From the NCBI GenBank assembly GCA_000165345.1, contig CM000434.1, positions 352,001-416,000 of the forward strand: 64,000 nt of DNA, written 5' to 3'. Within the stretch, counting starts at the first letter, position 1, and each line of letters opens with the position of its first letter. The notes beneath the pieces were generated by a model, which was not told the origin of the DNA, did not search any database, and worked only from the letters and a program-made list of their open reading frames with translations. Shown piece by piece: positions 1 through 64,000 of the stretch. Made by a program: the position numbers and the translations under genes.

Positions 1-792
1 TTTTTTAATATCATTCAGTGCAAATATACCCATTTTCAGCCATGATATTGTGTATTGGTTTCTTATTCTAGCCTTTTGTATATGAGAATTAGGCCTTGAA
101 ATCCAAACTTCCGCTTGTGAGTTTGGATTACATGAGTGTCTAATATGCTTTGCTTCATTACCTGTTTGAGTCATATCCAAATAAATGAAGTTTTCAACTA
201 GGCAAAAAAGTTTACCAGGCACTAAAGAAGTCTTCTCAAAACTATAACTCATAACATTTTCATCACCTTGATTTTTGAGCTTGAAATATTTTTGGTACCT
301 GTCTCTCACGTCAGAATCTGTTAAAATTTCTCCTATACATTCAATTATTAATTCACCTTTTGACACATTGTCTGATAATATAAGTCTTGTTGAATGATGA
401 GAATTACTATCTTTTAAATTATCTGAACTTATATGTCCACTTTCTTTTTTAATTGGCAATCTAAAACATTCAACAACATATTTCTTGTTTTTTTGATTTT
501 TAAATCTGAGAAATGGTCTGTTATTACAGTACACATCATGTAAATGGTCAGAAAGTCCGCATATACTTTTATTACATTCCTGATGGTTCAGACGATTAAA
601 ACAAAAATCGGCGCATGTTTTTTCACAGCTACATTTTTCAGAATTGTTAATTAATGGAATAAGTCCTGTTCCTAGCTCAAGTATTCTTTTACTTAAATAT
701 GTACTATCTGGGGGTAATAGATTGCTTTCCAATCTAGGCAAGCTACCTATATCTTTAGCTTTATTCTGATAGTTAGTAATTCGGAGGTTCAT
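1..792 (-). CDS. Partial gene: N-terminal ~264 aa of a SET2/ASH1-type AWS-SET histone-lysine methyltransferase. ATG at 792; the ORF runs off the window start, so the C-terminal part and post-SET are outside the window.
   Basis: I translated the minus strand 792->1 by hand and found no stop codon. The protein begins MNLRITNYQNKAKDIG. An AWS-like Cys cluster follows: CSCEKTCADFCFNRLNHQECNKSICG. SET-core motifs are present: GELIIECIGEILTDSDVRDRY and YLDMTQTGNEAKHIRHSCNPN (the NHSCxPN-type motif). The ORF track omits it, probably because it is open-ended. Confidence 0.6.
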   Translation of the reverse strand, partial: MNLRITNYQNKAKDIGSLPRLESNLLPPDSTYLSKRILELGTGLIPLINNSEKCSCEKTCADFCFNRLNHQECNKSICGLSDHLHDVYCNNRPFLRFKNQKNKKYVVECFRLPIKKESGHISSDNLKDSNSHHSTRLILSDNVSKGELIIECIGEILTDSDVRDRYQKYFKLKNQGDENVMSYSFEKTSLVPGKLFCLVENFIYLDMTQTGNEAKHIRHSCNPNSQAEVWISRPNSHIQKARIRNQYTISWLKMGIFALNDIKK

Positions 793-1196
793 TTCTTAGA
801 ATAAAAGACACCATATGTATGGATATAGCCGATTTATTGATTATATTGTCATTTTACTATTGGACCCGATATTTATTCGAAAATTAATTCCAGTCTTTAT
901 TGCCTTGTAAGATTAAAAGCGGGTTAAACATTTATAAGTATGTATTATTTAATATTAATATTGAAATTTAACAACTAGTGAGAATATAATTATATATTTG
1001 ATAATCTTTGTTATCTTTCTCACTTTTATATTGAAATCAGTTCCATAGCGATTGTGTGGAAGACAACAGCAAGTTAATTATATTTTATTGGAGATATAGC
1101 TTTGCTAAAATCTAAATTTTATGACTTAAACACCTGATTGGATTTCAATATCTTCAAACTTAATTGATTCAATATCATAATTATTTTTATATTATC

Positions 1197-2813
1197 ATGC
1201 ATGGCCCTGAAATAGTTTCTGCAACAGTTTTGCAAAGTAAAACTAAGATTGAGATTAAGGATAAAAAAATTAGTTCAGTGATTATTTTTGATTCAAGTGT
1301 TAAAAGCGAATACTATGATGAATACTCTACACAAAATATTAGGGATGATGAAAAATTAATTTACTATTATCCGTCTAGTGACTCGATAATAATCAAACGC
1401 CAGCAAATGAGTCTAGTAGAAGGATTGATTTCTATGTCTTCCCTTTTAATAGGACGCAAAGAGCTAATAAATTATGTAAAAACACGTCAGTACGAAATCG
1501 TTTTTAAAAAAATAAAAGATTCGGAAATAGTTGTTTGTTTTATTATGCAACTGCCATATTACATCAAAGTACAAGCAGGGGAGACTGTTGATGTCGAGTT
1601 TACTGAAGACGATATATATGACAAAAGAAATAATCAATATTCAAATGACTTTTCTTATGATTTATCCTCTAAGTCTAGAAATAGCCTCAAAAACATAAAT
1701 CAAACTCAAGAAGAGAATAATAGAGAACCACTTTTGTCTATATTGGACAAATTTATTGAAACATTTACGTTGCTACATGGGGAAGTTGTTAATATAGAAA
1801 AGAAGTATTTGTTATATATTCTAGAAGATTTTGTACCTGCGTTTATTGAAACAATTGATCTCAATACTTTGTCCATTACTACGAGCATGAACGGATTTTA
1901 TTTTGCTCCAGTTGAGAGACAAGTTCAAATTTCAATAATAAACTTGGTAGAAAATATAATACGTGATTACAATGAAGTTTCACATGTTTCAATATTATTT
2001 GATGCTCATATGCTTTATTCAACTCTCGACTCTTTGTCAAGCAAAATACTTTACAATTATTTAGTAATGCATAATGGAATTGCTATGAATGATAAACTTT
2101 GTAATGAACCTTATGGAAGATTCCCTACGTCATCGTCTTTAGAAAAAAAAGGTGGGTTTTCAGCTTTTGGAAGAAGCAATAAGTTTTCAGGCGATGGATT
2201 TATTTTTGGCCCCACTTCAACTAATGATCAGAATAGCAAGGGGAATTTGATCTTTTCTCCCAAGGTTTTTCTTCCTTGCAATCCAGATAAGGGTTATAAA
2301 TTATTAGTATTTACTTATAATGAGATCATGGTGGTAATTTTATTCAACCCAGAATTGGATTTGAATACCACAGATAATTTTGATAAAAATACTCATTCTG
2401 AATTAAACAAAAATTTTCAATTTTTTCTTGATATGAAAAACCAAATAATTAATTGTAATGGTGGTATTTCTGAGCTCTATGAAAATGTATTTGAGCAATT
2501 CATGAGTATTATGAATTCAATGGATTCGTTTCGTTTCTTTTATATTAACAAATCGAACTATGCGATAAGAAGATCAAATAGATTACTTGGGACAACGAAG
2601 ACATTAATGTCTTCAATAGAGGGAGATTGCGTATTAAAAGCAACAAAAGTGATAAATACTAGCGATGAAAGCATAGATAGCTTTGTTTTTAAATCTAGTA
2701 ATGAAGGATGGGTTGTATGTAGAAAGTCTCTCGACCGTACATTCTATTTATTTTTTGAAGATAGTAAAATACCACTTTCCAAGGTTTTAGGTAAGTTAAA
2801 CAATATTTTATGA
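1197..2813 (+). CDS. CCZ1-like protein (Mon1-Ccz1 Rab7 GEF subunit homologue). The ORF-track start at 1164 is TTG; the first ATG is at 1197 (MHGPEIVSA...).
   Basis: N-terminal 'KLIYYYPSSD...SLVEGLISMSS' resembles CCZ1 'KILFYHPNEV...GLCEAIVQFT'. C-terminal 'DGWVVCRKSLDRTFYLFF' resembles CCZ1 'DYWVVGKKSDRRELYVIL'. The overall length and longin-like layout fit. Confidence 0.45.
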   Translation: MHGPEIVSATVLQSKTKIEIKDKKISSVIIFDSSVKSEYYDEYSTQNIRDDEKLIYYYPSSDSIIIKRQQMSLVEGLISMSSLLIGRKELINYVKTRQYEIVFKKIKDSEIVVCFIMQLPYYIKVQAGETVDVEFTEDDIYDKRNNQYSNDFSYDLSSKSRNSLKNINQTQEENNREPLLSILDKFIETFTLLHGEVVNIEKKYLLYILEDFVPAFIETIDLNTLSITTSMNGFYFAPVERQVQISIINLVENIIRDYNEVSHVSILFDAHMLYSTLDSLSSKILYNYLVMHNGIAMNDKLCNEPYGRFPTSSSLEKKGGFSAFGRSNKFSGDGFIFGPTSTNDQNSKGNLIFSPKVFLPCNPDKGYKLLVFTYNEIMVVILFNPELDLNTTDNFDKNTHSELNKNFQFFLDMKNQIINCNGGISELYENVFEQFMSIMNSMDSFRFFYINKSNYAIRRSNRLLGTTKTLMSSIEGDCVLKATKVINTSDESIDSFVFKSSNEGWVVCRKSLDRTFYLFFEDSKIPLSKVLGKLNNIL

Positions 2814-2958
2814 AAATTACTTATTGAATTTTAGATGAGTGCTCCATTTTTGAGGCAGCACATTTCAATAGCATTTTTATTTAATATTTTAATGGGCTAT
2901 AAAAACATTTCGGGCGCTATCAGTTAATAATATAATTTTGAAAATTTAACTTCTGAAT

Positions 2959-3546
2959 ATGTCTGAAGCCGAATTGAACCCATATATTGAATTTAACAAA
3001 TACAAGGTATTGATTGTAATCTTTTCTGCTCTTTTAGCCTCAATTGCTGCTGAGCTTTTGTCTTATTTTCTATTTTTTAGAAAAAACGACTTCATAAAAA
3101 TGCAGGACAATTTAATTAAGTCACGAGCAAAGCTAGACAAATTAAAACTAAAGGATAAGACAGGGATAATCACAGAAAATACAACTTTATCTTCAAGTTA
3201 TTCAAATAAAATTAAGAAAAATCCTAAAATTGAATCTCTAGAGCAAAGCATTACGAACCTAACTTATAAAATTTCAATGATTAAGATGAAGTCAGGCATA
3301 TTAGTAGGTATTTTGTTTGCTGCACTAATCCCTTTGAAAAATACATTTTTCGGAGATCTACCAATATGTAAACTTCCATTTGAGCCAATTAAAATTTTCA
3401 GATTAGTTACTCAAGCTGGGCTAAAGAATGCATCAGTCGATGACGCAGGAAGCATTTTCATTTTTGGGCAGGCATTCATGGCTTTTAGAATGGCTATTCA
3501 GAAGGCAGTTTATTTTGATACCTCATCGTCATTCGGGAGGATGTAA
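2959..3546 (+). CDS. TMCO1: TMCO1 homologue (ER Ca2+ load-activated channel, DUF841/TMCO1 family)
   Basis: An N-terminal TM helix is followed by a coiled-coil region. 'ISMIKMKSGILVGILFAALIPLKNTFFGDLPICKLPFEPIKIF...DDAGSIFIFGQAFMAFRMAIQKA' aligns closely to human TMCO1 'LSMVRMKSMFAIGFCFTALMGMFNSIFDGRVVAKLPFTPLSYIQ...TDCSFIFLYILCTMSIRQNIQKI'. Confidence 0.7.
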   Translation: MSEAELNPYIEFNKYKVLIVIFSALLASIAAELLSYFLFFRKNDFIKMQDNLIKSRAKLDKLKLKDKTGIITENTTLSSSYSNKIKKNPKIESLEQSITNLTYKISMIKMKSGILVGILFAALIPLKNTFFGDLPICKLPFEPIKIFRLVTQAGLKNASVDDAGSIFIFGQAFMAFRMAIQKAVYFDTSSSFGRM

Positions 3547-3681
3547 CTAAAATTGAGGGGGGAACTGATAAAAACTATTAGTCGATTCAATAACTAGGAA
3601 ATATTAGTAACACTAAAAGCTATTAGACTTTCATTAAATATTTTATATTAACTAGTGTTAATTTAAAATCATTACCCTATT

Positions 3682-4557
3682 TTAATTCATGTATCCTGAG
3701 GAAGGCTGCTGCGAATAGCTTCCGTAGTTTTCATCAACATTATAATATTGATTTGTACGGGTGAACTTTTCAACTTGTGTCTCAACATCATTTGTTAATT
3801 CAGTCTCACCAAATGCAGGAGAGAATTCATTTATCGATGGTTCAAAGAGAAGAGCCCATAATAATGCAGTAGAAAAAGATGTTAAGGCAAATAGAGTCGC
3901 TCCAGTGCATTTAAAAGTGGTTGCATGCAACAATAAAGAAGCACCAGATGCTGAAAATGCAAGGAAGTTGATATAGCCATATGAGTTTCCTACGCCCTCA
4001 TCTTGGAATAGCTCTAACAGCAAAAATCCAAGACCGTACGACACAAATGCAATACCACACAATATTTGTCCGAAAGTTAAGAAATTAATCTCAACACCTC
4101 CTTGGGCAACTGCCATGTTGAATGCGGACTCTAAATCAGTGCTACCACCAAGTTGCATTGTAAATACAAAACCGATAGTCTTTCCAATGAAGTCTAAGAG
4201 AGTCGCAATTTTTATTATCTTTGATCCGGTCACATATCCTCTTGCAAAACATGTGTCATCTGCAAGCAATAGCTGGAATGACATTAAATGAAGAGAACCC
4301 ATAATTCCCAAGAAGAAGCAAAATGAAATATATTTCGGAGCATTTCCTTGGACCAAAATTTCTCCTAGTGAGTGGTAATTGAAGCTGAGCTGGTTTGTAT
4401 AGTTGTAACTTATCATTGTAAGCCCAAGATAACACATTAGCTCGAATAGCAATCCCATACGGAGCAGAGTATTAAACATGCCTTCAATTGGAATGCTTGG
4501 ACCTTGCTTAGTTGCTATTCCTGTATCTACATTCTCAACTCGTGTTGATAGCCACAT
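3682..4557 (-). CDS. Hypothetical multi-pass (about 6 TM) membrane protein with a Tyr/Gln/Ser/Gly-rich C-terminal tail. The ORF-track start at 4563 is TTG; the first ATG is at 4557.
   Basis: Long ORF with six hydrophobic segments of about 20-25 aa. The C-terminal tail is 'NQYYNVDENYGSYSQQPSSGYMN'. I do not recognise a family. Confidence 0.4.
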   Translation of the reverse strand: MWLSTRVENVDTGIATKQGPSIPIEGMFNTLLRMGLLFELMCYLGLTMISYNYTNQLSFNYHSLGEILVQGNAPKYISFCFFLGIMGSLHLMSFQLLLADDTCFARGYVTGSKIIKIATLLDFIGKTIGFVFTMQLGGSTDLESAFNMAVAQGGVEINFLTFGQILCGIAFVSYGLGFLLLELFQDEGVGNSYGYINFLAFSASGASLLLHATTFKCTGATLFALTSFSTALLWALLFEPSINEFSPAFGETELTNDVETQVEKFTRTNQYYNVDENYGSYSQQPSSGYMN

Positions 4558-5439
4558 TATCAAAAAATTGAAATAACTCTAATTCTTAGATTAATTTTCA
4601 AAAATTAAAACAGCGTTGAAGAAACTCTAAATCTTTAATATTTCTTAAATAAGAACAATTAAATAATTATTTTGCTTGTAATTAATAATTTCTTATAGTA
4701 TTTTTATCCATATGAAAATAATCTGTTTATGCTCACATGTAGTATTCTTTATCCTTTACACGACACGACACAAAATATACGTATTTTTATATGTTTATTT
4801 TTTTTTTTACGTGGGGAGTGCTAGCATTGTACGGCAAAGCACCTGTCTATTGTCAACACTAACAATGGAAAAGCTGCAATTTGAATATTAAAAAAATAGT
4901 GAAATATTAAGCCAATATTCGATACTGACAAATATGCTATAGGTTTAGGAAACCATATCTGAGTTATAATAACAAGTAAAAGCATGTATTCAAATAATGG
5001 TTAGTTCAATTATAGGCTACTACTATAATGGATAGCAACAATAACAATTATTGTTTCAAAAGTGAATTTGTGTATTTCAATATTATTTTTATTAATTTTG
5101 TATTAATATTAATGAATAATCCTTTAAATCTATTTATTTTTACAATCATATAATGGCATGGCGGCAATGACTGGCGGTATGTATGCACACGCAAATATTA
5201 TTCACACTCTAAACGCGATTTTGTGTATCGAAAATGCATCTTGCACCTTGCAATGGGCAAAGTTTCATCAAGCAAAATAAATAGTTATTTCAAACATGAG
5301 TGCAAATTGTTTTATTGAGTGCATAGTTAATAATTTTAGTTTTTAGCTTTAGATTTTTATTATTTATACTTAACAATAGAAAATGCATTAGCTACTCTGC
5401 CACAAGCTGACAAATTTAATTAAGATTATTTAATCGAAA

Positions 5440-7524
5440 ATGTACGGCTCTATAAGGAGAATGCTAACTCTGGAAGATCCGAAAAATGGAGAGTTTAGTG
5501 AAGATGAATTGAAAAGAATTAGATTAAAGCACATTTTTTTAATATTTATTTTTACAGTACTTTATGTATCTTGTTTTTTAATGGAACATAGTTATAATAA
5601 AAGCGCACCAATATCTAATCAGATAAGATCAAAGCTATTTGCGTCAACATCTGAGCAGCTAAATAGAATTCAAGATCAATTTGGAACTCCTGAATTGGAA
5701 TCCATTATATCAGGATCTACAGTTTCAGATGTATTAAATTTACTTCAAGCATCCTGTAAATCTAAGTCTTTAATTGAGGATGGGATGACCGAATTTTTCA
5801 ATTGCGATATAATCAGAATTGATTGGAATAAAACTCATCCAAATCCTACTCATCCTGAGTTACCTTGTGATTATTCTTCTCTTGAAAAATATGTTGAAGT
5901 TGGAGATAATACACCATTAGGCGAATTCCCACCTGCAATCAGAAAATATTATGAAACTAATAAAGTGCCATTAGATCAACAGTCAAAGCCAATTTTTCAC
6001 ATGTATCATGATTCAAAGCTATTACTTCCACTATTCTCTGATTCTGCAGATCACAATTTAGGTCCGATACCTTCAATTCATGAAAAGTTAAATTTAATAG
6101 GTAAGAAACTTTATAAAGAAGAATTAGAGAACGATTCTGATATTAAAAATTCCGATATCTTTAATAGTAAAAAAGTTGTGCAATCCAGCGAAATAAATGA
6201 GAGATATAAGCGAACTAATGTAATTGGAAAAGTTATTAGCGAACTAGATTCGAAACCAAACAATAACAAATTAGTAATTGATATGAACCATCATTGGGAT
6301 TTACTACTTAAATGCGACCCCGAATGGGTTACAGTTGTTTTTGAGGTATCTGCAGTTCAAAGAGAAAAGTATCCACTTTGGTGGAAAACAAAACTTCACT
6401 TTACTCGCAGCTCTCCATATTTAAATCATTATATTCCAGAAATAGAAATTACAACGGGTTTGGCATATCAAAGGCACTATCCTATTTCAACATTATTACC
6501 TGTTGTAACGTTATTATTATTTTCGTGGCTTTTATTTCCTGGTGCAATATCGAGTGTGCTTATGTTTCCTTACAATGTATATAGATTAATTTCAAAGAGT
6601 GGTAGATTCAGAGATATTATTGGCCACTTTATAGATCCATTTGGAAATCGAATTAATACTTTAAGTTGGTTTCAAATATTGTTGGAAAATACAATAGGAA
6701 TACTAATTACTTTAGGATTCTTATTTTCTAGTCTAGCCATTCATTTTGGCTCTGAACTTTGTATTGAAACTGCCTATAAGAAATGTGTTGATCCACATTT
6801 ATTTTGGTCTGAAACTCTTCATTTAACTGGTGCAGAGTATTATGGACAAGTACTTTTCAGTTTGTGGATAAAGACTAAACTACATGCTATTGCAGTTTTG
6901 TTATTATTTATAAGGTTACTAGAAATTTCGTTATTCTCCAGCAATACAAGCTTTCTACTCATGACATTTATCTTTGCGTTCGTACCTTTCATGTATTTTA
7001 CCGCAATATTCCTTGTTTTATTATTTGCATTCTCAATAATAATGCATGCTATGTACGGAGCTATTTATATTCAATTTTCGACAATTTCAATATCATTTTA
7101 TTCATTGTTCTTATTTGCGTTTGGAAGCCCATTCTCCGAGACAGAAGTCGGGATAAATGCTTATTTTGAAAAGAGCGCATATGGTGCAGCAGCTATGTTG
7201 TTACTATTTGAGATCCTCTTTGTCACAATTCTGTTAAATATGTTCACTACAATTATTATGAATTCTTATGCAATAGCAACTAAGAACACAGAGTGCCCAA
7301 TGAGGATGAAGAAGGTTACAGCATCACTTTGGTATCAAGCAAAACTAATTTTTGGATTTGACGATGAACTGCAGGAAGAGTTAGATACAATTGAGCGATT
7401 AGGGACGCTGATAAAAGAAAGTGAAGATGCAGTAGTACTAGATATGGCACTTCATTTGCCACCTGTTATATCACCAACAAACAATTCTTTAGACACAAAA
7501 ACTCCACTTCTAAAAGCAGGTTGA
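5440..7524 (+). CDS. TRP-like cation channel (polycystin/mucolipin-like) with a ~330-aa soluble N-terminal region and a C-terminal 6-TM pore module
   Basis: A cluster of TM helices occupies the C-terminal half. The pore/S6-like segment 'FEILFVTILLNMFTTIIMNSYAIA' resembles the TRP/PKD2 S6 consensus '(V/I)LLNM(L/F)IA(M/I)(I/M)xxTY'. Confidence 0.5.
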   Translation: MYGSIRRMLTLEDPKNGEFSEDELKRIRLKHIFLIFIFTVLYVSCFLMEHSYNKSAPISNQIRSKLFASTSEQLNRIQDQFGTPELESIISGSTVSDVLNLLQASCKSKSLIEDGMTEFFNCDIIRIDWNKTHPNPTHPELPCDYSSLEKYVEVGDNTPLGEFPPAIRKYYETNKVPLDQQSKPIFHMYHDSKLLLPLFSDSADHNLGPIPSIHEKLNLIGKKLYKEELENDSDIKNSDIFNSKKVVQSSEINERYKRTNVIGKVISELDSKPNNNKLVIDMNHHWDLLLKCDPEWVTVVFEVSAVQREKYPLWWKTKLHFTRSSPYLNHYIPEIEITTGLAYQRHYPISTLLPVVTLLLFSWLLFPGAISSVLMFPYNVYRLISKSGRFRDIIGHFIDPFGNRINTLSWFQILLENTIGILITLGFLFSSLAIHFGSELCIETAYKKCVDPHLFWSETLHLTGAEYYGQVLFSLWIKTKLHAIAVLLLFIRLLEISLFSSNTSFLLMTFIFAFVPFMYFTAIFLVLLFAFSIIMHAMYGAIYIQFSTISISFYSLFLFAFGSPFSETEVGINAYFEKSAYGAAAMLLLFEILFVTILLNMFTTIIMNSYAIATKNTECPMRMKKVTASLWYQAKLIFGFDDELQEELDTIERLGTLIKESEDAVVLDMALHLPPVISPTNNSLDTKTPLLKAG

Positions 7525-7751
7525 AATTAGAAAAAGGTAATAAAATATTTAAAATTAGATATTTAGAAATTTGATATTTTTTAATATATATTCGATTATT
7601 ACCGGTATAAATTTGAATATGCGGTATTTGGTCATTTTGACTAAATTTTTTATTTGTTGATTCAGAATTTGCATCAATAATTAATGAAAGGGTAAAAACG
7701 GATAATTAGTTTGGTTATTTTTTCAATTGATTGTAATTTAGTAATTAAAAT

Positions 7752-9383
7752 ATGGTCTACCAAAAAATTAGAATAGTCAAGTTCTGCACATTAATAGGTG
7801 CTGCTGGAGTTGGTATTTACTTTGGATGGAAATTATTTAAAAAAGGAAAGGTTTGCTCCATGATCAAAGAAATTTACTCTAAAAACAAAAAAGATAAAAA
7901 AGAGCATTCATTTGAAGATTATTACAATTTTAACAAAGATAAATCAAATGAAGTTGGATCAAATGAATGCGAAGCAGTAAGCTCTTCAGGACTGATTATT
8001 AGGGCAGTAAATAACCTTAATATTCAGCCAGAAGAGGGTTTTGTTCCCGGAGTTGCAAAAATAATGGTAAAAAATTTTGGTTGTAATCACAATCGAAGCG
8101 ACTCTGAAAGTATGATGGGGCTTCTTTCTGAATATGGATACACTTTAGTGGAGGAATTAGACGAATGTAATTTAATAGTAATTAACAGTTGTACAGTCAA
8201 AGGGCCAAGCCAAGATTCGTGCCAAAATTTAATAGAGTTAGCAAAATCGAAAAGAAAATTTGTGGTTGTAACAGGATGCGTTCCGCAAGCAGATATAAAC
8301 TTGAACTTCTTAAAAGATGTTTCTATCATCGGCGTCAGAAATATTCATCGAATAGTTGAGGTTGTAGAATTAACTTTACAGGGGAACATTGTTTTACTGA
8401 TTCCAGATAAAATGGAAGGAAAATCAGGTCAATTAATAGATTCTCTTGAAATTAGTTTGCCTCCATTATCACTACCAAAGATTCGTCGCAATCCTTTCGT
8501 TGAAATAATTACTATTTCTGTTGGTTGCTTGGGAAATTGTACCTATTGCAAAACTAAGCACTCCAGGGGCGATTTGGGCAGCTATCCTGTTGAAACTATC
8601 ATTCAAAGAATCAATCAAAGTCTAAACGAGGGTGTAAAGCAATTTTGGCTGACTTCGGAAGACATTGGGGCATACGGAAAAGATATTGGCACAAATTTAT
8701 CCGAGTTATTGAGAGAAATATTGAAAATTCTACCACAGGACATAATGATTAGGATAGGGATGACAAACCCACCATACATTTTAGATCAAATTGATGAAAT
8801 AATTGATATTATGAAGCACCCCAATGTATTTGAATTTTTGCATATTCCTGTTCAAAGTGGTAGTAACAGGATTCTGGACTTGATGAAAAGGGACTATGTT
8901 ATAGAGGAATTTAGTTTACTAGTTGATTCAATACTAAAAGAAATTCCACTAGCAACTATTGCTACTGACATTATCTGTGGATTCCCCGGAGAAAGCGACC
9001 AAGACCACTTTCAATCTGTCGAATTAATTAATAAATACAAGTTTCCGGTAATAAATATTTCAAAATTCTATCCAAGACCAGGAACTCCCGCTGCAAAAAT
9101 GAAACCTGTACCAAATGGAGTTTCAAAAAGCAGAAGCTCCGAGATTACAAATACTTTTCAGTCTTTTAATCACAACGAATATATATTTGAAAATTTGCCA
9201 GATGATAAAGTTGTCAAGGTGTGGTTTATTGAACACTCTGAAAGAAGCAATCATACAGTTGGACACACAAAAAACTATAATAAAGTATTAGTTAATATGG
9301 ATAACAATCTATTGGGAAAATGCGCAATGGTTAAACTAATCAAACCTTATAAATGGCACATAGAAGGCATCGTTATCAGTTGA
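7752..9383 (+). CDS. CDKAL1-type radical-SAM methylthiotransferase (tRNA ms2t6A37; MiaB/RimO superfamily) with an N-terminal TM anchor
   Basis: MTTase N-domain 'VPGVAKIMVKNFGCNHNRSDSESMMGLLSEYGYTLV' aligns to CDKAL1 '[36 protein letters not shown]'. The radical-SAM Cys triad is 'CLGNCTYCKTKHSRG', matching the CxxxCxxC motif. The length also allows a C-terminal TRAM-like region. Confidence 0.85.
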   Translation: MVYQKIRIVKFCTLIGAAGVGIYFGWKLFKKGKVCSMIKEIYSKNKKDKKEHSFEDYYNFNKDKSNEVGSNECEAVSSSGLIIRAVNNLNIQPEEGFVPGVAKIMVKNFGCNHNRSDSESMMGLLSEYGYTLVEELDECNLIVINSCTVKGPSQDSCQNLIELAKSKRKFVVVTGCVPQADINLNFLKDVSIIGVRNIHRIVEVVELTLQGNIVLLIPDKMEGKSGQLIDSLEISLPPLSLPKIRRNPFVEIITISVGCLGNCTYCKTKHSRGDLGSYPVETIIQRINQSLNEGVKQFWLTSEDIGAYGKDIGTNLSELLREILKILPQDIMIRIGMTNPPYILDQIDEIIDIMKHPNVFEFLHIPVQSGSNRILDLMKRDYVIEEFSLLVDSILKEIPLATIATDIICGFPGESDQDHFQSVELINKYKFPVINISKFYPRPGTPAAKMKPVPNGVSKSRSSEITNTFQSFNHNEYIFENLPDDKVVKVWFIEHSERSNHTVGHTKNYNKVLVNMDNNLLGKCAMVKLIKPYKWHIEGIVIS

Positions 9384-9401
9384 TAGCTATGCTAAATTTA
9401 T

Positions 9402-11609
9402 TTATGTATCGATTTGTTTTCTCTTTTTTTTGTTAATTGCTTTGTAACTTTCTTCTAATAATCTTTCTGATAAGTTTTTTATTTTGCAGAATTTGTAACT
9501 CACATTAATTAGCTTTTGACAATTGGGCTCTAAACCAGGATCGTAGTCTTTATTTAATGTATTTTTTGACAAATTATTCCGAGAGAGGCTATTCAAAAAA
9601 TCTTTAGCACTTTGCAGAACGTCATTCCAGATGAAATTAGCCATTTTATTTATATTCATTAATTCAAATCGTTTTTTTAGTGATTGCAACAGAGTAACAT
9701 CCTTTTTTTTAATAATTACTCCATCGTAATTAGGTTTTGACCCATTTTTAAAGTCGTGACCAATAAACGCTCTTGCGTAGTCGATGTTACTTCTTTTAAT
9801 TATATCAACAATATTTTCAGTTTTCCACGTAGAGTAATACCTGGAAGTAAACATAACTTTATCGTTATTAAGACCCTCACAAGAATCTTTTATATGAACA
9901 CATGAATTAGGTATATTTCCTTTAATAGAAATATTTATTGACTTAAAATGATCTTTTGGAATTTGATCAAGGTGGTTCAACTCCGCCAAAGGTTTAATCT
10001 GCGTCTGAAATTCTGCATAGTATTCTAGCTTCACTTTGCCCTTTAAGTCAACGTCATCATTTTTCTTTTTGAAGATAATTTTTATTGGTTGCTGACCAAT
10101 CTTAATTTCGCGTTGTTCTTGATCCCACTGAGTCCTAGTCTTTAACGTTTGGACATTTTCTCTAAGATAAATTGGCTCGCCCTGAAAATATCCAACAATA
10201 GGCTCCTTTGGATGAATGATTTCTAAAGAATTAAGACATGAAATAATGGCGTATTTTGGATGGTTTTTGAAAGATGTTTTTGAAATAGGAATTACATCAT
10301 TTTCGTGTATAATTTTTTCCAATTCGAAATCATCTAATAATTCCAATTTAAGCAGCCTAGAGCTATACTGATTGGAAGTGGAATTTATTGTTGATATTAT
10401 TGACTCAACCTTTTGTTTAAATGAATTCTTCTGTTGAGCTTGAAACACTTGAGACCAGTCTGATACATATCTTCCAGTGGTTTCTCTTAAATACCCATAC
10501 TCATTAACAGATATAATCCACCATCCAATGCTCTCATTAATCTTATGTTTAATATTTGTCCTTGAGATATCGATTTTGCACTGTAATTGAGTGAGTGTTA
10601 ATGATTCTGTTTTCTTTTTATTTGAAAATTCAAATGCTAAGGACTCTCTTTGTTCATCTTGCTCAGCAATATTACTCGTTTCATATTTGACTGATCTTTG
10701 TCTAGTTTCAGTTTTTTTTAAGGGAATAACTGATATGGGTGTTATTTTTTTAAGACTTAAGCTTTTGTCTGAGTCATCAGAGTCATCATTAAATTCACTT
10801 AAGAATAGTTTTGAAAACAATCCCTTATCGCTATTGTGTTCAATTGAAGAAATATTTTTTTCTGGATAAGTTACAAACGGAACTGTAGAACATCCTGTGA
10901 AGTTCCACCCCCCACGATGAATATCGACTGAAATCCACTTGTTGAACTTTGGTTCGAAGACCTCAACCCAAAGCTCAGCTCTCCTATCGTTGCATTGCAA
11001 TTCACAACTTTTTTTAAAGTTAATAATAGGAGGAATAAATAACGTTAGGCGGCAATGATGACCTAGCGATCGGACCAGGGCAGCAAAAAGAATGTTACTG
11101 GCCTCAGCACTACATTTTCCAGATAAAATAGAACTGATCATTCTTCCGAGAATTTTACCAAGAAAGAAACTACGTTGATCTATCAGAGGTGCGAATTGTC
11201 TGTATATTTCCTGAAATTTTTCAAGAAAATTATTCTCGACTCTTCCAATTGTATTATACATTACTCCATTTAAGCATGGGGCAAAATCTTTACCTTCATT
11301 TAAAAATAAAGAATAGTATGCACCCATCCAATTTGATTTCGAAAACGCATTGTTAGTCTTCGCTTCAAAATTATGGAGTTTGTAAATCCAATATTCATTT
11401 GGTAAATAATATGTTTTGAAATACTTTCTAAACCACTGATATATTCCTCTAATACTTTTTTGTGTATCATATTCTTGATTATAATATAGGTACAGGGATA
11501 AAATGTGAGATTTAATGAAAATGTTGTCAACAATTCGATTAAGAATTCTTAAGTGGATCAGCCAACCTAAGATATAGACCTGTCTTGCTTCATTTTTGAC
11601 TTTTTGCAT
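9402..11609 (-). CDS. XPC/Rad4 nucleotide-excision-repair damage-recognition protein
   Basis: A transglutaminase-fold segment 'FAALVRSLGHHCRLTLF' is present. The BHD region 'HPKYAIISCLNSLEIIHPKEPIVGYFQGEPIYLRENVQTLKTRTQWDQEQREIKIGQQPIKII' aligns to human XPC 'HPLYALKRHLLKYEAIYPE...[42 protein letters not shown]'. Confidence 0.8.
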   Translation of the reverse strand: MQKVKNEARQVYILGWLIHLRILNRIVDNIFIKSHILSLYLYYNQEYDTQKSIRGIYQWFRKYFKTYYLPNEYWIYKLHNFEAKTNNAFSKSNWMGAYYSLFLNEGKDFAPCLNGVMYNTIGRVENNFLEKFQEIYRQFAPLIDQRSFFLGKILGRMISSILSGKCSAEASNILFAALVRSLGHHCRLTLFIPPIINFKKSCELQCNDRRAELWVEVFEPKFNKWISVDIHRGGWNFTGCSTVPFVTYPEKNISSIEHNSDKGLFSKLFLSEFNDDSDDSDKSLSLKKITPISVIPLKKTETRQRSVKYETSNIAEQDEQRESLAFEFSNKKKTESLTLTQLQCKIDISRTNIKHKINESIGWWIISVNEYGYLRETTGRYVSDWSQVFQAQQKNSFKQKVESIISTINSTSNQYSSRLLKLELLDDFELEKIIHENDVIPISKTSFKNHPKYAIISCLNSLEIIHPKEPIVGYFQGEPIYLRENVQTLKTRTQWDQEQREIKIGQQPIKIIFKKKNDDVDLKGKVKLEYYAEFQTQIKPLAELNHLDQIPKDHFKSINISIKGNIPNSCVHIKDSCEGLNNDKVMFTSRYYSTWKTENIVDIIKRSNIDYARAFIGHDFKNGSKPNYDGVIIKKKDVTLLQSLKKRFELMNINKMANFIWNDVLQSAKDFLNSLSRNNLSKNTLNKDYDPGLEPNCQKLINVSYKFCKIKNLSERLLEESYKAINKKKRKQIDT

Positions 11610-11705
11610 AGATATAAGGCTTACATTAAATACTCCTTGAATTCATCGAAATTTTTTTTTGAATTTATTTCCTTTATATTTCACGATACTAACATTTACA
11701 CAATG

Positions 11706-11713
11706 TTGGCGGG
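11706..11713. promoter_or_regulatory. E2F-like element 'TTGGCGGG' in the 285-bp region upstream of XPC/Rad4
   Basis: The sequence 'gttggcgggtt' lies about 100 bp upstream of the XPC start codon (minus strand). It resembles the GGCGGGAAA/TTTGGCGC E2F-type motif reported upstream of apicomplexan DNA-metabolism genes. It is a single, partial match. Confidence 0.2.
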
Positions 11714-11894
11714 TTAATATAAGTGCGTTTACTATTCTATGAAAAAAAAATTCAAATATATTAATTATAACGTGTCCTAGCAATATTCAATGATTTTTTG
11801 AAGTATTTTTTGCGAAATTTAATTACTGAACTTGCTGCTCACAATTATCTAGCTCAAATACTCAGATATTAAAGTATTAGTGTATCTAACCAAT

Positions 11895-13013
11895 TCACAA
11901 CTCCAGAATATTGGAGTCAAAGTCATCATATTGATGAAGAGACTTTCTCCACTGATTTAGTTGATCAGTAAATTGTTTCTGTGGGCACCTTGTATGAGCG
12001 TTTGGAGTTTGAGGATCGTTAGGTTCTCTATCCTCTTTTCTAGGCTTAAGTTTCAAAAAATTCTGATATGCTCTTGTACCCTTTCCAATGGCAATTTGAA
12101 ATAATCTACTAGAAATCCGTTTATTCCAATCAATATTGGAGCTCGCGGTACCATCGATTGATAAATCGTTATTACGACCACTACTGCTAATTTGTGGTGT
12201 TTTCGGAGTTCCTCCCTTCGGAGATTTACTTGTACTATTACTTATCCTTCTAGGAGTACTCAATTGGTTAGTTGTTTTTTTTTGTGCGCACCTCTCATAT
12301 ACGGCATTCTGATTCGTTTCTTTGCCAAGCTTGGGACCTTCGGTTGCAGAAGTACTCGTTTTTGAGTGTTTGATCTTCTTGCATATTTTATCTTCATCAA
12401 CCTGAAGTTCATAGTTGAAATTAATATTTTCGCTATATTCTGAGTTCTCAGTATGATCTTTACTTCTTTTTTTATTAGTGCTAGAATGATTATTTAGTAT
12501 TTGTGGCAAATCCCCGAACACTTTCGGCATATTTAAATTGGCATCTTGTATGAGGCATTTAACTGCCTGATCACTTTTGCTTATATCAGTTAAGCCACCT
12601 GTGAATGTTCCCTCTCCAAATCGAAATTCTTGGCTTTCAATGTTTTGACCCTTTTCGATTGCTTCGAAGTTTTCATTGCTCACTTTACCTAAATACTGAG
12701 GTAAATTCGATATTTCTAATTTAGGTTCAATATTTGTTTCAGCACCATTAATTGTTAAAAACCCTCTATTTGGCATTTTTTCCTTATTTTCTTTAATAGT
12801 TTTTCTGCATTGATATTCGCTTGAGCTATCATTAAGTTTTATATTTTTTTGAAGAAGAGAAGTTAACCCAATAGATTTAGATTCATTTTTTGTATCGCTT
12901 TGAGTATATATCCAGCTATTTGAAGCATCGCTAATACTCAGATCCGCCCATCTCACAGCTCCCCAACCAGGTTTACTCACTACTGTTTTTTCACGAGTAG
13001 AATTCTCAGTCAT
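11895..13013 (-). CDS. Histone mRNA stem-loop binding protein (SLBP) homologue. The SLBP RNA-binding domain is at the C-terminus. The ORF-track TTG at 13016 is replaced by the ATG at 13013.
   Basis: The C-terminal 'RISSRLFQIAIGKGTRAYQNFLKLKPRKEDREPNDPQTPNAHTRCPQKQFTDQLNQWRKSLHQYDD' matches the SLBP RBD of human SLBP '[63 protein letters not shown]'. The spacing of GK.T.AY, TPN, W(R/K)..LH.(W/Y)D is conserved. Confidence 0.65.
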   Translation of the reverse strand: MTENSTREKTVVSKPGWGAVRWADLSISDASNSWIYTQSDTKNESKSIGLTSLLQKNIKLNDSSSEYQCRKTIKENKEKMPNRGFLTINGAETNIEPKLEISNLPQYLGKVSNENFEAIEKGQNIESQEFRFGEGTFTGGLTDISKSDQAVKCLIQDANLNMPKVFGDLPQILNNHSSTNKKRSKDHTENSEYSENINFNYELQVDEDKICKKIKHSKTSTSATEGPKLGKETNQNAVYERCAQKKTTNQLSTPRRISNSTSKSPKGGTPKTPQISSSGRNNDLSIDGTASSNIDWNKRISSRLFQIAIGKGTRAYQNFLKLKPRKEDREPNDPQTPNAHTRCPQKQFTDQLNQWRKSLHQYDDFDSNILEL

Positions 13014-13385
13014 CAATCACAACAGTTCGTCTTATACAATATAGAGGAACAAGAAAATTGAATTTATTATAATTTCAATCTATAAATGTTAAATATTTAT
13101 GTTAAAAATTGTTAAGTATTTGAACTCCACACTATATTCAATTTAATGACATCCTCGCCTTAACTCTCGATTTTTGCGCTTTGGAAGGCCTTGTGTGGGC
13201 ATGCCTGTCAAAATGGGGGTAAATAATACAATAGACGTCAATTGAAGATCTCGAAAACTACAATAAAATTTTTACTTAAATTGAATAAAAATATAAATTA
13301 AAAAATATTTGCAGTTAGAGAACTTATCTACAGAAATAGTATCAGATTAATTAGAGTTATAGTTGGTAAGGTTCTAATTAATTGT

Positions 13386-13967
13386 TTATCGGCGCTGTTT
13401 ACGTGAGCAGTTAACCGAGTTGTCCAATTCACTTCCCTGGCACTGCGATTCAGAGTGGTATGAAATACTTGAACCCACATTTGAGCCAGCTGCAGAAAAC
13501 ATTTCTCCTGAGTGTGCTCCTGTATTTGGAGTAGTGCCTAGCGCCTCTATATCTACAGGAGATGTAACTGAAGATAAGGAGAACCAGCGATCTTTTTCAG
13601 AGAATACATTTGGATTTGATCTACAAGAGCCTCGGTTACCTCCAATACTAGATTTTCTTCCTCCTATACTTCCCGTATTGCTATTATACGTTGCATAGCC
13701 GTCCCAACCTCTTAACATATTTCCAATATCAGTAGTTTGGTTCCAGTAAAATGTCTCAAGTTCATATATTTTTCTTTCAATATCTACCAACTCTTCCTGA
13801 ACCTTCTCTCTTAAAGAAACCATTTCGTTGCTGAGTTTTTTGTGAGGGGACTCCTGGCAGAAATTAGTGGGAATTGAAGAATCTTTATTTAGATAATTAC
13901 TACTTTGATGCGTACCTTGAGATTCATTCGAACTACCTTTTCCTTTATTCTCTGATTTTTGCTTCAT
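13386..13967 (-). CDS. Eaf6/MEAF6 homologue (NuA4/NuA3 histone acetyltransferase complex subunit)
   Basis: The coiled-coil core 'ELVDIERKIYELETFYWNQTTDIGNMLRGWDGY' aligns to MEAF6 '[33 protein letters not shown]'. The size is right for the family and a Ser/Gly-rich tail is present. Confidence 0.6.
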   Translation of the reverse strand: MKQKSENKGKGSSNESQGTHQSSNYLNKDSSIPTNFCQESPHKKLSNEMVSLREKVQEELVDIERKIYELETFYWNQTTDIGNMLRGWDGYATYNSNTGSIGGRKSSIGGNRGSCRSNPNVFSEKDRWFSLSSVTSPVDIEALGTTPNTGAHSGEMFSAAGSNVGSSISYHSESQCQGSELDNSVNCSRKQRR

Positions 13968-14129
13968 TGGCTTTTAATTGAATAAATAATTGTTCAAATT
14001 TACGGTAGCGCTTAAATAATTTTTCTTTCCGATTCTAAATTCCTATTAATGATTTGAAAATGAGGATTTGAACATTAATTGTGATTTATTTAGACAAAAT
14101 ATCGTAGAAAGTTCTTAATATGGTAAAAA

Positions 14130-14939
14130 ATGTCTGAAAGAAAAGTCTTGAATCGATATTTCCCACCAGATTTTGATCCAAAAAAGTTGGAAGAAAGTAA
14201 GAAACTTTTAAAAAAATCAAAACCAAACAGTAGAGGTGGAGGGTACAGAAAAAAGAAACTATTAAATATCAGAATGCTATACCCTTTTACTATTAGATGT
14301 AATGGCTGTGAGGTTTATCACTATGTCGGGACGAAGTTTAATTCAAAGGTAGAGAAGGTACAAAGTGAGTCGTATCTTGGAATACCTATTTGGAGATTTT
14401 ACGGGCGATGTACTCAGTGCGGAAATGAAATAGTCTTTAAAACAGATCCAAAATCAGGAGACTATATACTTGAGTCAGGAGCTAAACAAAATTTTAATAT
14501 GAACAATAAAGAAGTTGTAAAAAAAAAATCTGAAGACGACTTCGAAAGTAAAGTCATTAATTCCGTATTAGAATCCAGATCTATGGAGGAGCTTGAAATA
14601 CTGAAGAACCTAAATAAGAGACTAATGAACAGAGAAGCAACTGAATTGAATGCTTTAAAGCATATTCTTGATGAAAACGAAATTATACCTGAAGACCAAT
14701 TCATCACTCCAACAGATAATAAATGCAATGAAATTATATCAGATAGAGAAAGACAGCTAATTACAAATAGTGTAAGGAATTGTATTGATTCATATGAAGA
14801 AAACCCTAAATTTCAAAAAAAATTAGGTAGCTGCGTTGTAAACTCAGATGGTTCAAAGAGGCTCAATGCCGCTGTTAAGGTGAAAGAAAAGAATTCAAAA
14901 GATTTATTTTTTAACTACTACGACACTGAATCGGAGTAG
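14130..14939 (+). CDS. Yju2/CWC16 (CCDC94/CCDC130 family) splicing factor
   Basis: The N-terminus 'MSERKVLNRYFPPDFDPKKL' is the signature start of the CWC16 family. The conserved Cys cluster is 'CNGCEVYHYVGTKFN...GRCTQCGNEIVFKTDPKSGDYIL'. Confidence 0.8.
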   Translation: MSERKVLNRYFPPDFDPKKLEESKKLLKKSKPNSRGGGYRKKKLLNIRMLYPFTIRCNGCEVYHYVGTKFNSKVEKVQSESYLGIPIWRFYGRCTQCGNEIVFKTDPKSGDYILESGAKQNFNMNNKEVVKKKSEDDFESKVINSVLESRSMEELEILKNLNKRLMNREATELNALKHILDENEIIPEDQFITPTDNKCNEIISDRERQLITNSVRNCIDSYEENPKFQKKLGSCVVNSDGSKRLNAAVKVKEKNSKDLFFNYYDTESE

Positions 14940-16613
14940 TAGATCCTCAAAGCTAAAGGGAATAAATATTCGTTTGCTCATACTTTTAAACTTAGAATAT
15001 CTTGAACAATTATCATTTTAACTAATATAAACTATGCTTTATGAATTTTGTATTACGTTTGCAAAATTATCTATTTTATGCATTGGTTTGAACAGAAGAT
15101 TAAATCAAGCTAGATTCATTTTCTTAATTAGAATAATAAGTAATGTAATTGCTCTTCCGGCAGCAAAAACATAAATTTGTTGTAAAATGGATATTTTTAT
15201 TTAATCTGTTGATTACTCATCAAAAGCTGTAAATCAATTTAATACATCAAAATTGCTTATAACTCCTTTTAAAAACTATAAAATTATCTTTATAGTATTT
15301 AAAAATTATTTTAAGAACATTAAATGCTCGATCTCAATAGAATATTTTATAACAAATTGCCAAATAACGATCTAATTGAATTTAACTCCAATTTTCTAGC
15401 CATTTAATACTATAAATTTAAGCTTTATTTCCGCAAGTTAGAACATAAAGATTTGATGCTCAAGTTTTAATTATATCGAAGTTAGCAAGATTCTATGTAA
15501 GTGAGAATTCACTTCCGACCCCATGCATTTATAATTAAACGCCTTTTATGTTAATACTAATGAATAAATCCTATTTCAATACACTAATTCATATAAATGT
15601 TATTCATGATCATATTTACTAATATAATAATAGTTTAATTAAAATAAATAGAATCCAATTATTTTCCAGTTGCTTCAATACACGTTGATTTACTGTTCTT
15701 TACTCTTCTAGATTGGGGTTTGCTTTTTTCCTTATTTAAAAAAAAAACATAAAAGAATTTAAGTTATGAAATTTTAACTTCCTAAAATAAAATAATAATT
15801 ATCTCAAATTGTGTAATCAATACTCTTAAATATAGATAATTACGTTTATAACTTGAAATACAATAATTAAAATATTCGCGGGATTAAAAGTATGTCAAGT
15901 ATTAAGTTCTAACAAATGACTTTCTAGCTTCTGCTTGATATTGATAGAACGATAATTTAGTCCAATGTTCAAAACTGACCACAGTAATTTTATATTTGGA
16001 AAAATGAACTTTCATTCAATAATTTTTTTTATGGTAAAAATAACTACCTGAATTTGGTTTATTATATAAGATTCTTTTAAATTTTGTAAAAATTGCATTA
16101 AATATTACGATTATGTTCAATTTTTGTTAACTAATCTGTTTTCTTATCCAGTTCAACTTTATTTTCTAGAAATAAGTTCTATTAGTATTTAATATTTTAA
16201 TTTCAGTTTTAAAATAATTTATAATAAATAATACAGTAAATTTCCAGAAGTTAAATTCGTATAAGTGAAACATCATTTCTTCTAATTTTACTTACAAATT
16301 GATTACTCGATGGCTAATTTGGTCTTTTTCTTCTGAATTCATAATTATTTGGGTCGGCAATTTTTTATTTACATATTTCTTTATTCTAATATATAACTAT
16401 TAATAGGTGATAAATCTTAATCATCTCAATAACCTCGTAATCGAATAATTTATTTGAAACTTTTAGACAAACAATAATAATAGTAAGCTTATTATTTATA
16501 TTATTACATTTTAATTAAAAAAATCGGTCACAATACATGTAAATAATCATTTAGAGGCGCTAAATTATTATATAAATAAATAATTTATATATAATTTGTA
16601 AATTTTAGTTAGT

Positions 16614-17651
16614 ATGAAAGAATCAAGCACAATTAATTATCTAATAACACTTACATTCATTATTCCTTTCGTACTTTCCCAGTCAACATTATTAAATCTT
16701 GGTGCAGGGGGTGCACAGGAAAGGAGGGTTTGCACTGACGAAATGCCATGTAACTTTAGATTGGTTGCTGATTTAGATATGAACTCAAAGCCAGGGAATG
16801 GGGAAAAGAATTACAAAAGTTTATTTCAAAAAGGGTCAATAATACAGGACAAAAGGGGCAACTATCGAGTGGACTGGGGAGAAATTCTGGAACTTAAAAG
16901 CGGATATAATGAATATGGGAGAGGGATGGAATTAAGTGAGTTAATTTCATATAATGGAATGATGCTTGCGGGCGACGACCGTACAGGAATAATTTTTGAA
17001 ATAACTGATGATGGGAAAGGAGTAGCACCAAGATATATATTATCTGAAGGTAATGGAAGAACAGCTAAGGGAATGAAGATTGAGTGGTTTGCTGTAAGAG
17101 ATGGAATATTGTGGGTTGGCAGTTTTGGAAAAGAGTTCGTATCAAACGGCATAATAGAAAAAAGGGATAATATGTGGGTAGCCACAATTGATAAAAGAGG
17201 ACATGTTTCACGATTTAATTGGAGTTTTGTTTATGAAAAAATTAGGAATTCACTGGGGGCGCAATATCCAGGTTATTGTATTCATGAAGCAGTGATTTGG
17301 AGTCATTTAATGAGAAAGTGGATATTTTTACCAAGAAGAGTTAGCTTCGATGAGTATGATGAGGAGAAAGACGAAAAGAGAGGTTCCAATAAAATGATAA
17401 TTATGACAGATGATTTTGAAATTCTTGAAATTATTGACGTAGGATTGATAATACCTGAAAGAGGTTTTTCTTCTTTAAAATTTCTTCCTGGGTCGTTTGA
17501 CCAGATAATAGTTGCAACAAAAAGCGTTGAAGAATCAATTTCGGACACTCAAAAGTCTTTCTTAACTATATTCACAATAAATGGAAAAATTTTAATGGAA
17601 GATTTAGAAGTGCCTGGAGACTACAAATACGAGGGGATAGAATTTATATAG
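16614..17651 (+). CDS. Secreted Ca2+-activated nucleotidase/apyrase (CANT1 family) with an N-terminal signal peptide
   Basis: The signal peptide is 'MKESSTINYLITLTFIIPFVLSQST'. 'GRGMELSELISYNGMMLAGDDRTGIIFEI' aligns to human CANT1 '[29 protein letters not shown]'. 'KIEWFAVRDGILWVGSFGKEF', 'GYCIHEAVIWSHLMRKWIFLPRR' and the C-terminal 'KYEGIEFI' are shared with CANT1 ('LLPETKIGSVKYEGIEFI'). Confidence 0.85.
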   Translation: MKESSTINYLITLTFIIPFVLSQSTLLNLGAGGAQERRVCTDEMPCNFRLVADLDMNSKPGNGEKNYKSLFQKGSIIQDKRGNYRVDWGEILELKSGYNEYGRGMELSELISYNGMMLAGDDRTGIIFEITDDGKGVAPRYILSEGNGRTAKGMKIEWFAVRDGILWVGSFGKEFVSNGIIEKRDNMWVATIDKRGHVSRFNWSFVYEKIRNSLGAQYPGYCIHEAVIWSHLMRKWIFLPRRVSFDEYDEEKDEKRGSNKMIIMTDDFEILEIIDVGLIIPERGFSSLKFLPGSFDQIIVATKSVEESISDTQKSFLTIFTINGKILMEDLEVPGDYKYEGIEFI

Positions 17652-17716
17652 AAAGTAACGTAGAAATTTATTTTGTCGTTAAAGTCTCAACAAATTCTGA
17701 TTTTATTTAAATACCA

Positions 17717-19165
17717 TTATGCTTTATATGCTAAGTTATCAAGTAATTTAATTTCTTTAATTGCATTATTTTCCACTTCTGAACCTAGCCAAATAGCTCT
17801 CCTCTTTTTCTTAAGGCCAACATGGCTCTCTTTGTGTGAGAATAAACTAATATTCGATTTTTTCCGATTGACTGGAGATCTGATTGATTGTTTAATTAAC
17901 TCTTCAATATCGCATTCACTTTTCCCTGTATTATCATCTAAATTTTCTTTTTCTAATGAAGCTCTAGAGTCTCTAGATGGCTTTATTTGGTTATCTCTAT
18001 TGTTACAATCATGGCCAAGATTCAATTGGAACTCAGAATGACTATTTATTGGATCATCAAATGCAAGGTGAGTTTCTGGATGAATAAAACCTAAGCAAAT
18101 ATCCTTTGCTACCTTGCCTTGAATAATCGGCCCAATAAAATTTTTCATCTCGTTACATTCAATCAAATTGCCTTGCTTCATTTGGTTATTAAACTCAATA
18201 AATATTGGTACATTATCTAAGGTAACGTTAGTCTCAATTTCGCTTTTAGGCCTGTCACTATTTGAAAGTGGGACCATATTTCCTTCAATAGGGTCATAAA
18301 CTGTTTGGTGGAAGAATGTAATCATTGCATTCTGAACATCAATTGCATAACTTTGTGGTATATCCTTGCCTAAATCCTTAAGTTGTAATATTATCCTTTC
18401 TAAATCTGCATTACATTCTTGCACAAGCTTCATCGCAGTTTTTATCCCCACCCCCTGTGGTGACTTTACATAGTCACAACCAGTCAATATGCACCCTAGT
18501 ACAAAAGTTTCGTATGAGAACATTAATTGTGAAATCACACCACTTTTATACAAATCTTTCCAATATATCACTCTACAGTTACCTGTCTTATCGTCGTATT
18601 TGTAAATTGTACATATGCTTCCAAACACTAGCATATCGCTATCTTCAGTTATCACCGCATCAATATACTTTATTCTTGAAAGATATGAAAGTTGTGCGTC
18701 AGCTTCATACGGAGCAACAATGCATTCTATTTTGTATTCATCTCTTAATACTTCCAAAACCTGGTGAGCTATATTTGGGGTGATATCAAGAGCTTTTTGG
18801 CACAAACTTCTCATATTATATGAACTATAAGACTTTTTTTCGCTTTTTAATCTGATAATTTCTCTCTTTGCATCGCTTCTCCTTTTACTTCTTTCTTCTT
18901 CAGTAACTCTCTTCATAGGAAGAGTGGCACCATCGAACACACAAACCGGAATAAGTCCTTTCCCTTGAAGAGTCCTGATTTTTTCGATACAATAATTAAT
19001 ATGAACTCGAGTAGGTTTGCCTAATACAATACTTTCTGCGCAATTAGCAGCCGATCTATGAAGCCAACCATATGTATCAATTGCTACTCTTTTTCCTTTA
19101 AAGAAGTCGATTTTGCTCTTGATACTTATGTTGTCAACATTAGGTAGTAATCCTTGTATCCCCAT
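17717..19165 (-). CDS. EXO1: Exonuclease 1 (XPG/Rad2-family 5'-3' exonuclease)
   Basis: 'MGIQGLLP...KGKRVAIDTYGWLHRSAANCAESIVLGKPT...LIPVCVFDGATLPMKRVTEEERSKRR' aligns to human EXO1 'MGIQGLLQFIKE...[30 protein letters not shown]...[26 protein letters not shown]'. The I-domain is 'CIVAPYEADAQLSYL...ITEDSDMLVFG'. Confidence 0.85.
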   Translation of the reverse strand: MGIQGLLPNVDNISIKSKIDFFKGKRVAIDTYGWLHRSAANCAESIVLGKPTRVHINYCIEKIRTLQGKGLIPVCVFDGATLPMKRVTEEERSKRRSDAKREIIRLKSEKKSYSSYNMRSLCQKALDITPNIAHQVLEVLRDEYKIECIVAPYEADAQLSYLSRIKYIDAVITEDSDMLVFGSICTIYKYDDKTGNCRVIYWKDLYKSGVISQLMFSYETFVLGCILTGCDYVKSPQGVGIKTAMKLVQECNADLERIILQLKDLGKDIPQSYAIDVQNAMITFFHQTVYDPIEGNMVPLSNSDRPKSEIETNVTLDNVPIFIEFNNQMKQGNLIECNEMKNFIGPIIQGKVAKDICLGFIHPETHLAFDDPINSHSEFQLNLGHDCNNRDNQIKPSRDSRASLEKENLDDNTGKSECDIEELIKQSIRSPVNRKKSNISLFSHKESHVGLKKKRRAIWLGSEVENNAIKEIKLLDNLAYKA

Positions 19166-19288
19166 ATGTTATTTTGGCATTAACAGATAAATTGATATCC
19201 CTCAATAAATTGTTTTCTAAATTGGAATCTAATTCCAATTTAGGCAAACTACCGACAAGGCCCCACAAATTTTATTCATTGCCGCTTT

Positions 19289-19296
19289 GCATGCAA
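19289..19296. promoter_or_regulatory. TGCATGCA palindromic element in the divergent EXO1 / eIF4G-like intergenic region
   Basis: An exact 'tgcatgca' sits within 'gctttgcatgcaaaata', about 125 bp upstream of the EXO1 ATG. This octamer is a known over-represented upstream motif in apicomplexan genomes. The neighbouring block 19550-19880 is locally GC-richer and contains 'ctgcgcgcc'. Confidence 0.25.
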
Positions 19297-19879
19297 AATA
19301 AGCTAGAACAAAATATGGAAAAATAGGTCAATTTAGCTTTAAGTAACAATATACTCTCTGCGCTTAATTATGAATACCTTGCTAAAAATAGTAAAAATCA
19401 GATATACTTGTGATTATATACATCATTTACAACAATTCAAATTTTAATCTTTTCATATAAAAATAAACTACTCGTCATTTTGCGCTAAGACTTTTTTTTA
19501 ATTTAGAAAACATGTTTTGACTAATTAATATTTAGAATTTAGATGTCTCAGACGGTGCCCTGCGCGCCACAGTAGACACGATATTATAAAGCAAGAGGGG
19601 CAAGGTATAAGTGGCTCGATTATGTTACTTGCTGACTTGTAAGGAGGTAATAAAATATCGGTTTTCTATCATCGCCGCGTATGGAAGCTCGTAAAACCAT
19701 TTTTATAAGAAACACATTTAATCATCATTTTTTTTAAAGATTTAATATTTGGAGAGGCTGATCTGTGGTGAGAGTCAGGTTCCAAAGGTCCACTCATAGA
19801 AGGCTTGCTTCTTATTTTGAAACAAGTGAAGTGTCACCTTCATATTCACTTCTAAAGGACTTCACAGGAACTTTCAAAA

Positions 19880-23410
<3,531 letters not shown>

Positions 23411-23814
23411 TTGAATATATAGCTTCCAAACGTCAAACATATCTTTAACAGGTTGAATATTCATCTGATCATGTTGAAATACTTAAAAGCTTATGTATAA
23501 CATACTTTTGATTATTTATTTAATTAGAAAAAAAAATTAGTATTAACGTGCTTCTTTAATATTTGAATTAAATTCTTTGAACCTATTCTCTTAAAAGTTT
23601 TATTCGAATTGTGATAATTATGAATTTAGTAATTCTTTTCTTACTTCGACTCTTCAACTGCGCGGATATTGCGAAAATGATTTACCATTTTTGCTGAGGG
23701 TGGTTGTGAAAAAATTAAAGTAATTTGCTTACATCCTTTTGTACAAAATCAATTACTAAGTGAATTATTATTATAAATGGTATATAAACGCAACTAAATG
23801 CAAAGGCGATAATT

Positions 23815-24123
23815 ATGAATCGCCCAAAATATATTTCAAAACTCAGGAGAAAGACAATCATTATAGAAAAGAATCGCTCACAGACAATAAATGAAACAAT
23901 TAAATCCAGTTTGAACATAAAAGATGAACTTTCGGATGTGAGCTGTACTAGAATAGATACCGAATGTGAACTTAAAAACCAAAAAGATAAACCTTCAAAA
24001 GTTGATGGCCATGATGAAATAAATAGAAAACTCGATTACTTAAGGTGGAAAGAGAGAGAATATAAGAGGTTGAAAGGGGAGTACTTTGATTATATGGTTA
24101 ATTCTAAATGCAACCATACTTAA
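23815..24123 (+). CDS. Small hypothetical ORF (102 aa, basic/charged), the only ATG-initiated ORF in a 2.2-kb ORF-poor spacer. Coding status is uncertain.
   Basis: ATG start at 23815. The composition is Lys/Arg/Glu-rich rather than the Phe/Ile/Leu/Lys noise of AT-rich non-coding sequence. There is no recognisable domain. Confidence 0.15.
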   Translation: MNRPKYISKLRRKTIIIEKNRSQTINETIKSSLNIKDELSDVSCTRIDTECELKNQKDKPSKVDGHDEINRKLDYLRWKEREYKRLKGEYFDYMVNSKCNHT

Positions 24124-25612
24124 AAAATTTACCTTAACTGCAAAATATTTAGTAAAATTGAAGATTCGAAACTTTAAATATTATTTTGAGAGGTATAAAT
24201 ATTTTACTAAATAGTAATCAAAAAAATATAATGGTATTTTCTCAAAAATACTTCCACAATTGGATTTAAATAATTGATTTTCTTATTTAAAAATCTAAAA
24301 TTTGTTTGGTATTCATCTTTTTTGTTCAATTTTAATAAGGAAAATTCATTATCTCTATTCCAGATGTTGTTTTCCGATATTTAAAAAAATGTTTTTCAAT
24401 AATTTTTTTGGAAAAATATTAAATATTAAAAAAATAACGATTTATTTTTTTTATATAATTTAAAATTTTCTTATTTTTATATGAAAATGGTCTTCAAACG
24501 ATCTCCCTAAAAATTTTATGAGATGATTCATCACTGAATTTCAAAAAATTATCGAATTGAGTCAATGTTCTATAAATTTTCAGTTGAATAATTATTAATT
24601 CAGTCGAAATCTTTGATTTAGAAACTTTGGTTATAATTTAAAGAATAGATAATTGCTGTCTTTTATGATTCAGTTTTAAAGCAACGATGGAGGCTAAATT
24701 TGCTAACTTGTAAACACCCATGAAACAAGAATAATAAATTTATTATTTTCTAGATAATCAGCTCAAGAGAAATATATCAAATCAAAAAGAGATAAATTTG
24801 TCCGGAGCATGTTAAATGCCACTTTATATATGAATTACTTGTTTAACTAGATTCGTTTTTACTAGTTTTAACCTATATTCTTCTATCTTTTAAAAATAAA
24901 GTTACAAACAGCATAAAAATTCCTTAACTCTAAATTGCTTAAAATAATTATACAAGATTCTAGAAAAAAACAGTACACTTGTTATTTTTAATATTGTTCA
25001 AATATTTTAGGGCTAAGCAACTCATTGTTGCACGATTATAAATTAAAGCTTTAAAATTGATCCAGTTTTTCTCCATATTTTGTCGCAATTTCAAAATAGG
25101 AGTCTTTGATATTTCAGCATTAGTTAAATGTCATTCATTCTCTTATGAAAGAAATAACTTCTTTTTGAAGGAAATCAAGATTTTAAGACATACTAGTTTC
25201 AATTTTCCAATATTTTATTCCTTACAAATCTCTAAAAAGTGTAAATCTAAACTTATATTTATAAACTTTAATAAGTTATTTATATTTTTAGATTCTTAGA
25301 ATAAATTAATAAATTTATTATAGAAAATTTGTACTCTAAAGGCTATTACATTGATTTTATTCCATTCAAGCAACCGTGCGCATGTCATTGCTTTTAAGTT
25401 ACAGCTGTTGGCGGTAATAAATCTGTATGTGGAAGTTTATTTTTACTGGATATTGTGCAAATATTGTGATCTACTCCACGAAAATAATAAATTATTAAAT
25501 ATTATTGGCCAAGCTTGTTTTTATTAAACTATTTCATATATGTTTCAAACAACTTAATCAGTCTAAAGCGGTCTAAGTTACTTATTTAATCAATATTAGT
25601 TACAAAGTAATT

Positions 25613-26962
25613 ATGGTAGGTAGGATACCAAGAACAAAACATGGAGAAAACCACTCTTCGTCTTGCCCAAGCGCTGAAAATGTGACTATTAATGCTGATA
25701 AAAAATCAATTTCTAATAAGTGTTGCAATAAAATTAAATGTAGTTGTACCTCGTTTTTATGGAAGGGTGTAAACATGGACTTAGGAACTTCGGATGAAGG
25801 AATGTATGGAGAGACTAGGGAAAAAGGCTTGAGAAAAATATTTTTAAAAATGGCTAAGTATGGAATGGATAATACTTCAATTCTATTAGATATAGGATCT
25901 GGTAGGGGAGTCCCAAATATTGTTGCATCATTTCAGAATAGTTTATTTTCAAGTATTGGTATTGAACTTGATGAGAAGGCATTTTTTTTATCTCTCTCAA
26001 ACCATCTGCATATTTTGGAATCTAGAAAGAACTCATATGAAAATTCTAACATTGAAAATTCTAATATTTCTTCAGACTTTACAGATTCGAAAGTAAATAA
26101 GAATAACAGTATTGGGTTCTTTAAAGGCGACGCGACTATATTAGAAACTTTTGAACCAGTTACTCATATTTACTCTTTTGACGCTGCAATGCCCATTTGG
26201 ATGATTAAAAGGTTTGTTGATCTGTTCAATGCGAGTAGGACTACGTACTGTTATGTTTCATTTAGAAAGGACTTAGTTGAGACACTTGATATTAAAGCAA
26301 AAAGAATTCATGGAATTTCTACTCAAATGATGGGCTCTGGGGAAGGCCGTATGTGTTGGCTATATCTTAAAAATGACTGGAAAGAAATTAAAGAATTTGC
26401 ATGGATACAAATCTGCGATAAATACAATAATGGAAAAAGCTGTGAATCATTTGATTTGACAAACCTAACAGACATTGACAAAATTATTCGTTTTTCTATT
26501 TGTAGCTCTAGTCTCCAAATGGACTTAATTAATAAAACCTTAAACTTTTGGTTCAATAATAGAAAATCGAGAAGAGAGTGTTTGACAGAAAGAAAGGTTA
26601 TTAACCAAAGGCATAAAGAGCTAAAACAACTATATATACAAGAGAAACTAATCAAAGATGATGCAAACCAACTGACGCTCGAAGATGTTGGCGTCAAGAT
26701 AGCATCAAATACGCGTTCTAACAATTCAAATAAGAATACGAGAAAAAATAAAACAGATTTTGCGACAAAAAGTCCTGAATGCAATACAAAAAATAAGAAT
26801 AAATCTTATGTAGATGGTATTTCAGGAAATCTTAAAAATGAAAATAGTTCACAAACGCAACCAACAATAAAAATAATGGATCCATCAAATTTGTCTCCTA
26901 AAAAAAGTAGAGCTAAACGAAAAGTTGCAGACGCAATAAAGCGCGTTGAAATAACAATATGA
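25613..26962 (+). CDS. Class I SAM-dependent methyltransferase, DOT1-like (candidate H3K79-type lysine methyltransferase), with a basic Lys/Arg/Asn-rich C-terminal extension
   Basis: Motif I 'LLDIGSGRGVPNIVASFQNSLFSSIGIELDEKAF' aligns to DOT1L '[38 protein letters not shown]'. 'GFFKGDATILETFEPVTHIYSFDAAMP' aligns to DOT1L '[30 protein letters not shown]'. The family assignment is tentative. Confidence 0.4.
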   Translation: MVGRIPRTKHGENHSSSCPSAENVTINADKKSISNKCCNKIKCSCTSFLWKGVNMDLGTSDEGMYGETREKGLRKIFLKMAKYGMDNTSILLDIGSGRGVPNIVASFQNSLFSSIGIELDEKAFFLSLSNHLHILESRKNSYENSNIENSNISSDFTDSKVNKNNSIGFFKGDATILETFEPVTHIYSFDAAMPIWMIKRFVDLFNASRTTYCYVSFRKDLVETLDIKAKRIHGISTQMMGSGEGRMCWLYLKNDWKEIKEFAWIQICDKYNNGKSCESFDLTNLTDIDKIIRFSICSSSLQMDLINKTLNFWFNNRKSRRECLTERKVINQRHKELKQLYIQEKLIKDDANQLTLEDVGVKIASNTRSNNSNKNTRKNKTDFATKSPECNTKNKNKSYVDGISGNLKNENSSQTQPTIKIMDPSNLSPKKSRAKRKVADAIKRVEITI

Positions 26963-27400
26963 ACCTATTTACGAACTGTCAGACTAAATTGTTCAACTTT
27001 TCGCGCAAAACTATTTACTATCATTCAAAATTCGCGTTTTAGATCTAAAATAGCATTCCTATATTCTTTACTGTTTGAATAGACAACTTTAATTTTTTGT
27101 TAATTATCATTTTGCTCTTGGTATAGTGCAGAACCTTCTTAAACTATGGGCATGATCTTAGGTGTTACAAATATTGGGCCAAAAGGTTCAATTTGTTTTT
27201 AATTACATATTTATACGTATTCTGGAAGCTTAATGCATTTACCCATTTGAAGGAAATCTAAGAAATATTTTTACCTTTTGCAGCTATAAAAAGTCTTAGT
27301 GCGTTCTCTCAAAATGTTCTAACATATAAACGCCTAAATAATTTCTATAGAATTTTTGAAACAATATCGCTTAAACTATTCCTCCAAATTGAATTACAAA

Positions 27401-28486
27401 TTAAGAATTCTGAACAGATAAATTAATGGGCTCAGAAGTTCCATTATCTAGTGGAAGATGCCCTGAAGTATCTACTTCGCTATTAATAATACAATCCTTT
27501 TCGCCAATGCCTGATTTGGCTCCACATCCAGCATTCACCTGAAACTTGTCGCTTTCTAATTCTTTATCATTATCCAGATCATTTGATTCACATATATCTG
27601 AGATTTTATTAGAAAGTTCGTTGCTATTTTTTTCCTTAATGCCGTTCTTTGTTTCGCTTGAATCTGAAGCCCCAGAAGCCAAACACATTCGTAGTATTCT
27701 TGCAGCATTTTCTTTAGATATAGATTTCCTACTAGGTTTAATCAATTTTTTCTTGGAAGAGGAATCGCATGAAGATCTTTTTGAGCTTTCATAAATCTCA
27801 TCTCTTGTTCTGTTCAATTCTCCCAGATTTATGCTATCATTAATGTTAGCTAATACTTGATCAAACTTTACAGATGTAACTGCGTTGTTTTTTTTCTTAC
27901 ATCCCCTTTTAGATACACTTCTTAAAGCCTTGTTTTCCTTTTCATGTAATTCTGATTTATAAAATGCATTGAGGTCGCAAATAACTTTTTCTATCGCTAT
28001 TAAATTCAAATTGTTGGTTTCAAATGGGGCTAGAATGACTTGGTATGGGCTGAACTCCTCTATAGTGGTGCATTTCAAAATATTGATCCAGTGCCACCTA
28101 AATTGTTCCTCTGTAAATTCTAAGCAGCCACTATTTTTCGAATCAAATAAAAAAGTCAAAATAGAGCATAGCCTCCTCATCTCTTTAGAAATGGAAGATA
28201 TTGATGAAGGTTCTGGCTTTAGACAAATAAAACCTGGTCTTTCAAATTCAGACTGGTTTCTTGAATAGGCTTGGTCGCCAGAGAATAATTGATCGATAGA
28301 AGGCTCTTTTCGAGTATTAATACTTAACATTAACTCACATCTTTGTTTGCCTTCTATTTTATCTAAATTTTTTGAATCTATTGTATTTTTATCGTTGATA
28401 TTCAATTTTTGCTCAGTTCTGGAACTGTTAATTAAGGAGGCAGAGTTGTTTTCATCATTAAAATAATTTGTTTCTCTTGGAAGCAT
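27401..28486 (-). CDS. Hypothetical protein (361 aa), Ser/Asn/Lys-rich with a central globular segment. I do not recognise a family.
   Basis: ATG-initiated long ORF with no stop codons. Its composition is protein-like rather than AT-noise. The central segment is 'GFICLKPEPSSISSISKEMRRLCSILTFLFDSKNSGCLEFTEEQFRWHWINILKCTTIEEFSPYQVILAPFE'. An E2F-like 'aaaggcggaaag' lies about 155 bp upstream (28640-28651). Confidence 0.45.
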   Translation of the reverse strand: MLPRETNYFNDENNSASLINSSRTEQKLNINDKNTIDSKNLDKIEGKQRCELMLSINTRKEPSIDQLFSGDQAYSRNQSEFERPGFICLKPEPSSISSISKEMRRLCSILTFLFDSKNSGCLEFTEEQFRWHWINILKCTTIEEFSPYQVILAPFETNNLNLIAIEKVICDLNAFYKSELHEKENKALRSVSKRGCKKKNNAVTSVKFDQVLANINDSINLGELNRTRDEIYESSKRSSCDSSSKKKLIKPSRKSISKENAARILRMCLASGASDSSETKNGIKEKNSNELSNKISDICESNDLDNDKELESDKFQVNAGCGAKSGIGEKDCIINSEVDTSGHLPLDNGTSEPINLSVQNS

Positions 28487-28882
28487 ATTTATGAAGTGCG
28501 CATATTACTCACAAAAAGAGCAATCTAATTAAAAAATGATTATTAGAAAACATTTATTTCATTATTTTGGGTGGTTATTTTAACTTTTCACAAAATTTTG
28601 CCGGTTACTAAAATTTAACTGCAGATAAAATTCTACATCAAAGGCGGAAAGAAAAACTAATCGATATGAACTCAAATCAACGAAAAAAACAAAATTATTC
28701 TACAATCATTAACGATGTGAATAAACGCTTATCCTAATTCACTAATTTATAAATATTCTAGACATATAATTTTCTTTTTTCTTTTTGTACTTTTTATACT
28801 TGTCCAAATTATTTTCTCACATTCTTAAACTCAGTCTTTCAATAAAATACTAATTTAACCGAGTAAAATTTTTTTTATAATT

Positions 28883-29152
28883 TCAATTGTTCAATAAAGG
28901 TCTCATTTCAACTGAAGAAAAGTTATTTGTTGCCCAAATTTTTTTTTTGAAAATCTGGATAATACAGTAGATGAACAACCCCATATAGCATGTACCTGTT
29001 AATAGTAATGCTACAGAGTCAGCAATATTGTGTTCTGATGGCAACTCTAAAAGCAAAATTTTAAAAAAGTATAAGCCGCCCATAATTAGACTTATAATAC
29101 CATTCGAACCACTAACAAGTGCCATCATACAAAATGCAGTATAGGAATTCAT
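28883..29152 (-). CDS. Small two-TM membrane protein (89 aa), possibly DPM2-like (dolichol-phosphate-mannose synthase regulatory subunit)
   Basis: ATG start. Two hydrophobic helices flank 'LLELPSEHNIADS'. This weakly resembles DPM2 'ILLPFIDSQHVIHKYFLP' between its two TMs. The size fits DPM2 (about 84 aa). Confidence 0.3.
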   Translation of the reverse strand: MNSYTAFCMMALVSGSNGIISLIMGGLYFFKILLLELPSEHNIADSVALLLTGTCYMGLFIYCIIQIFKKKIWATNNFSSVEMRPLLNN

Positions 29153-29889
29153 ATTCGTTATTTAGCTATATTAATATTGTAACGTTTGATTTTAACTTTG
29201 TTAAAGTAGAAATTAGCTTAAATGAACTTTTGAGTAGTGATAAAAATTGTATTAATATATATAGTAACTCTTTCCATATGCAAGAATTAGGTAAAATAAA
29301 GGTATGAAAACACGAATTACTCTAAATATATCAAATTGATTGCTCAACTCTGAATCTACTAGCTCATATCAAGGATTTCTCATAAAGCTGGTACACTTCT
29401 CTATTATATAGTTACTATTTAAACATTTGTACTTTATGGAATGAAAATTGTGTTCTTATCAGCTCTTCTAAATAATATTATAATTATTCCGATCAATTAG
29501 ATCCTATTAGGTACATGCCTAAAACGATTCTCCCCAATAAATCTCACAGAGCGGCATATTTTGGCGGTTTTTTGCACAATAAACTTGTGCAAATAGAAGT
29601 AATATAATAAGGCAATGGTACCAATAATAGATTTTTCGTAAATATAATAATTTCATAATAATTGGGAAAAATTCCATTGTTATATCGCTTATTTAATTTA
29701 TACAGAATTTTTCATAATTTTATTGATTTCCTTACCCTTGAACTGAATTTGGATCAATTTAAGAACCCCCCATATTGCCGCACTAATGGAAAGTGACCCC
29801 CGTCTCATTTATTTGTCAAAATAACACTAACAGTCAAGTTACTTCTTATTATTCGGAGAATAAGTACTGTTAAACCATCGTTTTATAAT

Positions 29890-30438
29890 ATGCTATTTCC
29901 AACAGTTTTGTGGGCACAAACTAAAAAGGCACTTTTTGTCACAGTTGACCTGCCTGATCTCAAAGATTACAAAGTTGAGCTGGAAGAGCAATACTTGAAG
30001 TTCCATGCCAATGTAGAAAATAATGAATATGAATTTAGACTAGATTTTTTGAAGCCTATTAATAAGGAGGAAAGTAGGTATCAAGTTACTAGATCTCTCC
30101 ACTTTATGATAACAAAAAAAGAAGAGGAACGTTGGAGTTCTATTGTAAAAGATTCCTCGAAAACAAAGAACTGGCTTAAATGTGACTGGAATAGATGGAT
30201 AGATACTGATGAAGAGGAAAACCCGTCCAGTAAGTTTGACATGTTCGGCGGAATGGATGGGATGATGGGTGGAATGGGTGGAATGGGTGGATTTGACTTG
30301 AGCCAACTTGGTGATATGAGTGGTATGGGGGATATGAATTTCGATGAAGATGACGTTCCTGATGATGAAGACGATGAAGAGCCCAAGGGAGAGCCAGATT
30401 GTTCTAATAAATGTTGTGATTCTGAACACAAACATTAA
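29890..30438 (+). CDS. p23/Sba1-type Hsp90 co-chaperone (CS domain) with a Gly/Met-rich tail followed by an acidic tail
   Basis: 'MLFPTVLWAQTKKALFVTVDLPDLKD...WLKCDWNRWIDTDEEE' matches the p23 CS domain ('PAVLWAQRESVLYLTIEV...WLSVDFNNWKDWEDD'). The tail is 'MFGGMDGMMGGMGGMGGFD' followed by 'DEDDVPDDEDDEE'. Confidence 0.8.
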   Translation: MLFPTVLWAQTKKALFVTVDLPDLKDYKVELEEQYLKFHANVENNEYEFRLDFLKPINKEESRYQVTRSLHFMITKKEEERWSSIVKDSSKTKNWLKCDWNRWIDTDEEENPSSKFDMFGGMDGMMGGMGGMGGFDLSQLGDMSGMGDMNFDEDDVPDDEDDEEPKGEPDCSNKCCDSEHKH

Positions 30439-31036
30439 ATAAAACTCTAACATAAATACAGTAGTATCTTGATTAGTATCAAAATTAGCAAAGAATTCAT
30501 ACTAAATAGGCTACTATCATATATTTATCTATTGATATTCTTATCTTCATTATAGTCAGTTCATTTTTTTATTCGGTCCTTTTAAACAATTTTTCTGTCA
30601 TACCAAATAACCAGTTTTTGAGGTTTTGGTCTACGGCTTTCATTTGGGTCAACCTAAAACTTTAAAACCCTATGTTTCATTTTTTCCGGCAGATATTATC
30701 GGAGTCACAAATTTCCATAATTATTCTGGCATTTTAGAGCAAATTATATTTTATTCATTTAGTGAAATTTAGATTCTGACACAAAATCTAAACATGAAAA
30801 GCATCCAACAGTTAATTGGATTAATTCTATTAATTATTCATTGGAAAAACTCTCAGTTTTATATGTAAAATAATGGACTAATGTTATTCTATGAATGCTT
30901 GTACGACAAATTTTAAAAAAATACTTTTGCTGTCTTGAAAAAAAAAGAACTCGTCAAATTAAATCTATTTTGCCGAAAAATAATCATTAATATAATATTT
31001 TAAAATATATATTATTAAAACATTCATAATATTAAG

Positions 31037-32140
31037 TTAATAAATTTGTTCCCCAATCATTTTTGATGGAAATGATAAATTTCCATATAAAATAACTAAC
31101 TTTCTGGCCCTTGCCTTACCAATCTTACGGATGCAGAAACCCTTGGAGCAAAAATATGAAATATTGGCAAGCTCACTAAACCAAGAAGAATTTTCAATGT
31201 CTAATGTGCTGGAATGTCCATATAAACTCTCAAAGAACAGACTTGGCTTGCTTGAAATTAATCCCTGCCTAGCTATATTGTCTGTTATAAACCTAATTAA
31301 TTCTTTTGGGGTTTTGAAAGCATTTTCTATTCCTCTTGCAGAGTCATCAGAGAGTCCAGGTATCTGCATAATTTGAGTAATCCATGGATTACTATTTGTT
31401 CCTGATGTATTTTTTGGCTTGTACTTTGAGGAAATAGGTCTTTTTTGGACTTCATGTAAACCTGAAATAATACTTAACAAATATTGGCTTGCCTCAAATT
31501 CGTTTTTCGCCTCAAAACTATCAATTGAATAATCGACCAACAAATTGGTTATGCATTTATCTAAGCATGAACTGTCAATAAACTTTTGTTTTTGCCTATT
31601 ATTATTGTCTTCAGCTCCAATATCAGATTGTAATTCTATAATTTCCTTGCTAAATAATGACTCCTGAGACAAACAATCTCTTATACCTATCCAAACAACT
31701 ACACAACGTGTCCCCACAATTGAAGCAAACTTTTTAGCTTGAAAAAATAACAAGTCAATGACAATGTGCCCAAAATAATCTTTAATATCAAGCTTATTTA
31801 AACTGGTTATTTTGTCATATACATCAATTGAAACAAAAAATATTATTACCGACGGCTTTTTGTTACTTAATGAAATTCCTAAGTTTTTTGATGTTTTTAT
31901 CCTCCTTATTTTGTCCAAGTGGGATTCGTATTCAAATTTGGGATAAAGATTGCAGTGCGGAATCAAATTATTGTAAAAAGTCTCTTGAGAATATCCTTCA
32001 ATTAAATAATTTGTAGGATTATTTTCTTCTGATCGAGTAATTCCATATTCATGGAAGGATTTTATAATGTGTGGCCCTATTCCATATTTGTTTGAGCTTT
32101 CAGATAGCTTTATATATAATTTATCTGTTTCCCAATCCAT
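31037..32140 (-). CDS. ERCC4-fold / HhH2 protein, possibly an EME1/Mms4-like non-catalytic partner of Mus81 (tentative)
   Basis: The central segment 'SVIIFFVSIDVYD...GHIVIDLLFFQAKKFASIVGTRCVVVWIGIRD' resembles an ERCC4 nuclease-like fold that lacks the catalytic ERK motif. The C-terminal 'IPGLSDDSARGIENAFKTPKELIRFITDN' resembles the (HhH)2 of Mus81/EME1 ('IPGVS..KA.AI...Y.TP..L..A'). Confidence 0.35.
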   Translation of the reverse strand: MDWETDKLYIKLSESSNKYGIGPHIIKSFHEYGITRSEENNPTNYLIEGYSQETFYNNLIPHCNLYPKFEYESHLDKIRRIKTSKNLGISLSNKKPSVIIFFVSIDVYDKITSLNKLDIKDYFGHIVIDLLFFQAKKFASIVGTRCVVVWIGIRDCLSQESLFSKEIIELQSDIGAEDNNNRQKQKFIDSSCLDKCITNLLVDYSIDSFEAKNEFEASQYLLSIISGLHEVQKRPISSKYKPKNTSGTNSNPWITQIMQIPGLSDDSARGIENAFKTPKELIRFITDNIARQGLISSKPSLFFESLYGHSSTLDIENSSWFSELANISYFCSKGFCIRKIGKARARKLVILYGNLSFPSKMIGEQIY

Positions 32141-32178
32141 TTAGTGAAGCAAAAGACTTCAGAATATTTAGCGCTGCT

Positions 32179-32197
32179 AAAAAAAAAAAAAAAAAAA
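32179..32197. promoter_or_regulatory. Homopolymeric poly(dA:dT) tract (19 nt) about 40 bp upstream of the ERCC4-like gene start. Likely a nucleosome-excluding promoter element.
   Basis: The sequence is 'gctgctaaaaaaaaaaaaaaaaaaatcgg'. It is the longest A-run in the window and sits in the 319-bp spacer between two minus-strand genes. Confidence 0.3.
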
Positions 32198-32459
32198 TCG
32201 GAAATATAAAAATAAATGGAAACTTAAATTTTGCAAAAAAAATTTATTGGAGAAATGAATCAATTTTAGATTTGAATTCATCATATGAATACTTAATGCT
32301 GAGTTTCATAAATTGAAAATTTATATTGTGTAAATTTTCAAAACTAAATGGCATGTCATTGTCTATTAGATCGGATAAATCGTGATCTGAGTTGCAATAT
32401 CGGACGTTAAACAATCGCTCTCTGCATTTGTCAAAGTTTTAAATCATTTTATTAGAAAC

Positions 32460-33152
32460 TTACATGCTACGCTCTAATTCATCTTTAATATATGAAATGC
32501 TTCGTGAAGTAATTAGATCTGATTTATTGAATAATATTAGCACTCTGTATATCTGTTTTTTTGTTTCGGAATCATTGTTCGAGTAAATTTTAATATTGTG
32601 AATTTCTCTAATAATTGAAAACAAAATTTCCGCAGCATCTTTAAAAGACGATTTGTCGTTACTATCAATTACAAAAATTATTGAAACAGAGTTATTGAGA
32701 TATTTCAGAATAAAATCATTAATAATTCTTCTGTTCCCAGGGATGTCAACCAAATATCTGTTATCTTTTATTCTTGTCACTCCAGGAACAATAGAAGTTG
32801 TTGTTCTTGTTGTTTTATTTTTTTTTACCTAGATGCAATTAAAGATAACTTAGAATAATTAGAAAATTACCTTATAGAATAGTGTGGTCTTTCCCGATCC
32901 AGAAGGACCAATTATGAGTGAATAAATATTCTGTGACTTTGTACCTTGGATGCTAAATAAAATAATGCTAATTATATAATTAGCTAAGTAAATTCCAATA
33001 TCAATAAACTTAAGGGAATGGAGTAGAGAGACTCCTATCACTATAGCTATTGTGTAAAATAATAGTTCCCAAAACATTTTTAATATAATCAAATTTGAAG
33101 ATAGTATCAAATTAAACAGCTTAAAATTGACCGCCTGAAGGTAATAAATCAA
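32460..33152 (-). CDS. Signal recognition particle receptor beta subunit (SR-beta). Two exons: 33152..32871 and 32828..32460, with a 42-nt intron at 32870..32829.
   Basis: Exon 1 has an N-terminal TM anchor plus the P-loop 'IIGPSGSGKTTLFYK'. Exon 2 has 'TTSIVPGVTRIKDNRYLVDIPGNRRI...IIFVIDSND...LFNKSDL' (G3 DxPG and G4 NKxD). Human SR-beta reads 'LLLGLCDSGKTLLFVRL...TQTSITDS...LIDLPGHESLR...FVVDSA...ACNKQD'. The intron is 'GTAATTTTCTAATTATTCTAAGTTATCTTTAATTGCATCTAG' (GT..AG, phase 0) and contains an in-frame TAA. Exon 2 has no ATG; the ORF-track 'M' is GTG. Confidence 0.7.
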
Positions 33153-33412
33153 ACTTTCTTAAAATAGATTGAAAATAATTAATCATCAAATAATGAAATT
33201 GTATGTATATCCACGCTCTAATAGATTTAGCTACATTATAAACATAAATAGTTTAGTTTATTTGAACAGCAATCGAATTTTTGTTCTGGGCTTTGTATTT
33301 GCATTCCTAAATATCAGTCAACTATAGAATTGTTCCCGCAATTTGTGTGAATGGACTGTATGCACATGCAACATAGCTTAAACAGTAAAATTTAGCCATT
33401 ATTTGAATAATA

Positions 33413-36400
33413 ATGTCAGGTGTGTTTAATAAGTTTGTTATTTGCTCCTTTTTGGTAATATTTTTATGCTTGGGGCCAGAGCATGTAGAATTTCATTTGG
33501 TCAACGGAAATAAAGTGGATTTAAATCAAATAGAAGGAAATGGCAGGTTCGAAGTTGAAAATAGAAAACTAATTAAATCAAATAGCCAAATTAATGATGA
33601 TATTAATGCCACTACCAAATATTCTGATTATAATGGCTATAATTTACCTGAAAACTCATCAGTATTTTCTGATCGGGAATTAAAATTCAATGGCTTAAAT
33701 ATCACAAGCTATGAAAACAGACAGTTGTATATTGATTCAAATGGTAGTATATCATCAACAAATAACAACTCGGAAACCAACTCTCTAAATGGTGAAATCC
33801 CAAATAATTCAAGTGAATTTCCAATAAAATCTATTGGAAAAGAACACGTTATTTCAGAGCACATTGACAATCACGTAAATTCACAATATGGTAATAACCA
33901 TGAAAACTTTACAAACATTACAGGAAAAGAAGTTAATTACAACAATTTTAATATAAGCAACAATGAACAAATAAGATTAGACACTTTGCAAGCAATTAAT
34001 AATAGTTTTAATGTTTTGACTGTTGATTTTTCAATGATATATGATGATTTAACCTTTGAACCTAATCTCAAATCAAATGTTGAATATACAATATTTAATA
34101 CATCAAATATAGAAGTGAAGAAAAAAATAGCGAAAGAGATAAAAACTAATAACGATGGCAATTTTGTTGTAAACCTAGAAGATTATTCTTCATATGGATT
34201 TGTAACATGGATTAAACCTGTAGAATCTAACTCTACAAAAGTCGTATTACAATCTAACTCAGGAATAATGCCAAACATGAAAATTAAATTGTTAGAAAAA
34301 CTTTTCCCAAGAAGAAACTTTACTAACGATGAACTGGATGTAATAATTTTGAGCGAATCCCGAAATGAAATAAGGCCATACGGCTATAGGGGAAGCCCTA
34401 TGATACTGACTCAATTTATCGAAAATATTGACTTAAACAACGAGAATGAAGATATATTTTCATTTATAGAAACAATTGAAACATTAAATCAAACAAGCTA
34501 CCTAAAAAACTCTAATAATAGCCTTCAAATAATAGATGATACTGGGAATAATGCTGCTTTTGAATTTTGGAATAACAGTTTTTTATTGCATGATAACCCA
34601 GATATACTTTCAATAAATTGTAATTACTATAATGAATGGTCATCTTGGAGCGCATGTACAAATGAATGTGGATGGGGGATTCAAACAAGAGGAAGAAGAA
34701 TCAATGCAAATTTAATAGATAAGTCTTTTCAATTATCTGACTTTGAAATTAGTGAAATGCTCAGAAAATGTAAGGTGCAAGTTCAAACTCAGGGGTGTAC
34801 ATCCAAAATAGGTTGTTGTGAATACCAATCTCCTAAGGAAAATCTTTGGAAAAACTGTACAGCAACTTGTGATAAACATGGAACAGAGGAACAGACCGTT
34901 GAAATAATATCAAATAAAAAAGGAAAAGTAAAGGATTCTAAATGTGAAAACAAAAAAATATTAAAAAGAAAATGTCTACGTTTATTAGGTGATAAATGCA
35001 AAACTTGCGAAACTACAGAATGGTCTAGATGGTCTAGTTGCAATAACGAAAACGGAGATTTTATTCAAAAGAGAACAAGAGAACTAACCAATGGAAATTG
35101 TGTTTATTCTCAAACTAAGCTAGAGGAAAGGAGAATCTGCGAGAAAATACCTTTGTTTTCAACATCGCCAATGACAAACAATGAAAATAACAGCACCAAA
35201 CAGAAATTTTTAATATCTTCTGAAAATTTAAACGATAAAGAAGCCATTCATGAGGTTAAAGAATGTGAACTTCAGAAATCAGAAATGAAGTACAATTTAA
35301 TTGAAGGAGCATGTGAATGCCCCAATGGCGTTAGTTATTGCGATAATACAGTAATTGAAAATGACAAAACATCTTGGGAATCGCACCTAAAAGAAATTTG
35401 TAATAAAAAAACAGATGCATTTTCTGATAAAAATCTGATGATAATGGCAAAAGGAAAGAGATTATACAACTGCAAAACTAAAAATTGGGAAAAATACACA
35501 ACAACTCCACTTGATTCAGATTGTAAAAATACTTATATACTATGTAAAGTAGAGAGTAATTGCATGGTTTCTAGTTGGTCAGATTGGTCAGGATGTAGTT
35601 CACCATGCAAGTCATCAACAAATGATCTAGATTCCACGACAATATTGAGTACAAGATTCAAAACAAGGAAAGTTATTTCTGGCGAATGCAAGGAACACTC
35701 ACTATTTATGGAAGAAGAATGTTTGGATATAAAGGAGTGTCCTCAAACTAAATATAAATTATCAGTAGATAAGACATCTAAAGAGCTTACCAATTTATTA
35801 TATAGCGAGGATATAAAGAGCCATATAAAAAAAACATTTACTAAATTACAAATGTACAGTGTTCAAGACGATTCAGTTTCAAATATAATGAAAAATTTAT
35901 TTAATAATGTGAGAGATATTATAATTAGAAATAGCGAGTATATTTACGAGCTTAATTTCAATCTTAATGTGTTTGGAGGTGATGGAAATTACCATATTCA
36001 AAGTTATATTAGTTTTATCTTGTCTAAATATAATTTTGATGATAGTGAATTAGTGAAAGATATTATCATTTGGGTAACAATTCCTACAGATGAGAATAAG
36101 GAAGTTTTATATGAAAAGCTATCAAAAAATGACAGACAGATAATTGGGTCAAATAAAGATGAAACCAATAAGTTTCTGGAAAATTTATTTCCTTCAAAAC
36201 TATCATCTATTAAAAACGAAACTGAACAAAACTCTTCTATCCAAACAGGGGATTTATTAACAAAAAACTTTAGCAGTTCAAATAATTCCAACTTGAATAT
36301 AGAGAATTCACAAGCGGTGGGAAACTTTAACTCAGAGAAAGAAAACGAAATATTTTCTAAAATAATTAATCCTGAATTACTATTTAAACTAATTCAAACT

Positions 36401-36793
36401 GCCATATTGAAAAATACAAACTGTAAACCAATAGAAATAAATAAACAAAACTTAAATGAAAGCAATAGTAAAACTAAATGTGTATGCCCTCCTGGATACA
36501 CATTGTGCAGTTCAATTGATTATTATTTTGGAAATCATATTAGTACCTTTGATAAGAGTAGAAAGATAGAAATAAGAACTCCTGAAGGTATTTTTTCAGA
36601 TAATTTTGTTCTTAACCAAGGTGGGATATTCGATCAAGTTTATGAAGAAGATAAAGAAAAATATTGCAATAAACCAGGAGCAAAAGCCATGTGTAGTTCC
36701 AATTCTGAACTGCTAGATACATTAAAACATTTTGGAATAAAGGACTTGTATTCAATGTTTGTTCGCTTTCAAAGTGCTGAAGAATCTAGCTAA
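33413..36793 (+). CDS. Secreted thrombospondin type-1 repeat (TSP1) protein (1126 aa) with Cys-rich/EGF-like modules. A TRAP/CpTSP-family candidate adhesin. No C-terminal TM segment is evident.
   Basis: The signal peptide is 'MSGVFNKFVICSFLVIFLCLGPEH'. TSP1 signatures are 'WSSWSACTNECGWGIQTRGRR', 'WSRWSSCNNENGDFIQKRTR' and 'SSWSDWSGCSSPCK'. An EGF-like module is 'CVCPPGYTLCSS'. Asn-rich low-complexity stretches are present. Confidence 0.85.
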   Translation: MSGVFNKFVICSFLVIFLCLGPEHVEFHLVNGNKVDLNQIEGNGRFEVENRKLIKSNSQINDDINATTKYSDYNGYNLPENSSVFSDRELKFNGLNITSYENRQLYIDSNGSISSTNNNSETNSLNGEIPNNSSEFPIKSIGKEHVISEHIDNHVNSQYGNNHENFTNITGKEVNYNNFNISNNEQIRLDTLQAINNSFNVLTVDFSMIYDDLTFEPNLKSNVEYTIFNTSNIEVKKKIAKEIKTNNDGNFVVNLEDYSSYGFVTWIKPVESNSTKVVLQSNSGIMPNMKIKLLEKLFPRRNFTNDELDVIILSESRNEIRPYGYRGSPMILTQFIENIDLNNENEDIFSFIETIETLNQTSYLKNSNNSLQIIDDTGNNAAFEFWNNSFLLHDNPDILSINCNYYNEWSSWSACTNECGWGIQTRGRRINANLIDKSFQLSDFEISEMLRKCKVQVQTQGCTSKIGCCEYQSPKENLWKNCTATCDKHGTEEQTVEIISNKKGKVKDSKCENKKILKRKCLRLLGDKCKTCETTEWSRWSSCNNENGDFIQKRTRELTNGNCVYSQTKLEERRICEKIPLFSTSPMTNNENNSTKQKFLISSENLNDKEAIHEVKECELQKSEMKYNLIEGACECPNGVSYCDNTVIENDKTSWESHLKEICNKKTDAFSDKNLMIMAKGKRLYNCKTKNWEKYTTTPLDSDCKNTYILCKVESNCMVSSWSDWSGCSSPCKSSTNDLDSTTILSTRFKTRKVISGECKEHSLFMEEECLDIKECPQTKYKLSVDKTSKELTNLLYSEDIKSHIKKTFTKLQMYSVQDDSVSNIMKNLFNNVRDIIIRNSEYIYELNFNLNVFGGDGNYHIQSYISFILSKYNFDDSELVKDIIIWVTIPTDENKEVLYEKLSKNDRQIIGSNKDETNKFLENLFPSKLSSIKNETEQNSSIQTGDLLTKNFSSSNNSNLNIENSQAVGNFNSEKENEIFSKIINPELLFKLIQTAILKNTNCKPIEINKQNLNESNSKTKCVCPPGYTLCSSIDYYFGNHISTFDKSRKIEIRTPEGIFSDNFVLNQGGIFDQVYEEDKEKYCNKPGAKAMCSSNSELLDTLKHFGIKDLYSMFVRFQSAEESS

Positions 36794-36807
36794 AATTTAA
36801 ATTTTCA

Positions 36808-38106
36808 CTATTTCTTCTCATCATAGCTAACTGTGGTAATTTTTATTACATTCATTTGGTTAGATAAAATATGATTTTCAGATATCTTAATCCCTCCCAC
36901 AGTTTCTATATTTACCAGGTTTTTCTCTAAATCAATATGTAAGGATTTTAAAAGTGTTTTAACCATAGTTCCGTTAGGAACAAGAATACAATCTTGAAAC
37001 GCAGAATTATTTGTTTCATCATGCAAATTGTTCGTAAAAGTTTTTATGTTCTTTACGGGATATATTGGTATCAGGCCTAATAAATCAACAGCCTTGTTAA
37101 CTGCATCTTGTACTCCTGTGACTCCATGTCTGAATAGTACCATATCTTTAATATTTTCTAACCTTGATTTTAACTTGTCATCTATTAACTTAAGACCGTG
37201 AGATTCTTCATTATGAATATCTTCGCTTGTGATAAATGAAGAATAATTGTAATTATTACTATCGTATACTAGTTTAATATAGTTTTGTCTTACCATCTTT
37301 TTAATGAAATACTCAGCTAAAGACGATGCTACTACAATTTCATGATCACTTCCATACTTTTCGTAAAACTTTACAATGTTTGAATCAGAACTCTCACTCA
37401 TTATGTCAGCCTTATTTAGCACAAGCACAAACGGAAATCTAATTTTAATGAATTGTCTTACTAAATCCAATATATTAGTTTTATCCCAGTTTGAAAAATC
37501 AACAGAATCTTTAAGCTTCATTGAAGATATAAGCTTGCTGATCATTAATTCGTTACACCCATATCCAGAAAACTGATTTAATAAGAGCTTGGAAATTGAT
37601 ATATCTGATGTTTTGCTTTTCCTAACAACACTGGACCAATTTGAATTAATATTATTAAAAATCCACATTTCAATTTCTATTCTAAGCCACTCGTGATCAT
37701 TTATTGGATTATAATTAGTTGTATACTCACCTTTTTCATTTGTATTTCCACTAATATCAATTATATGTAACAAAACATGTGCATGCCTAAGATCATCGAG
37801 AAACTTATTCCCAAGTCCATTCCCAAGATGAGCACCAGGTATCAATCCAGCAATGTCAAGCATCTTGATTGGTACATATCGGTATCCATTATTGCAATTT
37901 CCATACTTAGGTTTGCATATTACATTATATTTCTTGCATGGACATTCTGCAATGTAATGAGTTATTCCAACATTTGGCTCAATGGTAGTGAATGGGTAGT
38001 TACCTATTTTTGCTGGATTGTCAGTAATAGATGAGAAAAATGTAGACTTCCCGGAAGAAGGTTTACCAACACAACCAATTATATATTCCTTTTGTATAGA
38101 AGTCAT
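36808..38106 (-). CDS. OBG-HflX-superfamily GTPase of the YGR210C/archaeal-eukaryotic subfamily, with a C-terminal TGS-like domain
   Basis: '[40 protein letters not shown]...CKPKYGNC...[46 protein letters not shown]' is nearly collinear with yeast YGR210C '[21 protein letters not shown]...[11 protein letters not shown]...[46 protein letters not shown]'. The TGS-like end is '[18 protein letters not shown]'. Confidence 0.8.
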   Translation of the reverse strand: [432 protein letters not shown]

Positions 38107-38259
38107 TATAGTTTTCGCTAAAAATTTGACTTGAGCGATTTAATTTGTTGAAAATATACCGCTTTATTCATACTATTTTAATTTAAAAATGGAAAATAAC
38201 TAATATATTCAAAGCTAGTTTAAACAAATTTCTCCTAGTTTACTAATGCATTCAGAATA

Positions 38260-39738
38260 ATGAAACTAAAAAATCAGAATGAATTGATTTATTCTAATTC
38301 ATCAAAATTTGATAAGGATTCTCGAGAATTTATTATATCTGATTTAGATAAAAAATTTTTTTTGAATGAAATTGATCAAATTCATTTTAATAATAATACT
38401 ATTGAATTTGGAACTATAGAACGAAGTTTGGCCAGAGATCATGCCACAAATTACCAAGAAAATTCTTTTAAAAAACAATGTTCCAACAAACATATCGCTA
38501 GTTATTCTGAGATACCTTCTGATATAAATCAATGTGAACTAACAGAAATAGTACCCGCAGGGACTGCTTATTTAAATTCCACTTCATTTACTTCAAAGCC
38601 TTTAAGGGAAGTCTACGTTGGGAATTTACCTCAGGGAATAACAGTCACAGAATTATTAGAATATATTAATCGTTCAATAATTAAAAATAGTGTATCTCAT
38701 ACTAATGGAAATCCAGTAGTATCAGCATGGATAAATTCCGATGGTAAATACGCGTTTTGTGAATGCAGATCAATAGAAGAAGCAAATACTTTGTTAAGAC
38801 TTAATAATTTACTTAGCTTCAAAGGAAATTTGCTGAGAATTGGAAAACCTAAGGTTAGCGAAAATATTATTGGAGATCAACCGTCAAATAACTCTACATT
38901 GATCAATCAAATCACACAAAGTACATCCATTATATCGCCATATTTTAATAACATTCCTTTGGTATTAAAAAAAAAGGAAACAATTCTAATTACTGGAATA
39001 AATAAGAAATTCGTTTTAGAGGATATTAAAGAAATGCTCAGTATTAAAAATATTGAAATACTGGAACTAATTGATTACCGTAATAAATATAAGATAGCAA
39101 TATGCGAAGGGGATCTTAACACAGATATTACCGATAAAGTTGTGAATAAACTTGGGACAGAAATTAAAATACTAAGAATGAAAAATTGTAATTCAAAAGT
39201 CATCCATGCTGTTAACAATCATCTTAAAAATTTGTCTTGCATAGTTAGGGAAAGTAATAAATTATTACTCAAGACAGAAAAGTTCGAAAATATTCAAAGT
39301 AAAAATGTGATATCTTTGCTCCTTCCTCAAAAACCATGCCGTTGTATTTTACTTTCAAATATTCTCACGGTTGAGGAGTTATTGATTCCTAGTACTTACT
39401 CTTCTATTCATGAAGAAATTCACGAAAAATGTTTAAAATATGGAGAAATATACAAAACCACTATTCCAATTCCGGAAAGAGCTCTTTCTAACAAAGATCA
39501 ATTTAATGATCCTTATTTTGGAAGAGCATTTATTTTTTTTTATAATGTGGAGAGCGCAATAAAAGCCAAGCTAGATTTATTTAAAATGAGGTTTCTCGGA
39601 AGAAATATGAAAATAAGTTATTATTGCGAGCATGAATTTCTTCATGGCAATTTATTTTCATGCGAGCCTAACAGATTCGATCCAATCGATGATCAAGAAC
39701 TTTTAAAAATTATAAATCCTATCCAAGTAGATTGCTAA
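38260..39738 (+). CDS. U2AF large subunit (U2AF65/U2AF2) homologue: RRM1, RRM2 and a C-terminal UHM. There is no N-terminal RS domain.
   Basis: RRM1 'REVYVGNLPQGITVTELLEYINRSI...GNPVVSAWINSDGKYAFCECRSIEEANTLLRLNNLLSFKGNLLRIGKP' aligns to U2AF65 '[25 protein letters not shown]...[47 protein letters not shown]'. The UHM 'ILLSNILTVEELL...EEIHEKCLKYGEIYKTTIPIP...GRAFIFFYNVESAIKAKLDLFKMRFLGRNMKISYY' matches the U2AF65 RRM3. Confidence 0.75.
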   Translation: MKLKNQNELIYSNSSKFDKDSREFIISDLDKKFFLNEIDQIHFNNNTIEFGTIERSLARDHATNYQENSFKKQCSNKHIASYSEIPSDINQCELTEIVPAGTAYLNSTSFTSKPLREVYVGNLPQGITVTELLEYINRSIIKNSVSHTNGNPVVSAWINSDGKYAFCECRSIEEANTLLRLNNLLSFKGNLLRIGKPKVSENIIGDQPSNNSTLINQITQSTSIISPYFNNIPLVLKKKETILITGINKKFVLEDIKEMLSIKNIEILELIDYRNKYKIAICEGDLNTDITDKVVNKLGTEIKILRMKNCNSKVIHAVNNHLKNLSCIVRESNKLLLKTEKFENIQSKNVISLLLPQKPCRCILLSNILTVEELLIPSTYSSIHEEIHEKCLKYGEIYKTTIPIPERALSNKDQFNDPYFGRAFIFFYNVESAIKAKLDLFKMRFLGRNMKISYYCEHEFLHGNLFSCEPNRFDPIDDQELLKIINPIQVDC

Positions 39739-39746
39739 TTTATATT

Positions 39747-42131
39747 TTAATTCAATGGTTTATCATTTGCCATAATTTCGTTTTCGCTCCTACCTTTAAT
39801 AGATGAATGATGATTTATGACATCATTCAAAGTATCTTCTTGTTTTTCTAAACGTTCAACTTTGTTTCTGAGCTCACTTAATCTTGTATTAAGCGAATTT
39901 TGTAGTTCGGGATTCATCTGATTCATTGTTTGAATTAAAGTTCCCCATTGTTCCAGTGATAATAATTTCTCAACGGTTTCATTCTTTTCTCTTGATAGAT
40001 CATCTAAACAAGCTTTTGCATCGCTTAACTGTTGTTCAATCAACATATTTTTTTTGTCTATCTCCTGTATAATGTTTTCTTTAATCATTAACTCGTGCTC
40101 TTTATTCACTAAAGTTTCTGTAAGTCTAAGCTGTTTCTCATTTTCTAATTTTACTGCTTTATCTAGCTTTTCTGTAAAGTTATTTCTGATTAAATCAATT
40201 TCGTGTTCATATTCAATTCTCTTCCTTTCAAAACCATCATGTTGATCTAACATTTGATTAATTAATCGTTTTTCTCTTTCTTGCTGTATTTTACAAATTT
40301 CTTGAATTTTTTGATTATTTTCTTCCTCTTTTTTCCTAAGTTTCCCATCCATATAATCATTTAACTGTATAATTTCATTATCCCTGGCATCTAATAGTCT
40401 TCTGATATGACTTTCAAATGAACCAAATTTACGCTTCAACTCTTCATTTATTCTGATTTGTTCTTTCTCATCAATGATCTTTTCTTCCAGTTTCTCTTTT
40501 AGTGTTTCTATTTCTTCTGCTTGTTTTTTACATTGATGAAGAATTTCAATATACTTGTCATTTTCCTTCTTAATAATATGTTCATATTCTAATTTTTGTT
40601 CTTCTAAAGCCTTATCAATATCAGTCATTCTATATGAGCTGTCTTCTAATGCGGAAAGTAAGATAGACTCTCTGTGCTCTAATGATTTCATATTTTGTCT
40701 AACAGTATCAACTTCATCTTTTAAATTTTTCATTATTTTTTCTTGGTTTGTTTTCTCTTCTGTAGAAATTTCCAATTGGGCTTTTAATAACATTAAATGA
40801 TCTTGCAATACATTATTTAGCTCATATCCTCTTTTAAGCTCTTCCAGTGATATTTTATTTTCATCGTTACACGACTTGATGTTTTCTAATAATTTTTCAA
40901 TTTCTTTATTTGCATTTTCCTTTGTCTCTAATAAATGAAGCTTTTCGTCCGTAACCTGGTTTACTACCAGGTTTAACTTATGTATTTTTTCTTCTAATTG
41001 ACCTATCTTATCGTTTAGTTCAGCTTTTTCTGCTAATAATTTGTTCTTTTCTGTTTGCAATTGAATTAGAGCAATTTCCGAATTATTAAGATTAGATATA
41101 TTTCTTTCATTCTGGATTTTCATAGCTTCTATCTCCATTATGTAGTTATGTATTGTTCCGTCAACTTTCCCATCTTGAATATTACTCAGTAGTTTTTTCA
41201 TACTATCTTTATATTTCTCCTTACTTCTTTTTGCATTTATAAGATCTTTTTGTAATAAATCAACTTTTTGAGATAATTTTATTATTTCGAAATTACTTTT
41301 CTGCATCTGTTCTCTTAAAATAGCAGCAAAATTATCTTTTCCCATGACCATTTTTTTTAATTTAGATATTGATATGGTTAATTTACGAATCAGTTCATTA
41401 ATAATAGAGGCATTTTCGTAGTAATTATTAACATAATCATTTTTTCCGTTGATTTTTTGATCTGCCACAGTATTATATTCATTAATTGATGGGTTAATTG
41501 AAGATCCCGACGATCTACTATAACTAATTGATTCGTCACTATCTTGAAAACTCTCTTTTGAAACATTCGGTCTAATTATGCCATTACTATCATTTAAAAA
41601 GTGTTTAGCAAAACCTTTGTTATTATTTCCAGTATCAAACATTGGAGAGGTTAAGTTAATTGCGGTACTGTTATTTGTATTATATGAATCTGACATTTGA
41701 ATTGAAAGTTGCTCTAAGTCATTACTTACTGATCGAAATATCGATTCAAATTCACTTGAACTATCATGACCAATCTTGTTTAATCTTGTTTTAAAGTTAT
41801 TATCTTCTATTTCAATGGACTTACTCTCTTCAGATGAATATGAACTACTATCAGATAAGTTTTCAGAATGATCTATTTTCCCCAATACTTCATTTCGAAA
41901 ATTTATTTTGTTTTTGCGTGCATTAACTTCGCGTTTAACATTGAGTTTGTCATTTGGAAACTTTGCAGAAACAAGAAGCTTTTTACCTTCATTGGTATTC
42001 ATAATTAATGATTCACTGAATCTTGGAGGTATTCCAAACGCTTTTGATATATTACTATTATTTCCATGTAACTTAATTTCTTGTGATTTTTGAGTTTTTT
42101 TATTTAGTCTTCTCTCAAGTGGTGTCACCAT
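39747..42131 (-). CDS. Hypothetical long coiled-coil protein (794 aa). The Ser/Asn-rich N-terminal third is followed by about 500 aa of heptad-rich Glu/Lys/Leu sequence.
   Basis: ATG-initiated uninterrupted ORF. The C-terminal two-thirds is dominated by E/K/L/Q/I-rich predicted coiled coil ('LEEKIHKLNLVVNQVTDEKLHLLETKENANKEIEKLLENIKS...'). There is no catalytic motif. Confidence 0.5.
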   Translation of the reverse strand: MVTPLERRLNKKTQKSQEIKLHGNNSNISKAFGIPPRFSESLIMNTNEGKKLLVSAKFPNDKLNVKREVNARKNKINFRNEVLGKIDHSENLSDSSSYSSEESKSIEIEDNNFKTRLNKIGHDSSSEFESIFRSVSNDLEQLSIQMSDSYNTNNSTAINLTSPMFDTGNNNKGFAKHFLNDSNGIIRPNVSKESFQDSDESISYSRSSGSSINPSINEYNTVADQKINGKNDYVNNYYENASIINELIRKLTISISKLKKMVMGKDNFAAILREQMQKSNFEIIKLSQKVDLLQKDLINAKRSKEKYKDSMKKLLSNIQDGKVDGTIHNYIMEIEAMKIQNERNISNLNNSEIALIQLQTEKNKLLAEKAELNDKIGQLEEKIHKLNLVVNQVTDEKLHLLETKENANKEIEKLLENIKSCNDENKISLEELKRGYELNNVLQDHLMLLKAQLEISTEEKTNQEKIMKNLKDEVDTVRQNMKSLEHRESILLSALEDSSYRMTDIDKALEEQKLEYEHIIKKENDKYIEILHQCKKQAEEIETLKEKLEEKIIDEKEQIRINEELKRKFGSFESHIRRLLDARDNEIIQLNDYMDGKLRKKEEENNQKIQEICKIQQEREKRLINQMLDQHDGFERKRIEYEHEIDLIRNNFTEKLDKAVKLENEKQLRLTETLVNKEHELMIKENIIQEIDKKNMLIEQQLSDAKACLDDLSREKNETVEKLLSLEQWGTLIQTMNQMNPELQNSLNTRLSELRNKVERLEKQEDTLNDVINHHSSIKGRSENEIMANDKPLN

Positions 42132-42482
42132 TACATAAAGTGATTACAATATACATTAATTTCTTTAATATTATAGTGATTTAACTTATACAATCAATTT
42201 AATAGTTTTAGCTAGTGATTTGCTTAGTTTAAAATAAACGTGTGTTTCTACCAACTTTGCACACAATATACAATTTAAAAGTGATTATAAATAATCTTCC
42301 TTGATATAAAAAATTAAATTTAATTCATACGATTATATTTAAATTAATTAAGATTAGGATCTCAAAATTTCATTAGAAAATTTCGCCTCATGACTTTTAT
42401 TCTGTAAACTGCAGTTATGTGGTAACTAGATACCGCCATAATATTAGTTATTAATAAATTAATATTTTAAACACGGACAGAA

Positions 42483-43124
42483 ATGTCATATTTATTTCAT
42501 GCAATTGGCCATGAATATTCTTATTTCGACAAAAAGAATTATTCTAAAGATGATTGGATAGCTAAAATTAGCAAATCTACAACTGTTTATGTTGGAAATC
42601 TTTCATTCTTTACGACGGAAGAGATAATTAGTGAAGTATTTGGTTTATGTGGGCCAATAAAAGCTATTTATTTGGGTTTGAACCATCAAACAATGCAGCC
42701 TTGCGGCTTCTGTTTTGTCCAGTACTATAGTCATGCTGACGCTTTAACTGCCGTAACATTCCTAAATCGTTCATATTGTGATGGCAGAGAAATACGTGTA
42801 GATTGGGATTCTGGAGAAGATATTTCAGGAAGTAGAAGGTATGGGCGCGGAAATTCAGGATTTCAATGGCGTGATGAGCTAAGAAATCAGATAGATCCCG
42901 ACCGTCAACTCGATGTAGTTGATACAAATAATCACTCTAAGAGTTATAAATTTTCTCATGGAAGTAATTCGAGCTTTCACAGAAGACATCCGGGAGGAAG
43001 AGGAAGGAATAGTCGTGGCACATTTAATATTTCACACTATAATAGACAAATTAAACATAAACATCAAGTATTTGATCAATTAAAGAATACCAACGGATCT
43101 CATGATAACTATCCTGATTATTAA
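42483..43124 (+). CDS. NCBP2: Nuclear cap-binding protein subunit 2 (CBP20/NCBP2)
   Basis: The RRM 'STTVYVGNLSFFTTEEIISEVFGLCGPIKAIYLGLNHQTMQPCGFCFVQYYSHADALTAVTFLNRSYCDGREIRVDWDSG' matches the CBP20 signature ('LYVGNLSFYTTEEQI...GFCFVEY...A..A......LD.R.IR.D.D.GF'). A Gly/Arg-rich tail follows. Confidence 0.85.
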   Translation: MSYLFHAIGHEYSYFDKKNYSKDDWIAKISKSTTVYVGNLSFFTTEEIISEVFGLCGPIKAIYLGLNHQTMQPCGFCFVQYYSHADALTAVTFLNRSYCDGREIRVDWDSGEDISGSRRYGRGNSGFQWRDELRNQIDPDRQLDVVDTNNHSKSYKFSHGSNSSFHRRHPGGRGRNSRGTFNISHYNRQIKHKHQVFDQLKNTNGSHDNYPDY

Positions 43125-43148
43125 TATATTTTTTACTAGATTGTTATT

Positions 43149-44906
43149 TTACACTAAATCTATCGGTTCTATTTCATCCATTCTCTCTCCATTCCTAATC
43201 AATAGTGTTTTTTTTTTATCAGGGGATTCTACTCTCAATTTATAAATTGAATTTCTTTTTAAGTTACACACTGTATCTACCTTGCATCTCGGGCAATATG
43301 GATTTAAGTAGCCATTTATGCTATATATACGTTCATTGCATGATTTGCATAACCAAGATTCTTTTATTGCGTTTTGGTTGAATATTATCGATTCTGGATG
43401 TTCATCTTTACAAATGAGATTTGCATTACCCTCTGTCCAAATACCGCATTTTTTACATCTTACTGCATTGCAAATTTTGACTGAATTGATATTTCTTTTA
43501 AGCTCAGTCGTTTTATCTGCATCTTCTAACTCCAATAGTTTTTTTCTAAGTTGATTAGACTCCAATTTTTGAATTGTGTCATCACAAGATGTATTTAGTG
43601 ACACAACTTGGTCAATCTTAGAAAAAATACTATTAAAGTTTGAGTTTTGTTTTCCACTATTCTGCTTCACACCTGTTAAACTTCCCAACAATAAATTTCT
43701 TTCTTTATTCTCTCCCTTTGAAATTTTATCTTCGAAAGATGAGATCTTTTTATACATATCTTTCCAGTTTACATCTAAATGGGCTTCTGGAACTCGAAAA
43801 TTTTCATTTTTTTCGGGTATTTCGATTTTTATCCTTGGCCAGTATCCTTTACTATTACAGAGCTTATGCCTAACTCTCAAGGCAAATATTGCAGTCTCAA
43901 TTTCCATGGTTTTTAGTTCTAGATTTGAAATGGAGTGAATAATTCCACTTTTTATTATGACATCAAGGGATGTGCTAAAAGTATCGAAGTTTGACAGATA
44001 TCTCAGAATGCTTAGTACTTCGCTATTATTATTTTCTTTAATTGCTTTATTTAACTTGCCATTAAGATCAAAAATTTCGCGTTTACTCGATGTATCTTCA
44101 TCAAGATCAGTCCAAACGCGTTTTAATTGACTAGTATTAGGATGCTCAAATCCATTAAGGTTGGATTTTACTAACCTTCTAAATTTCATCTTATTTTCTT
44201 TCGAAATATGTTTCAACAAATCTGTTCTTTTACTTTCTATTTCTCCATCGCATGAAGGCTTATTATCATTTTGCAAGGTTGAAGGATATACTAATCGATT
44301 TTCATTTGATTTTTTTTTTAGATTTTCTATTGTCTTGGAAGAAATATGATGTTTACATAATTGCCCTTGATAGTTGGAATCGATAGGATTTGTGCATAAT
44401 GTTCCATTTTTATTTACCCCTTTACAAATAGAGAATCCATTAACTTTACCTACTTTGATAATTTGACTTAATTTTGAAATGCTTAAATAACTTTTAAAAT
44501 TTTTCCCATCAGAAGTAATTATTGACGGGTTAATGATTAGATATAAATATCCAATCAATTCATTTTGAAATTGTTCGAATACTTCTCCGAAGAGATATAA
44601 CCTGCATTTGCTACCTTTTAGATCAGTGATATTCCATATAGTATATCTTTTATTAATTTCATCATTCGAGTAATTTAAATCATCTGAAATTGAATAAAAC
44701 ACGATAAATACGTAACTAAAATTAAAATTATCTTTAGAAGTTGTACTGATTTGATCTAATCCAGATAACTTTAACAAACTCCCATTTTCAATCAACTTTT
44801 TCAACCTAACTTTTGGAATTAAAATATTTTCTAGAAATAGAGATGAATTCTCTTCAAATATTCGAGTATTTTTTTTCAAATTTTTTTCAATTTCTTCCAT
44901 AAACAT
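43149..44906 (-). CDS. Mcm10 homologue (OB-fold plus zinc finger internal domain, with a C-terminal zinc motif)
   Basis: The internal domain 'YTIWNITDLKGSKCRLYLFGEVFEQFQNELIGYLYLIINPSII...LSISKLSQIIKVGKVNGFSICKGVNKNGTLCTNPIDSNYQGQLCKHHIS' follows the Mcm10 OB-fold/CCCH pattern ('lFLFG.a...W....G.V.aiLNP.i....LSi........G...DfG.C.a.kk.G..C...vn......C.yH'). The C-terminus has two CxxC pairs ('CKKCGIW...CKSCNER...CPRCK'). Confidence 0.6.
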   Translation of the reverse strand: MFMEEIEKNLKKNTRIFEENSSLFLENILIPKVRLKKLIENGSLLKLSGLDQISTTSKDNFNFSYVFIVFYSISDDLNYSNDEINKRYTIWNITDLKGSKCRLYLFGEVFEQFQNELIGYLYLIINPSIITSDGKNFKSYLSISKLSQIIKVGKVNGFSICKGVNKNGTLCTNPIDSNYQGQLCKHHISSKTIENLKKKSNENRLVYPSTLQNDNKPSCDGEIESKRTDLLKHISKENKMKFRRLVKSNLNGFEHPNTSQLKRVWTDLDEDTSSKREIFDLNGKLNKAIKENNNSEVLSILRYLSNFDTFSTSLDVIIKSGIIHSISNLELKTMEIETAIFALRVRHKLCNSKGYWPRIKIEIPEKNENFRVPEAHLDVNWKDMYKKISSFEDKISKGENKERNLLLGSLTGVKQNSGKQNSNFNSIFSKIDQVVSLNTSCDDTIQKLESNQLRKKLLELEDADKTTELKRNINSVKICNAVRCKKCGIWTEGNANLICKDEHPESIIFNQNAIKESWLCKSCNERIYSINGYLNPYCPRCKVDTVCNLKRNSIYKLRVESPDKKKTLLIRNGERMDEIEPIDLV

Positions 44907-45246
44907 TCAGAATTCGCACAAAAAAAAACATGTGGGGAGAATTAAATAAGTAAAGTTTATAAAGAATTGAGCTTATGAACATTTATATTAATTTTTAAAA
45001 TAAATAATAAATATAAATATTTAATTTAACTGATGCATTTTTCTTATTAAAATTGAAATAAAGAGCTGTGTCCACATAAATAACTTCCACACGTATAATA
45101 TTTGGTAATGCCAATACAAAAAATATAAAGTGAGGAATAAAAAAATAATTTTGAATAGAATGTAAACATAGTTTTACGCAAGCATTTTTTTTTTTCATTT
45201 ATGAGGAGATAAATTAGGAAGTCTAATAATTGTTTTAATACAGCGA

Positions 45247-46092
45247 ATGCTATATAAAATGGATGAAGAATGTTTTAATGTACACTCTCCTGGAGTTTTT
45301 GAGGTTAGAAAGGCAGGGAAAAGTTTTAGGAAATCTGCTCCTGCTGTAGTTAGAGCGATACCAAGAGTAAATAAAAGATATGCTAAGCCACCTTTTTCTG
45401 TGGAACAATTGGAAAAAATATGTGCAGATTATATTCGTCCATATAGGCAGATTTATAGAAATGCTGTATTAACTTATACAGAGAGAAAAATAAAAAGTAA
45501 AAGGAAATGCGAGTTATTCAGAAAAGTCTTGTTGAACAGAGAAAATTTATATTTCAATAGTCTGAAAAAATGCGTAATTTTTGATACAGATTGGGCTAAA
45601 GAGAAACTTAAACAAGAAGAAAATAAAATAATATCATTGACAAATAATGAAACAAAATCTTTGATAGATATATATTTATTGAGATCAGTTGCAAATGAAA
45701 AGACAAATAAACAAAGAGAGCTTTTAGTAAAGCTCAAACAATTTTGGTCTGAATATCCAGAAAAACTTAACAAAAAAATCGAGTTTGAAAGAAATAAAGT
45801 ATTGGATATGATGAAATTAATTGGCGAGTCGAAGCTGAAGGGTGAACTAGTAATTGAAACGACCCAGGATATTTCAATAAATTCATCTCGACCGAATACA
45901 TTCACCAACAATGATAAGTTCTCTTTAGAACAACTAGAGCAAATTAGGCTGATGGCTACAGGATACGAGGTCACAACAGGAAAATTTTCAGTAATGATTA
46001 ATAATTTGACTCAAAGGATCGATCATATTCTAGGGGCAGAAAAAAGATTAAATAATGTTGCGAAAGCTTTAGTTTTGAACTCTGAAAAATAG
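45247..46092 (+). CDS. Hypothetical protein (281 aa), basic, with predicted coiled-coil segments. Family unknown.
   Basis: ATG-initiated ORF with protein-like composition. I recognise no motif. Its stop lies only 80 bp before the start of the next gene. Confidence 0.4.
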   Translation: MLYKMDEECFNVHSPGVFEVRKAGKSFRKSAPAVVRAIPRVNKRYAKPPFSVEQLEKICADYIRPYRQIYRNAVLTYTERKIKSKRKCELFRKVLLNRENLYFNSLKKCVIFDTDWAKEKLKQEENKIISLTNNETKSLIDIYLLRSVANEKTNKQRELLVKLKQFWSEYPEKLNKKIEFERNKVLDMMKLIGESKLKGELVIETTQDISINSSRPNTFTNNDKFSLEQLEQIRLMATGYEVTTGKFSVMINNLTQRIDHILGAEKRLNNVAKALVLNSEK

Positions 46093-46172
46093 ATGTAAAG
46101 AAATACATTTTAGCGCCATTAAATTCGTATTTTTCTCCATGAAACGTTGAATTACCGTGAGTCTTGATAAAA

Positions 46173-46709
46173 ATGAGTGCAAGGTTAAGTATTGAAGATG
46201 TAATTGAGAGGATGGAGGACGAAAAACTTCGCTTGCTACAAAATCAGTCTGTTACGAGATATGACCCTAATGTTAGAGGCCGACATTCTGTTGTTTGTAG
46301 GCATTGGATTAGAAATATGTGTATGAAGGGGGATTTTTGCGATTTTTTGCACCAATATAATTATGAGAGAATGCCACCATGCTTTATATATCAAAAGTAT
46401 GGCGTATGCGTGGATGAGGCACTAGGGAATTGCCCCTTCAAACACAAGGCAGATGACACACCACTTTGCGCGCAATATTTCCTTGGGTTTTGTAAATATG
46501 GGCCTAAGTGTAAAAGGCGTCATGAGCCAAAAGCAAGACACGAAATACCAGATTTTCTTCCCGACTCATTCCTATTATCTATAATACAGGACAAAAATTT
46601 AATACCTAAAATGGATCCAGAAACATCTTCCATCATCAAAGTATTAGATGACATTTGCAAAGAAAGCTATGCACAAGCTGTGTGCTCGGAAGTATCAAGT
46701 AATATTTAA
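46173..46709 (+). CDS. CPSF30/Yth1-type CCCH zinc-finger cleavage and polyadenylation factor subunit. The ORF-track TTG at 46164 is replaced by the ATG at 46173.
   Basis: Three tandem CCCH fingers are present: 'CRHWIRNMCMKGDFCDFLHQYNYERMPPCFIYQKYGVCVDEALGNCPFKH...PLCAQYFLGFCKYGPKCKRRHE'. They align to CPSF30 '[46 protein letters not shown]...CPWYDRGFCKHGPLCRHRH'. Confidence 0.8.
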   Translation: MSARLSIEDVIERMEDEKLRLLQNQSVTRYDPNVRGRHSVVCRHWIRNMCMKGDFCDFLHQYNYERMPPCFIYQKYGVCVDEALGNCPFKHKADDTPLCAQYFLGFCKYGPKCKRRHEPKARHEIPDFLPDSFLLSIIQDKNLIPKMDPETSSIIKVLDDICKESYAQAVCSEVSSNI

Positions 46710-46796
46710 TAATCTCGCATTTACTATCTAATTTACTTAATTGATCGTTTTTGATCACTTTTTAGGGAATTTTGATCTAATTTTTTCAAAAATCAC

Positions 46797-49700
46797 TTAT
46801 AGCCACGGCATCCATGTTGGCTTCATGGCAGAAAGGTTTTTAGGATCCGTAGAACATTCTATCAGCTCAAGTACACTTCTGTCAATGAGTTGACTATTTT
46901 CATTGATTGGCCTAGGATTAGTTAATACTGCTATTTTCTCCATCATCCTGCGAACATTTCTATCTACTTTCTCCCTAATTTCAACGTTAGAAAGTAATCT
47001 TTGCTGCATTATCTGGGAAATTGTGTTCTGAGAATGGTCATTTGCTGTGTTGGGCGAGTTTATGACTGTTTGCGAACTATTATCAAAGTCCGATTCTACG
47101 GAAGGGTTATTTGGTTTTTGATATAAATTACGATTTTGAGGGATCTGTAAAGCTCTATGGACAGAAAATGCATGCAAATCGTCTCTAAGCAGGGAGCAGA
47201 GTAAATTTCTTACGTGAAACTCATATTTTTGTAGACATTGAGCAAATGCGAGCATAGTACCTGGAAGGATACCATTCTTACCGAAGGGACCCATTAAATG
47301 TTCCATATTTCTTGTTAACCTAAAAGGAACCTTTTCAGTTTTATCAATAAGCAGTGTGGATGAGACATAAGAGGATTTTAATTCTGATTGATAAACCTGC
47401 CCAGTATCCAACGAAATAAATAGTTTTCCGGGAGTAACATCATTTACACCTAGAATATATGAAAATATTGACAGTAAACCCAAGTGAGTAGTAAACTGTT
47501 TAGTGAATAAAAATGATTGGTCATGCGAGTTGAACTTTCTTAAAATACTTCTTTTAAAGATATTATCTGGGACCCAGTTATCACACAGCTCAGTATAAAT
47601 TTTTAGCATTTCCTTATCAAGTTGTGAATTATTTATATTATTCAACTTCCTGAGTGAGATATTGATAAGCTTTCTATGAAGTAATATCGGGAAGTCAAGG
47701 TCTTTTATTGGGCATGTACAGTTACTGCTATTCGCTTCCTCTTCAAAAAGTTCGGTAAAGCTCTTCTTATTTCCTGTATCTTCAATGATACGGCAACGTG
47801 GATGCAATGGTATACAAGGTTGTATTGCAAAAGAAATATTTCTGGACCTGGTTTCCTTATATTTATATAAAAGTGTATTTAGTGTAACTTGAAGATGAAG
47901 AATGCGTTCCTCAACCTTTTGTTGAAGCCCACTATATGGCTGAATTAAGAAGTGTATAGTACTTCCACTAGAAGTGATAAATCCTATTCTTTTCAGTGTG
48001 TATGATTGTCTTACAACCGTTTCAACTGTAGGCAATGATCTATGTAGGTATATAACACCACCAATCGGATTATTACTATTTGTGTTTTCTAAAACAGCAA
48101 AATTTCTTAAGTAGAGACTTTCAGAGACAATTCTCAAATATTGTCCAGGAACTTCCAAACGAATATTGATTCTATGGAATAGATCGCAGAGAGTAGTTGA
48201 GAAATCCGATAACAGAGACTTTCCTCTGATATTTTCATTTGAATACCTTTCTGTACATTTAGTAAAGTGATCTTTCCACTTCTTGAGCTTTTCCAAGACA
48301 TAGTCGAGTTTTAATTGTGAAACCCTTTCAATAGGAGGGTTTGTGTTATTACATAGATAAACATGAAAGTCATTTTTAAATTCGTTCCAATATTGTTTGA
48401 TAATGTTCTTAGATCTTTCGAAAGATTTATTATTCAAGGATGAAGACTTATTCAATAACTGCTCGTACCTTCTAATGATATTGTGTTCCAAAAAGTGTGT
48501 TCCTATATTTGGGAAAATGTCGGATGCTTTTGTATCACTCAAATTCGAATCTTGAACAATGATTGATTCATCATTAATGGGGGAGATTTCAATTGTCATT
48601 TGGAATAATGTACGTATTGCACATAAGAGTTCATCAAGTGGGTCAGGTTTACAGTGTAGTACAATGTCTTCAACCCAGTGTTCAAGAGCTAAAGTTAGTG
48701 CGCCGTGTCTAATTCTACAAGTATTCATCAGTGATTCAATTCTTTGCCATCCCAAAGAAATAAAACTTGGATAAATTCCAGAAGAAGGCGGAGGAGGAGG
48801 ACCCTGGCTTGTATTTTCAGTTTCAGAATTAGAGGATAAATACCAATACATGTGAGCCATTTCTCTTTTTTCAAGATAGCTACTTCTAATATTAAAATAA
48901 ATACTTTGTGGGAATATTAACACAATCTTGTTTAAAATATGCAAAATAGCACTTCCTTCAATTCTATCTATTCCAGCTATCAATTGAGGAATCCATGGAA
49001 GCCAAACAGCGCAAGGTAAATGATCCGAATATTTTTTAAATGCTAATGAGAGATATTTTCCATCAGGAGAGTCATGTGGCAATAACCAAAGTACCCTTGA
49101 AAGTAAAATAGAGTATTTATCTGGCCTTAAATATATTCCCATTAAGTAAGAGATTACTGCATTAACTGCATAACTCATGTTTTGGTGTATATATAATAGC
49201 CTATCAGTATATTGAGCCCAAGTGATCCATCCTCTTGCGAATAGTGGATATACCTTTAAAGAAGAAAGTAAGTCTGCATTAACACGAACAACTGAAGTAC
49301 TAATACCTGTAGCAGACGTATTATTTAAACCAGGGTGTCCTTGTTCTGAGTTTAATACATTGCTTCCTGTTACAGAGTTTGCATTATTTGGAATTTCGCC
49401 ATCAATATAATAATTAGGATATAATTTATTTGAAATAATCCCCTTTAACCTCAGAAATTCTGCCCTGTATTCATCAAAATAAGGTTCCGGGCATTTTTGG
49501 AAATCAGTCATATTAAGGATATTTAGGCCAGTTCTTAATTGAGTAGTATCAGATAAGCAAAGCTTAACTTTTTCCAAAGTCGCGAGAAATGTTTCTGCCC
49601 TATATGCATCTCCTCCTGAAACCTGTAAATGATTTTGTAATCTCTGTAGCAATGCAACCGAGACCTCTGGTAAACGATGGGATTTCCTCGCAATTGATGC

Positions 49701-52700
49701 GAATTTTATCATTGTCCAGGGCATATCCTGCAAATAACTTGGCCAAAGAGATTTTGCTTGAGAAGTTAAATGGTCTGACCTACTAATTAGATTCATAATG
49801 ATAGAGAAAACAAAGTTTCTCCATACAAAAAGATCGTTCCATAATATCATACTGTCCCACTTATTAGGCAATCTATCTCTCCATACATTCAACATTCTGG
49901 CCTCAAAATAACCTGGCGTTGAGTTGCTTGTATTCTGAAGGTTCGAATGTGAGTTAATATTTACATGGGAATTTGGATTCCCTGTATTAATTGATTGTGA
50001 GCTTTGAGCAAGATTATTTGCATTTGAGTGATGAATAATATAGTTTGAACCAAAATTTGCAGTATTCTGAACAATATTACCGTTTAAGGAGTGATTAATA
50101 TTGCTATTTGGACCATCTGGGTAAAGTTTTCTTTCTATATCTGATGAGAGTCTGAAGCCTTCTTGCAGCTCTATATATTGCTGGAAATTTAACAGTAGAG
50201 GAACATGACATGTAGTTACTACGCTTGGTAGCATAGCCCAAAAATTTAGCACAGTTCTATAGCCAATTGAACAGTGGCGTTCAAATTCGGCTAGTTTTGA
50301 TCTCGAACTATTTTGAATTATGCTTTGTGAAAACTGCTGGCAGTAAGCACCATTATTTAAGTTTTGACTATTTGTTGAATTATTTACTCGATTCTGGTTA
50401 CTTATATTAGTACTAGAGTTAGACAGCGATTCTTGAGTTCCCTTACTTTGCAAATTCCAATTGTTATTAATTCCTCCTAATAGCAAGTCATATAAAGAAT
50501 GATATGCTTGACATAACTTTGTAATAGGGTTATGCAGAATATACTTGTTGACTAGTTTCTCCACTAAAACCCAATCTTGTAGTTTTGATGAGCATTCCAA
50601 TTGAAGTTGAGGGTTTCTGCGCTCCTTAGCAAACTCGTTTAGGGTATTCCATTGATTTAGATGCTTTGCGCAAGCAACCCAACTATCTATCCAAATCATT
50701 GTTTCATTATTTAATAGTGATGAATCAGAGTTTTCAAAAATTCTTGCCCAATTTAGAATATTATGGCTACAATCTGCATTACTATTAGTAGCTTTAGAAC
50801 TTGAATTATATATTGCATCAAGGTTATTGTAAAATATTTCCTGTGCTTTACTCCACTCCGCCTGCTGCATTAGCGCTAATCCCATATGGGTTTCGAGACA
50901 ATTGGAAAATGACCTTCTAATGCCAATTACAATGTCTTCTTCTTGTAATTCCCCATAAATTTGTGCCAATATCATCCAAGAACTATCGGGTCCATCATCT
51001 TGAACTAAGTTATTTTTAAAATCATGATTACAATTCACTTTAGAAATAAAGTTATTTTCTTTCTTATTAATGTTTGCTTGGGAGTTACTCGTATTAATCT
51101 GGTTACTTAAATAGTTAGATGCAATATGCCAACATCTTAATTTCGTTGATAAATGCAAAAGCAAAGTTGCCGGTAAAATAGGTGGATTGTCACATGATAG
51201 TAGGGAATCAAGTATAACATGCGGTATTGTCCATTCAGAAGGCATTGCTGAACTCACTCTATGATGTCTTTCTTTAGAAAGCAATTCAATAATATCAAGC
51301 GTTAATTCATTTCTTTGTTGGTGCTCCAAGTTATTCCAAATCCACGGAAAAATAGTTTTCCAAAGAGAGATTGAAATGGATTCGCTTGTACTTGAGAAGA
51401 ACAATAAAGAGTCGATTGCTAAACCTGGATTCCGTTTCAGGTTCCCAATAACATCATCTAATAAATCGAATTTCACTTGCCCAGCTACAAAATTATTATG
51501 CTGTGGTCTGTTAATTAGCGAAGAATTAGATTGATCGCTACTTGAGCTGTCTAGTATGCAAATCAAAGATATATCACTACTAGTGCTCGCATTGTCATCT
51601 TCATAATTCTCTTTTAATTTTAAATTTTGTAGTTCCCACCATTCTAATTCTACTTCTGTTAAGTTAGTCTTAAAATCATTTGTCTTAAATGATTGATAGC
51701 TTTCATTTGAGGATTTATCTAATTTATTAATAATTTGTTGCTCTATTGAGGGAAGAATAGATGGGAATGCTCCCATTTTATTGCTGATGATTGAACTTTT
51801 TTCACTAAAAGTCATTGTAGGCATTAGCAATTCTAGAAATTGAGTTATATAGAATCTCTCTGCAAGCACATCAAAATTTGATGTTGTGAATAAATATCGA
51901 AGCCTACCGAACAAATCTTTTGGCAGCTTTTCATTAAACCATTTTAGAAATCCAAGTTTTATTTTTGGATGAGGCGAAGCCAAACCTAAAAGTGCGCATT
52001 TCTCAAGTTGAGTCAGTGCCTTTTCTGTAAAGACAAAGGTATTAGCTTGTTTAAGAACAATATTGTTAGAAGAGCCTTCGATTTTTGCTTTGAGATTTCC
52101 CTCATAATTTAAAATAATTTTCAGAATTTCATCCTCGTGATTATTTAGAATTTCCTCCAAAAACGAATGGTATATTAGATGCATTTCAAATCTACGATTT
52201 CTATCGCATATTAAAGACCATCCTGTCAAAAGCGTAATCACTAACTCGTATTTCAAAACTTTAATAGAAGTCTCATCAGTTTTGTTTTTGTAATCTAAAT
52301 TCGAATAGAATTTTAATATTTCATCTAAATTATACACTTTAATTCTTCTCTTTCCCTCAAAATCATTCTCGACCGATTCATTCGAATCAACTATCAAAGA
52401 GTTGCAAACAAACAAATTTGAACCTTCTTCTACCTCAATTTCTAGCTTCTCCGATAAATAACTATTGATATTCAACTGATGATTAAATATCCATCGTCCA
52501 AGAATACTCATTAATAGATGAACAATCCCACCTTGAAATGTTATCAATCCAAAATCTCTCAGTAGAACAATAATATGTTGTCTAAAAACATTGCTATTTA
52601 AGCTTTTCATTGTAAAATATGGTGAAATCAAAATTAGTTGAAACAAGTCCGCACAGTTATTTAGTATAGAAGTATTTGATCCATTCAAATGTTGTAGTGC

Positions 52701-55700
52701 ATTAGAGACCGTATGATTTAGATTTTGAGTGTTTGATCTTGAGGTTGAAATATTCGTGTTTTTATTAGCATTTGATATGTTTGATTTTCCGGATAAAGCG
52801 CTCGGCTGTAAGCTGTTTAAATTCTGCGAGTTAGAACTACTATAATAAGCGAGAGCCTTATCCAAAACATATATTATTAATGGAGAAAAGTATCTGAGAA
52901 ACATAACAGCAATTTCTGTTGTTTCTTCTTGAGATTTATGGACATCTTGTTCGTTCAAGGCAATACCCAAGACCATAAACGATGAAATAATTTTGATAGA
53001 AGTATGAAGCGAGATATTTCTTCCAGAACAATTCGTAGTTTGCTCTGAGTATTGTAGAAGATTCGAATTATCATTTGTTGTAGTCTGGTTATTTGATGTA
53101 ACTTTGGCTGGGAATAGTTCTGGTAACACCGATAATTCTTGATTTACTAGGGACCAAATACCAGAAGTTGAAATATCAATTAATCTAATATAGAATGAAT
53201 CTATTTTGTTATCTACTGTTAATTTTTTTGACAGAGGAACCTTGAAGTTGTCAACATAATTATAATCCAATTCTCTAGGCTGGCGATCACTATTTTGAAT
53301 ATTTTCTTCATTAGAATATATAAAATTTACAATTTTTGTTATAGAGTCTTTTAGTTGCGTCGAAGGATGAGGGATTATTTGAATTATCTTACAAATTAAC
53401 ACATATAGAGCTTCAGAGACATTCTTATCATTTGAAACAAAAGCAGGCTCAAGAATTTGTAGAATTGAATCTAATTGCATGATTATTGTGGCAGAGGTTT
53501 GATGGATGCAGAAAACCTGAAGCCCTGCGATAAGTGTCAATTGAAAAGCAATGAGGTTTGGCGAAATAGTTTGATGCTGACTGTTTAGCCCTTGGCTATT
53601 AGTACTCGGATTCTGTGAAATATTGGATCTGGTAGAGCTAGAAATCGATGATAAATGAGAATTATTACTTAAATTAAAACCTATATCCAACCAACTGATT
53701 TGTACTTTGCAATTTGGATAAATTAAAATAATTTTCGATATAGTGCTGAATGATTTTGAAACGATCTTGTGGTCACTACTAGATGCCAATAAAGCAAGCC
53801 TAAACCAAATTGTTATAACTAAATCAATAATTGAGACGGAAGATGTTTCATCTTCAATTTTTAATAATTCTGCAAGTTGCGGAATTGATGAAATATCAAT
53901 AGTTGCATTTGCAACATTTCTATATTCTTTACCAACTCCTGAACATATACTTTGGTTGTTTTTTTCATCTTTACTAATTGAATGGGATATCCTTCTTCTT
54001 TTTAATTCCAAGTTATCATCAGAATCGATACAATGACTCGAAACTCCTATATTCACTTCAGCATCAAAATTACACACCCAATTAGTGATTACAATTAATA
54101 TACCAAAAATCATTCTTTTCATTTCAGGTAGGAAGGGAATATTCAAAATATTATTTGAAGGGAATGCAGATTGACCAAAGTTGTTCGTCATACCAGAGTT
54201 GCTGCCTGCATAGGATGAACTTGTAGATTGAGAGCTATTTTGACCAACTGAACCAAACCCCCATAGTAATTTGGTTAAAGTTGATAAAACTGGAGAAAGA
54301 AGATAAATATATTCAAATGCAAATATATTAGGGCGAAGTGTGATAATATTCCAGTGATACAATTGTTGTTGTAAAGGCAAATTATAACTATCTTGAATTA
54401 GTATTGCAATCATCAACCTAAGCCAGTTAGAAAATAGCGTTTCAGGGGTTTTGTCTTTAATAAATAGTTTAGGAGGTGAAGGTATTAGAGAAAATAAGCT
54501 TTTATCACTTTCATTTTCTGGTGAAAAAATATTTAGTGTATCATCTTTGATGATCGGTTTGATATTGTGCAAAAGTGGAATAAATAAATTCAGAGCTCTT
54601 CGAACAGTAAGTCTAACTTCAGAAACTCCATAAAGCCTTGTAAGAGCTACCAACATTGAAAACAAAATCTTCTCTGGAAAAGGATATTTTTCTACAAAGT
54701 AACACATAGTAATGTAGCCCCAAGACTTGAGCAAAGAAGATTCAGTTCTCAAAATATTCCAAACATCCTTTATAAGTCTTTTTCTGTTATTGGATATTGT
54801 TTCTAGAGAGTATTTATTCTTCACAAGTAAAATAAGAAGTTTAAGTATCTCTATTTTAAGAGGATCATCTGTTGCAGAAAGTCCATTGGTTCCATGTAAT
54901 GGGATTACATTTCTTTCCAAACTTGGAAGTATTATTCTGGTTATTATACCTTCACAAATATAGTCATTTAACCATGAATCTTCACTATGACGAATTTTCT
55001 CATTGTTTCTATTGAATTCGTATTCTAACAGTGGAATCAGTATAAGCTGTATACATGCAATTTGAGTACCAGGTAGAATTGAAGATGTATCTATATTAGG
55101 TCCACTTGGATAATATCTTTGAATGAGTTGGTTAAAAAGTAAACGCTTTTCTTGATTTGAAAGAGTTTTTGGAACTGTACAAATAAGGAAATCGCGAAAA
55201 GCACCACTATCAAGAGTTGAACTTGTACCAAAAAGAGTAGCAATTGTCAAAATAACGTCAATCCTTCTTCTTTTCAAATGTTCTTTTACATCTTGCCCGT
55301 GAATAATTGTCGAGAGCAATGATATAATTAATTCTTTAGATGGGTAAATTGGTTGATTATTTAAGGTAGAGTTTGATGTTGAGCTAATTGAATTGTGAGA
55401 ATTATTTGCGTGCAAAGATGAATTCAAATTGTTATTAGAATTCTGTATATTCTGCCTCATCTGGTGTGAAGTAAACGAAAAGCTATTAGAAAATGTTTGA
55501 TCTTCAGTTAAATTTTGCCTCTGAAAAGATGAGGTAGAAGATTGAGAAAAGTTGGTAATCGATGAGGTATTTGAAGGAAGGCTAACTGCTGAATATAATA
55601 CACTTTTCATTGAATTCTGGACGGATAAAATATCGTTAATAATTTCGTCGCCCACCCTGTTACCATAGCATTTTTTTTCAAGGTATTCCTTATTTTGTAC

Positions 55701-58700
55701 ATTTTCAAGATTGTTTGTTGCAGTATAAAATCCAATAAGCATTTTATATAGCATAAAACACTCATTTGAGTGAAAAAAACTCCAAGGATGTTGCCATGCT
55801 ACAGTACCTTGATATGCTAATGATAGTTCAAATTTATTATCAAAATTTCCATGAGTGGAAATGCCTCCGCTTTTTGTGAATACAACTAGCCTGTTAAAAA
55901 TTGTATTATACATTGTAAGTAGTATATCAATAATTGTTAGGGCAGACCTATTACTAGATGCATAATACTCCAGGAAATCAATTACAAGCAAGCTCGGCCA
56001 CTCTTCGCAAAGACTATTTAAAACTCTTATTCCGTTCCACGCGCTACTATATGATTCAGTAAATGCAGGAGAAACCGGAATAACATTGGGGTTTGCTTTA
56101 TTAATGTTTTGCGGCGCCCCAACAACAGAGTTATTGATATTTTGTTGGACTGAAGATCCAGTGACTTGGGAAAAGTTTGCTGTGGGGATATATGAGTCAC
56201 ACTTATTCTCAACATTCTCTGCTTCTTCTAAAATCCTGTTTACTGTAGACTCAATGAGTTGAGTCCTTAGTTGATAGAGCTTTACTCTAATAACAGAACA
56301 TGGACTCATCTTAATCAAGTCTATAAGAAAATTAGCATATCGATCAGAAGCAAGTTGTTGAATTAGAAACAAGACAACGTTATGCGGAGAATGAGTCGCA
56401 AAAAGTGCCAAAGGAAGGCGAAAGGGTGATGAAATGGTCATTGATGTTGTATAAGATGTTATGAATGATGATATTGAGGACTGCATATTGCTGCTTCTAT
56501 CAAGCCCGGGAAAATTCCTCGTACCCAATATTGTCCCAACCACTTTTGAAACAAATTCGTCAGACCCTTGAGGTAATAAGTGAAAGATGCATACCATTGC
56601 AATTGCCATGTGCAAATCTTCCTCATATCGATTAAAAGTATCGATTTGAGTATTAGCCAGTCCCGTAGAAGAATTTTGAGCTTGCCTTATAGATGAGCTT
56701 GCTTGATTACTGGAATTTAAAACCTCTCTTTGATATTCATTTGGCCAACAAAGTCTTTGTAAGTGTTGCAAAAGCTTTTCACCTAGAGTTACATTAAAGC
56801 AAAAACATAGAAGTTCTAAAAGACGTGCCAATCCCTGAAGAACATGCACCGTTAATTTTGTTGCAGATGCCAGATGTACAAGTACGGGTCTAAGGCAATG
56901 CCTAAGCTGATCTTCAGGCAGAAGTTCGTACTGACTATTGTTTGTATTATTCATAGATGAATTGCAAATATTTGGGTTGCCATTTGAATCCTCAATACCA
57001 TCTATATTTAATAAATATCTCTCCAACCTTACAATAACCTTCAGAGTATGATGCGCAGCCTTGCAAATTTCTAAATCTTTTCTAGTCACGCAGCGGAAAA
57101 GAACTCCAATAATCTTCCATCTGAGCTCGTCTTGAGATGTTTTGGTTTGGTTGATTCCCAATTGACTATTCATTTGAAATTGTTGGTTAATATTTGTTTG
57201 ATGCTGGTTTTGATAAATTTGGTGTGGGTATTGCGTCTTCGATTGATTTACATTTTGTAAGTTTTGGTGGTTGGATTGAGTGCCAACCTGTGCAGGGTGA
57301 TTTACGGAAATATGCTGCGCCAATACTGGAATAGGCTGTTGTGTTTGCTGAAGTTGAACACCTTGATTTACATTTGTTTGGTGAGAATTGTGCTGCAATT
57401 GATTGCTTTGATTGAAATTAGAACTTTGATGTATTTGTGTTGAACAGTTTGAAGGAATTGCTGGAGAAATAACTGGTGAAATATTTGCAGAAACAGGAAC
57501 TGATATTGAGGAGTTGCTTCGGCTTCTGAGGAATTCGGACCAATTTGGATGAAGAAGTATAAGTTTTAAAAACCTGATTGAATAAATTTGAACTTGAACC
57601 TTATTTTTCCTAAAATCTGGGTTGCCTTTATTACCTTGACTATTTTGAGCATTAACTTGGATATTAGATTGAGAAAAGCTATTATTCGAATTTTTTTGTT
57701 GAGATTCATTCATCTCACAGTCTATTTCATCCCTTATTACAACAAAAACATCTTCAACGAACCTTCTGATAATTGTCGACGGAATTCCAATAGGCGATGG
57801 CCTAAGTGATGCTAGAAAACATAAAGTATCTAGGAAGGCAAGCTGATATGGGGTGCTACAGGTAGAGATTAATTTGGTCTGAAGCCTACTTAACAGCTGT
57901 TGTAGTAAGGTCGTTTGCGAAGTAGCATTAAGATTATTTGTATCGTTATTCCCAAACTGACTGCTGAAGCTGGTATTGAGTAAAGTTGCAACAGAAACAC
58001 CTGTAATATTAGATAACGTAATAAGACATTTTTGTGCCATTCTTCTACAGGCAGGTCTCAAAGATAATATATTTGGAGTTATTGAGTTCATACATAAATG
58101 GAATAAATGCTTACGCAAAATATCCAAAATTTCATCTGGAGGAGTATTGTTTGCCAAAGAATTCATAATTTCATCACGTATTGCAACTCCAGAGTACCAC
58201 TTATCCTTTGATTCAGTAATTAGCATTTCCATATAAACACGATAGCTATTACTCCACCAAAATTCAGAGTTATTTTTCTTTAATTCATTAGTTTCATTTA
58301 TCACAGTCAATAGATCCTCCCAATTTCTATCGTTTATATTAATAGACTCGCCAGATAATAAAGATAACTTATTTTTTGGAATAGTTATTCCGTATTTTGA
58401 TATGGGTATTTTAATAACTTTAGAGCTAAAATTTTCACAATTAACAAATAGTGCAAAAGGTTTTATTCCCGTGAAAACAGAGTAAATCAGCGCATCCAAC
58501 GCGTCCTCAGAACATCTTTCTGCAAAAGGATTACTATCCGCTCCAGAGTCTTTTGAAATGAAGAAAAGAGCGTCTGAAAGTTTCTGGAAATATGTCTGGG
58601 CCCAAATAGGTGGAATATGGTTAAGTAGCTCAATAATCAAGATACATGCAGCTGTTTTTTTACTCCATGAGATGTCATAGCACAAATTTACGATATTTGA

Positions 58701-61700
58701 CTCGAGTAGACATGGGAGTTGAGCGGTTTGAAACGCCCTATTAAAGTACAATAATGGAAAGTTTTCTACAAGATTGTAGTAAATATTTACCATGTTCTTT
58801 ACTGCTGCAAGGGCTATGTAGCTTGGCTCTGTATGTTTCAAATGGTTATTGTGAGAAATTGTAAACTGAACGTCGATCGTATCAAATAAAGCAGATAAGA
58901 TCGGAGCAACCGGGTCAGTTTTCGTATTAGACCAATATAGGTTCAAATTACAATGTTCGGGAATAAATGACCTTGATGCGGAATAAATAGCCAAATAATT
59001 TGTCAATCCATCACAAAATTCACCGACAGAGTCATGAAGTTCTTCAATAAGTGATAATGCCAAAATAAGTGATTTAGCAAATAGCTCAAGGTTATTCGAA
59101 TATGATGATTGGGCCTTAAAATTATTGCATTCAGAAATGTAGTCCATTGAAAAGGGAGTTGCCTCATTAGGATTCTCAATTTTCTCGGAATGCTTTTCGA
59201 GATAACTTGTTAGAAAATTGAAAAATGTTTTAATGGATTCCGTAGTTCCAATATCAGTCCAAAAGATCGAAAGATAGAGTAAAAGTAAATTTTTGATGTG
59301 CGTACTGCACATATTCTTAATTATTTTATTTGAGCTTATAAAATCTTTCTTAGAAATAGAAGATAAATATTTATAAACATGCTGCAGTGTATCATCAATT
59401 CTTAGAAACAAAGTTGTGTCTAGTTTATTGTTAATTGGGCTTGGTCTAATTAAAATGGGTACTTTTACACAAAGAGGGTCATTTACATCTAAAACTGCTG
59501 AATCTTTTAAGAACCATCTATTCTTCCCTCCCAATTTTCCTAGAATTCTTCCAACTAGTGTTGCATGCTGAAATGCTATAGATTGCAATGCATAGAAGGA
59601 TAAACTATTGTTCTTTTGATATCTGTGAAAGTTACTTAGCAATACTTGGGAGACAGGTAAAGGAATTGGAGGCGCAGGTTTCAATAGTTTACAAAGTGTT
59701 ACAAGAATTGATGGCCTTGTTTGAAATCTATGGGGCTGATGAAGTGAATTTGTAAGGATCGGATATAAGAAATCATGATGAAGATTATCAATCCAGAGAT
59801 CCAAACTTCTTAATGCCAATAAAACAAGCTCTGGATCATTGCTTTCAAGAGCATTAAGCATTGGACTAATTAATTGCCCCATATAAGGTAATAGTGACTT
59901 GAGCCTTGCCGGAACGGTAAGAGAGATTTCTAGCCAAATTTCACGATAAGGAGACTTAGTTTCTTTCTGCATTTTAATAGTCGTGTCTAGGAACCAGGGA
60001 AGAATAACTAAGAATTCCTTATAAATACCTGATGCTTTACCACCAGGGGTAATGCTTCTGAATAAAGATCTTAAGATTGACAGAAAGAAAATGTTATTTT
60101 GATATTTTGAGGCCATAGATGTACACAACGTGCATAAATCCACAACATATGGAATTAGAATAGTTTCATGTTGAGGATTCTGACCAATATATCTAAAGAG
60201 TTGCTTTAACAGCCTAGTAGATACAAGCCCAGATGCTATCTCATTGGTCTTATCCTTATTGACATTTTTTGAATTTCCCCCATAAATAAAAGTATCAGGT
60301 ATTGGTAAATCAATAATATTTTTCTGCATTTGAAATAATGAAATATTAATATTTTGAGTTAGAATATCAAATGGGAAAGGATGATCATCCGGATTTCCGT
60401 GTGGTGCAGCTGTGGGAGCAAAATTAATTAAATTATTTGGGTCATCTCTTGGATCAATAACGCTTTGAACTGCATCAGGAAATTGTATTGGTGTTCCAAA
60501 ATGGGAAATTCTTCCTCGAGAATATGGTATTTTCGAATGGCTTTCAACGTTGTCTATATGCGGGTCCACTACGTATCTTGAAAGAGCAAGTTTGTGATGT
60601 TCTGTTGGGTAGATTGAGCATGTCAAAGGTGTTGATGGGATATTCATGTTATTAACTTGTGCAATGAATGATGAAATGTCATATTGAGTAGATTCAGAAA
60701 ATAATTGTTTACCATTCAACGATTTCAGTAATATTTGAATAGGAGATAATTTACTACGTAATTCAGTAAATTTTGAGTTTGGCTCAACAGCTAAGGTATC
60801 TAATTTTAACATTAGATGTGGTAAAATCGATTCATAAAATACCTTTGCAGTGTGTTGTTGTACCCCCCAATAATGGAATATTAAAGAAATTTGTGGACTC
60901 ATACTTGTAGACCACTCGAATAATATCGAAAATGTAGCTTGAATTATATCTCCAAAAGATTGCGGGTGAATATAACACAGCACTGAAGCTAAAAGCTCTA
61001 AAAGCTCCTTCTCTTCTGGCATAATTGATAATGGAGAGTTTTGCTGAGGCTTAGCACCATTGTTCTGCCTTACAGCGTTATTGTGTTGATTTGCACCATA
61101 ATTACTCTGGATTGTGTTTGGAATGATTAGGGAGCTTGTTGGAATGATCTGGCATTCATTTCCACCTTCTTTTATTTTAAATAGGCCAGATGAGCTCATT
61201 GTGTACTGAAGACATTGACAGTATTCAACACTGCAGATTATGCCTTCAATTAATATCTTTTGTAGTAATTTACTTTCAGCCTCATTTAACATCACTCCAT
61301 TTGCAAGTTTTCTTACGTCAAAACGAGTAATATCAACATTGTTTGTATTGCTATTATTTGTTGTACCACTCATTCCTGAATGGTTATTATTTAAGATATT
61401 CTTGTTACTAATATCACTGCTTGGAATGGTATTCCTATTCAAAGTTGTAATATGAAAAATTGTTTGACGCGCACCAATTATGGTTGCACGAATAATAGGT
61501 CTAAGCTCTCTCAAAACATCAATGATTAATGGTTTGGTCTGATTTTCCATATCAGTTTCAGAATCAAGTCCTTTTTTCAATGCACTACAACCAGTTATCG
61601 AAATTTCACAATGACCTATCTGTGTATTTGCATAAGAAAACGAGTTATCTAACCAATTACCAATATTCGAAATTTCAATAAATTCATCAAGAAAATCGTT

Positions 61701-63425
61701 TAATACCGGCTTTAATGGTGTGAATGTAAGTGAATCGGTTTTTGAGTCGGGTAATCCTGGTATTTCCTTATTGATAGAGACGAGAACTAGATTATAAATT
61801 TGTCGTCGGAGCTGGTGAATTTTCAATGAAAAAATCGATAAAATATTCAATAAAATATCCCGAATAATAATATTTCTTTGAGTATTACTACTAGGAACAA
61901 AACCTTCTTTTTTTAATATATCTGGTAGAAATGCAGCAGATCTGATACAATAATGTTGCGCAGGTAAAGGAAGAGCTGTATCTAAAATATTTCTTGTGAG
62001 AGAATGTAGGCACTTCATAATTGAATCGAAAAAACTATCCTGATTCAAACTATTGCAGTATGAATTAAGGGAATGCTCAGCTCGCAAATATACAATTATT
62101 TCATGCAATATTGCAGAAGATAACACTTTAAGAGTTTCATAACCAGTACGTCCGTGCCCAATGAGAACTGCTTCATCAAGTAAAATTTCTATCCTATCGT
62201 AAAATCCCTGCCTAAATTCAGTATTCAAAATACTTCTTAGGCAAACCAATATTTCACGGCGCTGGTGAAGACAATATGGTGGGCAAAATAGTAATACCTG
62301 AATAAACCCCTGTATAAATGCTGACTGAGTTTGCCTTAGAGTTTCTGATATATGTTCGTCACCATTAAAACCCCTAAAAAAATGAACAAACCATAATATA
62401 ATTTTGCTACATGCAATCATATAATCCTGTACCAAAGATTTAAATGAAGATGAACGTATTATTTCTGGGATTTGTTCTGGGCTTATTTTTAGTTGACTTA
62501 TAGAATGGTTCTGGGATGCGCAAGATGATCCCATCAACTTTGGGTGGAAATCTCTAGGGAAAAGACTAACAATGTTTAAGCAAGAAACCAAATTAGGAGC
62601 AAAAATGGCGAAGTAACGTTCAATGAAGTGAGGATATAACTGAAAAATGTGCAATAAGGCCAGTGGTAGCTCTATCAGAATTCTTAATGATCGGTGACAT
62701 GGAAGGATCAAATTTTGAGAAGGGTTCGTATTATTTACATTAGTGGTGACGGGACCTCTATGAACATTTGATCTTACTTGATTTGTAATTTCAGTTAACT
62801 CTGGCAGAGTCGTTGAAAGAGCTCCACGAAAGAACAATTGATCAGGATCATCATTTACAGAGTTAATTTTGTCCGATTTAGTTGTTGAATTTCCACTTTG
62901 AATATAAATATCTTGCCCTTCAGTGCTAGAATTATTATTTCTATTTGAAATAACTTCCTGAATAAGTTGTGGCAAAGTGTGTTGTACATCTGTACATAAT
63001 CTTGATGCGAATCCAAGAAAGGATTCAACGACATTTTCTAATTTGTCTGTATAATTCTTGTGTAGAAAAACTAAATTACGAATTGCGAGTACTCCGACAT
63101 CATCGGTATCTCTATCAAGCAAATGTAAGCACAACTGCGCTAAATCTGAACAGTAGTTTGATATAACTTCATTCTGAGGCAACAATGATATAATCTCCAT
63201 ACATATTATACTTGATTTCTTATAATCATGTTTTTTTGCTGTATCATTCATAAGCAGTATGTTTCTGATCCCATCCAAACATTCTTCTAAAAATGAAAAG
63301 TAGGTTTGCTTATCAGTTGTGTATAGCTCAATTTGATCTCTTATATTTGTTAGAAATTCCAATTCCTCATTAAAATCATTTTGGCCAAATGATTTAAGTC
63401 TTGTGCCAACTTCTTTAATATTCAT
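46797..63425 (-). CDS. Tra1/TRRAP-type PIKK-family pseudokinase (HEAT/FAT repeats, kinase-like domain, FATC), about 5,540 aa, with extensive Asn/Gln/Ser-rich low-complexity insertions. The ORF-track start at 63446 is TTG; the first ATG is at 63425 (MNIKEVGTRL...).
   Basis: A single uninterrupted 16.6-kb ORF. The C-terminal FATC-like end is '...LIECSTDPKNLSAMKPTWMPWL', the PIKK hallmark (aromatic-X-aromatic/Leu terminus, as in TRRAP). The upstream kinase-like region ('GVIYLHRSLPTVETVVRQSY...RIGFITSSGSTIHFLIQPYSG'; 'GVNDVTPGKLFISLDTGQVYQSEL') lacks the catalytic DRHxxN and DFG motifs, as expected for Tra1. Q/N-rich prion-like tracts occur, for example 'QLQQTQQPIPVLAQHISVNHPAQVGTQSNHQNLQNVNQSKTQYPHQIYQNQHQTNINQQFQMNSQ'. 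Confidence 0.75.
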   Translation of the reverse strand: MNIKEVGTRLKSFGQNDFNEELEFLTNIRDQIELYTTDKQTYFSFLEECLDGIRNILLMNDTAKKHDYKKSSIICMEIISLLPQNEVISNYCSDLAQLCLHLLDRDTDDVGVLAIRNLVFLHKNYTDKLENVVESFLGFASRLCTDVQHTLPQLIQEVISNRNNNSSTEGQDIYIQSGNSTTKSDKINSVNDDPDQLFFRGALSTTLPELTEITNQVRSNVHRGPVTTNVNNTNPSQNLILPCHRSLRILIELPLALLHIFQLYPHFIERYFAIFAPNLVSCLNIVSLFPRDFHPKLMGSSCASQNHSISQLKISPEQIPEIIRSSSFKSLVQDYMIACSKIILWFVHFFRGFNGDEHISETLRQTQSAFIQGFIQVLLFCPPYCLHQRREILVCLRSILNTEFRQGFYDRIEILLDEAVLIGHGRTGYETLKVLSSAILHEIIVYLRAEHSLNSYCNSLNQDSFFDSIMKCLHSLTRNILDTALPLPAQHYCIRSAAFLPDILKKEGFVPSSNTQRNIIIRDILLNILSIFSLKIHQLRRQIYNLVLVSINKEIPGLPDSKTDSLTFTPLKPVLNDFLDEFIEISNIGNWLDNSFSYANTQIGHCEISITGCSALKKGLDSETDMENQTKPLIIDVLRELRPIIRATIIGARQTIFHITTLNRNTIPSSDISNKNILNNNHSGMSGTTNNSNTNNVDITRFDVRKLANGVMLNEAESKLLQKILIEGIICSVEYCQCLQYTMSSSGLFKIKEGGNECQIIPTSSLIIPNTIQSNYGANQHNNAVRQNNGAKPQQNSPLSIMPEEKELLELLASVLCYIHPQSFGDIIQATFSILFEWSTSMSPQISLIFHYWGVQQHTAKVFYESILPHLMLKLDTLAVEPNSKFTELRSKLSPIQILLKSLNGKQLFSESTQYDISSFIAQVNNMNIPSTPLTCSIYPTEHHKLALSRYVVDPHIDNVESHSKIPYSRGRISHFGTPIQFPDAVQSVIDPRDDPNNLINFAPTAAPHGNPDDHPFPFDILTQNINISLFQMQKNIIDLPIPDTFIYGGNSKNVNKDKTNEIASGLVSTRLLKQLFRYIGQNPQHETILIPYVVDLCTLCTSMASKYQNNIFFLSILRSLFRSITPGGKASGIYKEFLVILPWFLDTTIKMQKETKSPYREIWLEISLTVPARLKSLLPYMGQLISPMLNALESNDPELVLLALRSLDLWIDNLHHDFLYPILTNSLHQPHRFQTRPSILVTLCKLLKPAPPIPLPVSQVLLSNFHRYQKNNSLSFYALQSIAFQHATLVGRILGKLGGKNRWFLKDSAVLDVNDPLCVKVPILIRPSPINNKLDTTLFLRIDDTLQHVYKYLSSISKKDFISSNKIIKNMCSTHIKNLLLLYLSIFWTDIGTTESIKTFFNFLTSYLEKHSEKIENPNEATPFSMDYISECNNFKAQSSYSNNLELFAKSLILALSLIEELHDSVGEFCDGLTNYLAIYSASRSFIPEHCNLNLYWSNTKTDPVAPILSALFDTIDVQFTISHNNHLKHTEPSYIALAAVKNMVNIYYNLVENFPLLYFNRAFQTAQLPCLLESNIVNLCYDISWSKKTAACILIIELLNHIPPIWAQTYFQKLSDALFFISKDSGADSNPFAERCSEDALDALIYSVFTGIKPFALFVNCENFSSKVIKIPISKYGITIPKNKLSLLSGESININDRNWEDLLTVINETNELKKNNSEFWWSNSYRVYMEMLITESKDKWYSGVAIRDEIMNSLANNTPPDEILDILRKHLFHLCMNSITPNILSLRPACRRMAQKCLITLSNITGVSVATLLNTSFSSQFGNNDTNNLNATSQTTLLQQLLSRLQTKLISTCSTPYQLAFLDTLCFLASLRPSPIGIPSTIIRRFVEDVFVVIRDEIDCEMNESQQKNSNNSFSQSNIQVNAQNSQGNKGNPDFRKNKVQVQIYSIRFLKLILLHPNWSEFLRSRSNSSISVPVSANISPVISPAIPSNCSTQIHQSSNFNQSNQLQHNSHQTNVNQGVQLQQTQQPIPVLAQHISVNHPAQVGTQSNHQNLQNVNQSKTQYPHQIYQNQHQTNINQQFQMNSQLGINQTKTSQDELRWKIIGVLFRCVTRKDLEICKAAHHTLKVIVRLERYLLNIDGIEDSNGNPNICNSSMNNTNNSQYELLPEDQLRHCLRPVLVHLASATKLTVHVLQGLARLLELLCFCFNVTLGEKLLQHLQRLCWPNEYQREVLNSSNQASSSIRQAQNSSTGLANTQIDTFNRYEEDLHMAIAMVCIFHLLPQGSDEFVSKVVGTILGTRNFPGLDRSSNMQSSISSFITSYTTSMTISSPFRLPLALFATHSPHNVVLFLIQQLASDRYANFLIDLIKMSPCSVIRVKLYQLRTQLIESTVNRILEEAENVENKCDSYIPTANFSQVTGSSVQQNINNSVVGAPQNINKANPNVIPVSPAFTESYSSAWNGIRVLNSLCEEWPSLLVIDFLEYYASSNRSALTIIDILLTMYNTIFNRLVVFTKSGGISTHGNFDNKFELSLAYQGTVAWQHPWSFFHSNECFMLYKMLIGFYTATNNLENVQNKEYLEKKCYGNRVGDEIINDILSVQNSMKSVLYSAVSLPSNTSSITNFSQSSTSSFQRQNLTEDQTFSNSFSFTSHQMRQNIQNSNNNLNSSLHANNSHNSISSTSNSTLNNQPIYPSKELIISLLSTIIHGQDVKEHLKRRRIDVILTIATLFGTSSTLDSGAFRDFLICTVPKTLSNQEKRLLFNQLIQRYYPSGPNIDTSSILPGTQIACIQLILIPLLEYEFNRNNEKIRHSEDSWLNDYICEGIITRIILPSLERNVIPLHGTNGLSATDDPLKIEILKLLILLVKNKYSLETISNNRKRLIKDVWNILRTESSLLKSWGYITMCYFVEKYPFPEKILFSMLVALTRLYGVSEVRLTVRRALNLFIPLLHNIKPIIKDDTLNIFSPENESDKSLFSLIPSPPKLFIKDKTPETLFSNWLRLMIAILIQDSYNLPLQQQLYHWNIITLRPNIFAFEYIYLLSPVLSTLTKLLWGFGSVGQNSSQSTSSSYAGSNSGMTNNFGQSAFPSNNILNIPFLPEMKRMIFGILIVITNWVCNFDAEVNIGVSSHCIDSDDNLELKRRRISHSISKDEKNNQSICSGVGKEYRNVANATIDISSIPQLAELLKIEDETSSVSIIDLVITIWFRLALLASSSDHKIVSKSFSTISKIILIYPNCKVQISWLDIGFNLSNNSHLSSISSSTRSNISQNPSTNSQGLNSQHQTISPNLIAFQLTLIAGLQVFCIHQTSATIIMQLDSILQILEPAFVSNDKNVSEALYVLICKIIQIIPHPSTQLKDSITKIVNFIYSNEENIQNSDRQPRELDYNYVDNFKVPLSKKLTVDNKIDSFYIRLIDISTSGIWSLVNQELSVLPELFPAKVTSNNQTTTNDNSNLLQYSEQTTNCSGRNISLHTSIKIISSFMVLGIALNEQDVHKSQEETTEIAVMFLRYFSPLIIYVLDKALAYYSSSNSQNLNSLQPSALSGKSNISNANKNTNISTSRSNTQNLNHTVSNALQHLNGSNTSILNNCADLFQLILISPYFTMKSLNSNVFRQHIIVLLRDFGLITFQGGIVHLLMSILGRWIFNHQLNINSYLSEKLEIEVEEGSNLFVCNSLIVDSNESVENDFEGKRRIKVYNLDEILKFYSNLDYKNKTDETSIKVLKYELVITLLTGWSLICDRNRRFEMHLIYHSFLEEILNNHEDEILKIILNYEGNLKAKIEGSSNNIVLKQANTFVFTEKALTQLEKCALLGLASPHPKIKLGFLKWFNEKLPKDLFGRLRYLFTTSNFDVLAERFYITQFLELLMPTMTFSEKSSIISNKMGAFPSILPSIEQQIINKLDKSSNESYQSFKTNDFKTNLTEVELEWWELQNLKLKENYEDDNASTSSDISLICILDSSSSDQSNSSLINRPQHNNFVAGQVKFDLLDDVIGNLKRNPGLAIDSLLFFSSTSESISISLWKTIFPWIWNNLEHQQRNELTLDIIELLSKERHHRVSSAMPSEWTIPHVILDSLLSCDNPPILPATLLLHLSTKLRCWHIASNYLSNQINTSNSQANINKKENNFISKVNCNHDFKNNLVQDDGPDSSWMILAQIYGELQEEDIVIGIRRSFSNCLETHMGLALMQQAEWSKAQEIFYNNLDAIYNSSSKATNSNADCSHNILNWARIFENSDSSLLNNETMIWIDSWVACAKHLNQWNTLNEFAKERRNPQLQLECSSKLQDWVLVEKLVNKYILHNPITKLCQAYHSLYDLLLGGINNNWNLQSKGTQESLSNSSTNISNQNRVNNSTNSQNLNNGAYCQQFSQSIIQNSSRSKLAEFERHCSIGYRTVLNFWAMLPSVVTTCHVPLLLNFQQYIELQEGFRLSSDIERKLYPDGPNSNINHSLNGNIVQNTANFGSNYIIHHSNANNLAQSSQSINTGNPNSHVNINSHSNLQNTSNSTPGYFEARMLNVWRDRLPNKWDSMILWNDLFVWRNFVFSIIMNLISRSDHLTSQAKSLWPSYLQDMPWTMIKFASIARKSHRLPEVSVALLQRLQNHLQVSGGDAYRAETFLATLEKVKLCLSDTTQLRTGLNILNMTDFQKCPEPYFDEYRAEFLRLKGIISNKLYPNYYIDGEIPNNANSVTGSNVLNSEQGHPGLNNTSATGISTSVVRVNADLLSSLKVYPLFARGWITWAQYTDRLLYIHQNMSYAVNAVISYLMGIYLRPDKYSILLSRVLWLLPHDSPDGKYLSLAFKKYSDHLPCAVWLPWIPQLIAGIDRIEGSAILHILNKIVLIFPQSIYFNIRSSYLEKREMAHMYWYLSSNSETENTSQGPPPPPSSGIYPSFISLGWQRIESLMNTCRIRHGALTLALEHWVEDIVLHCKPDPLDELLCAIRTLFQMTIEISPINDESIIVQDSNLSDTKASDIFPNIGTHFLEHNIIRRYEQLLNKSSSLNNKSFERSKNIIKQYWNEFKNDFHVYLCNNTNPPIERVSQLKLDYVLEKLKKWKDHFTKCTERYSNENIRGKSLLSDFSTTLCDLFHRINIRLEVPGQYLRIVSESLYLRNFAVLENTNSNNPIGGVIYLHRSLPTVETVVRQSYTLKRIGFITSSGSTIHFLIQPYSGLQQKVEERILHLQVTLNTLLYKYKETRSRNISFAIQPCIPLHPRCRIIEDTGNKKSFTELFEEEANSSNCTCPIKDLDFPILLHRKLINISLRKLNNINNSQLDKEMLKIYTELCDNWVPDNIFKRSILRKFNSHDQSFLFTKQFTTHLGLLSIFSYILGVNDVTPGKLFISLDTGQVYQSELKSSYVSSTLLIDKTEKVPFRLTRNMEHLMGPFGKNGILPGTMLAFAQCLQKYEFHVRNLLCSLLRDDLHAFSVHRALQIPQNRNLYQKPNNPSVESDFDNSSQTVINSPNTANDHSQNTISQIMQQRLLSNVEIREKVDRNVRRMMEKIAVLTNPRPINENSQLIDRSVLELIECSTDPKNLSAMKPTWMPWL

Positions 63426-63803
63426 ATTAACAAAAAGCCATATCAATTGAATAAAAAATAATTAATTTACTTAGATTCAAAAGTATAAAATAATAGAATA
63501 TCAAGTAACTACAAATTTCCTTTAATAATAGTTTTTTATAATTAGCTCTTAGCACAAAAAGAAATACGACATTTATCCTCTCACTAACTTTTATGACAAT
63601 AATTTATCCCGCATAATTAACGCAAGATCTTGGTACTGTATTAACTTGCGTCTACTAAATGTTAACAGAATTATAAGAAACAATTTTCAATTAAAGAATT
63701 TCATTAGTTAAACACTATGAACATTGCAAATTAGGAAGAGAATTAGCTATAAATACTAAACTAATTACATGAATTACGTTAAAAATATAGAATATATGTA
63801 GAC

Positions 63804-64000
63804 TTAGCTATCACCAGGTACTAAATTAAGAGGGACTGCGAAAATAGGGCTAATTATATTATCAATTGCGTCGAATCTTATTAAAGAAAGAGCAGAAATT
63901 CCAAAAAATGTATGAAATACATCTGATACATTTCCAGGTCTATCTGAGAATCCGCCTTTTGAAATGTCTTCTGAACAAAAAATGTATTCCTCCAATAAAT
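63804..64000 (-). CDS. Partial gene: C-terminal end of a protein prenyltransferase beta subunit (Rab geranylgeranyltransferase beta-like). The start lies beyond the window end.
   Basis: The open frame runs to the window edge. The C-terminal 'KGGFSDRPGNVSDVFHTFFGISALSLIRFDAIDNIISPIFAVPLN' matches the last prenyltransferase beta repeat of RabGGT-beta '[41 protein letters not shown]'. Confidence 0.55.
   Translation of the reverse strand, partial: LLEEYIFCSEDISKGGFSDRPGNVSDVFHTFFGISALSLIRFDAIDNIISPIFAVPLNLVPGDS

Follow-up and report, generated by a model that had tools for sequence, protein, structure and literature searches.

An SLBP-family protein of Cryptosporidium parvum and its probable association with histone mRNA stem-loops

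The stretch of DNA analyzed here (the window; 64 kb) has a G+C content of approximately 30% and is densely filled with long unbroken open reading frames (ORFs), one of which extends without interruption across positions 11895 to 13016 of the minus strand according to the ORF list. The coding sequence itself, a complete single exon specifying 372 amino acids (aa), is assigned to positions 11895 to 13013 (minus strand), with an ATG at 13013 and the stop codon at 11895 to 11897; the TTG at 13016 was rejected as a start, being an artifact of the bacterial start codon rule, and the eukaryotic start is the next codon, i.e., the ATG. The 372-aa product is 100% identical to the C. parvum Iowa II protein EAK89827.1/CAD98699.1 of the public protein collections, which is named “possible histone mRNA hairpin-binding protein,” and the gene maps to approximately 361 kb on the chromosome 6 records CP029785.1 and BX526834.1. 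In the window and in these records alike, it is flanked by a NuA4/Eaf6 gene and a Rad4/XPC gene. Pfam analysis of 13 window ORFs, including the ORF under study, identified Rad4/XPC, Eaf6, Yju2, an XPG-family nuclease, an eIF4G-like protein, and MCM10 as neighbors; an operon-like reading of this neighborhood was rejected, the adjoining genes being unrelated housekeeping genes. An earlier note on this DNA had proposed that an apicomplexan homolog of the histone stem-loop binding protein (SLBP) is encoded here, which was borne out by the Pfam match described below, the exact C. parvum protein, and the location on C. parvum chromosome 6. The identity of the gene and its interpretation are already known and annotated in databases, since the exact C. 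parvum record and most orthologs within the genus carry hairpin-binding names, and the value for annotation lies in the confirmation of an existing gene call. A literature search returned no discussion of SLBP in Cryptosporidium.

The SLBP RNA-binding domain, which contains the motifs GKGTRAY, DPQTPN, and WRKSLHQYD, is encoded at positions 11919 to 12131 (minus strand; aa 295 to 365). An hmmscan search against Pfam-A returned SLBP_RNA_bind (PF15247) as the sole family (E = 2.6e-18; 66.2 bits against a curated cutoff of 27), the match spanning aa 298 to 365 and profile positions 3 to 70 of 70, and the family identity suggested in the earlier note therefore stands. A phmmer search of PDB sequences matched SLBP RNA-binding domains only, namely, those of Drosophila (4tux, 4tv0, and 4tuw; E of approximately 2e-8) and human (4l8r, E = 1e-4; also 4qoz). 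The signature on which the initial assignment had been based (GK.T.AY ... TPN ... W(R/K)..LH.YD) is present, and alignment with human SLBP, fly SLBP, and 36 diverse homologs identified it as the conserved core of the family, the pattern G-K-x-T-x-x-Y, T-P-N, and W-[RK]-x-x-L-H-x-[YW]-D being found in the C. parvum protein. As judged from sequence, the match to this signature is far beyond chance, and the C-terminal domain represents a bona fide SLBP RNA-binding domain. Residues K311, T313, Y316, T336-P-N, W355, L359, H360, and D363 are invariant across Cryptosporidium and align with human K146, T148, Y151, T171-P-N, W190, L194, H195, and D198. T336-P-N (positions 12000 to 12008, minus strand), which is retained in all Cryptosporidium orthologs, aligns with the TPNK motif of the human and fly proteins; in animals, the threonine of this motif undergoes phosphorylation.

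With metazoan SLBP, the C. parvum protein shares the same PF15247 domain of approximately 70 aa, with GK.T.AY, TPN, and W(R/K)..LH.(Y/W)D; a three-helix secondary structure pattern is predicted for the C. parvum domain in a low-confidence model. In contrast, identity within the domain amounts to only approximately 35 to 40%, and outside the domain no similarity to metazoan SLBP was detectable in PDB or Pfam searches. The animal Tyr of I[ND]YGK (Tyr144 in human) is an Ile in C. parvum, and it is replaced by Ile, Val, or Leu in most protist sequences aligned with human and fly SLBP. Furthermore, the animal Arg-Arg pair (human R180/R181) corresponds to Gln-Lys in Cryptosporidium (within CPQKQF), Lys-Ala in coccidia, and Asn-Ala in Plasmodium and is also absent from the Theileria homolog. 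Because the coccidian, Plasmodium, and Theileria homologs pass the Pfam cutoff without this pair, it is a feature of animal SLBPs rather than of the Pfam-defined family. In the human SLBP-RNA crystal structure of 2013, R181 reportedly recognizes the second guanine of the stem, so that the details of base recognition may differ where the pair is not conserved. AlphaFold2, supplied with a 14-sequence alignment, predicted helices at aa 296 to 309, 314 to 321, and 344 to 361 with low-to-moderate confidence (pLDDT 54 to 77), within a full-length model of low confidence (mean pLDDT 42.5; below 50 outside the domain). Such low confidence is not unexpected, because the SLBP RNA-binding domain folds on RNA; the model agrees with the regional pattern in outline only and adds no independent support.

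Orthologs occur throughout the genus, including C. hominis, C. meleagridis, C. ubiquitum, C. canis, C. felis, C. xiaoi, C. ryanae, C. serpentis, and C. andersoni, among others, and PF15247 was detected in all Cryptosporidium homologs. Comparison of 13 Cryptosporidium clusters, gastric species included, revealed that identity to C. parvum ranges from 82 to 100% in the RNA-binding domain (aa 295 to 365), from 65 to 100% in an N-terminal block (aa 17 to 56), and from 96% down to approximately 21% in the Ser/Asn/Lys-rich linker (aa 57 to 294). This region-specific identity argues for a functional protein built from two constrained modules and a disordered spacer, in which, as the alignments indicate, conserved N-terminal short motifs are joined to the C-terminal domain by a fast-evolving linker. 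In every lineage sampled, the ORF is intact and encodes 367 to 379 aa (432 aa in gastric species), and this comparison marks C. parvum SLBP as an intact single-exon gene under purifying selection. The notion of a chance ORF or decaying pseudogene that merely resembles SLBP, for which nothing speaks except that the central part of the protein is of low complexity, is refuted by the Pfam E value, the near-constant length of the ORF, and the domain-specific conservation, and its probability is practically nil.

Beyond the genus, 1.84 billion cluster representatives were searched by phmmer with the domain as the query, yielding 958 clusters at an E value of ≤1e-3, with the best non-Cryptosporidium matches being 40 to 50% identical in the domain, and the SLBP family is documented across alveolates. 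Four named apicomplexan homologs and two Logan relatives scored 73 to 83 bits with Pfam, which placed the domain at aa 438 to 503 of 506 in Plasmodium vinckei CAD2103177.1 (“RNA-binding protein, putative”), 256 to 322 of 324 in Theileria equi BEWA_017530, 510 to 575 of 650 in Besnoitia besnoiti BESB_070750, and 629 to 694 of 833 in Cystoisospora suis “histone hairpin-binding protein.” Since the domain lies at or near the C terminus in these homologs, such a location is the rule in the phylum rather than an oddity, and the position at the extreme C terminus, previously regarded as atypical, is normal among apicomplexan homologs, as exemplified by those of Plasmodium and Theileria. Drosophila SLBP likewise carries its domain close to the C terminus, followed by a short acidic tail, a layout that the C. 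parvum protein resembles. The C. parvum tail (F/DSNILEL; positions 11898 to 11918, minus strand), which is also short and acidic, is similar to the first part of the ILEFNRECELAGL motif at the C terminus of coccidian homologs; coccidian SLBPs, however, possess a C-terminal extension ending in ILEFNRECELAGL, of which the Cryptosporidium protein retains only “...NILEL.” Two further features shared with apicomplexan SLBPs are the sequence IA[IV]GK in place of the animal I[ND]YGK and an R-W-[AV]-D motif common to homologs with an intact N terminus, whereas linker length varies greatly, the proteins ranging from 324 to more than 1,000 aa.

The R-W-[AV]-D motif belongs to the conserved N-terminal block (W-GAVRWADLSISDASNSW...NESKSIGLTSLLQK; positions 12846 to 12965, minus strand), which harbors three short motifs common to apicomplexan SLBPs: [GS][VI]-R-W-[AV]-D-[LIM], whose R, W, and D are unchanged in all 9 apicomplexan sequences aligned, [NHS]-S-[WYF]-[LIV], and [ED][ND]-S-x-x-G-[LIM]. 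These motifs are also present in Plasmodium, Besnoitia, Cystoisospora, and four homologs (three from Logan) of piroplasm-, coccidian-, or unknown-type appearance. The N-terminal 67 aa returned no PDB match in a sequence search and no Pfam match. The description of the remainder of the protein as long and Ser/Asn/Lys-rich thus applies to the linker, but not to the N-terminal part, which is not merely of low complexity, its motifs being conserved across Apicomplexa. From their conservation, the motifs are likely to represent docking sites for partner proteins; as a shared feature of apicomplexan SLBPs they are mildly new, and they could guide searches for such partners. A fuller form of the first motif, [GS]-[VI]-R-W-A-D-[LIM]-S-S-[DE], is found near the N terminus of apicomplexan SLBPs (G-V-R-W-A-D-L-S...), that of C. 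parvum included. For animal SLBP, eIF3g, and DBP5, the SLIP1-binding motif was reportedly defined by von Moeller et al. in 2013 as D/S-W-A-x-x-V-E-E. The R-W-A-D motif resembles it and may dock a MIF4G-type adaptor, in which case the apicomplexan pathway would correspond to that of animals but operate without U7 and depend on CPSF3, a tentative reading that we would sooner doubt than accept. If true, SLBP would have been linked to translation initiation before animals and alveolates diverged, and the U7-independent, CPSF3-dependent pathway would be relevant because anti-cryptosporidial benzoxaboroles target CPSF3.

Candidate targets of apicomplexan SLBPs were sought with a hairpin scan (6-bp stem, 4-nucleotide [nt] loop). 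Cyclospora, Plasmodium, Hepatocystis, and Cardiosporidium all proved to carry a near-identical stem-loop of the histone type, GGYTTC-WCTM-GAAGCC, 3′ of H2A/H3 genes. In Cyclospora, elements of the type GGCTTC-(t/a)cta-GAAGCC-ACC are located at +99 after the stop codon of H2A (tttaGGCTTCtctaGAAGCCacc; Rfam Histone3, 26.9 bits, E = 6e-5) and at +136 after that of the adjacent, divergent H3 gene (tttaGGCTTCactaGAAGCCacc; 26.0 bits, E = 1e-4). The H2A gene of the P. falciparum group (Laverania) is followed at +553/+559 by GGTTTC-acta-GAAGCC (GGTTTCactaGAAGCC; 15.8 bits with Histone3), the identical 16-mer (GGTTTCactaGAAGCC) occurs at +610 after Hepatocystis H2A, and Cardiosporidium H2AX carries GGCTTC-actc-GAAGCC at +240 (GGCTTCactcGAAGCC). 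It is mildly new that Plasmodium harbors both an SLBP-domain protein, annotated as “RNA-binding protein, putative,” and a histone hairpin. In Perkinsus, hairpins of the type GGCGTT-tttt/tctc-RRCGCC lie at +55 after H2A (GGCGTTttttGGCGCC) and +42 after H3 (GGCGTTtctcAACGCC), and 3′ stem-loops in Perkinsus histone mRNAs are described in a review (PMC6723414). Simple arithmetic gives a chance expectation of approximately 1e-9 matches per position for the degenerate 16-mer pattern, and that it recurs in four genera of Apicomplexa, each time downstream of a histone gene, is therefore beyond chance; perfect GG-start 6-bp/4-nt hairpins of any sequence number approximately 6 per 64 kb per strand. A metagenome scan for GGYTTCWCTAGAAGCC yielded 120 stretches, almost all of them chance matches, with a weak histone motif upstream in only 2.

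Like the histone stem-loop of Rfam RF00032, the apicomplexan element consists of a 6-bp stem with GG at its start and a loop of 4 nt, followed on the 3′ side by A/C-rich sequence, and the Cyclospora elements can be aligned to the model over its whole length, including the ACC preceding the animal cleavage site. It differs in its loop, WCUM rather than UUUC/UUUA, and scores 16 to 27 bits, below the gathering threshold of 34, which is why default Rfam scans are empty; the consensus GGYUUC-WCUM-GAAGCC, missed at standard Rfam thresholds, is likewise mildly new. For the same reason, the lack of a Histone3 match at gathering thresholds in the window and at the histone loci is uninformative. In Toxoplasma, canonical histone transcripts are underrepresented in poly(A)-primed RNA sequencing, and their poly(A)+ signal increases when CPSF3 is mutated (PMC7854901, PMC7733022); a mainly nonpolyadenylated end is therefore argued for in at least one apicomplexan. 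Both of these papers, in which canonical histone mRNAs are regarded as devoid of poly(A), cite Davila Lopez and Samuelsson 2008 (PMC7854901, PMC7733022). The statement of the earlier note that a stem-loop pathway is not established for these parasites is thus too strong, in view of the Toxoplasma work, the public hairpin-binding names of the C. parvum and C. hominis proteins, and the stem-loops in four other genera.

With respect to Cryptosporidium itself, the window contains no histone gene, no histone-type stem-loop, and no Rfam match; the metazoan consensus GGYYYTTHTHARRRCC, with at most one mismatch, had 0 matches in the window (0.66 expected by chance), and the Rfam scan and Pfam analysis of the 13 window ORFs identified no U7 snRNA-, Lsm10-, Lsm11-, or FLASH-like item. 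In six species or strains (C. parvum group and gastric), the Cryptosporidium H2B.Z gene displayed no GG-start 6-bp/4-nt hairpin within 500 to 600 nt of 3′ flank; nor did it give an Rfam Histone3 match at an E value of ≤10. This gene, cgd7_1700, encodes a replication-independent variant (PMC9949044, PMC3594968), and its lack of a stem-loop is therefore as the model predicts, serving as a negative control. The canonical H2B gene is cgd5_3170 (PMC6877471), and the H3 genes are cgd3_2540 and cgd4_3220 (PMC12621844). A homology search with Plasmodium H2A returned no Cryptosporidium cluster among the 120 matches listed, exact H3 and H4 look-ups showed no visible Cryptosporidium member in clusters of 700 to 7,000 members, and a PDB search for a Cryptosporidium nucleosome found none. 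We infer that canonical Cryptosporidium histone genes would carry the stem-loop, because coccidia, haemosporidians, and one perkinsid possess the element (phylogenetic bracketing) and the RNA-binding domain is near-invariant across the genus.

These observations also bear on a possible recruitment of the domain to some other RNA, with no dedicated histone mRNA role for the protein in Cryptosporidium. Such recruitment would fit the nonconservation of the Arg-Arg base-reading pair of animal SLBP, the nonspecific annotation of Plasmodium orthologs, and the absence of a histone stem-loop from the Cryptosporidium sequences examined (the window and the H2B.Z loci). However, the sole Cryptosporidium histone gene examined is the H2B.Z variant, for which a stem-loop would not be expected, and the remaining RNA-binding signature is invariant. 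The absence of the Arg-Arg pair is, moreover, no argument for a different target, because other apicomplexans that lack it keep canonical-looking histone stem-loops. Overall, we regard recruitment to another target as highly improbable.

Taken as a whole, the evidence is best explained by a constrained SLBP-family protein acting on histone mRNA stem-loops, a reading that we consider probable. The domain would bind the apicomplexan-type 16-nt stem-loop (GGYUUC-WCUM-GAAGCC) in the 3′ untranslated region (UTR) of replication-dependent H2A, H2B, H3, and H4 mRNAs, and this binding is presumed to direct 3′-end formation through cleavage just after the loop by a factor containing CPSF73/CPSF3. As extrapolated from the family and from relatives, binding of SLBP would couple 3′-end formation to export, translation, and S-phase-restricted mRNA stability, while the N-terminal motifs would act in the docking of partner proteins. 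The main rival explanation is a mode of action as in trypanosomes, whose histone mRNAs are polyadenylated: SLBP would bind the 3′ UTR stem-loop of polyadenylated messages and act only in translation or stability, e.g., via a cap-binding factor, which we deem rather unlikely. To our knowledge, U7 snRNA, Lsm10, and Lsm11 were not reported outside animals in the 2008 survey, which would suit this rival, as would the protein-protein docking suggested by the N-terminal motifs. The hairpin position 550 to 610 nt past the stop codon in Plasmodium and Hepatocystis can also be cited in its favor, although so long a distance is compatible with the histone-processing view and the trypanosome-like view alike. 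Trypanosoma brucei SLBP1 and SLBP2 are protist SLBP-domain proteins that bind the histone 3′ UTR stem-loop, as is predicted for the C. parvum protein, and SLBP2 contacts eIF4E2 directly; the central eIF4E2-binding segment of SLBP2 is, however, absent from other SLBPs (PMC7139794). A trypanosome-like mode is at odds with the depletion of Toxoplasma canonical histone mRNAs from poly(A)-selected libraries and the rise of their poly(A)+ signal upon CPSF3 mutation (PMC7854901, PMC7733022), and with the match of the Cyclospora elements to the full Rfam Histone3 model, inclusive of the ACC.

Under the histone-processing view, SLBP and the conserved apicomplexan stem-loop together imply that histone supply in Cryptosporidium would be tied to rapid rounds of DNA replication via a dedicated mRNA 3′-end pathway. 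The pathway so implied would depend on CPSF3, which has been validated as a drug target in both Cryptosporidium and Toxoplasma (PMC7733022).

Genuine apicomplexan histone stem-loops escape the gathering score of Rfam model RF00032 (34 bits). The Cyclospora histone stem-loops (locus L019, 10485-10530 on the plus strand and 8981-9026 on the minus strand) score 26 to 27 bits against this model and the Plasmodium stem-loop scores 15.8 bits, meaning that the histone stem-loop is under-called in Apicomplexa by default Rfam annotation. In haemosporidians, the hairpin GGTTTC-acta-GAAGCC is found 550 to 610 nt past the stop codon of H2A genes, being located at 3953-3968 and 3959-3974 of two Plasmodium (Laverania) H2A 3' flanks (L024 and L025, respectively) and at about 4013-4028 of the Hepatocystis H2A locus (L147). 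Plasmodium has, in addition, a protein with a Pfam-positive SLBP domain (P0342), the sole annotation of which is "RNA-binding protein, putative," so that malaria parasites seem to possess both halves of the system.

Three short N-terminal motifs are common to apicomplexan SLBPs, in the order [GS][VI]RW[AV]D[LIM]..S, [NHS]S[WYF][LIV], and [ED][ND]S..G[LIM]. In C. parvum SLBP, this block spans amino acids 17 to 56 (window 12846-12965, minus strand), and the motifs are likewise borne by P0342 and the homologues P0343, P0345, P0339, P0341, P0351, P0354, and P0337. Animal SLBP, eIF3g, and DBP5 carry the SLIP1-binding motif D/S-W-A-x-x-V-E-E, which the first apicomplexan motif appears to resemble.

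Comparison of the C-terminus of C. parvum SLBP with those of P0343, P0345, P0339, P0341, P0351, and P0357 revealed a conserved ...ILEFN(R/K)(E/D)CE(L/M)AGL ending in coccidia. The Plasmodium and Theileria proteins end where the domain ends, that of Cryptosporidium terminates directly after it in ...NILEL (window 11898-11918, minus strand), and the coccidian ending is longer; this segment may represent a lineage-specific C-terminal module. At the opposite end of the gene, the ATG at window position 13013 serves as the eukaryotic start codon, with an in-frame stop codon three codons upstream; the earlier note had extended the gene to 13016, thereby including a TTG (13014-13016) that is a product of bacterial ORF rules.

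Cryptosporidium H2B.Z (cgd7_1700) is a 131-amino-acid protein, almost identical across species from C. parvum to C. muris (a single 90% cluster holds all), and its gene, at 10001-10396 (plus strand) in the full-flank loci, is flanked by ThrRS and Rad51 genes. A 3' stem-loop was not found at H2B.Z in loci L001-L007 and L008-L017.

The SLBP neighbors are nuclear housekeeping genes, namely Rad4/XPC (9402-11609), the NuA4 subunit Eaf6 (13386-13967), an XPG-family nuclease (17720-19168), and MCM10 (43152-44906) on the minus strand and the splicing factor Saf4/Yju2 (14127-14936) on the plus strand; the 64-kb window contains neither histone genes nor genes for Lsm or CPSF proteins. An eIF4G-like factor of 1184 amino acids (19856-23407, plus strand), with a PAM2 motif (amino acids 102 to 118) and a MIF4G domain (703 to 914), is encoded 7 kb from the SLBP gene, a proximity which, the genome being eukaryotic, is probably coincidental. 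The window also harbors an uninterrupted single ORF of 5554 amino acids (46800-63461, minus strand).

Follow-up and report, generated by a model that had tools for sequence, protein, structure and literature searches.

A very large Tra1/TRRAP-like pseudokinase of Cryptosporidium parvum and the make-up of its extra length

An uninterrupted single open reading frame of 5,549 codons, counting from a TTG, lies at 46797..63446 on the minus strand of the 64,000-nucleotide stretch analysed here (GCA_000165345.1 CM000434.1:352001-416000; the window). Its length raises the question of whether it truly encodes a Tra1/TRRAP protein and, if so, of what the additional sequence consists. We consider it very likely that the ORF is the C. 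parvum Tra1/TRRAP orthologue, a catalytically dead PIKK that is expanded in the apicomplexan way and probably serves as a MYST-complex scaffold. An earlier note on this DNA had proposed a hyper-expanded Tra1/TRRAP pseudokinase with prion-like Q/N inserts; its observation was confirmed in part and its interpretation supported in part, as set out below.

Family identity and the kinase-like region

Domains and motifs of the family were found at the following places.

59676..60236, minus strand: most conserved HEAT block, aa 1064-1250, matching the C-terminal part of Pfam Tra1_central (2.9e-78)
54564..57143, minus strand: Tra1_ring matches, aa 2095-2480 and aa 2711-2954 (Pfam, 1.5e-71 and 3.2e-49)
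49086..49901, minus strand: FAT domain, aa 4509-4780 (Pfam)
47169..47918, minus strand: PI3_PI4_kinase-like pseudokinase domain, aa 5170-5419 (Pfam; aligned with Tra1/TRRAP kinase domains)
47376..47450, minus strand: degenerate catalytic loop to DFG region, aa 5326-5350, GVNDVTPGK...QSELK (ungapped against mTOR)
46800..46874, minus strand: FATC-like C-terminus, aa 5518-5542, ending TWMPWL (Pfam and alignment)

The HEAT families PF20175 (Tra1_central) and PF20206 (Tra1_ring) were matched with 264.5, 241.8 and 167.9 bits against cut-offs of 27, FAT with 2.6e-13 (50.4 bits against 24.2) and, downstream of it, PI3_PI4_kinase with 1.9e-19 (71 bits against 27.1). The FATC profile was matched at its positions 8-32 of 32 with E 7.8e-5 and 22.8 bits, which is under the curated cut-off of 25.3. 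The last residues before the stop, ...KPTWMPWL, align with the ...PAWHPWL end of TRRAP and the ...LWMPYL ends of fungal proteins, and nine Cryptosporidium species share the closing TWMPW[LI]. The terminus, which the earlier note had called canonical FATC, is best described as FATC-like. Over its whole length the protein follows a canonical Tra1 profile in ten ordered, collinear local alignments (positions 15-3745 corresponding to aa 14-5542). The most conserved HEAT block maps to residues 760-918 of yeast Tra1 (6ig9_T), within the Finger, and is covered by 155-158 of 157 family matches, and part of the second Tra1_ring match corresponds to yeast Tra1 1858-1955. The protein is very probably a full-length PIKK in which an N-terminal HEAT solenoid (Finger, Clasp/Ring) is followed by FAT, pseudokinase and FATC, all encoded in one exon from the ATG at 63425.

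The probability that the ORF instead comes from another PIKK family (TOR, ATM, ATR, SMG1 or DNA-PKcs), and is merely Tra1-like, is in our judgement negligible. Its kinase and FAT regions do also match TOR2 (3.5e-12), DNA-PKcs (7e-10), mTOR, ATM, ATR and SMG1, but these weak matches are to be expected since any PIKK would give them. The best PDB matches are to Tra1/TRRAP chains (1e-71 to 1e-58), some 60 orders of magnitude better than to any other PIKK, and the HEAT families found at 1e-49 to 1e-78 are specific to Tra1. Moreover, the protein lacks the DRH...N and DFG motifs needed for catalysis, which sets it apart from the remaining PIKKs, all of them active kinases (PMC5576489). Identity with another PIKK is therefore refuted by Pfam, the PDB matches and the collinear alignment to the Tra1 profile.

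In an ungapped comparison with an mTOR reference segment, GLGDRHPSN corresponds to GVNDVTPGK and HIDFG to QSELK. DRH...N has thus become DVT...K, with the first Asp alone retained and the Asn changed to Lys, and DFG has become ELK. At the catalytic columns TRRAP (LNRLNPEML) and fungal Tra1 show degeneration to the same degree, the C. parvum replacement is kept in 9/9 Cryptosporidium species, and the loss of DFG from Tra1 has been stated previously (PMC5576489). Judged by these motifs, C. parvum Tra1 is a predicted pseudokinase, as proposed earlier from a kinase-like region devoid of DRH and DFG.

Gene model and translation start

The coding sequence and two stretches that bear on its limits are as follows.

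46797..63425, minus strand: entire Tra1/TRRAP coding sequence of C. parvum, with 5,542 codons followed by a stop at 46797-46799
63426..63446, minus strand: seven in-frame codons from the TTG to the ATG, read from the sequence
56310..56378, minus strand: 69-nt GT...AG in-frame stretch, aa 2350-2372 (VVLFLIQQLASDRYANFLIDLIK), missing from three newer GenBank models

The gene is already known and annotated. The product from the ATG at 63425 is an exact match to CAD98717.1/EAK89842.1/QOY41054.1 in GenBank, where the 5,542-aa protein is named "Tra1p-like ... very large protein", and the locus is called as one gene in the 1.3-Mb chromosome record CP141123.1. No other ORF of at least 150 aa overlaps 46797..63446, and the description of a minus-strand frame of about 5,540 aa in one piece was accurate. 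The positions given for the TTG (63446) and the first ATG (63425) were also correct, but the ambiguity seen between them is resolved, with translation starting at the ATG. The TTG was listed as a start because the ORF tool applies bacterial start codons; the ATG is the deposited start, residue 14 counted from it pairs with position 15 of the canonical Tra1 profile, and the N-terminus M[ND]I[KRSN]E is common to 9/9 Cryptosporidium orthologues. The seven upstream codons are most likely 5' leader and not coding, and an out-of-frame mini-uORF (ATG GCT TTT TGT TAA) is found there at 63441-63427.

The single exon is not unanimous among annotators, since three newer GenBank models, KAL5368047.1 (C. 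parvum), WKS78283.1 (C. sp. 43IA8) and KAL3127521.1 (C. hominis), drop the 69 nt and lack exactly aa 2350-2372, a pattern expected if an intron was modelled at this place. Removal of 56310-56378 from the mature mRNA would give a 5,519-aa protein, and the stretch starts with GT and ends with AG, no other placement giving the same protein. We nevertheless regard splicing as rather unlikely, and the 69 nt as coding, because the 23 residues are strongly conserved as protein (20/23 identical in C. serpentis, where the protein overall is 48% identical, with conservative changes only in eight other species) and fall on canonical Tra1 profile match states 1520-1575. In addition, the splice sites are weak (GTTGTC ... 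TTAAG) and the stretch is retained in the older and in other recent models. At most, either a minor 'exitron' isoform arises here or the shorter models reflect an annotation artefact.

Make-up of the extra length

C. parvum Tra1 exceeds fungal, plant and animal Tra1 by about 1,800 aa (1,797), and the earlier note, which put the surplus at about 1,700 aa, took it to be largely N/Q/S/T low-complexity sequence. The three examples it gave, the last three segments below, are indeed of low complexity and were located correctly, but the larger claim did not hold.

60252..60761, minus strand: conserved insert specific to the genus, aa 889-1058 (170 aa, free of low complexity), unaligned to the profile
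58104..58529, minus strand: non-repetitive segment for which canonical Tra1 has no counterpart, aa 1633-1774 (142 aa, free of low complexity)
55533..56234, minus strand: unaligned segment within the Ring region, aa 2398-2631, 234 aa (38 low-complexity)
57117..57524, minus strand: Q/N/S-rich low-complexity loop, aa 1968-2103 (29 Q, 19 N and 19 S in 136 aa)
55305..55646, minus strand: S/N-rich low-complexity segment, aa 2594-2707, by composition
52635..52862, minus strand: S/N-rich low-complexity segment, aa 3522-3597, by composition

Alignment to the canonical Tra1 match states placed 3,096 residues and left 2,446 unaligned, of which 775 are low-complexity and 1,671 are not; insert boundaries are approximate in the weakly conserved HEAT region, where global hmmalign and local alignments disagree in places. 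Since low complexity makes up at most 775 of the 2,446 unaligned residues, it can account for at most 43% of the surplus. Generous windows of N/Q/S/T richness gave 12 segments and 874 aa, and a SEG-like mask 582 aa. The extra residues are distributed among more than 20 sites; about three quarters of the surplus falls upstream of profile position 2336, in the HEAT solenoid and possibly the start of FAT, and the remainder in the FAT/kinase head. Approximately one third of the non-alignable sequence is polar low-complexity loop and the rest is non-repetitive, conserved in length and residues across the genus.

Conservation within the genus bears on whether the extra length could be a neutral, AT-driven low-complexity expansion without conserved content, as the earlier note implied, which we consider quite improbable. 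N (9.0%) and S (10.8%) are enriched over canonical Tra1 (3.8-4.0% and 6.6-7.8%), and the N/Q/S/T-rich segments are the least conserved class, 31% identical to C. serpentis. However, the 1,671 unaligned residues outside low complexity are 45% identical to that species, and 4,450 aa fall in 50-aa bins sharing 35% identity or more with it, against about 3,750 aa for a whole canonical Tra1. Orthologues measure 5,487-5,832 aa in all Cryptosporidium species sampled, at identities down to 48%, the largest inserts are constant in length within a few residues, and the proteins of C. parvum, C. hominis and C. meleagridis differ by single-residue indels only, such as the single N at aa 2646, within an S/N-rich segment, that separates C. 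parvum from the other two. No homopolymer run of more than four residues was found in the protein and no real tandem repeat in the DNA of the gene. As a full account, neutral low-complexity expansion is largely refuted.

The insert at aa 889-1058 separates two profile-aligned blocks that in canonical Tra1 directly adjoin each other, with a slight overlap. It is 51% identical to C. serpentis, 178-179 aa long in all species and carries the invariant motifs DPHID, SRGR, DPRDD, FAPTxAPHGN, FDILTQ and LPxPDT; among 1.84 billion representatives, no non-Cryptosporidium protein covered aa 912-961. The segment at aa 1633-1774 is 44% identical to C. serpentis, and aa 1663-1815 are reached by at most one family match, while that at aa 2398-2631 is 52% identical and 214-236 aa long across species.

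As for the prion-like inserts, one loop fits the description. Its best window (aa 2003-2082) holds 37 Q+N per 80 aa and is the sole site in the protein to exceed the threshold reportedly set by Michelitsch and Weissman, 30 or more Q+N per 80 aa, and a loop of 112-151 aa is present at this site in every species. We nevertheless consider it very improbable that the Q/N-rich inserts work as prion-like or phase-separating domains for which this scaffold has been under selection. Q+N at the site falls to 34/138 in C. canis and to 13/112 in C. serpentis, where it is S/T/P-rich; the best 80-aa windows hold 29 in C. canis and, at a different site, 26 in C. serpentis. The 50-aa bins of the loop are 10-22% identical to C. 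serpentis, and no run of Q or N in C. parvum Tra1 exceeds three residues. Since a neighbouring eIF4G-like gene has a stronger window (43 per 80), the loop looks like genome-wide AT-driven composition. What appears to be conserved at the site is a loop of approximate length, not a prion-like composition.

Comparison with known Tra1 proteins and their complexes

By homology and by experiments on the Plasmodium falciparum orthologue, C. parvum Tra1 would most likely be the large scaffold on which activators dock in a histone acetyltransferase complex of the MYST (NuA4/TIP60) type. PfTRA1 is the top protein co-purifying with PfMYST and was identified in PfNuA4 only, not in the PfGCN5 complex (PMC11036802), and recovery of Toxoplasma gondii TgTra1 with GCN5b was below sufficient confidence (PMC13601556). 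A role in a GCN5/SAGA-type complex is unproven in Apicomplexa, and the suggestion that this scaffold must dock SAGA is doubtful.

Yeast Tra1 (3,744 aa) and human TRRAP (3,830-3,859 aa), both with cryo-EM structures (e.g. 5ojs, 6ig9, 8h7g), share with the C. parvum protein the domain order, Pfam families, full-length collinearity and similarly lost catalytic motifs (PMC5576489), but their aligned parts are only 20-24% identical to it and it carries more than 20 insertions, including the 170-aa non-repetitive insert in the Finger. The active PIKKs (mTOR/TOR2, ATM, ATR, DNA-PKcs, SMG1) share the FAT/PI3K-like kinase/FATC head, with matches of 1e-12 to 1e-5, but lack the Tra1_central and Tra1_ring HEAT families and retain DRH...N and DFG.

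Within Apicomplexa, T. gondii Tra1 (TGME49_268370, about 850 kDa; PMC13601556) is the best non-Cryptosporidium match to a profile of aa 760-1959. Its conserved blocks are in the same order, with spacers 2-4 times longer (C. parvum 879 to 1070 corresponds to T. gondii 1648 to 2183) in which the Cryptosporidium insert motifs were not detected at E <=0.01. P. falciparum TRA1 (PF3D7_1303800) is likewise greatly expanded relative to opisthokonts and, at 9,271 aa (PMC11036802), exceeds C. parvum Tra1 in length by about 3,700 aa. The term hyper-expanded thus holds against opisthokonts and plants but not within Apicomplexa, where a large Tra1 is the usual condition, a trait of the phylum, of which Cryptosporidium carries a compact version, that of C. 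parvum being the most compact of the three compared.

Identity, start codon and surroundings of the gene

Judged from its sequence, the C. parvum protein encoded at 46797..63446 (-) is a complete Tra1 with both ends present, since a canonical profile of 3,745 positions, derived from seven Tra1 proteins of plants and fungi, aligned to it in ten ordered local alignments, from position 15 at residue 14 through to position 3745 at residue 5542 (residues are numbered from the ATG at 63425). The Pfam matches were as follows:

Tra1_central, 2.9e-78
Tra1_ring, two matches, 1.5e-71 and 3.2e-49
PI3_PI4_kinase, 1.9e-19
FAT, 2.6e-13
FATC, 22.8 bits, just under the curated cut-off of 25.3, E 7.8e-5

Among solved structures the top matches were Tra1/TRRAP chains (1.2e-71 to 1.4e-58), with TOR2 (3.5e-12) and DNA-PKcs (7e-10) next, and assignment to another PIKK family was therefore rejected. 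The Tra1/TRRAP identity proposed in an earlier note on this DNA is thus borne out by the Pfam search, the structure matches and the collinear profile. That identification is correct, but the gene is known, its existing annotation gives it the same boundaries and name, and so it is not new as a discovery. The translation from ATG 63425 (5,542 aa) is identical to the C. parvum entries CAD98717.1, EAK89842.1, QOY41054.1 and WRK32772.1, named in GenBank 'Tra1p-like; C-terminal FAT domain plus phosphoinositide 3-kinase domain; very large protein', and Tra1 is called as one gene in the 1.3 Mb chromosome record CP141123.1.

As the earlier note had described, the minus-strand reading frame is uninterrupted (5,549 codons counted from TTG) and ends in ...KPTWMPWL before the stop codon; the window is AT-rich (G+C 26-37%) and no other ORF of at least 150 aa overlaps this reading frame. 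The note was also right to place a TTG at 63446 and the first ATG at 63425, but the start is not ambiguous as it supposed. ATG 63425 is the deposited start and is common to all nine orthologues, and since profile position 15 falls at residue 14 of a protein complete at both ends, we take this ATG as the start; the TTG start is an artefact of using the bacterial code in ORF calling. An out-of-frame mini-uORF (63427-63441, minus strand; ATG GCT TTT TGT TAA) stops one base ahead of the main ATG. An assembly or annotation artefact can be rejected since the same protein is found on five contigs and in nine species, and a gene fusion since the Pfam families are all Tra1/PIKK except for a weak match to DUF7222 (E 0.005, under its cut-off). 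An Rfam search over the entire window gave no matches.

The single exon reported earlier agrees with most Tra1 models, including one matching the window, but three newer GenBank models (KAL5368047.1, WKS78283.1 and KAL3127521.1) lack exactly aa 2350-2372. The GenBank models therefore disagree over one segment:

56310-56378, minus strand, in-frame GT...AG segment of 69 nt encoding aa 2350-2372, as would fit an intron having been modelled

Since the protein sequence here is highly conserved across all Cryptosporidium species (C. serpentis has 20/23 residues identical) and falls on match states of the canonical profile, it seems that the segment is coding and that the 'intron' is an artefact of annotation, or no more than a minor isoform ('exitron'). 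For C. meleagridis, model POM82875.1 likewise omits 19 residues, aa 3283-3301.

On the strand of Tra1, a prenyltransferase gene lies about 380 nt upstream and, two genes upstream, there is a 943-aa gene with PI3Ka and PI3_PI4_kinase domains (1719-4550 of L001, about 1.5 kb past the high-coordinate end of the window), which by its domains would be a class III, Vps34-like lipid kinase. The proximity of two PI3K-superfamily genes is probably coincidence. On the other side, a small CCCH zinc-finger gene (46164-46709, plus strand) is convergent with Tra1, leaving 87 nt between the stop codons, and is followed by an MCM10 homologue (43149-44906, minus strand) with an OB-fold (6.5e-11) and a primase zinc finger. 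Further away, a 1,126-aa protein (33413-36793, plus strand) carries a thrombospondin type 1/spondin-like TSP1 domain (1.4e-11) and an N/Q/S/T-rich stretch of 102 aa; TSP1-domain proteins are typical apicomplexan adhesins.

Pseudokinase motifs

The kinase-like region lacks DRH and DFG, in agreement with the earlier note. In an ungapped BLASTP alignment against the mTOR catalytic segment, GVNDVTPGK lies opposite GLGDRHPSN and QSELK opposite HIDFG, so that DRH retains no more than its first Asp and the Arg-His, the catalytic-loop Asn and DFG are all gone. Human TRRAP (LNRLNPEML) and a fungal Tra1 (IDKRYPHKM) show the same degree of degeneracy at these columns, and the inactivity of Tra1 has been attributed to the loss of DFG (PMC5576489). 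All Cryptosporidium species sampled retain these degenerate motifs as well as the TWMPW[LI] terminus.

Composition and conservation of the additional sequence

Most of the 1,797-aa surplus over canonical Tra1 consists of sequence that is conserved and non-repetitive, not of low-complexity filler. The earlier note had considered it largely low complexity, and its three examples were all found where it had placed them:

57117-57524, minus strand, low-complexity stretch, aa 1968-2103
55305-55646, minus strand, low-complexity stretch, aa 2594-2707
52635-52862, minus strand, low-complexity stretch, aa 3522-3597

The generalisation is not supported, however. By local-alignment accounting, match states of the canonical profile take up 3,096 residues and leave 2,446 unaligned; low-complexity sequence makes up 775 of these and non-repetitive sequence the other 1,671, so that low complexity accounts for at most about 43% of the surplus. 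A SEG-like mask covered 582 aa (181-285 aa for canonical Tra1), and N/Q/S/T-rich windows, generously defined (at least 55% over 40 aa), total 874 aa. A TRF scan of the ORF turned up no meaningful tandem repeats at the DNA level. The core shares 68% of its residues with C. serpentis, unaligned non-repetitive sequence 45% and low-complexity sequence 31%, and 50-aa bins with an identity of 35% or more amount to about 4,450 aa, 700 aa above an entire canonical Tra1.

Some of what stayed unaligned probably represents diverged HEAT repeats and not true insertion, because about 650 profile positions are unaligned too. By arithmetic on the block coordinates, some three quarters of the surplus lies upstream of profile position 2336, that is, in the HEAT solenoid and possibly the start of the structural FAT domain, and the remainder in the FAT/kinase head. 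A global hmmalign to the canonical profile gave unreliable insert boundaries in weak HEAT regions, forced the Q/N loop onto match states and was superseded by the local accounting. Its proposed insert at aa 1556-1650 was rejected since family members match that stretch.

True insertion is clearest at aa 889-1058 (170 aa), where the flanking profile-aligned blocks abut in canonical Tra1 and even overlap slightly. This insert is free of low complexity, measures 178-179 aa in every species and has the invariant motifs DPHID, SRGR, DPRDD, FAPTxAPHGN, FDILTQ and LPxPDT; no protein covering aa 912-961 was found outside Cryptosporidium among 1.84 billion representatives. The insert lies directly N-terminal to the block matching yeast Tra1 760-918, in the Finger. 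In yeast Tra1 the Finger (H1-H16) ends near residue 960, and the Finger and Ring are the regions that bind activators (PMC5576489). An AlphaFold2 model of aa 760-1959 from a four-sequence alignment (mean pLDDT 37, pTM 0.32) was too poor to judge folding of the inserts. Speculatively, conserved non-repetitive segments of the Finger and Ring could be lineage-specific interaction surfaces, for which aa 889-1058 is a candidate. We consider this rather unlikely, as we do a reading in which the genus-conserved inserts are not neutral spacers but docking modules for ApiAP2-type factors or parasite-specific NuA4 subunits, which the lineage would have acquired in the activator-binding Finger and Ring.

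The description of the inserts as prion-like is not supported. Q+N reaches 37 per 80 aa in one peak window, and the longest run of Q or N is three residues. A loop is present at this site in all species, with Q+N of 34/138 in C. canis and 13/112 in C. serpentis, where it is S/T/P-rich. On this comparison, what is conserved is the presence and approximate length of the loop, not a prion-like composition. The low-complexity loops are stable in length, differing between C. parvum, C. hominis and C. meleagridis by single-residue indels only. A neighbouring gene encodes an eIF4G-like protein (19880-23410, plus strand, 1,176 aa; MIF4G 7e-31, PAM2 motif 1e-8) that has 43 Q+N per 80 aa near residue 249, more than any Tra1 window, which suggests that Q/N-rich segments are nothing unusual in this genome.

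Probable complex membership, and length in the Apicomplexa

The domain architecture, pseudokinase status, orthology and conservation of C. parvum Tra1 are established here. It would serve a MYST (NuA4/TIP60-type) acetyltransferase complex as the large scaffold on which activators dock, since PfTRA1 headed the proteins that co-purified with PfMYST and was identified in PfNuA4 alone, not in the PfGCN5 complex (PMC11036802). Recovery of TgTra1 with GCN5b was below sufficient confidence (PMC13601556). Given both purification results, the premise of the earlier note that the scaffold must dock SAGA is doubtful for the phylum.

With the last 5,000 aa as query, the Cryptosporidium orthologues found (C. 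canis, felis, xiaoi, ryanae, serpentis and three further Cryptosporidium sequences) were all of 5,487-5,832 aa, which is part of the comparison that the note had called for; the most distant was C. serpentis at 48% identity. The same search returned plant and fungal canonical Tra1 of 3,733-3,889 aa. A few non-apicomplexan proteins reach 4,392-4,473 aa. These include Achlya (4,392 aa), Chlamydomonas eustigma (4,419 aa) and P0161 from a Logan assembly (4,473 aa), a full Tra1 that is intermediate in length and collinear with aa 223-5542 of C. parvum, and show that Tra1 length varies well past 3,700-3,900 aa outside the Apicomplexa too.

The C. parvum protein is therefore longer than canonical Tra1, as the note had emphasised, but it is not unusual for its lineage. 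The P. falciparum orthologue PF3D7_1303800 has 9,271 aa (PMC11036802 supplement), and T. gondii Tra1 is about 850 kDa, an oversize already remarked in print. In an exhaustive search with aa 760-1959 as profile, the best match outside Cryptosporidium was a partial T. gondii Tra1, in which the conserved blocks stand two to four times further apart than in C. parvum. From these lengths and spacings, the expansion is a trait of the phylum, and a Tra1 of this size is nothing out of the ordinary in the Apicomplexa. Cryptosporidium, with the most compact of the apicomplexan versions, thus offers the most tractable one for structural study of how a NuA4 scaffold tolerates insertion.
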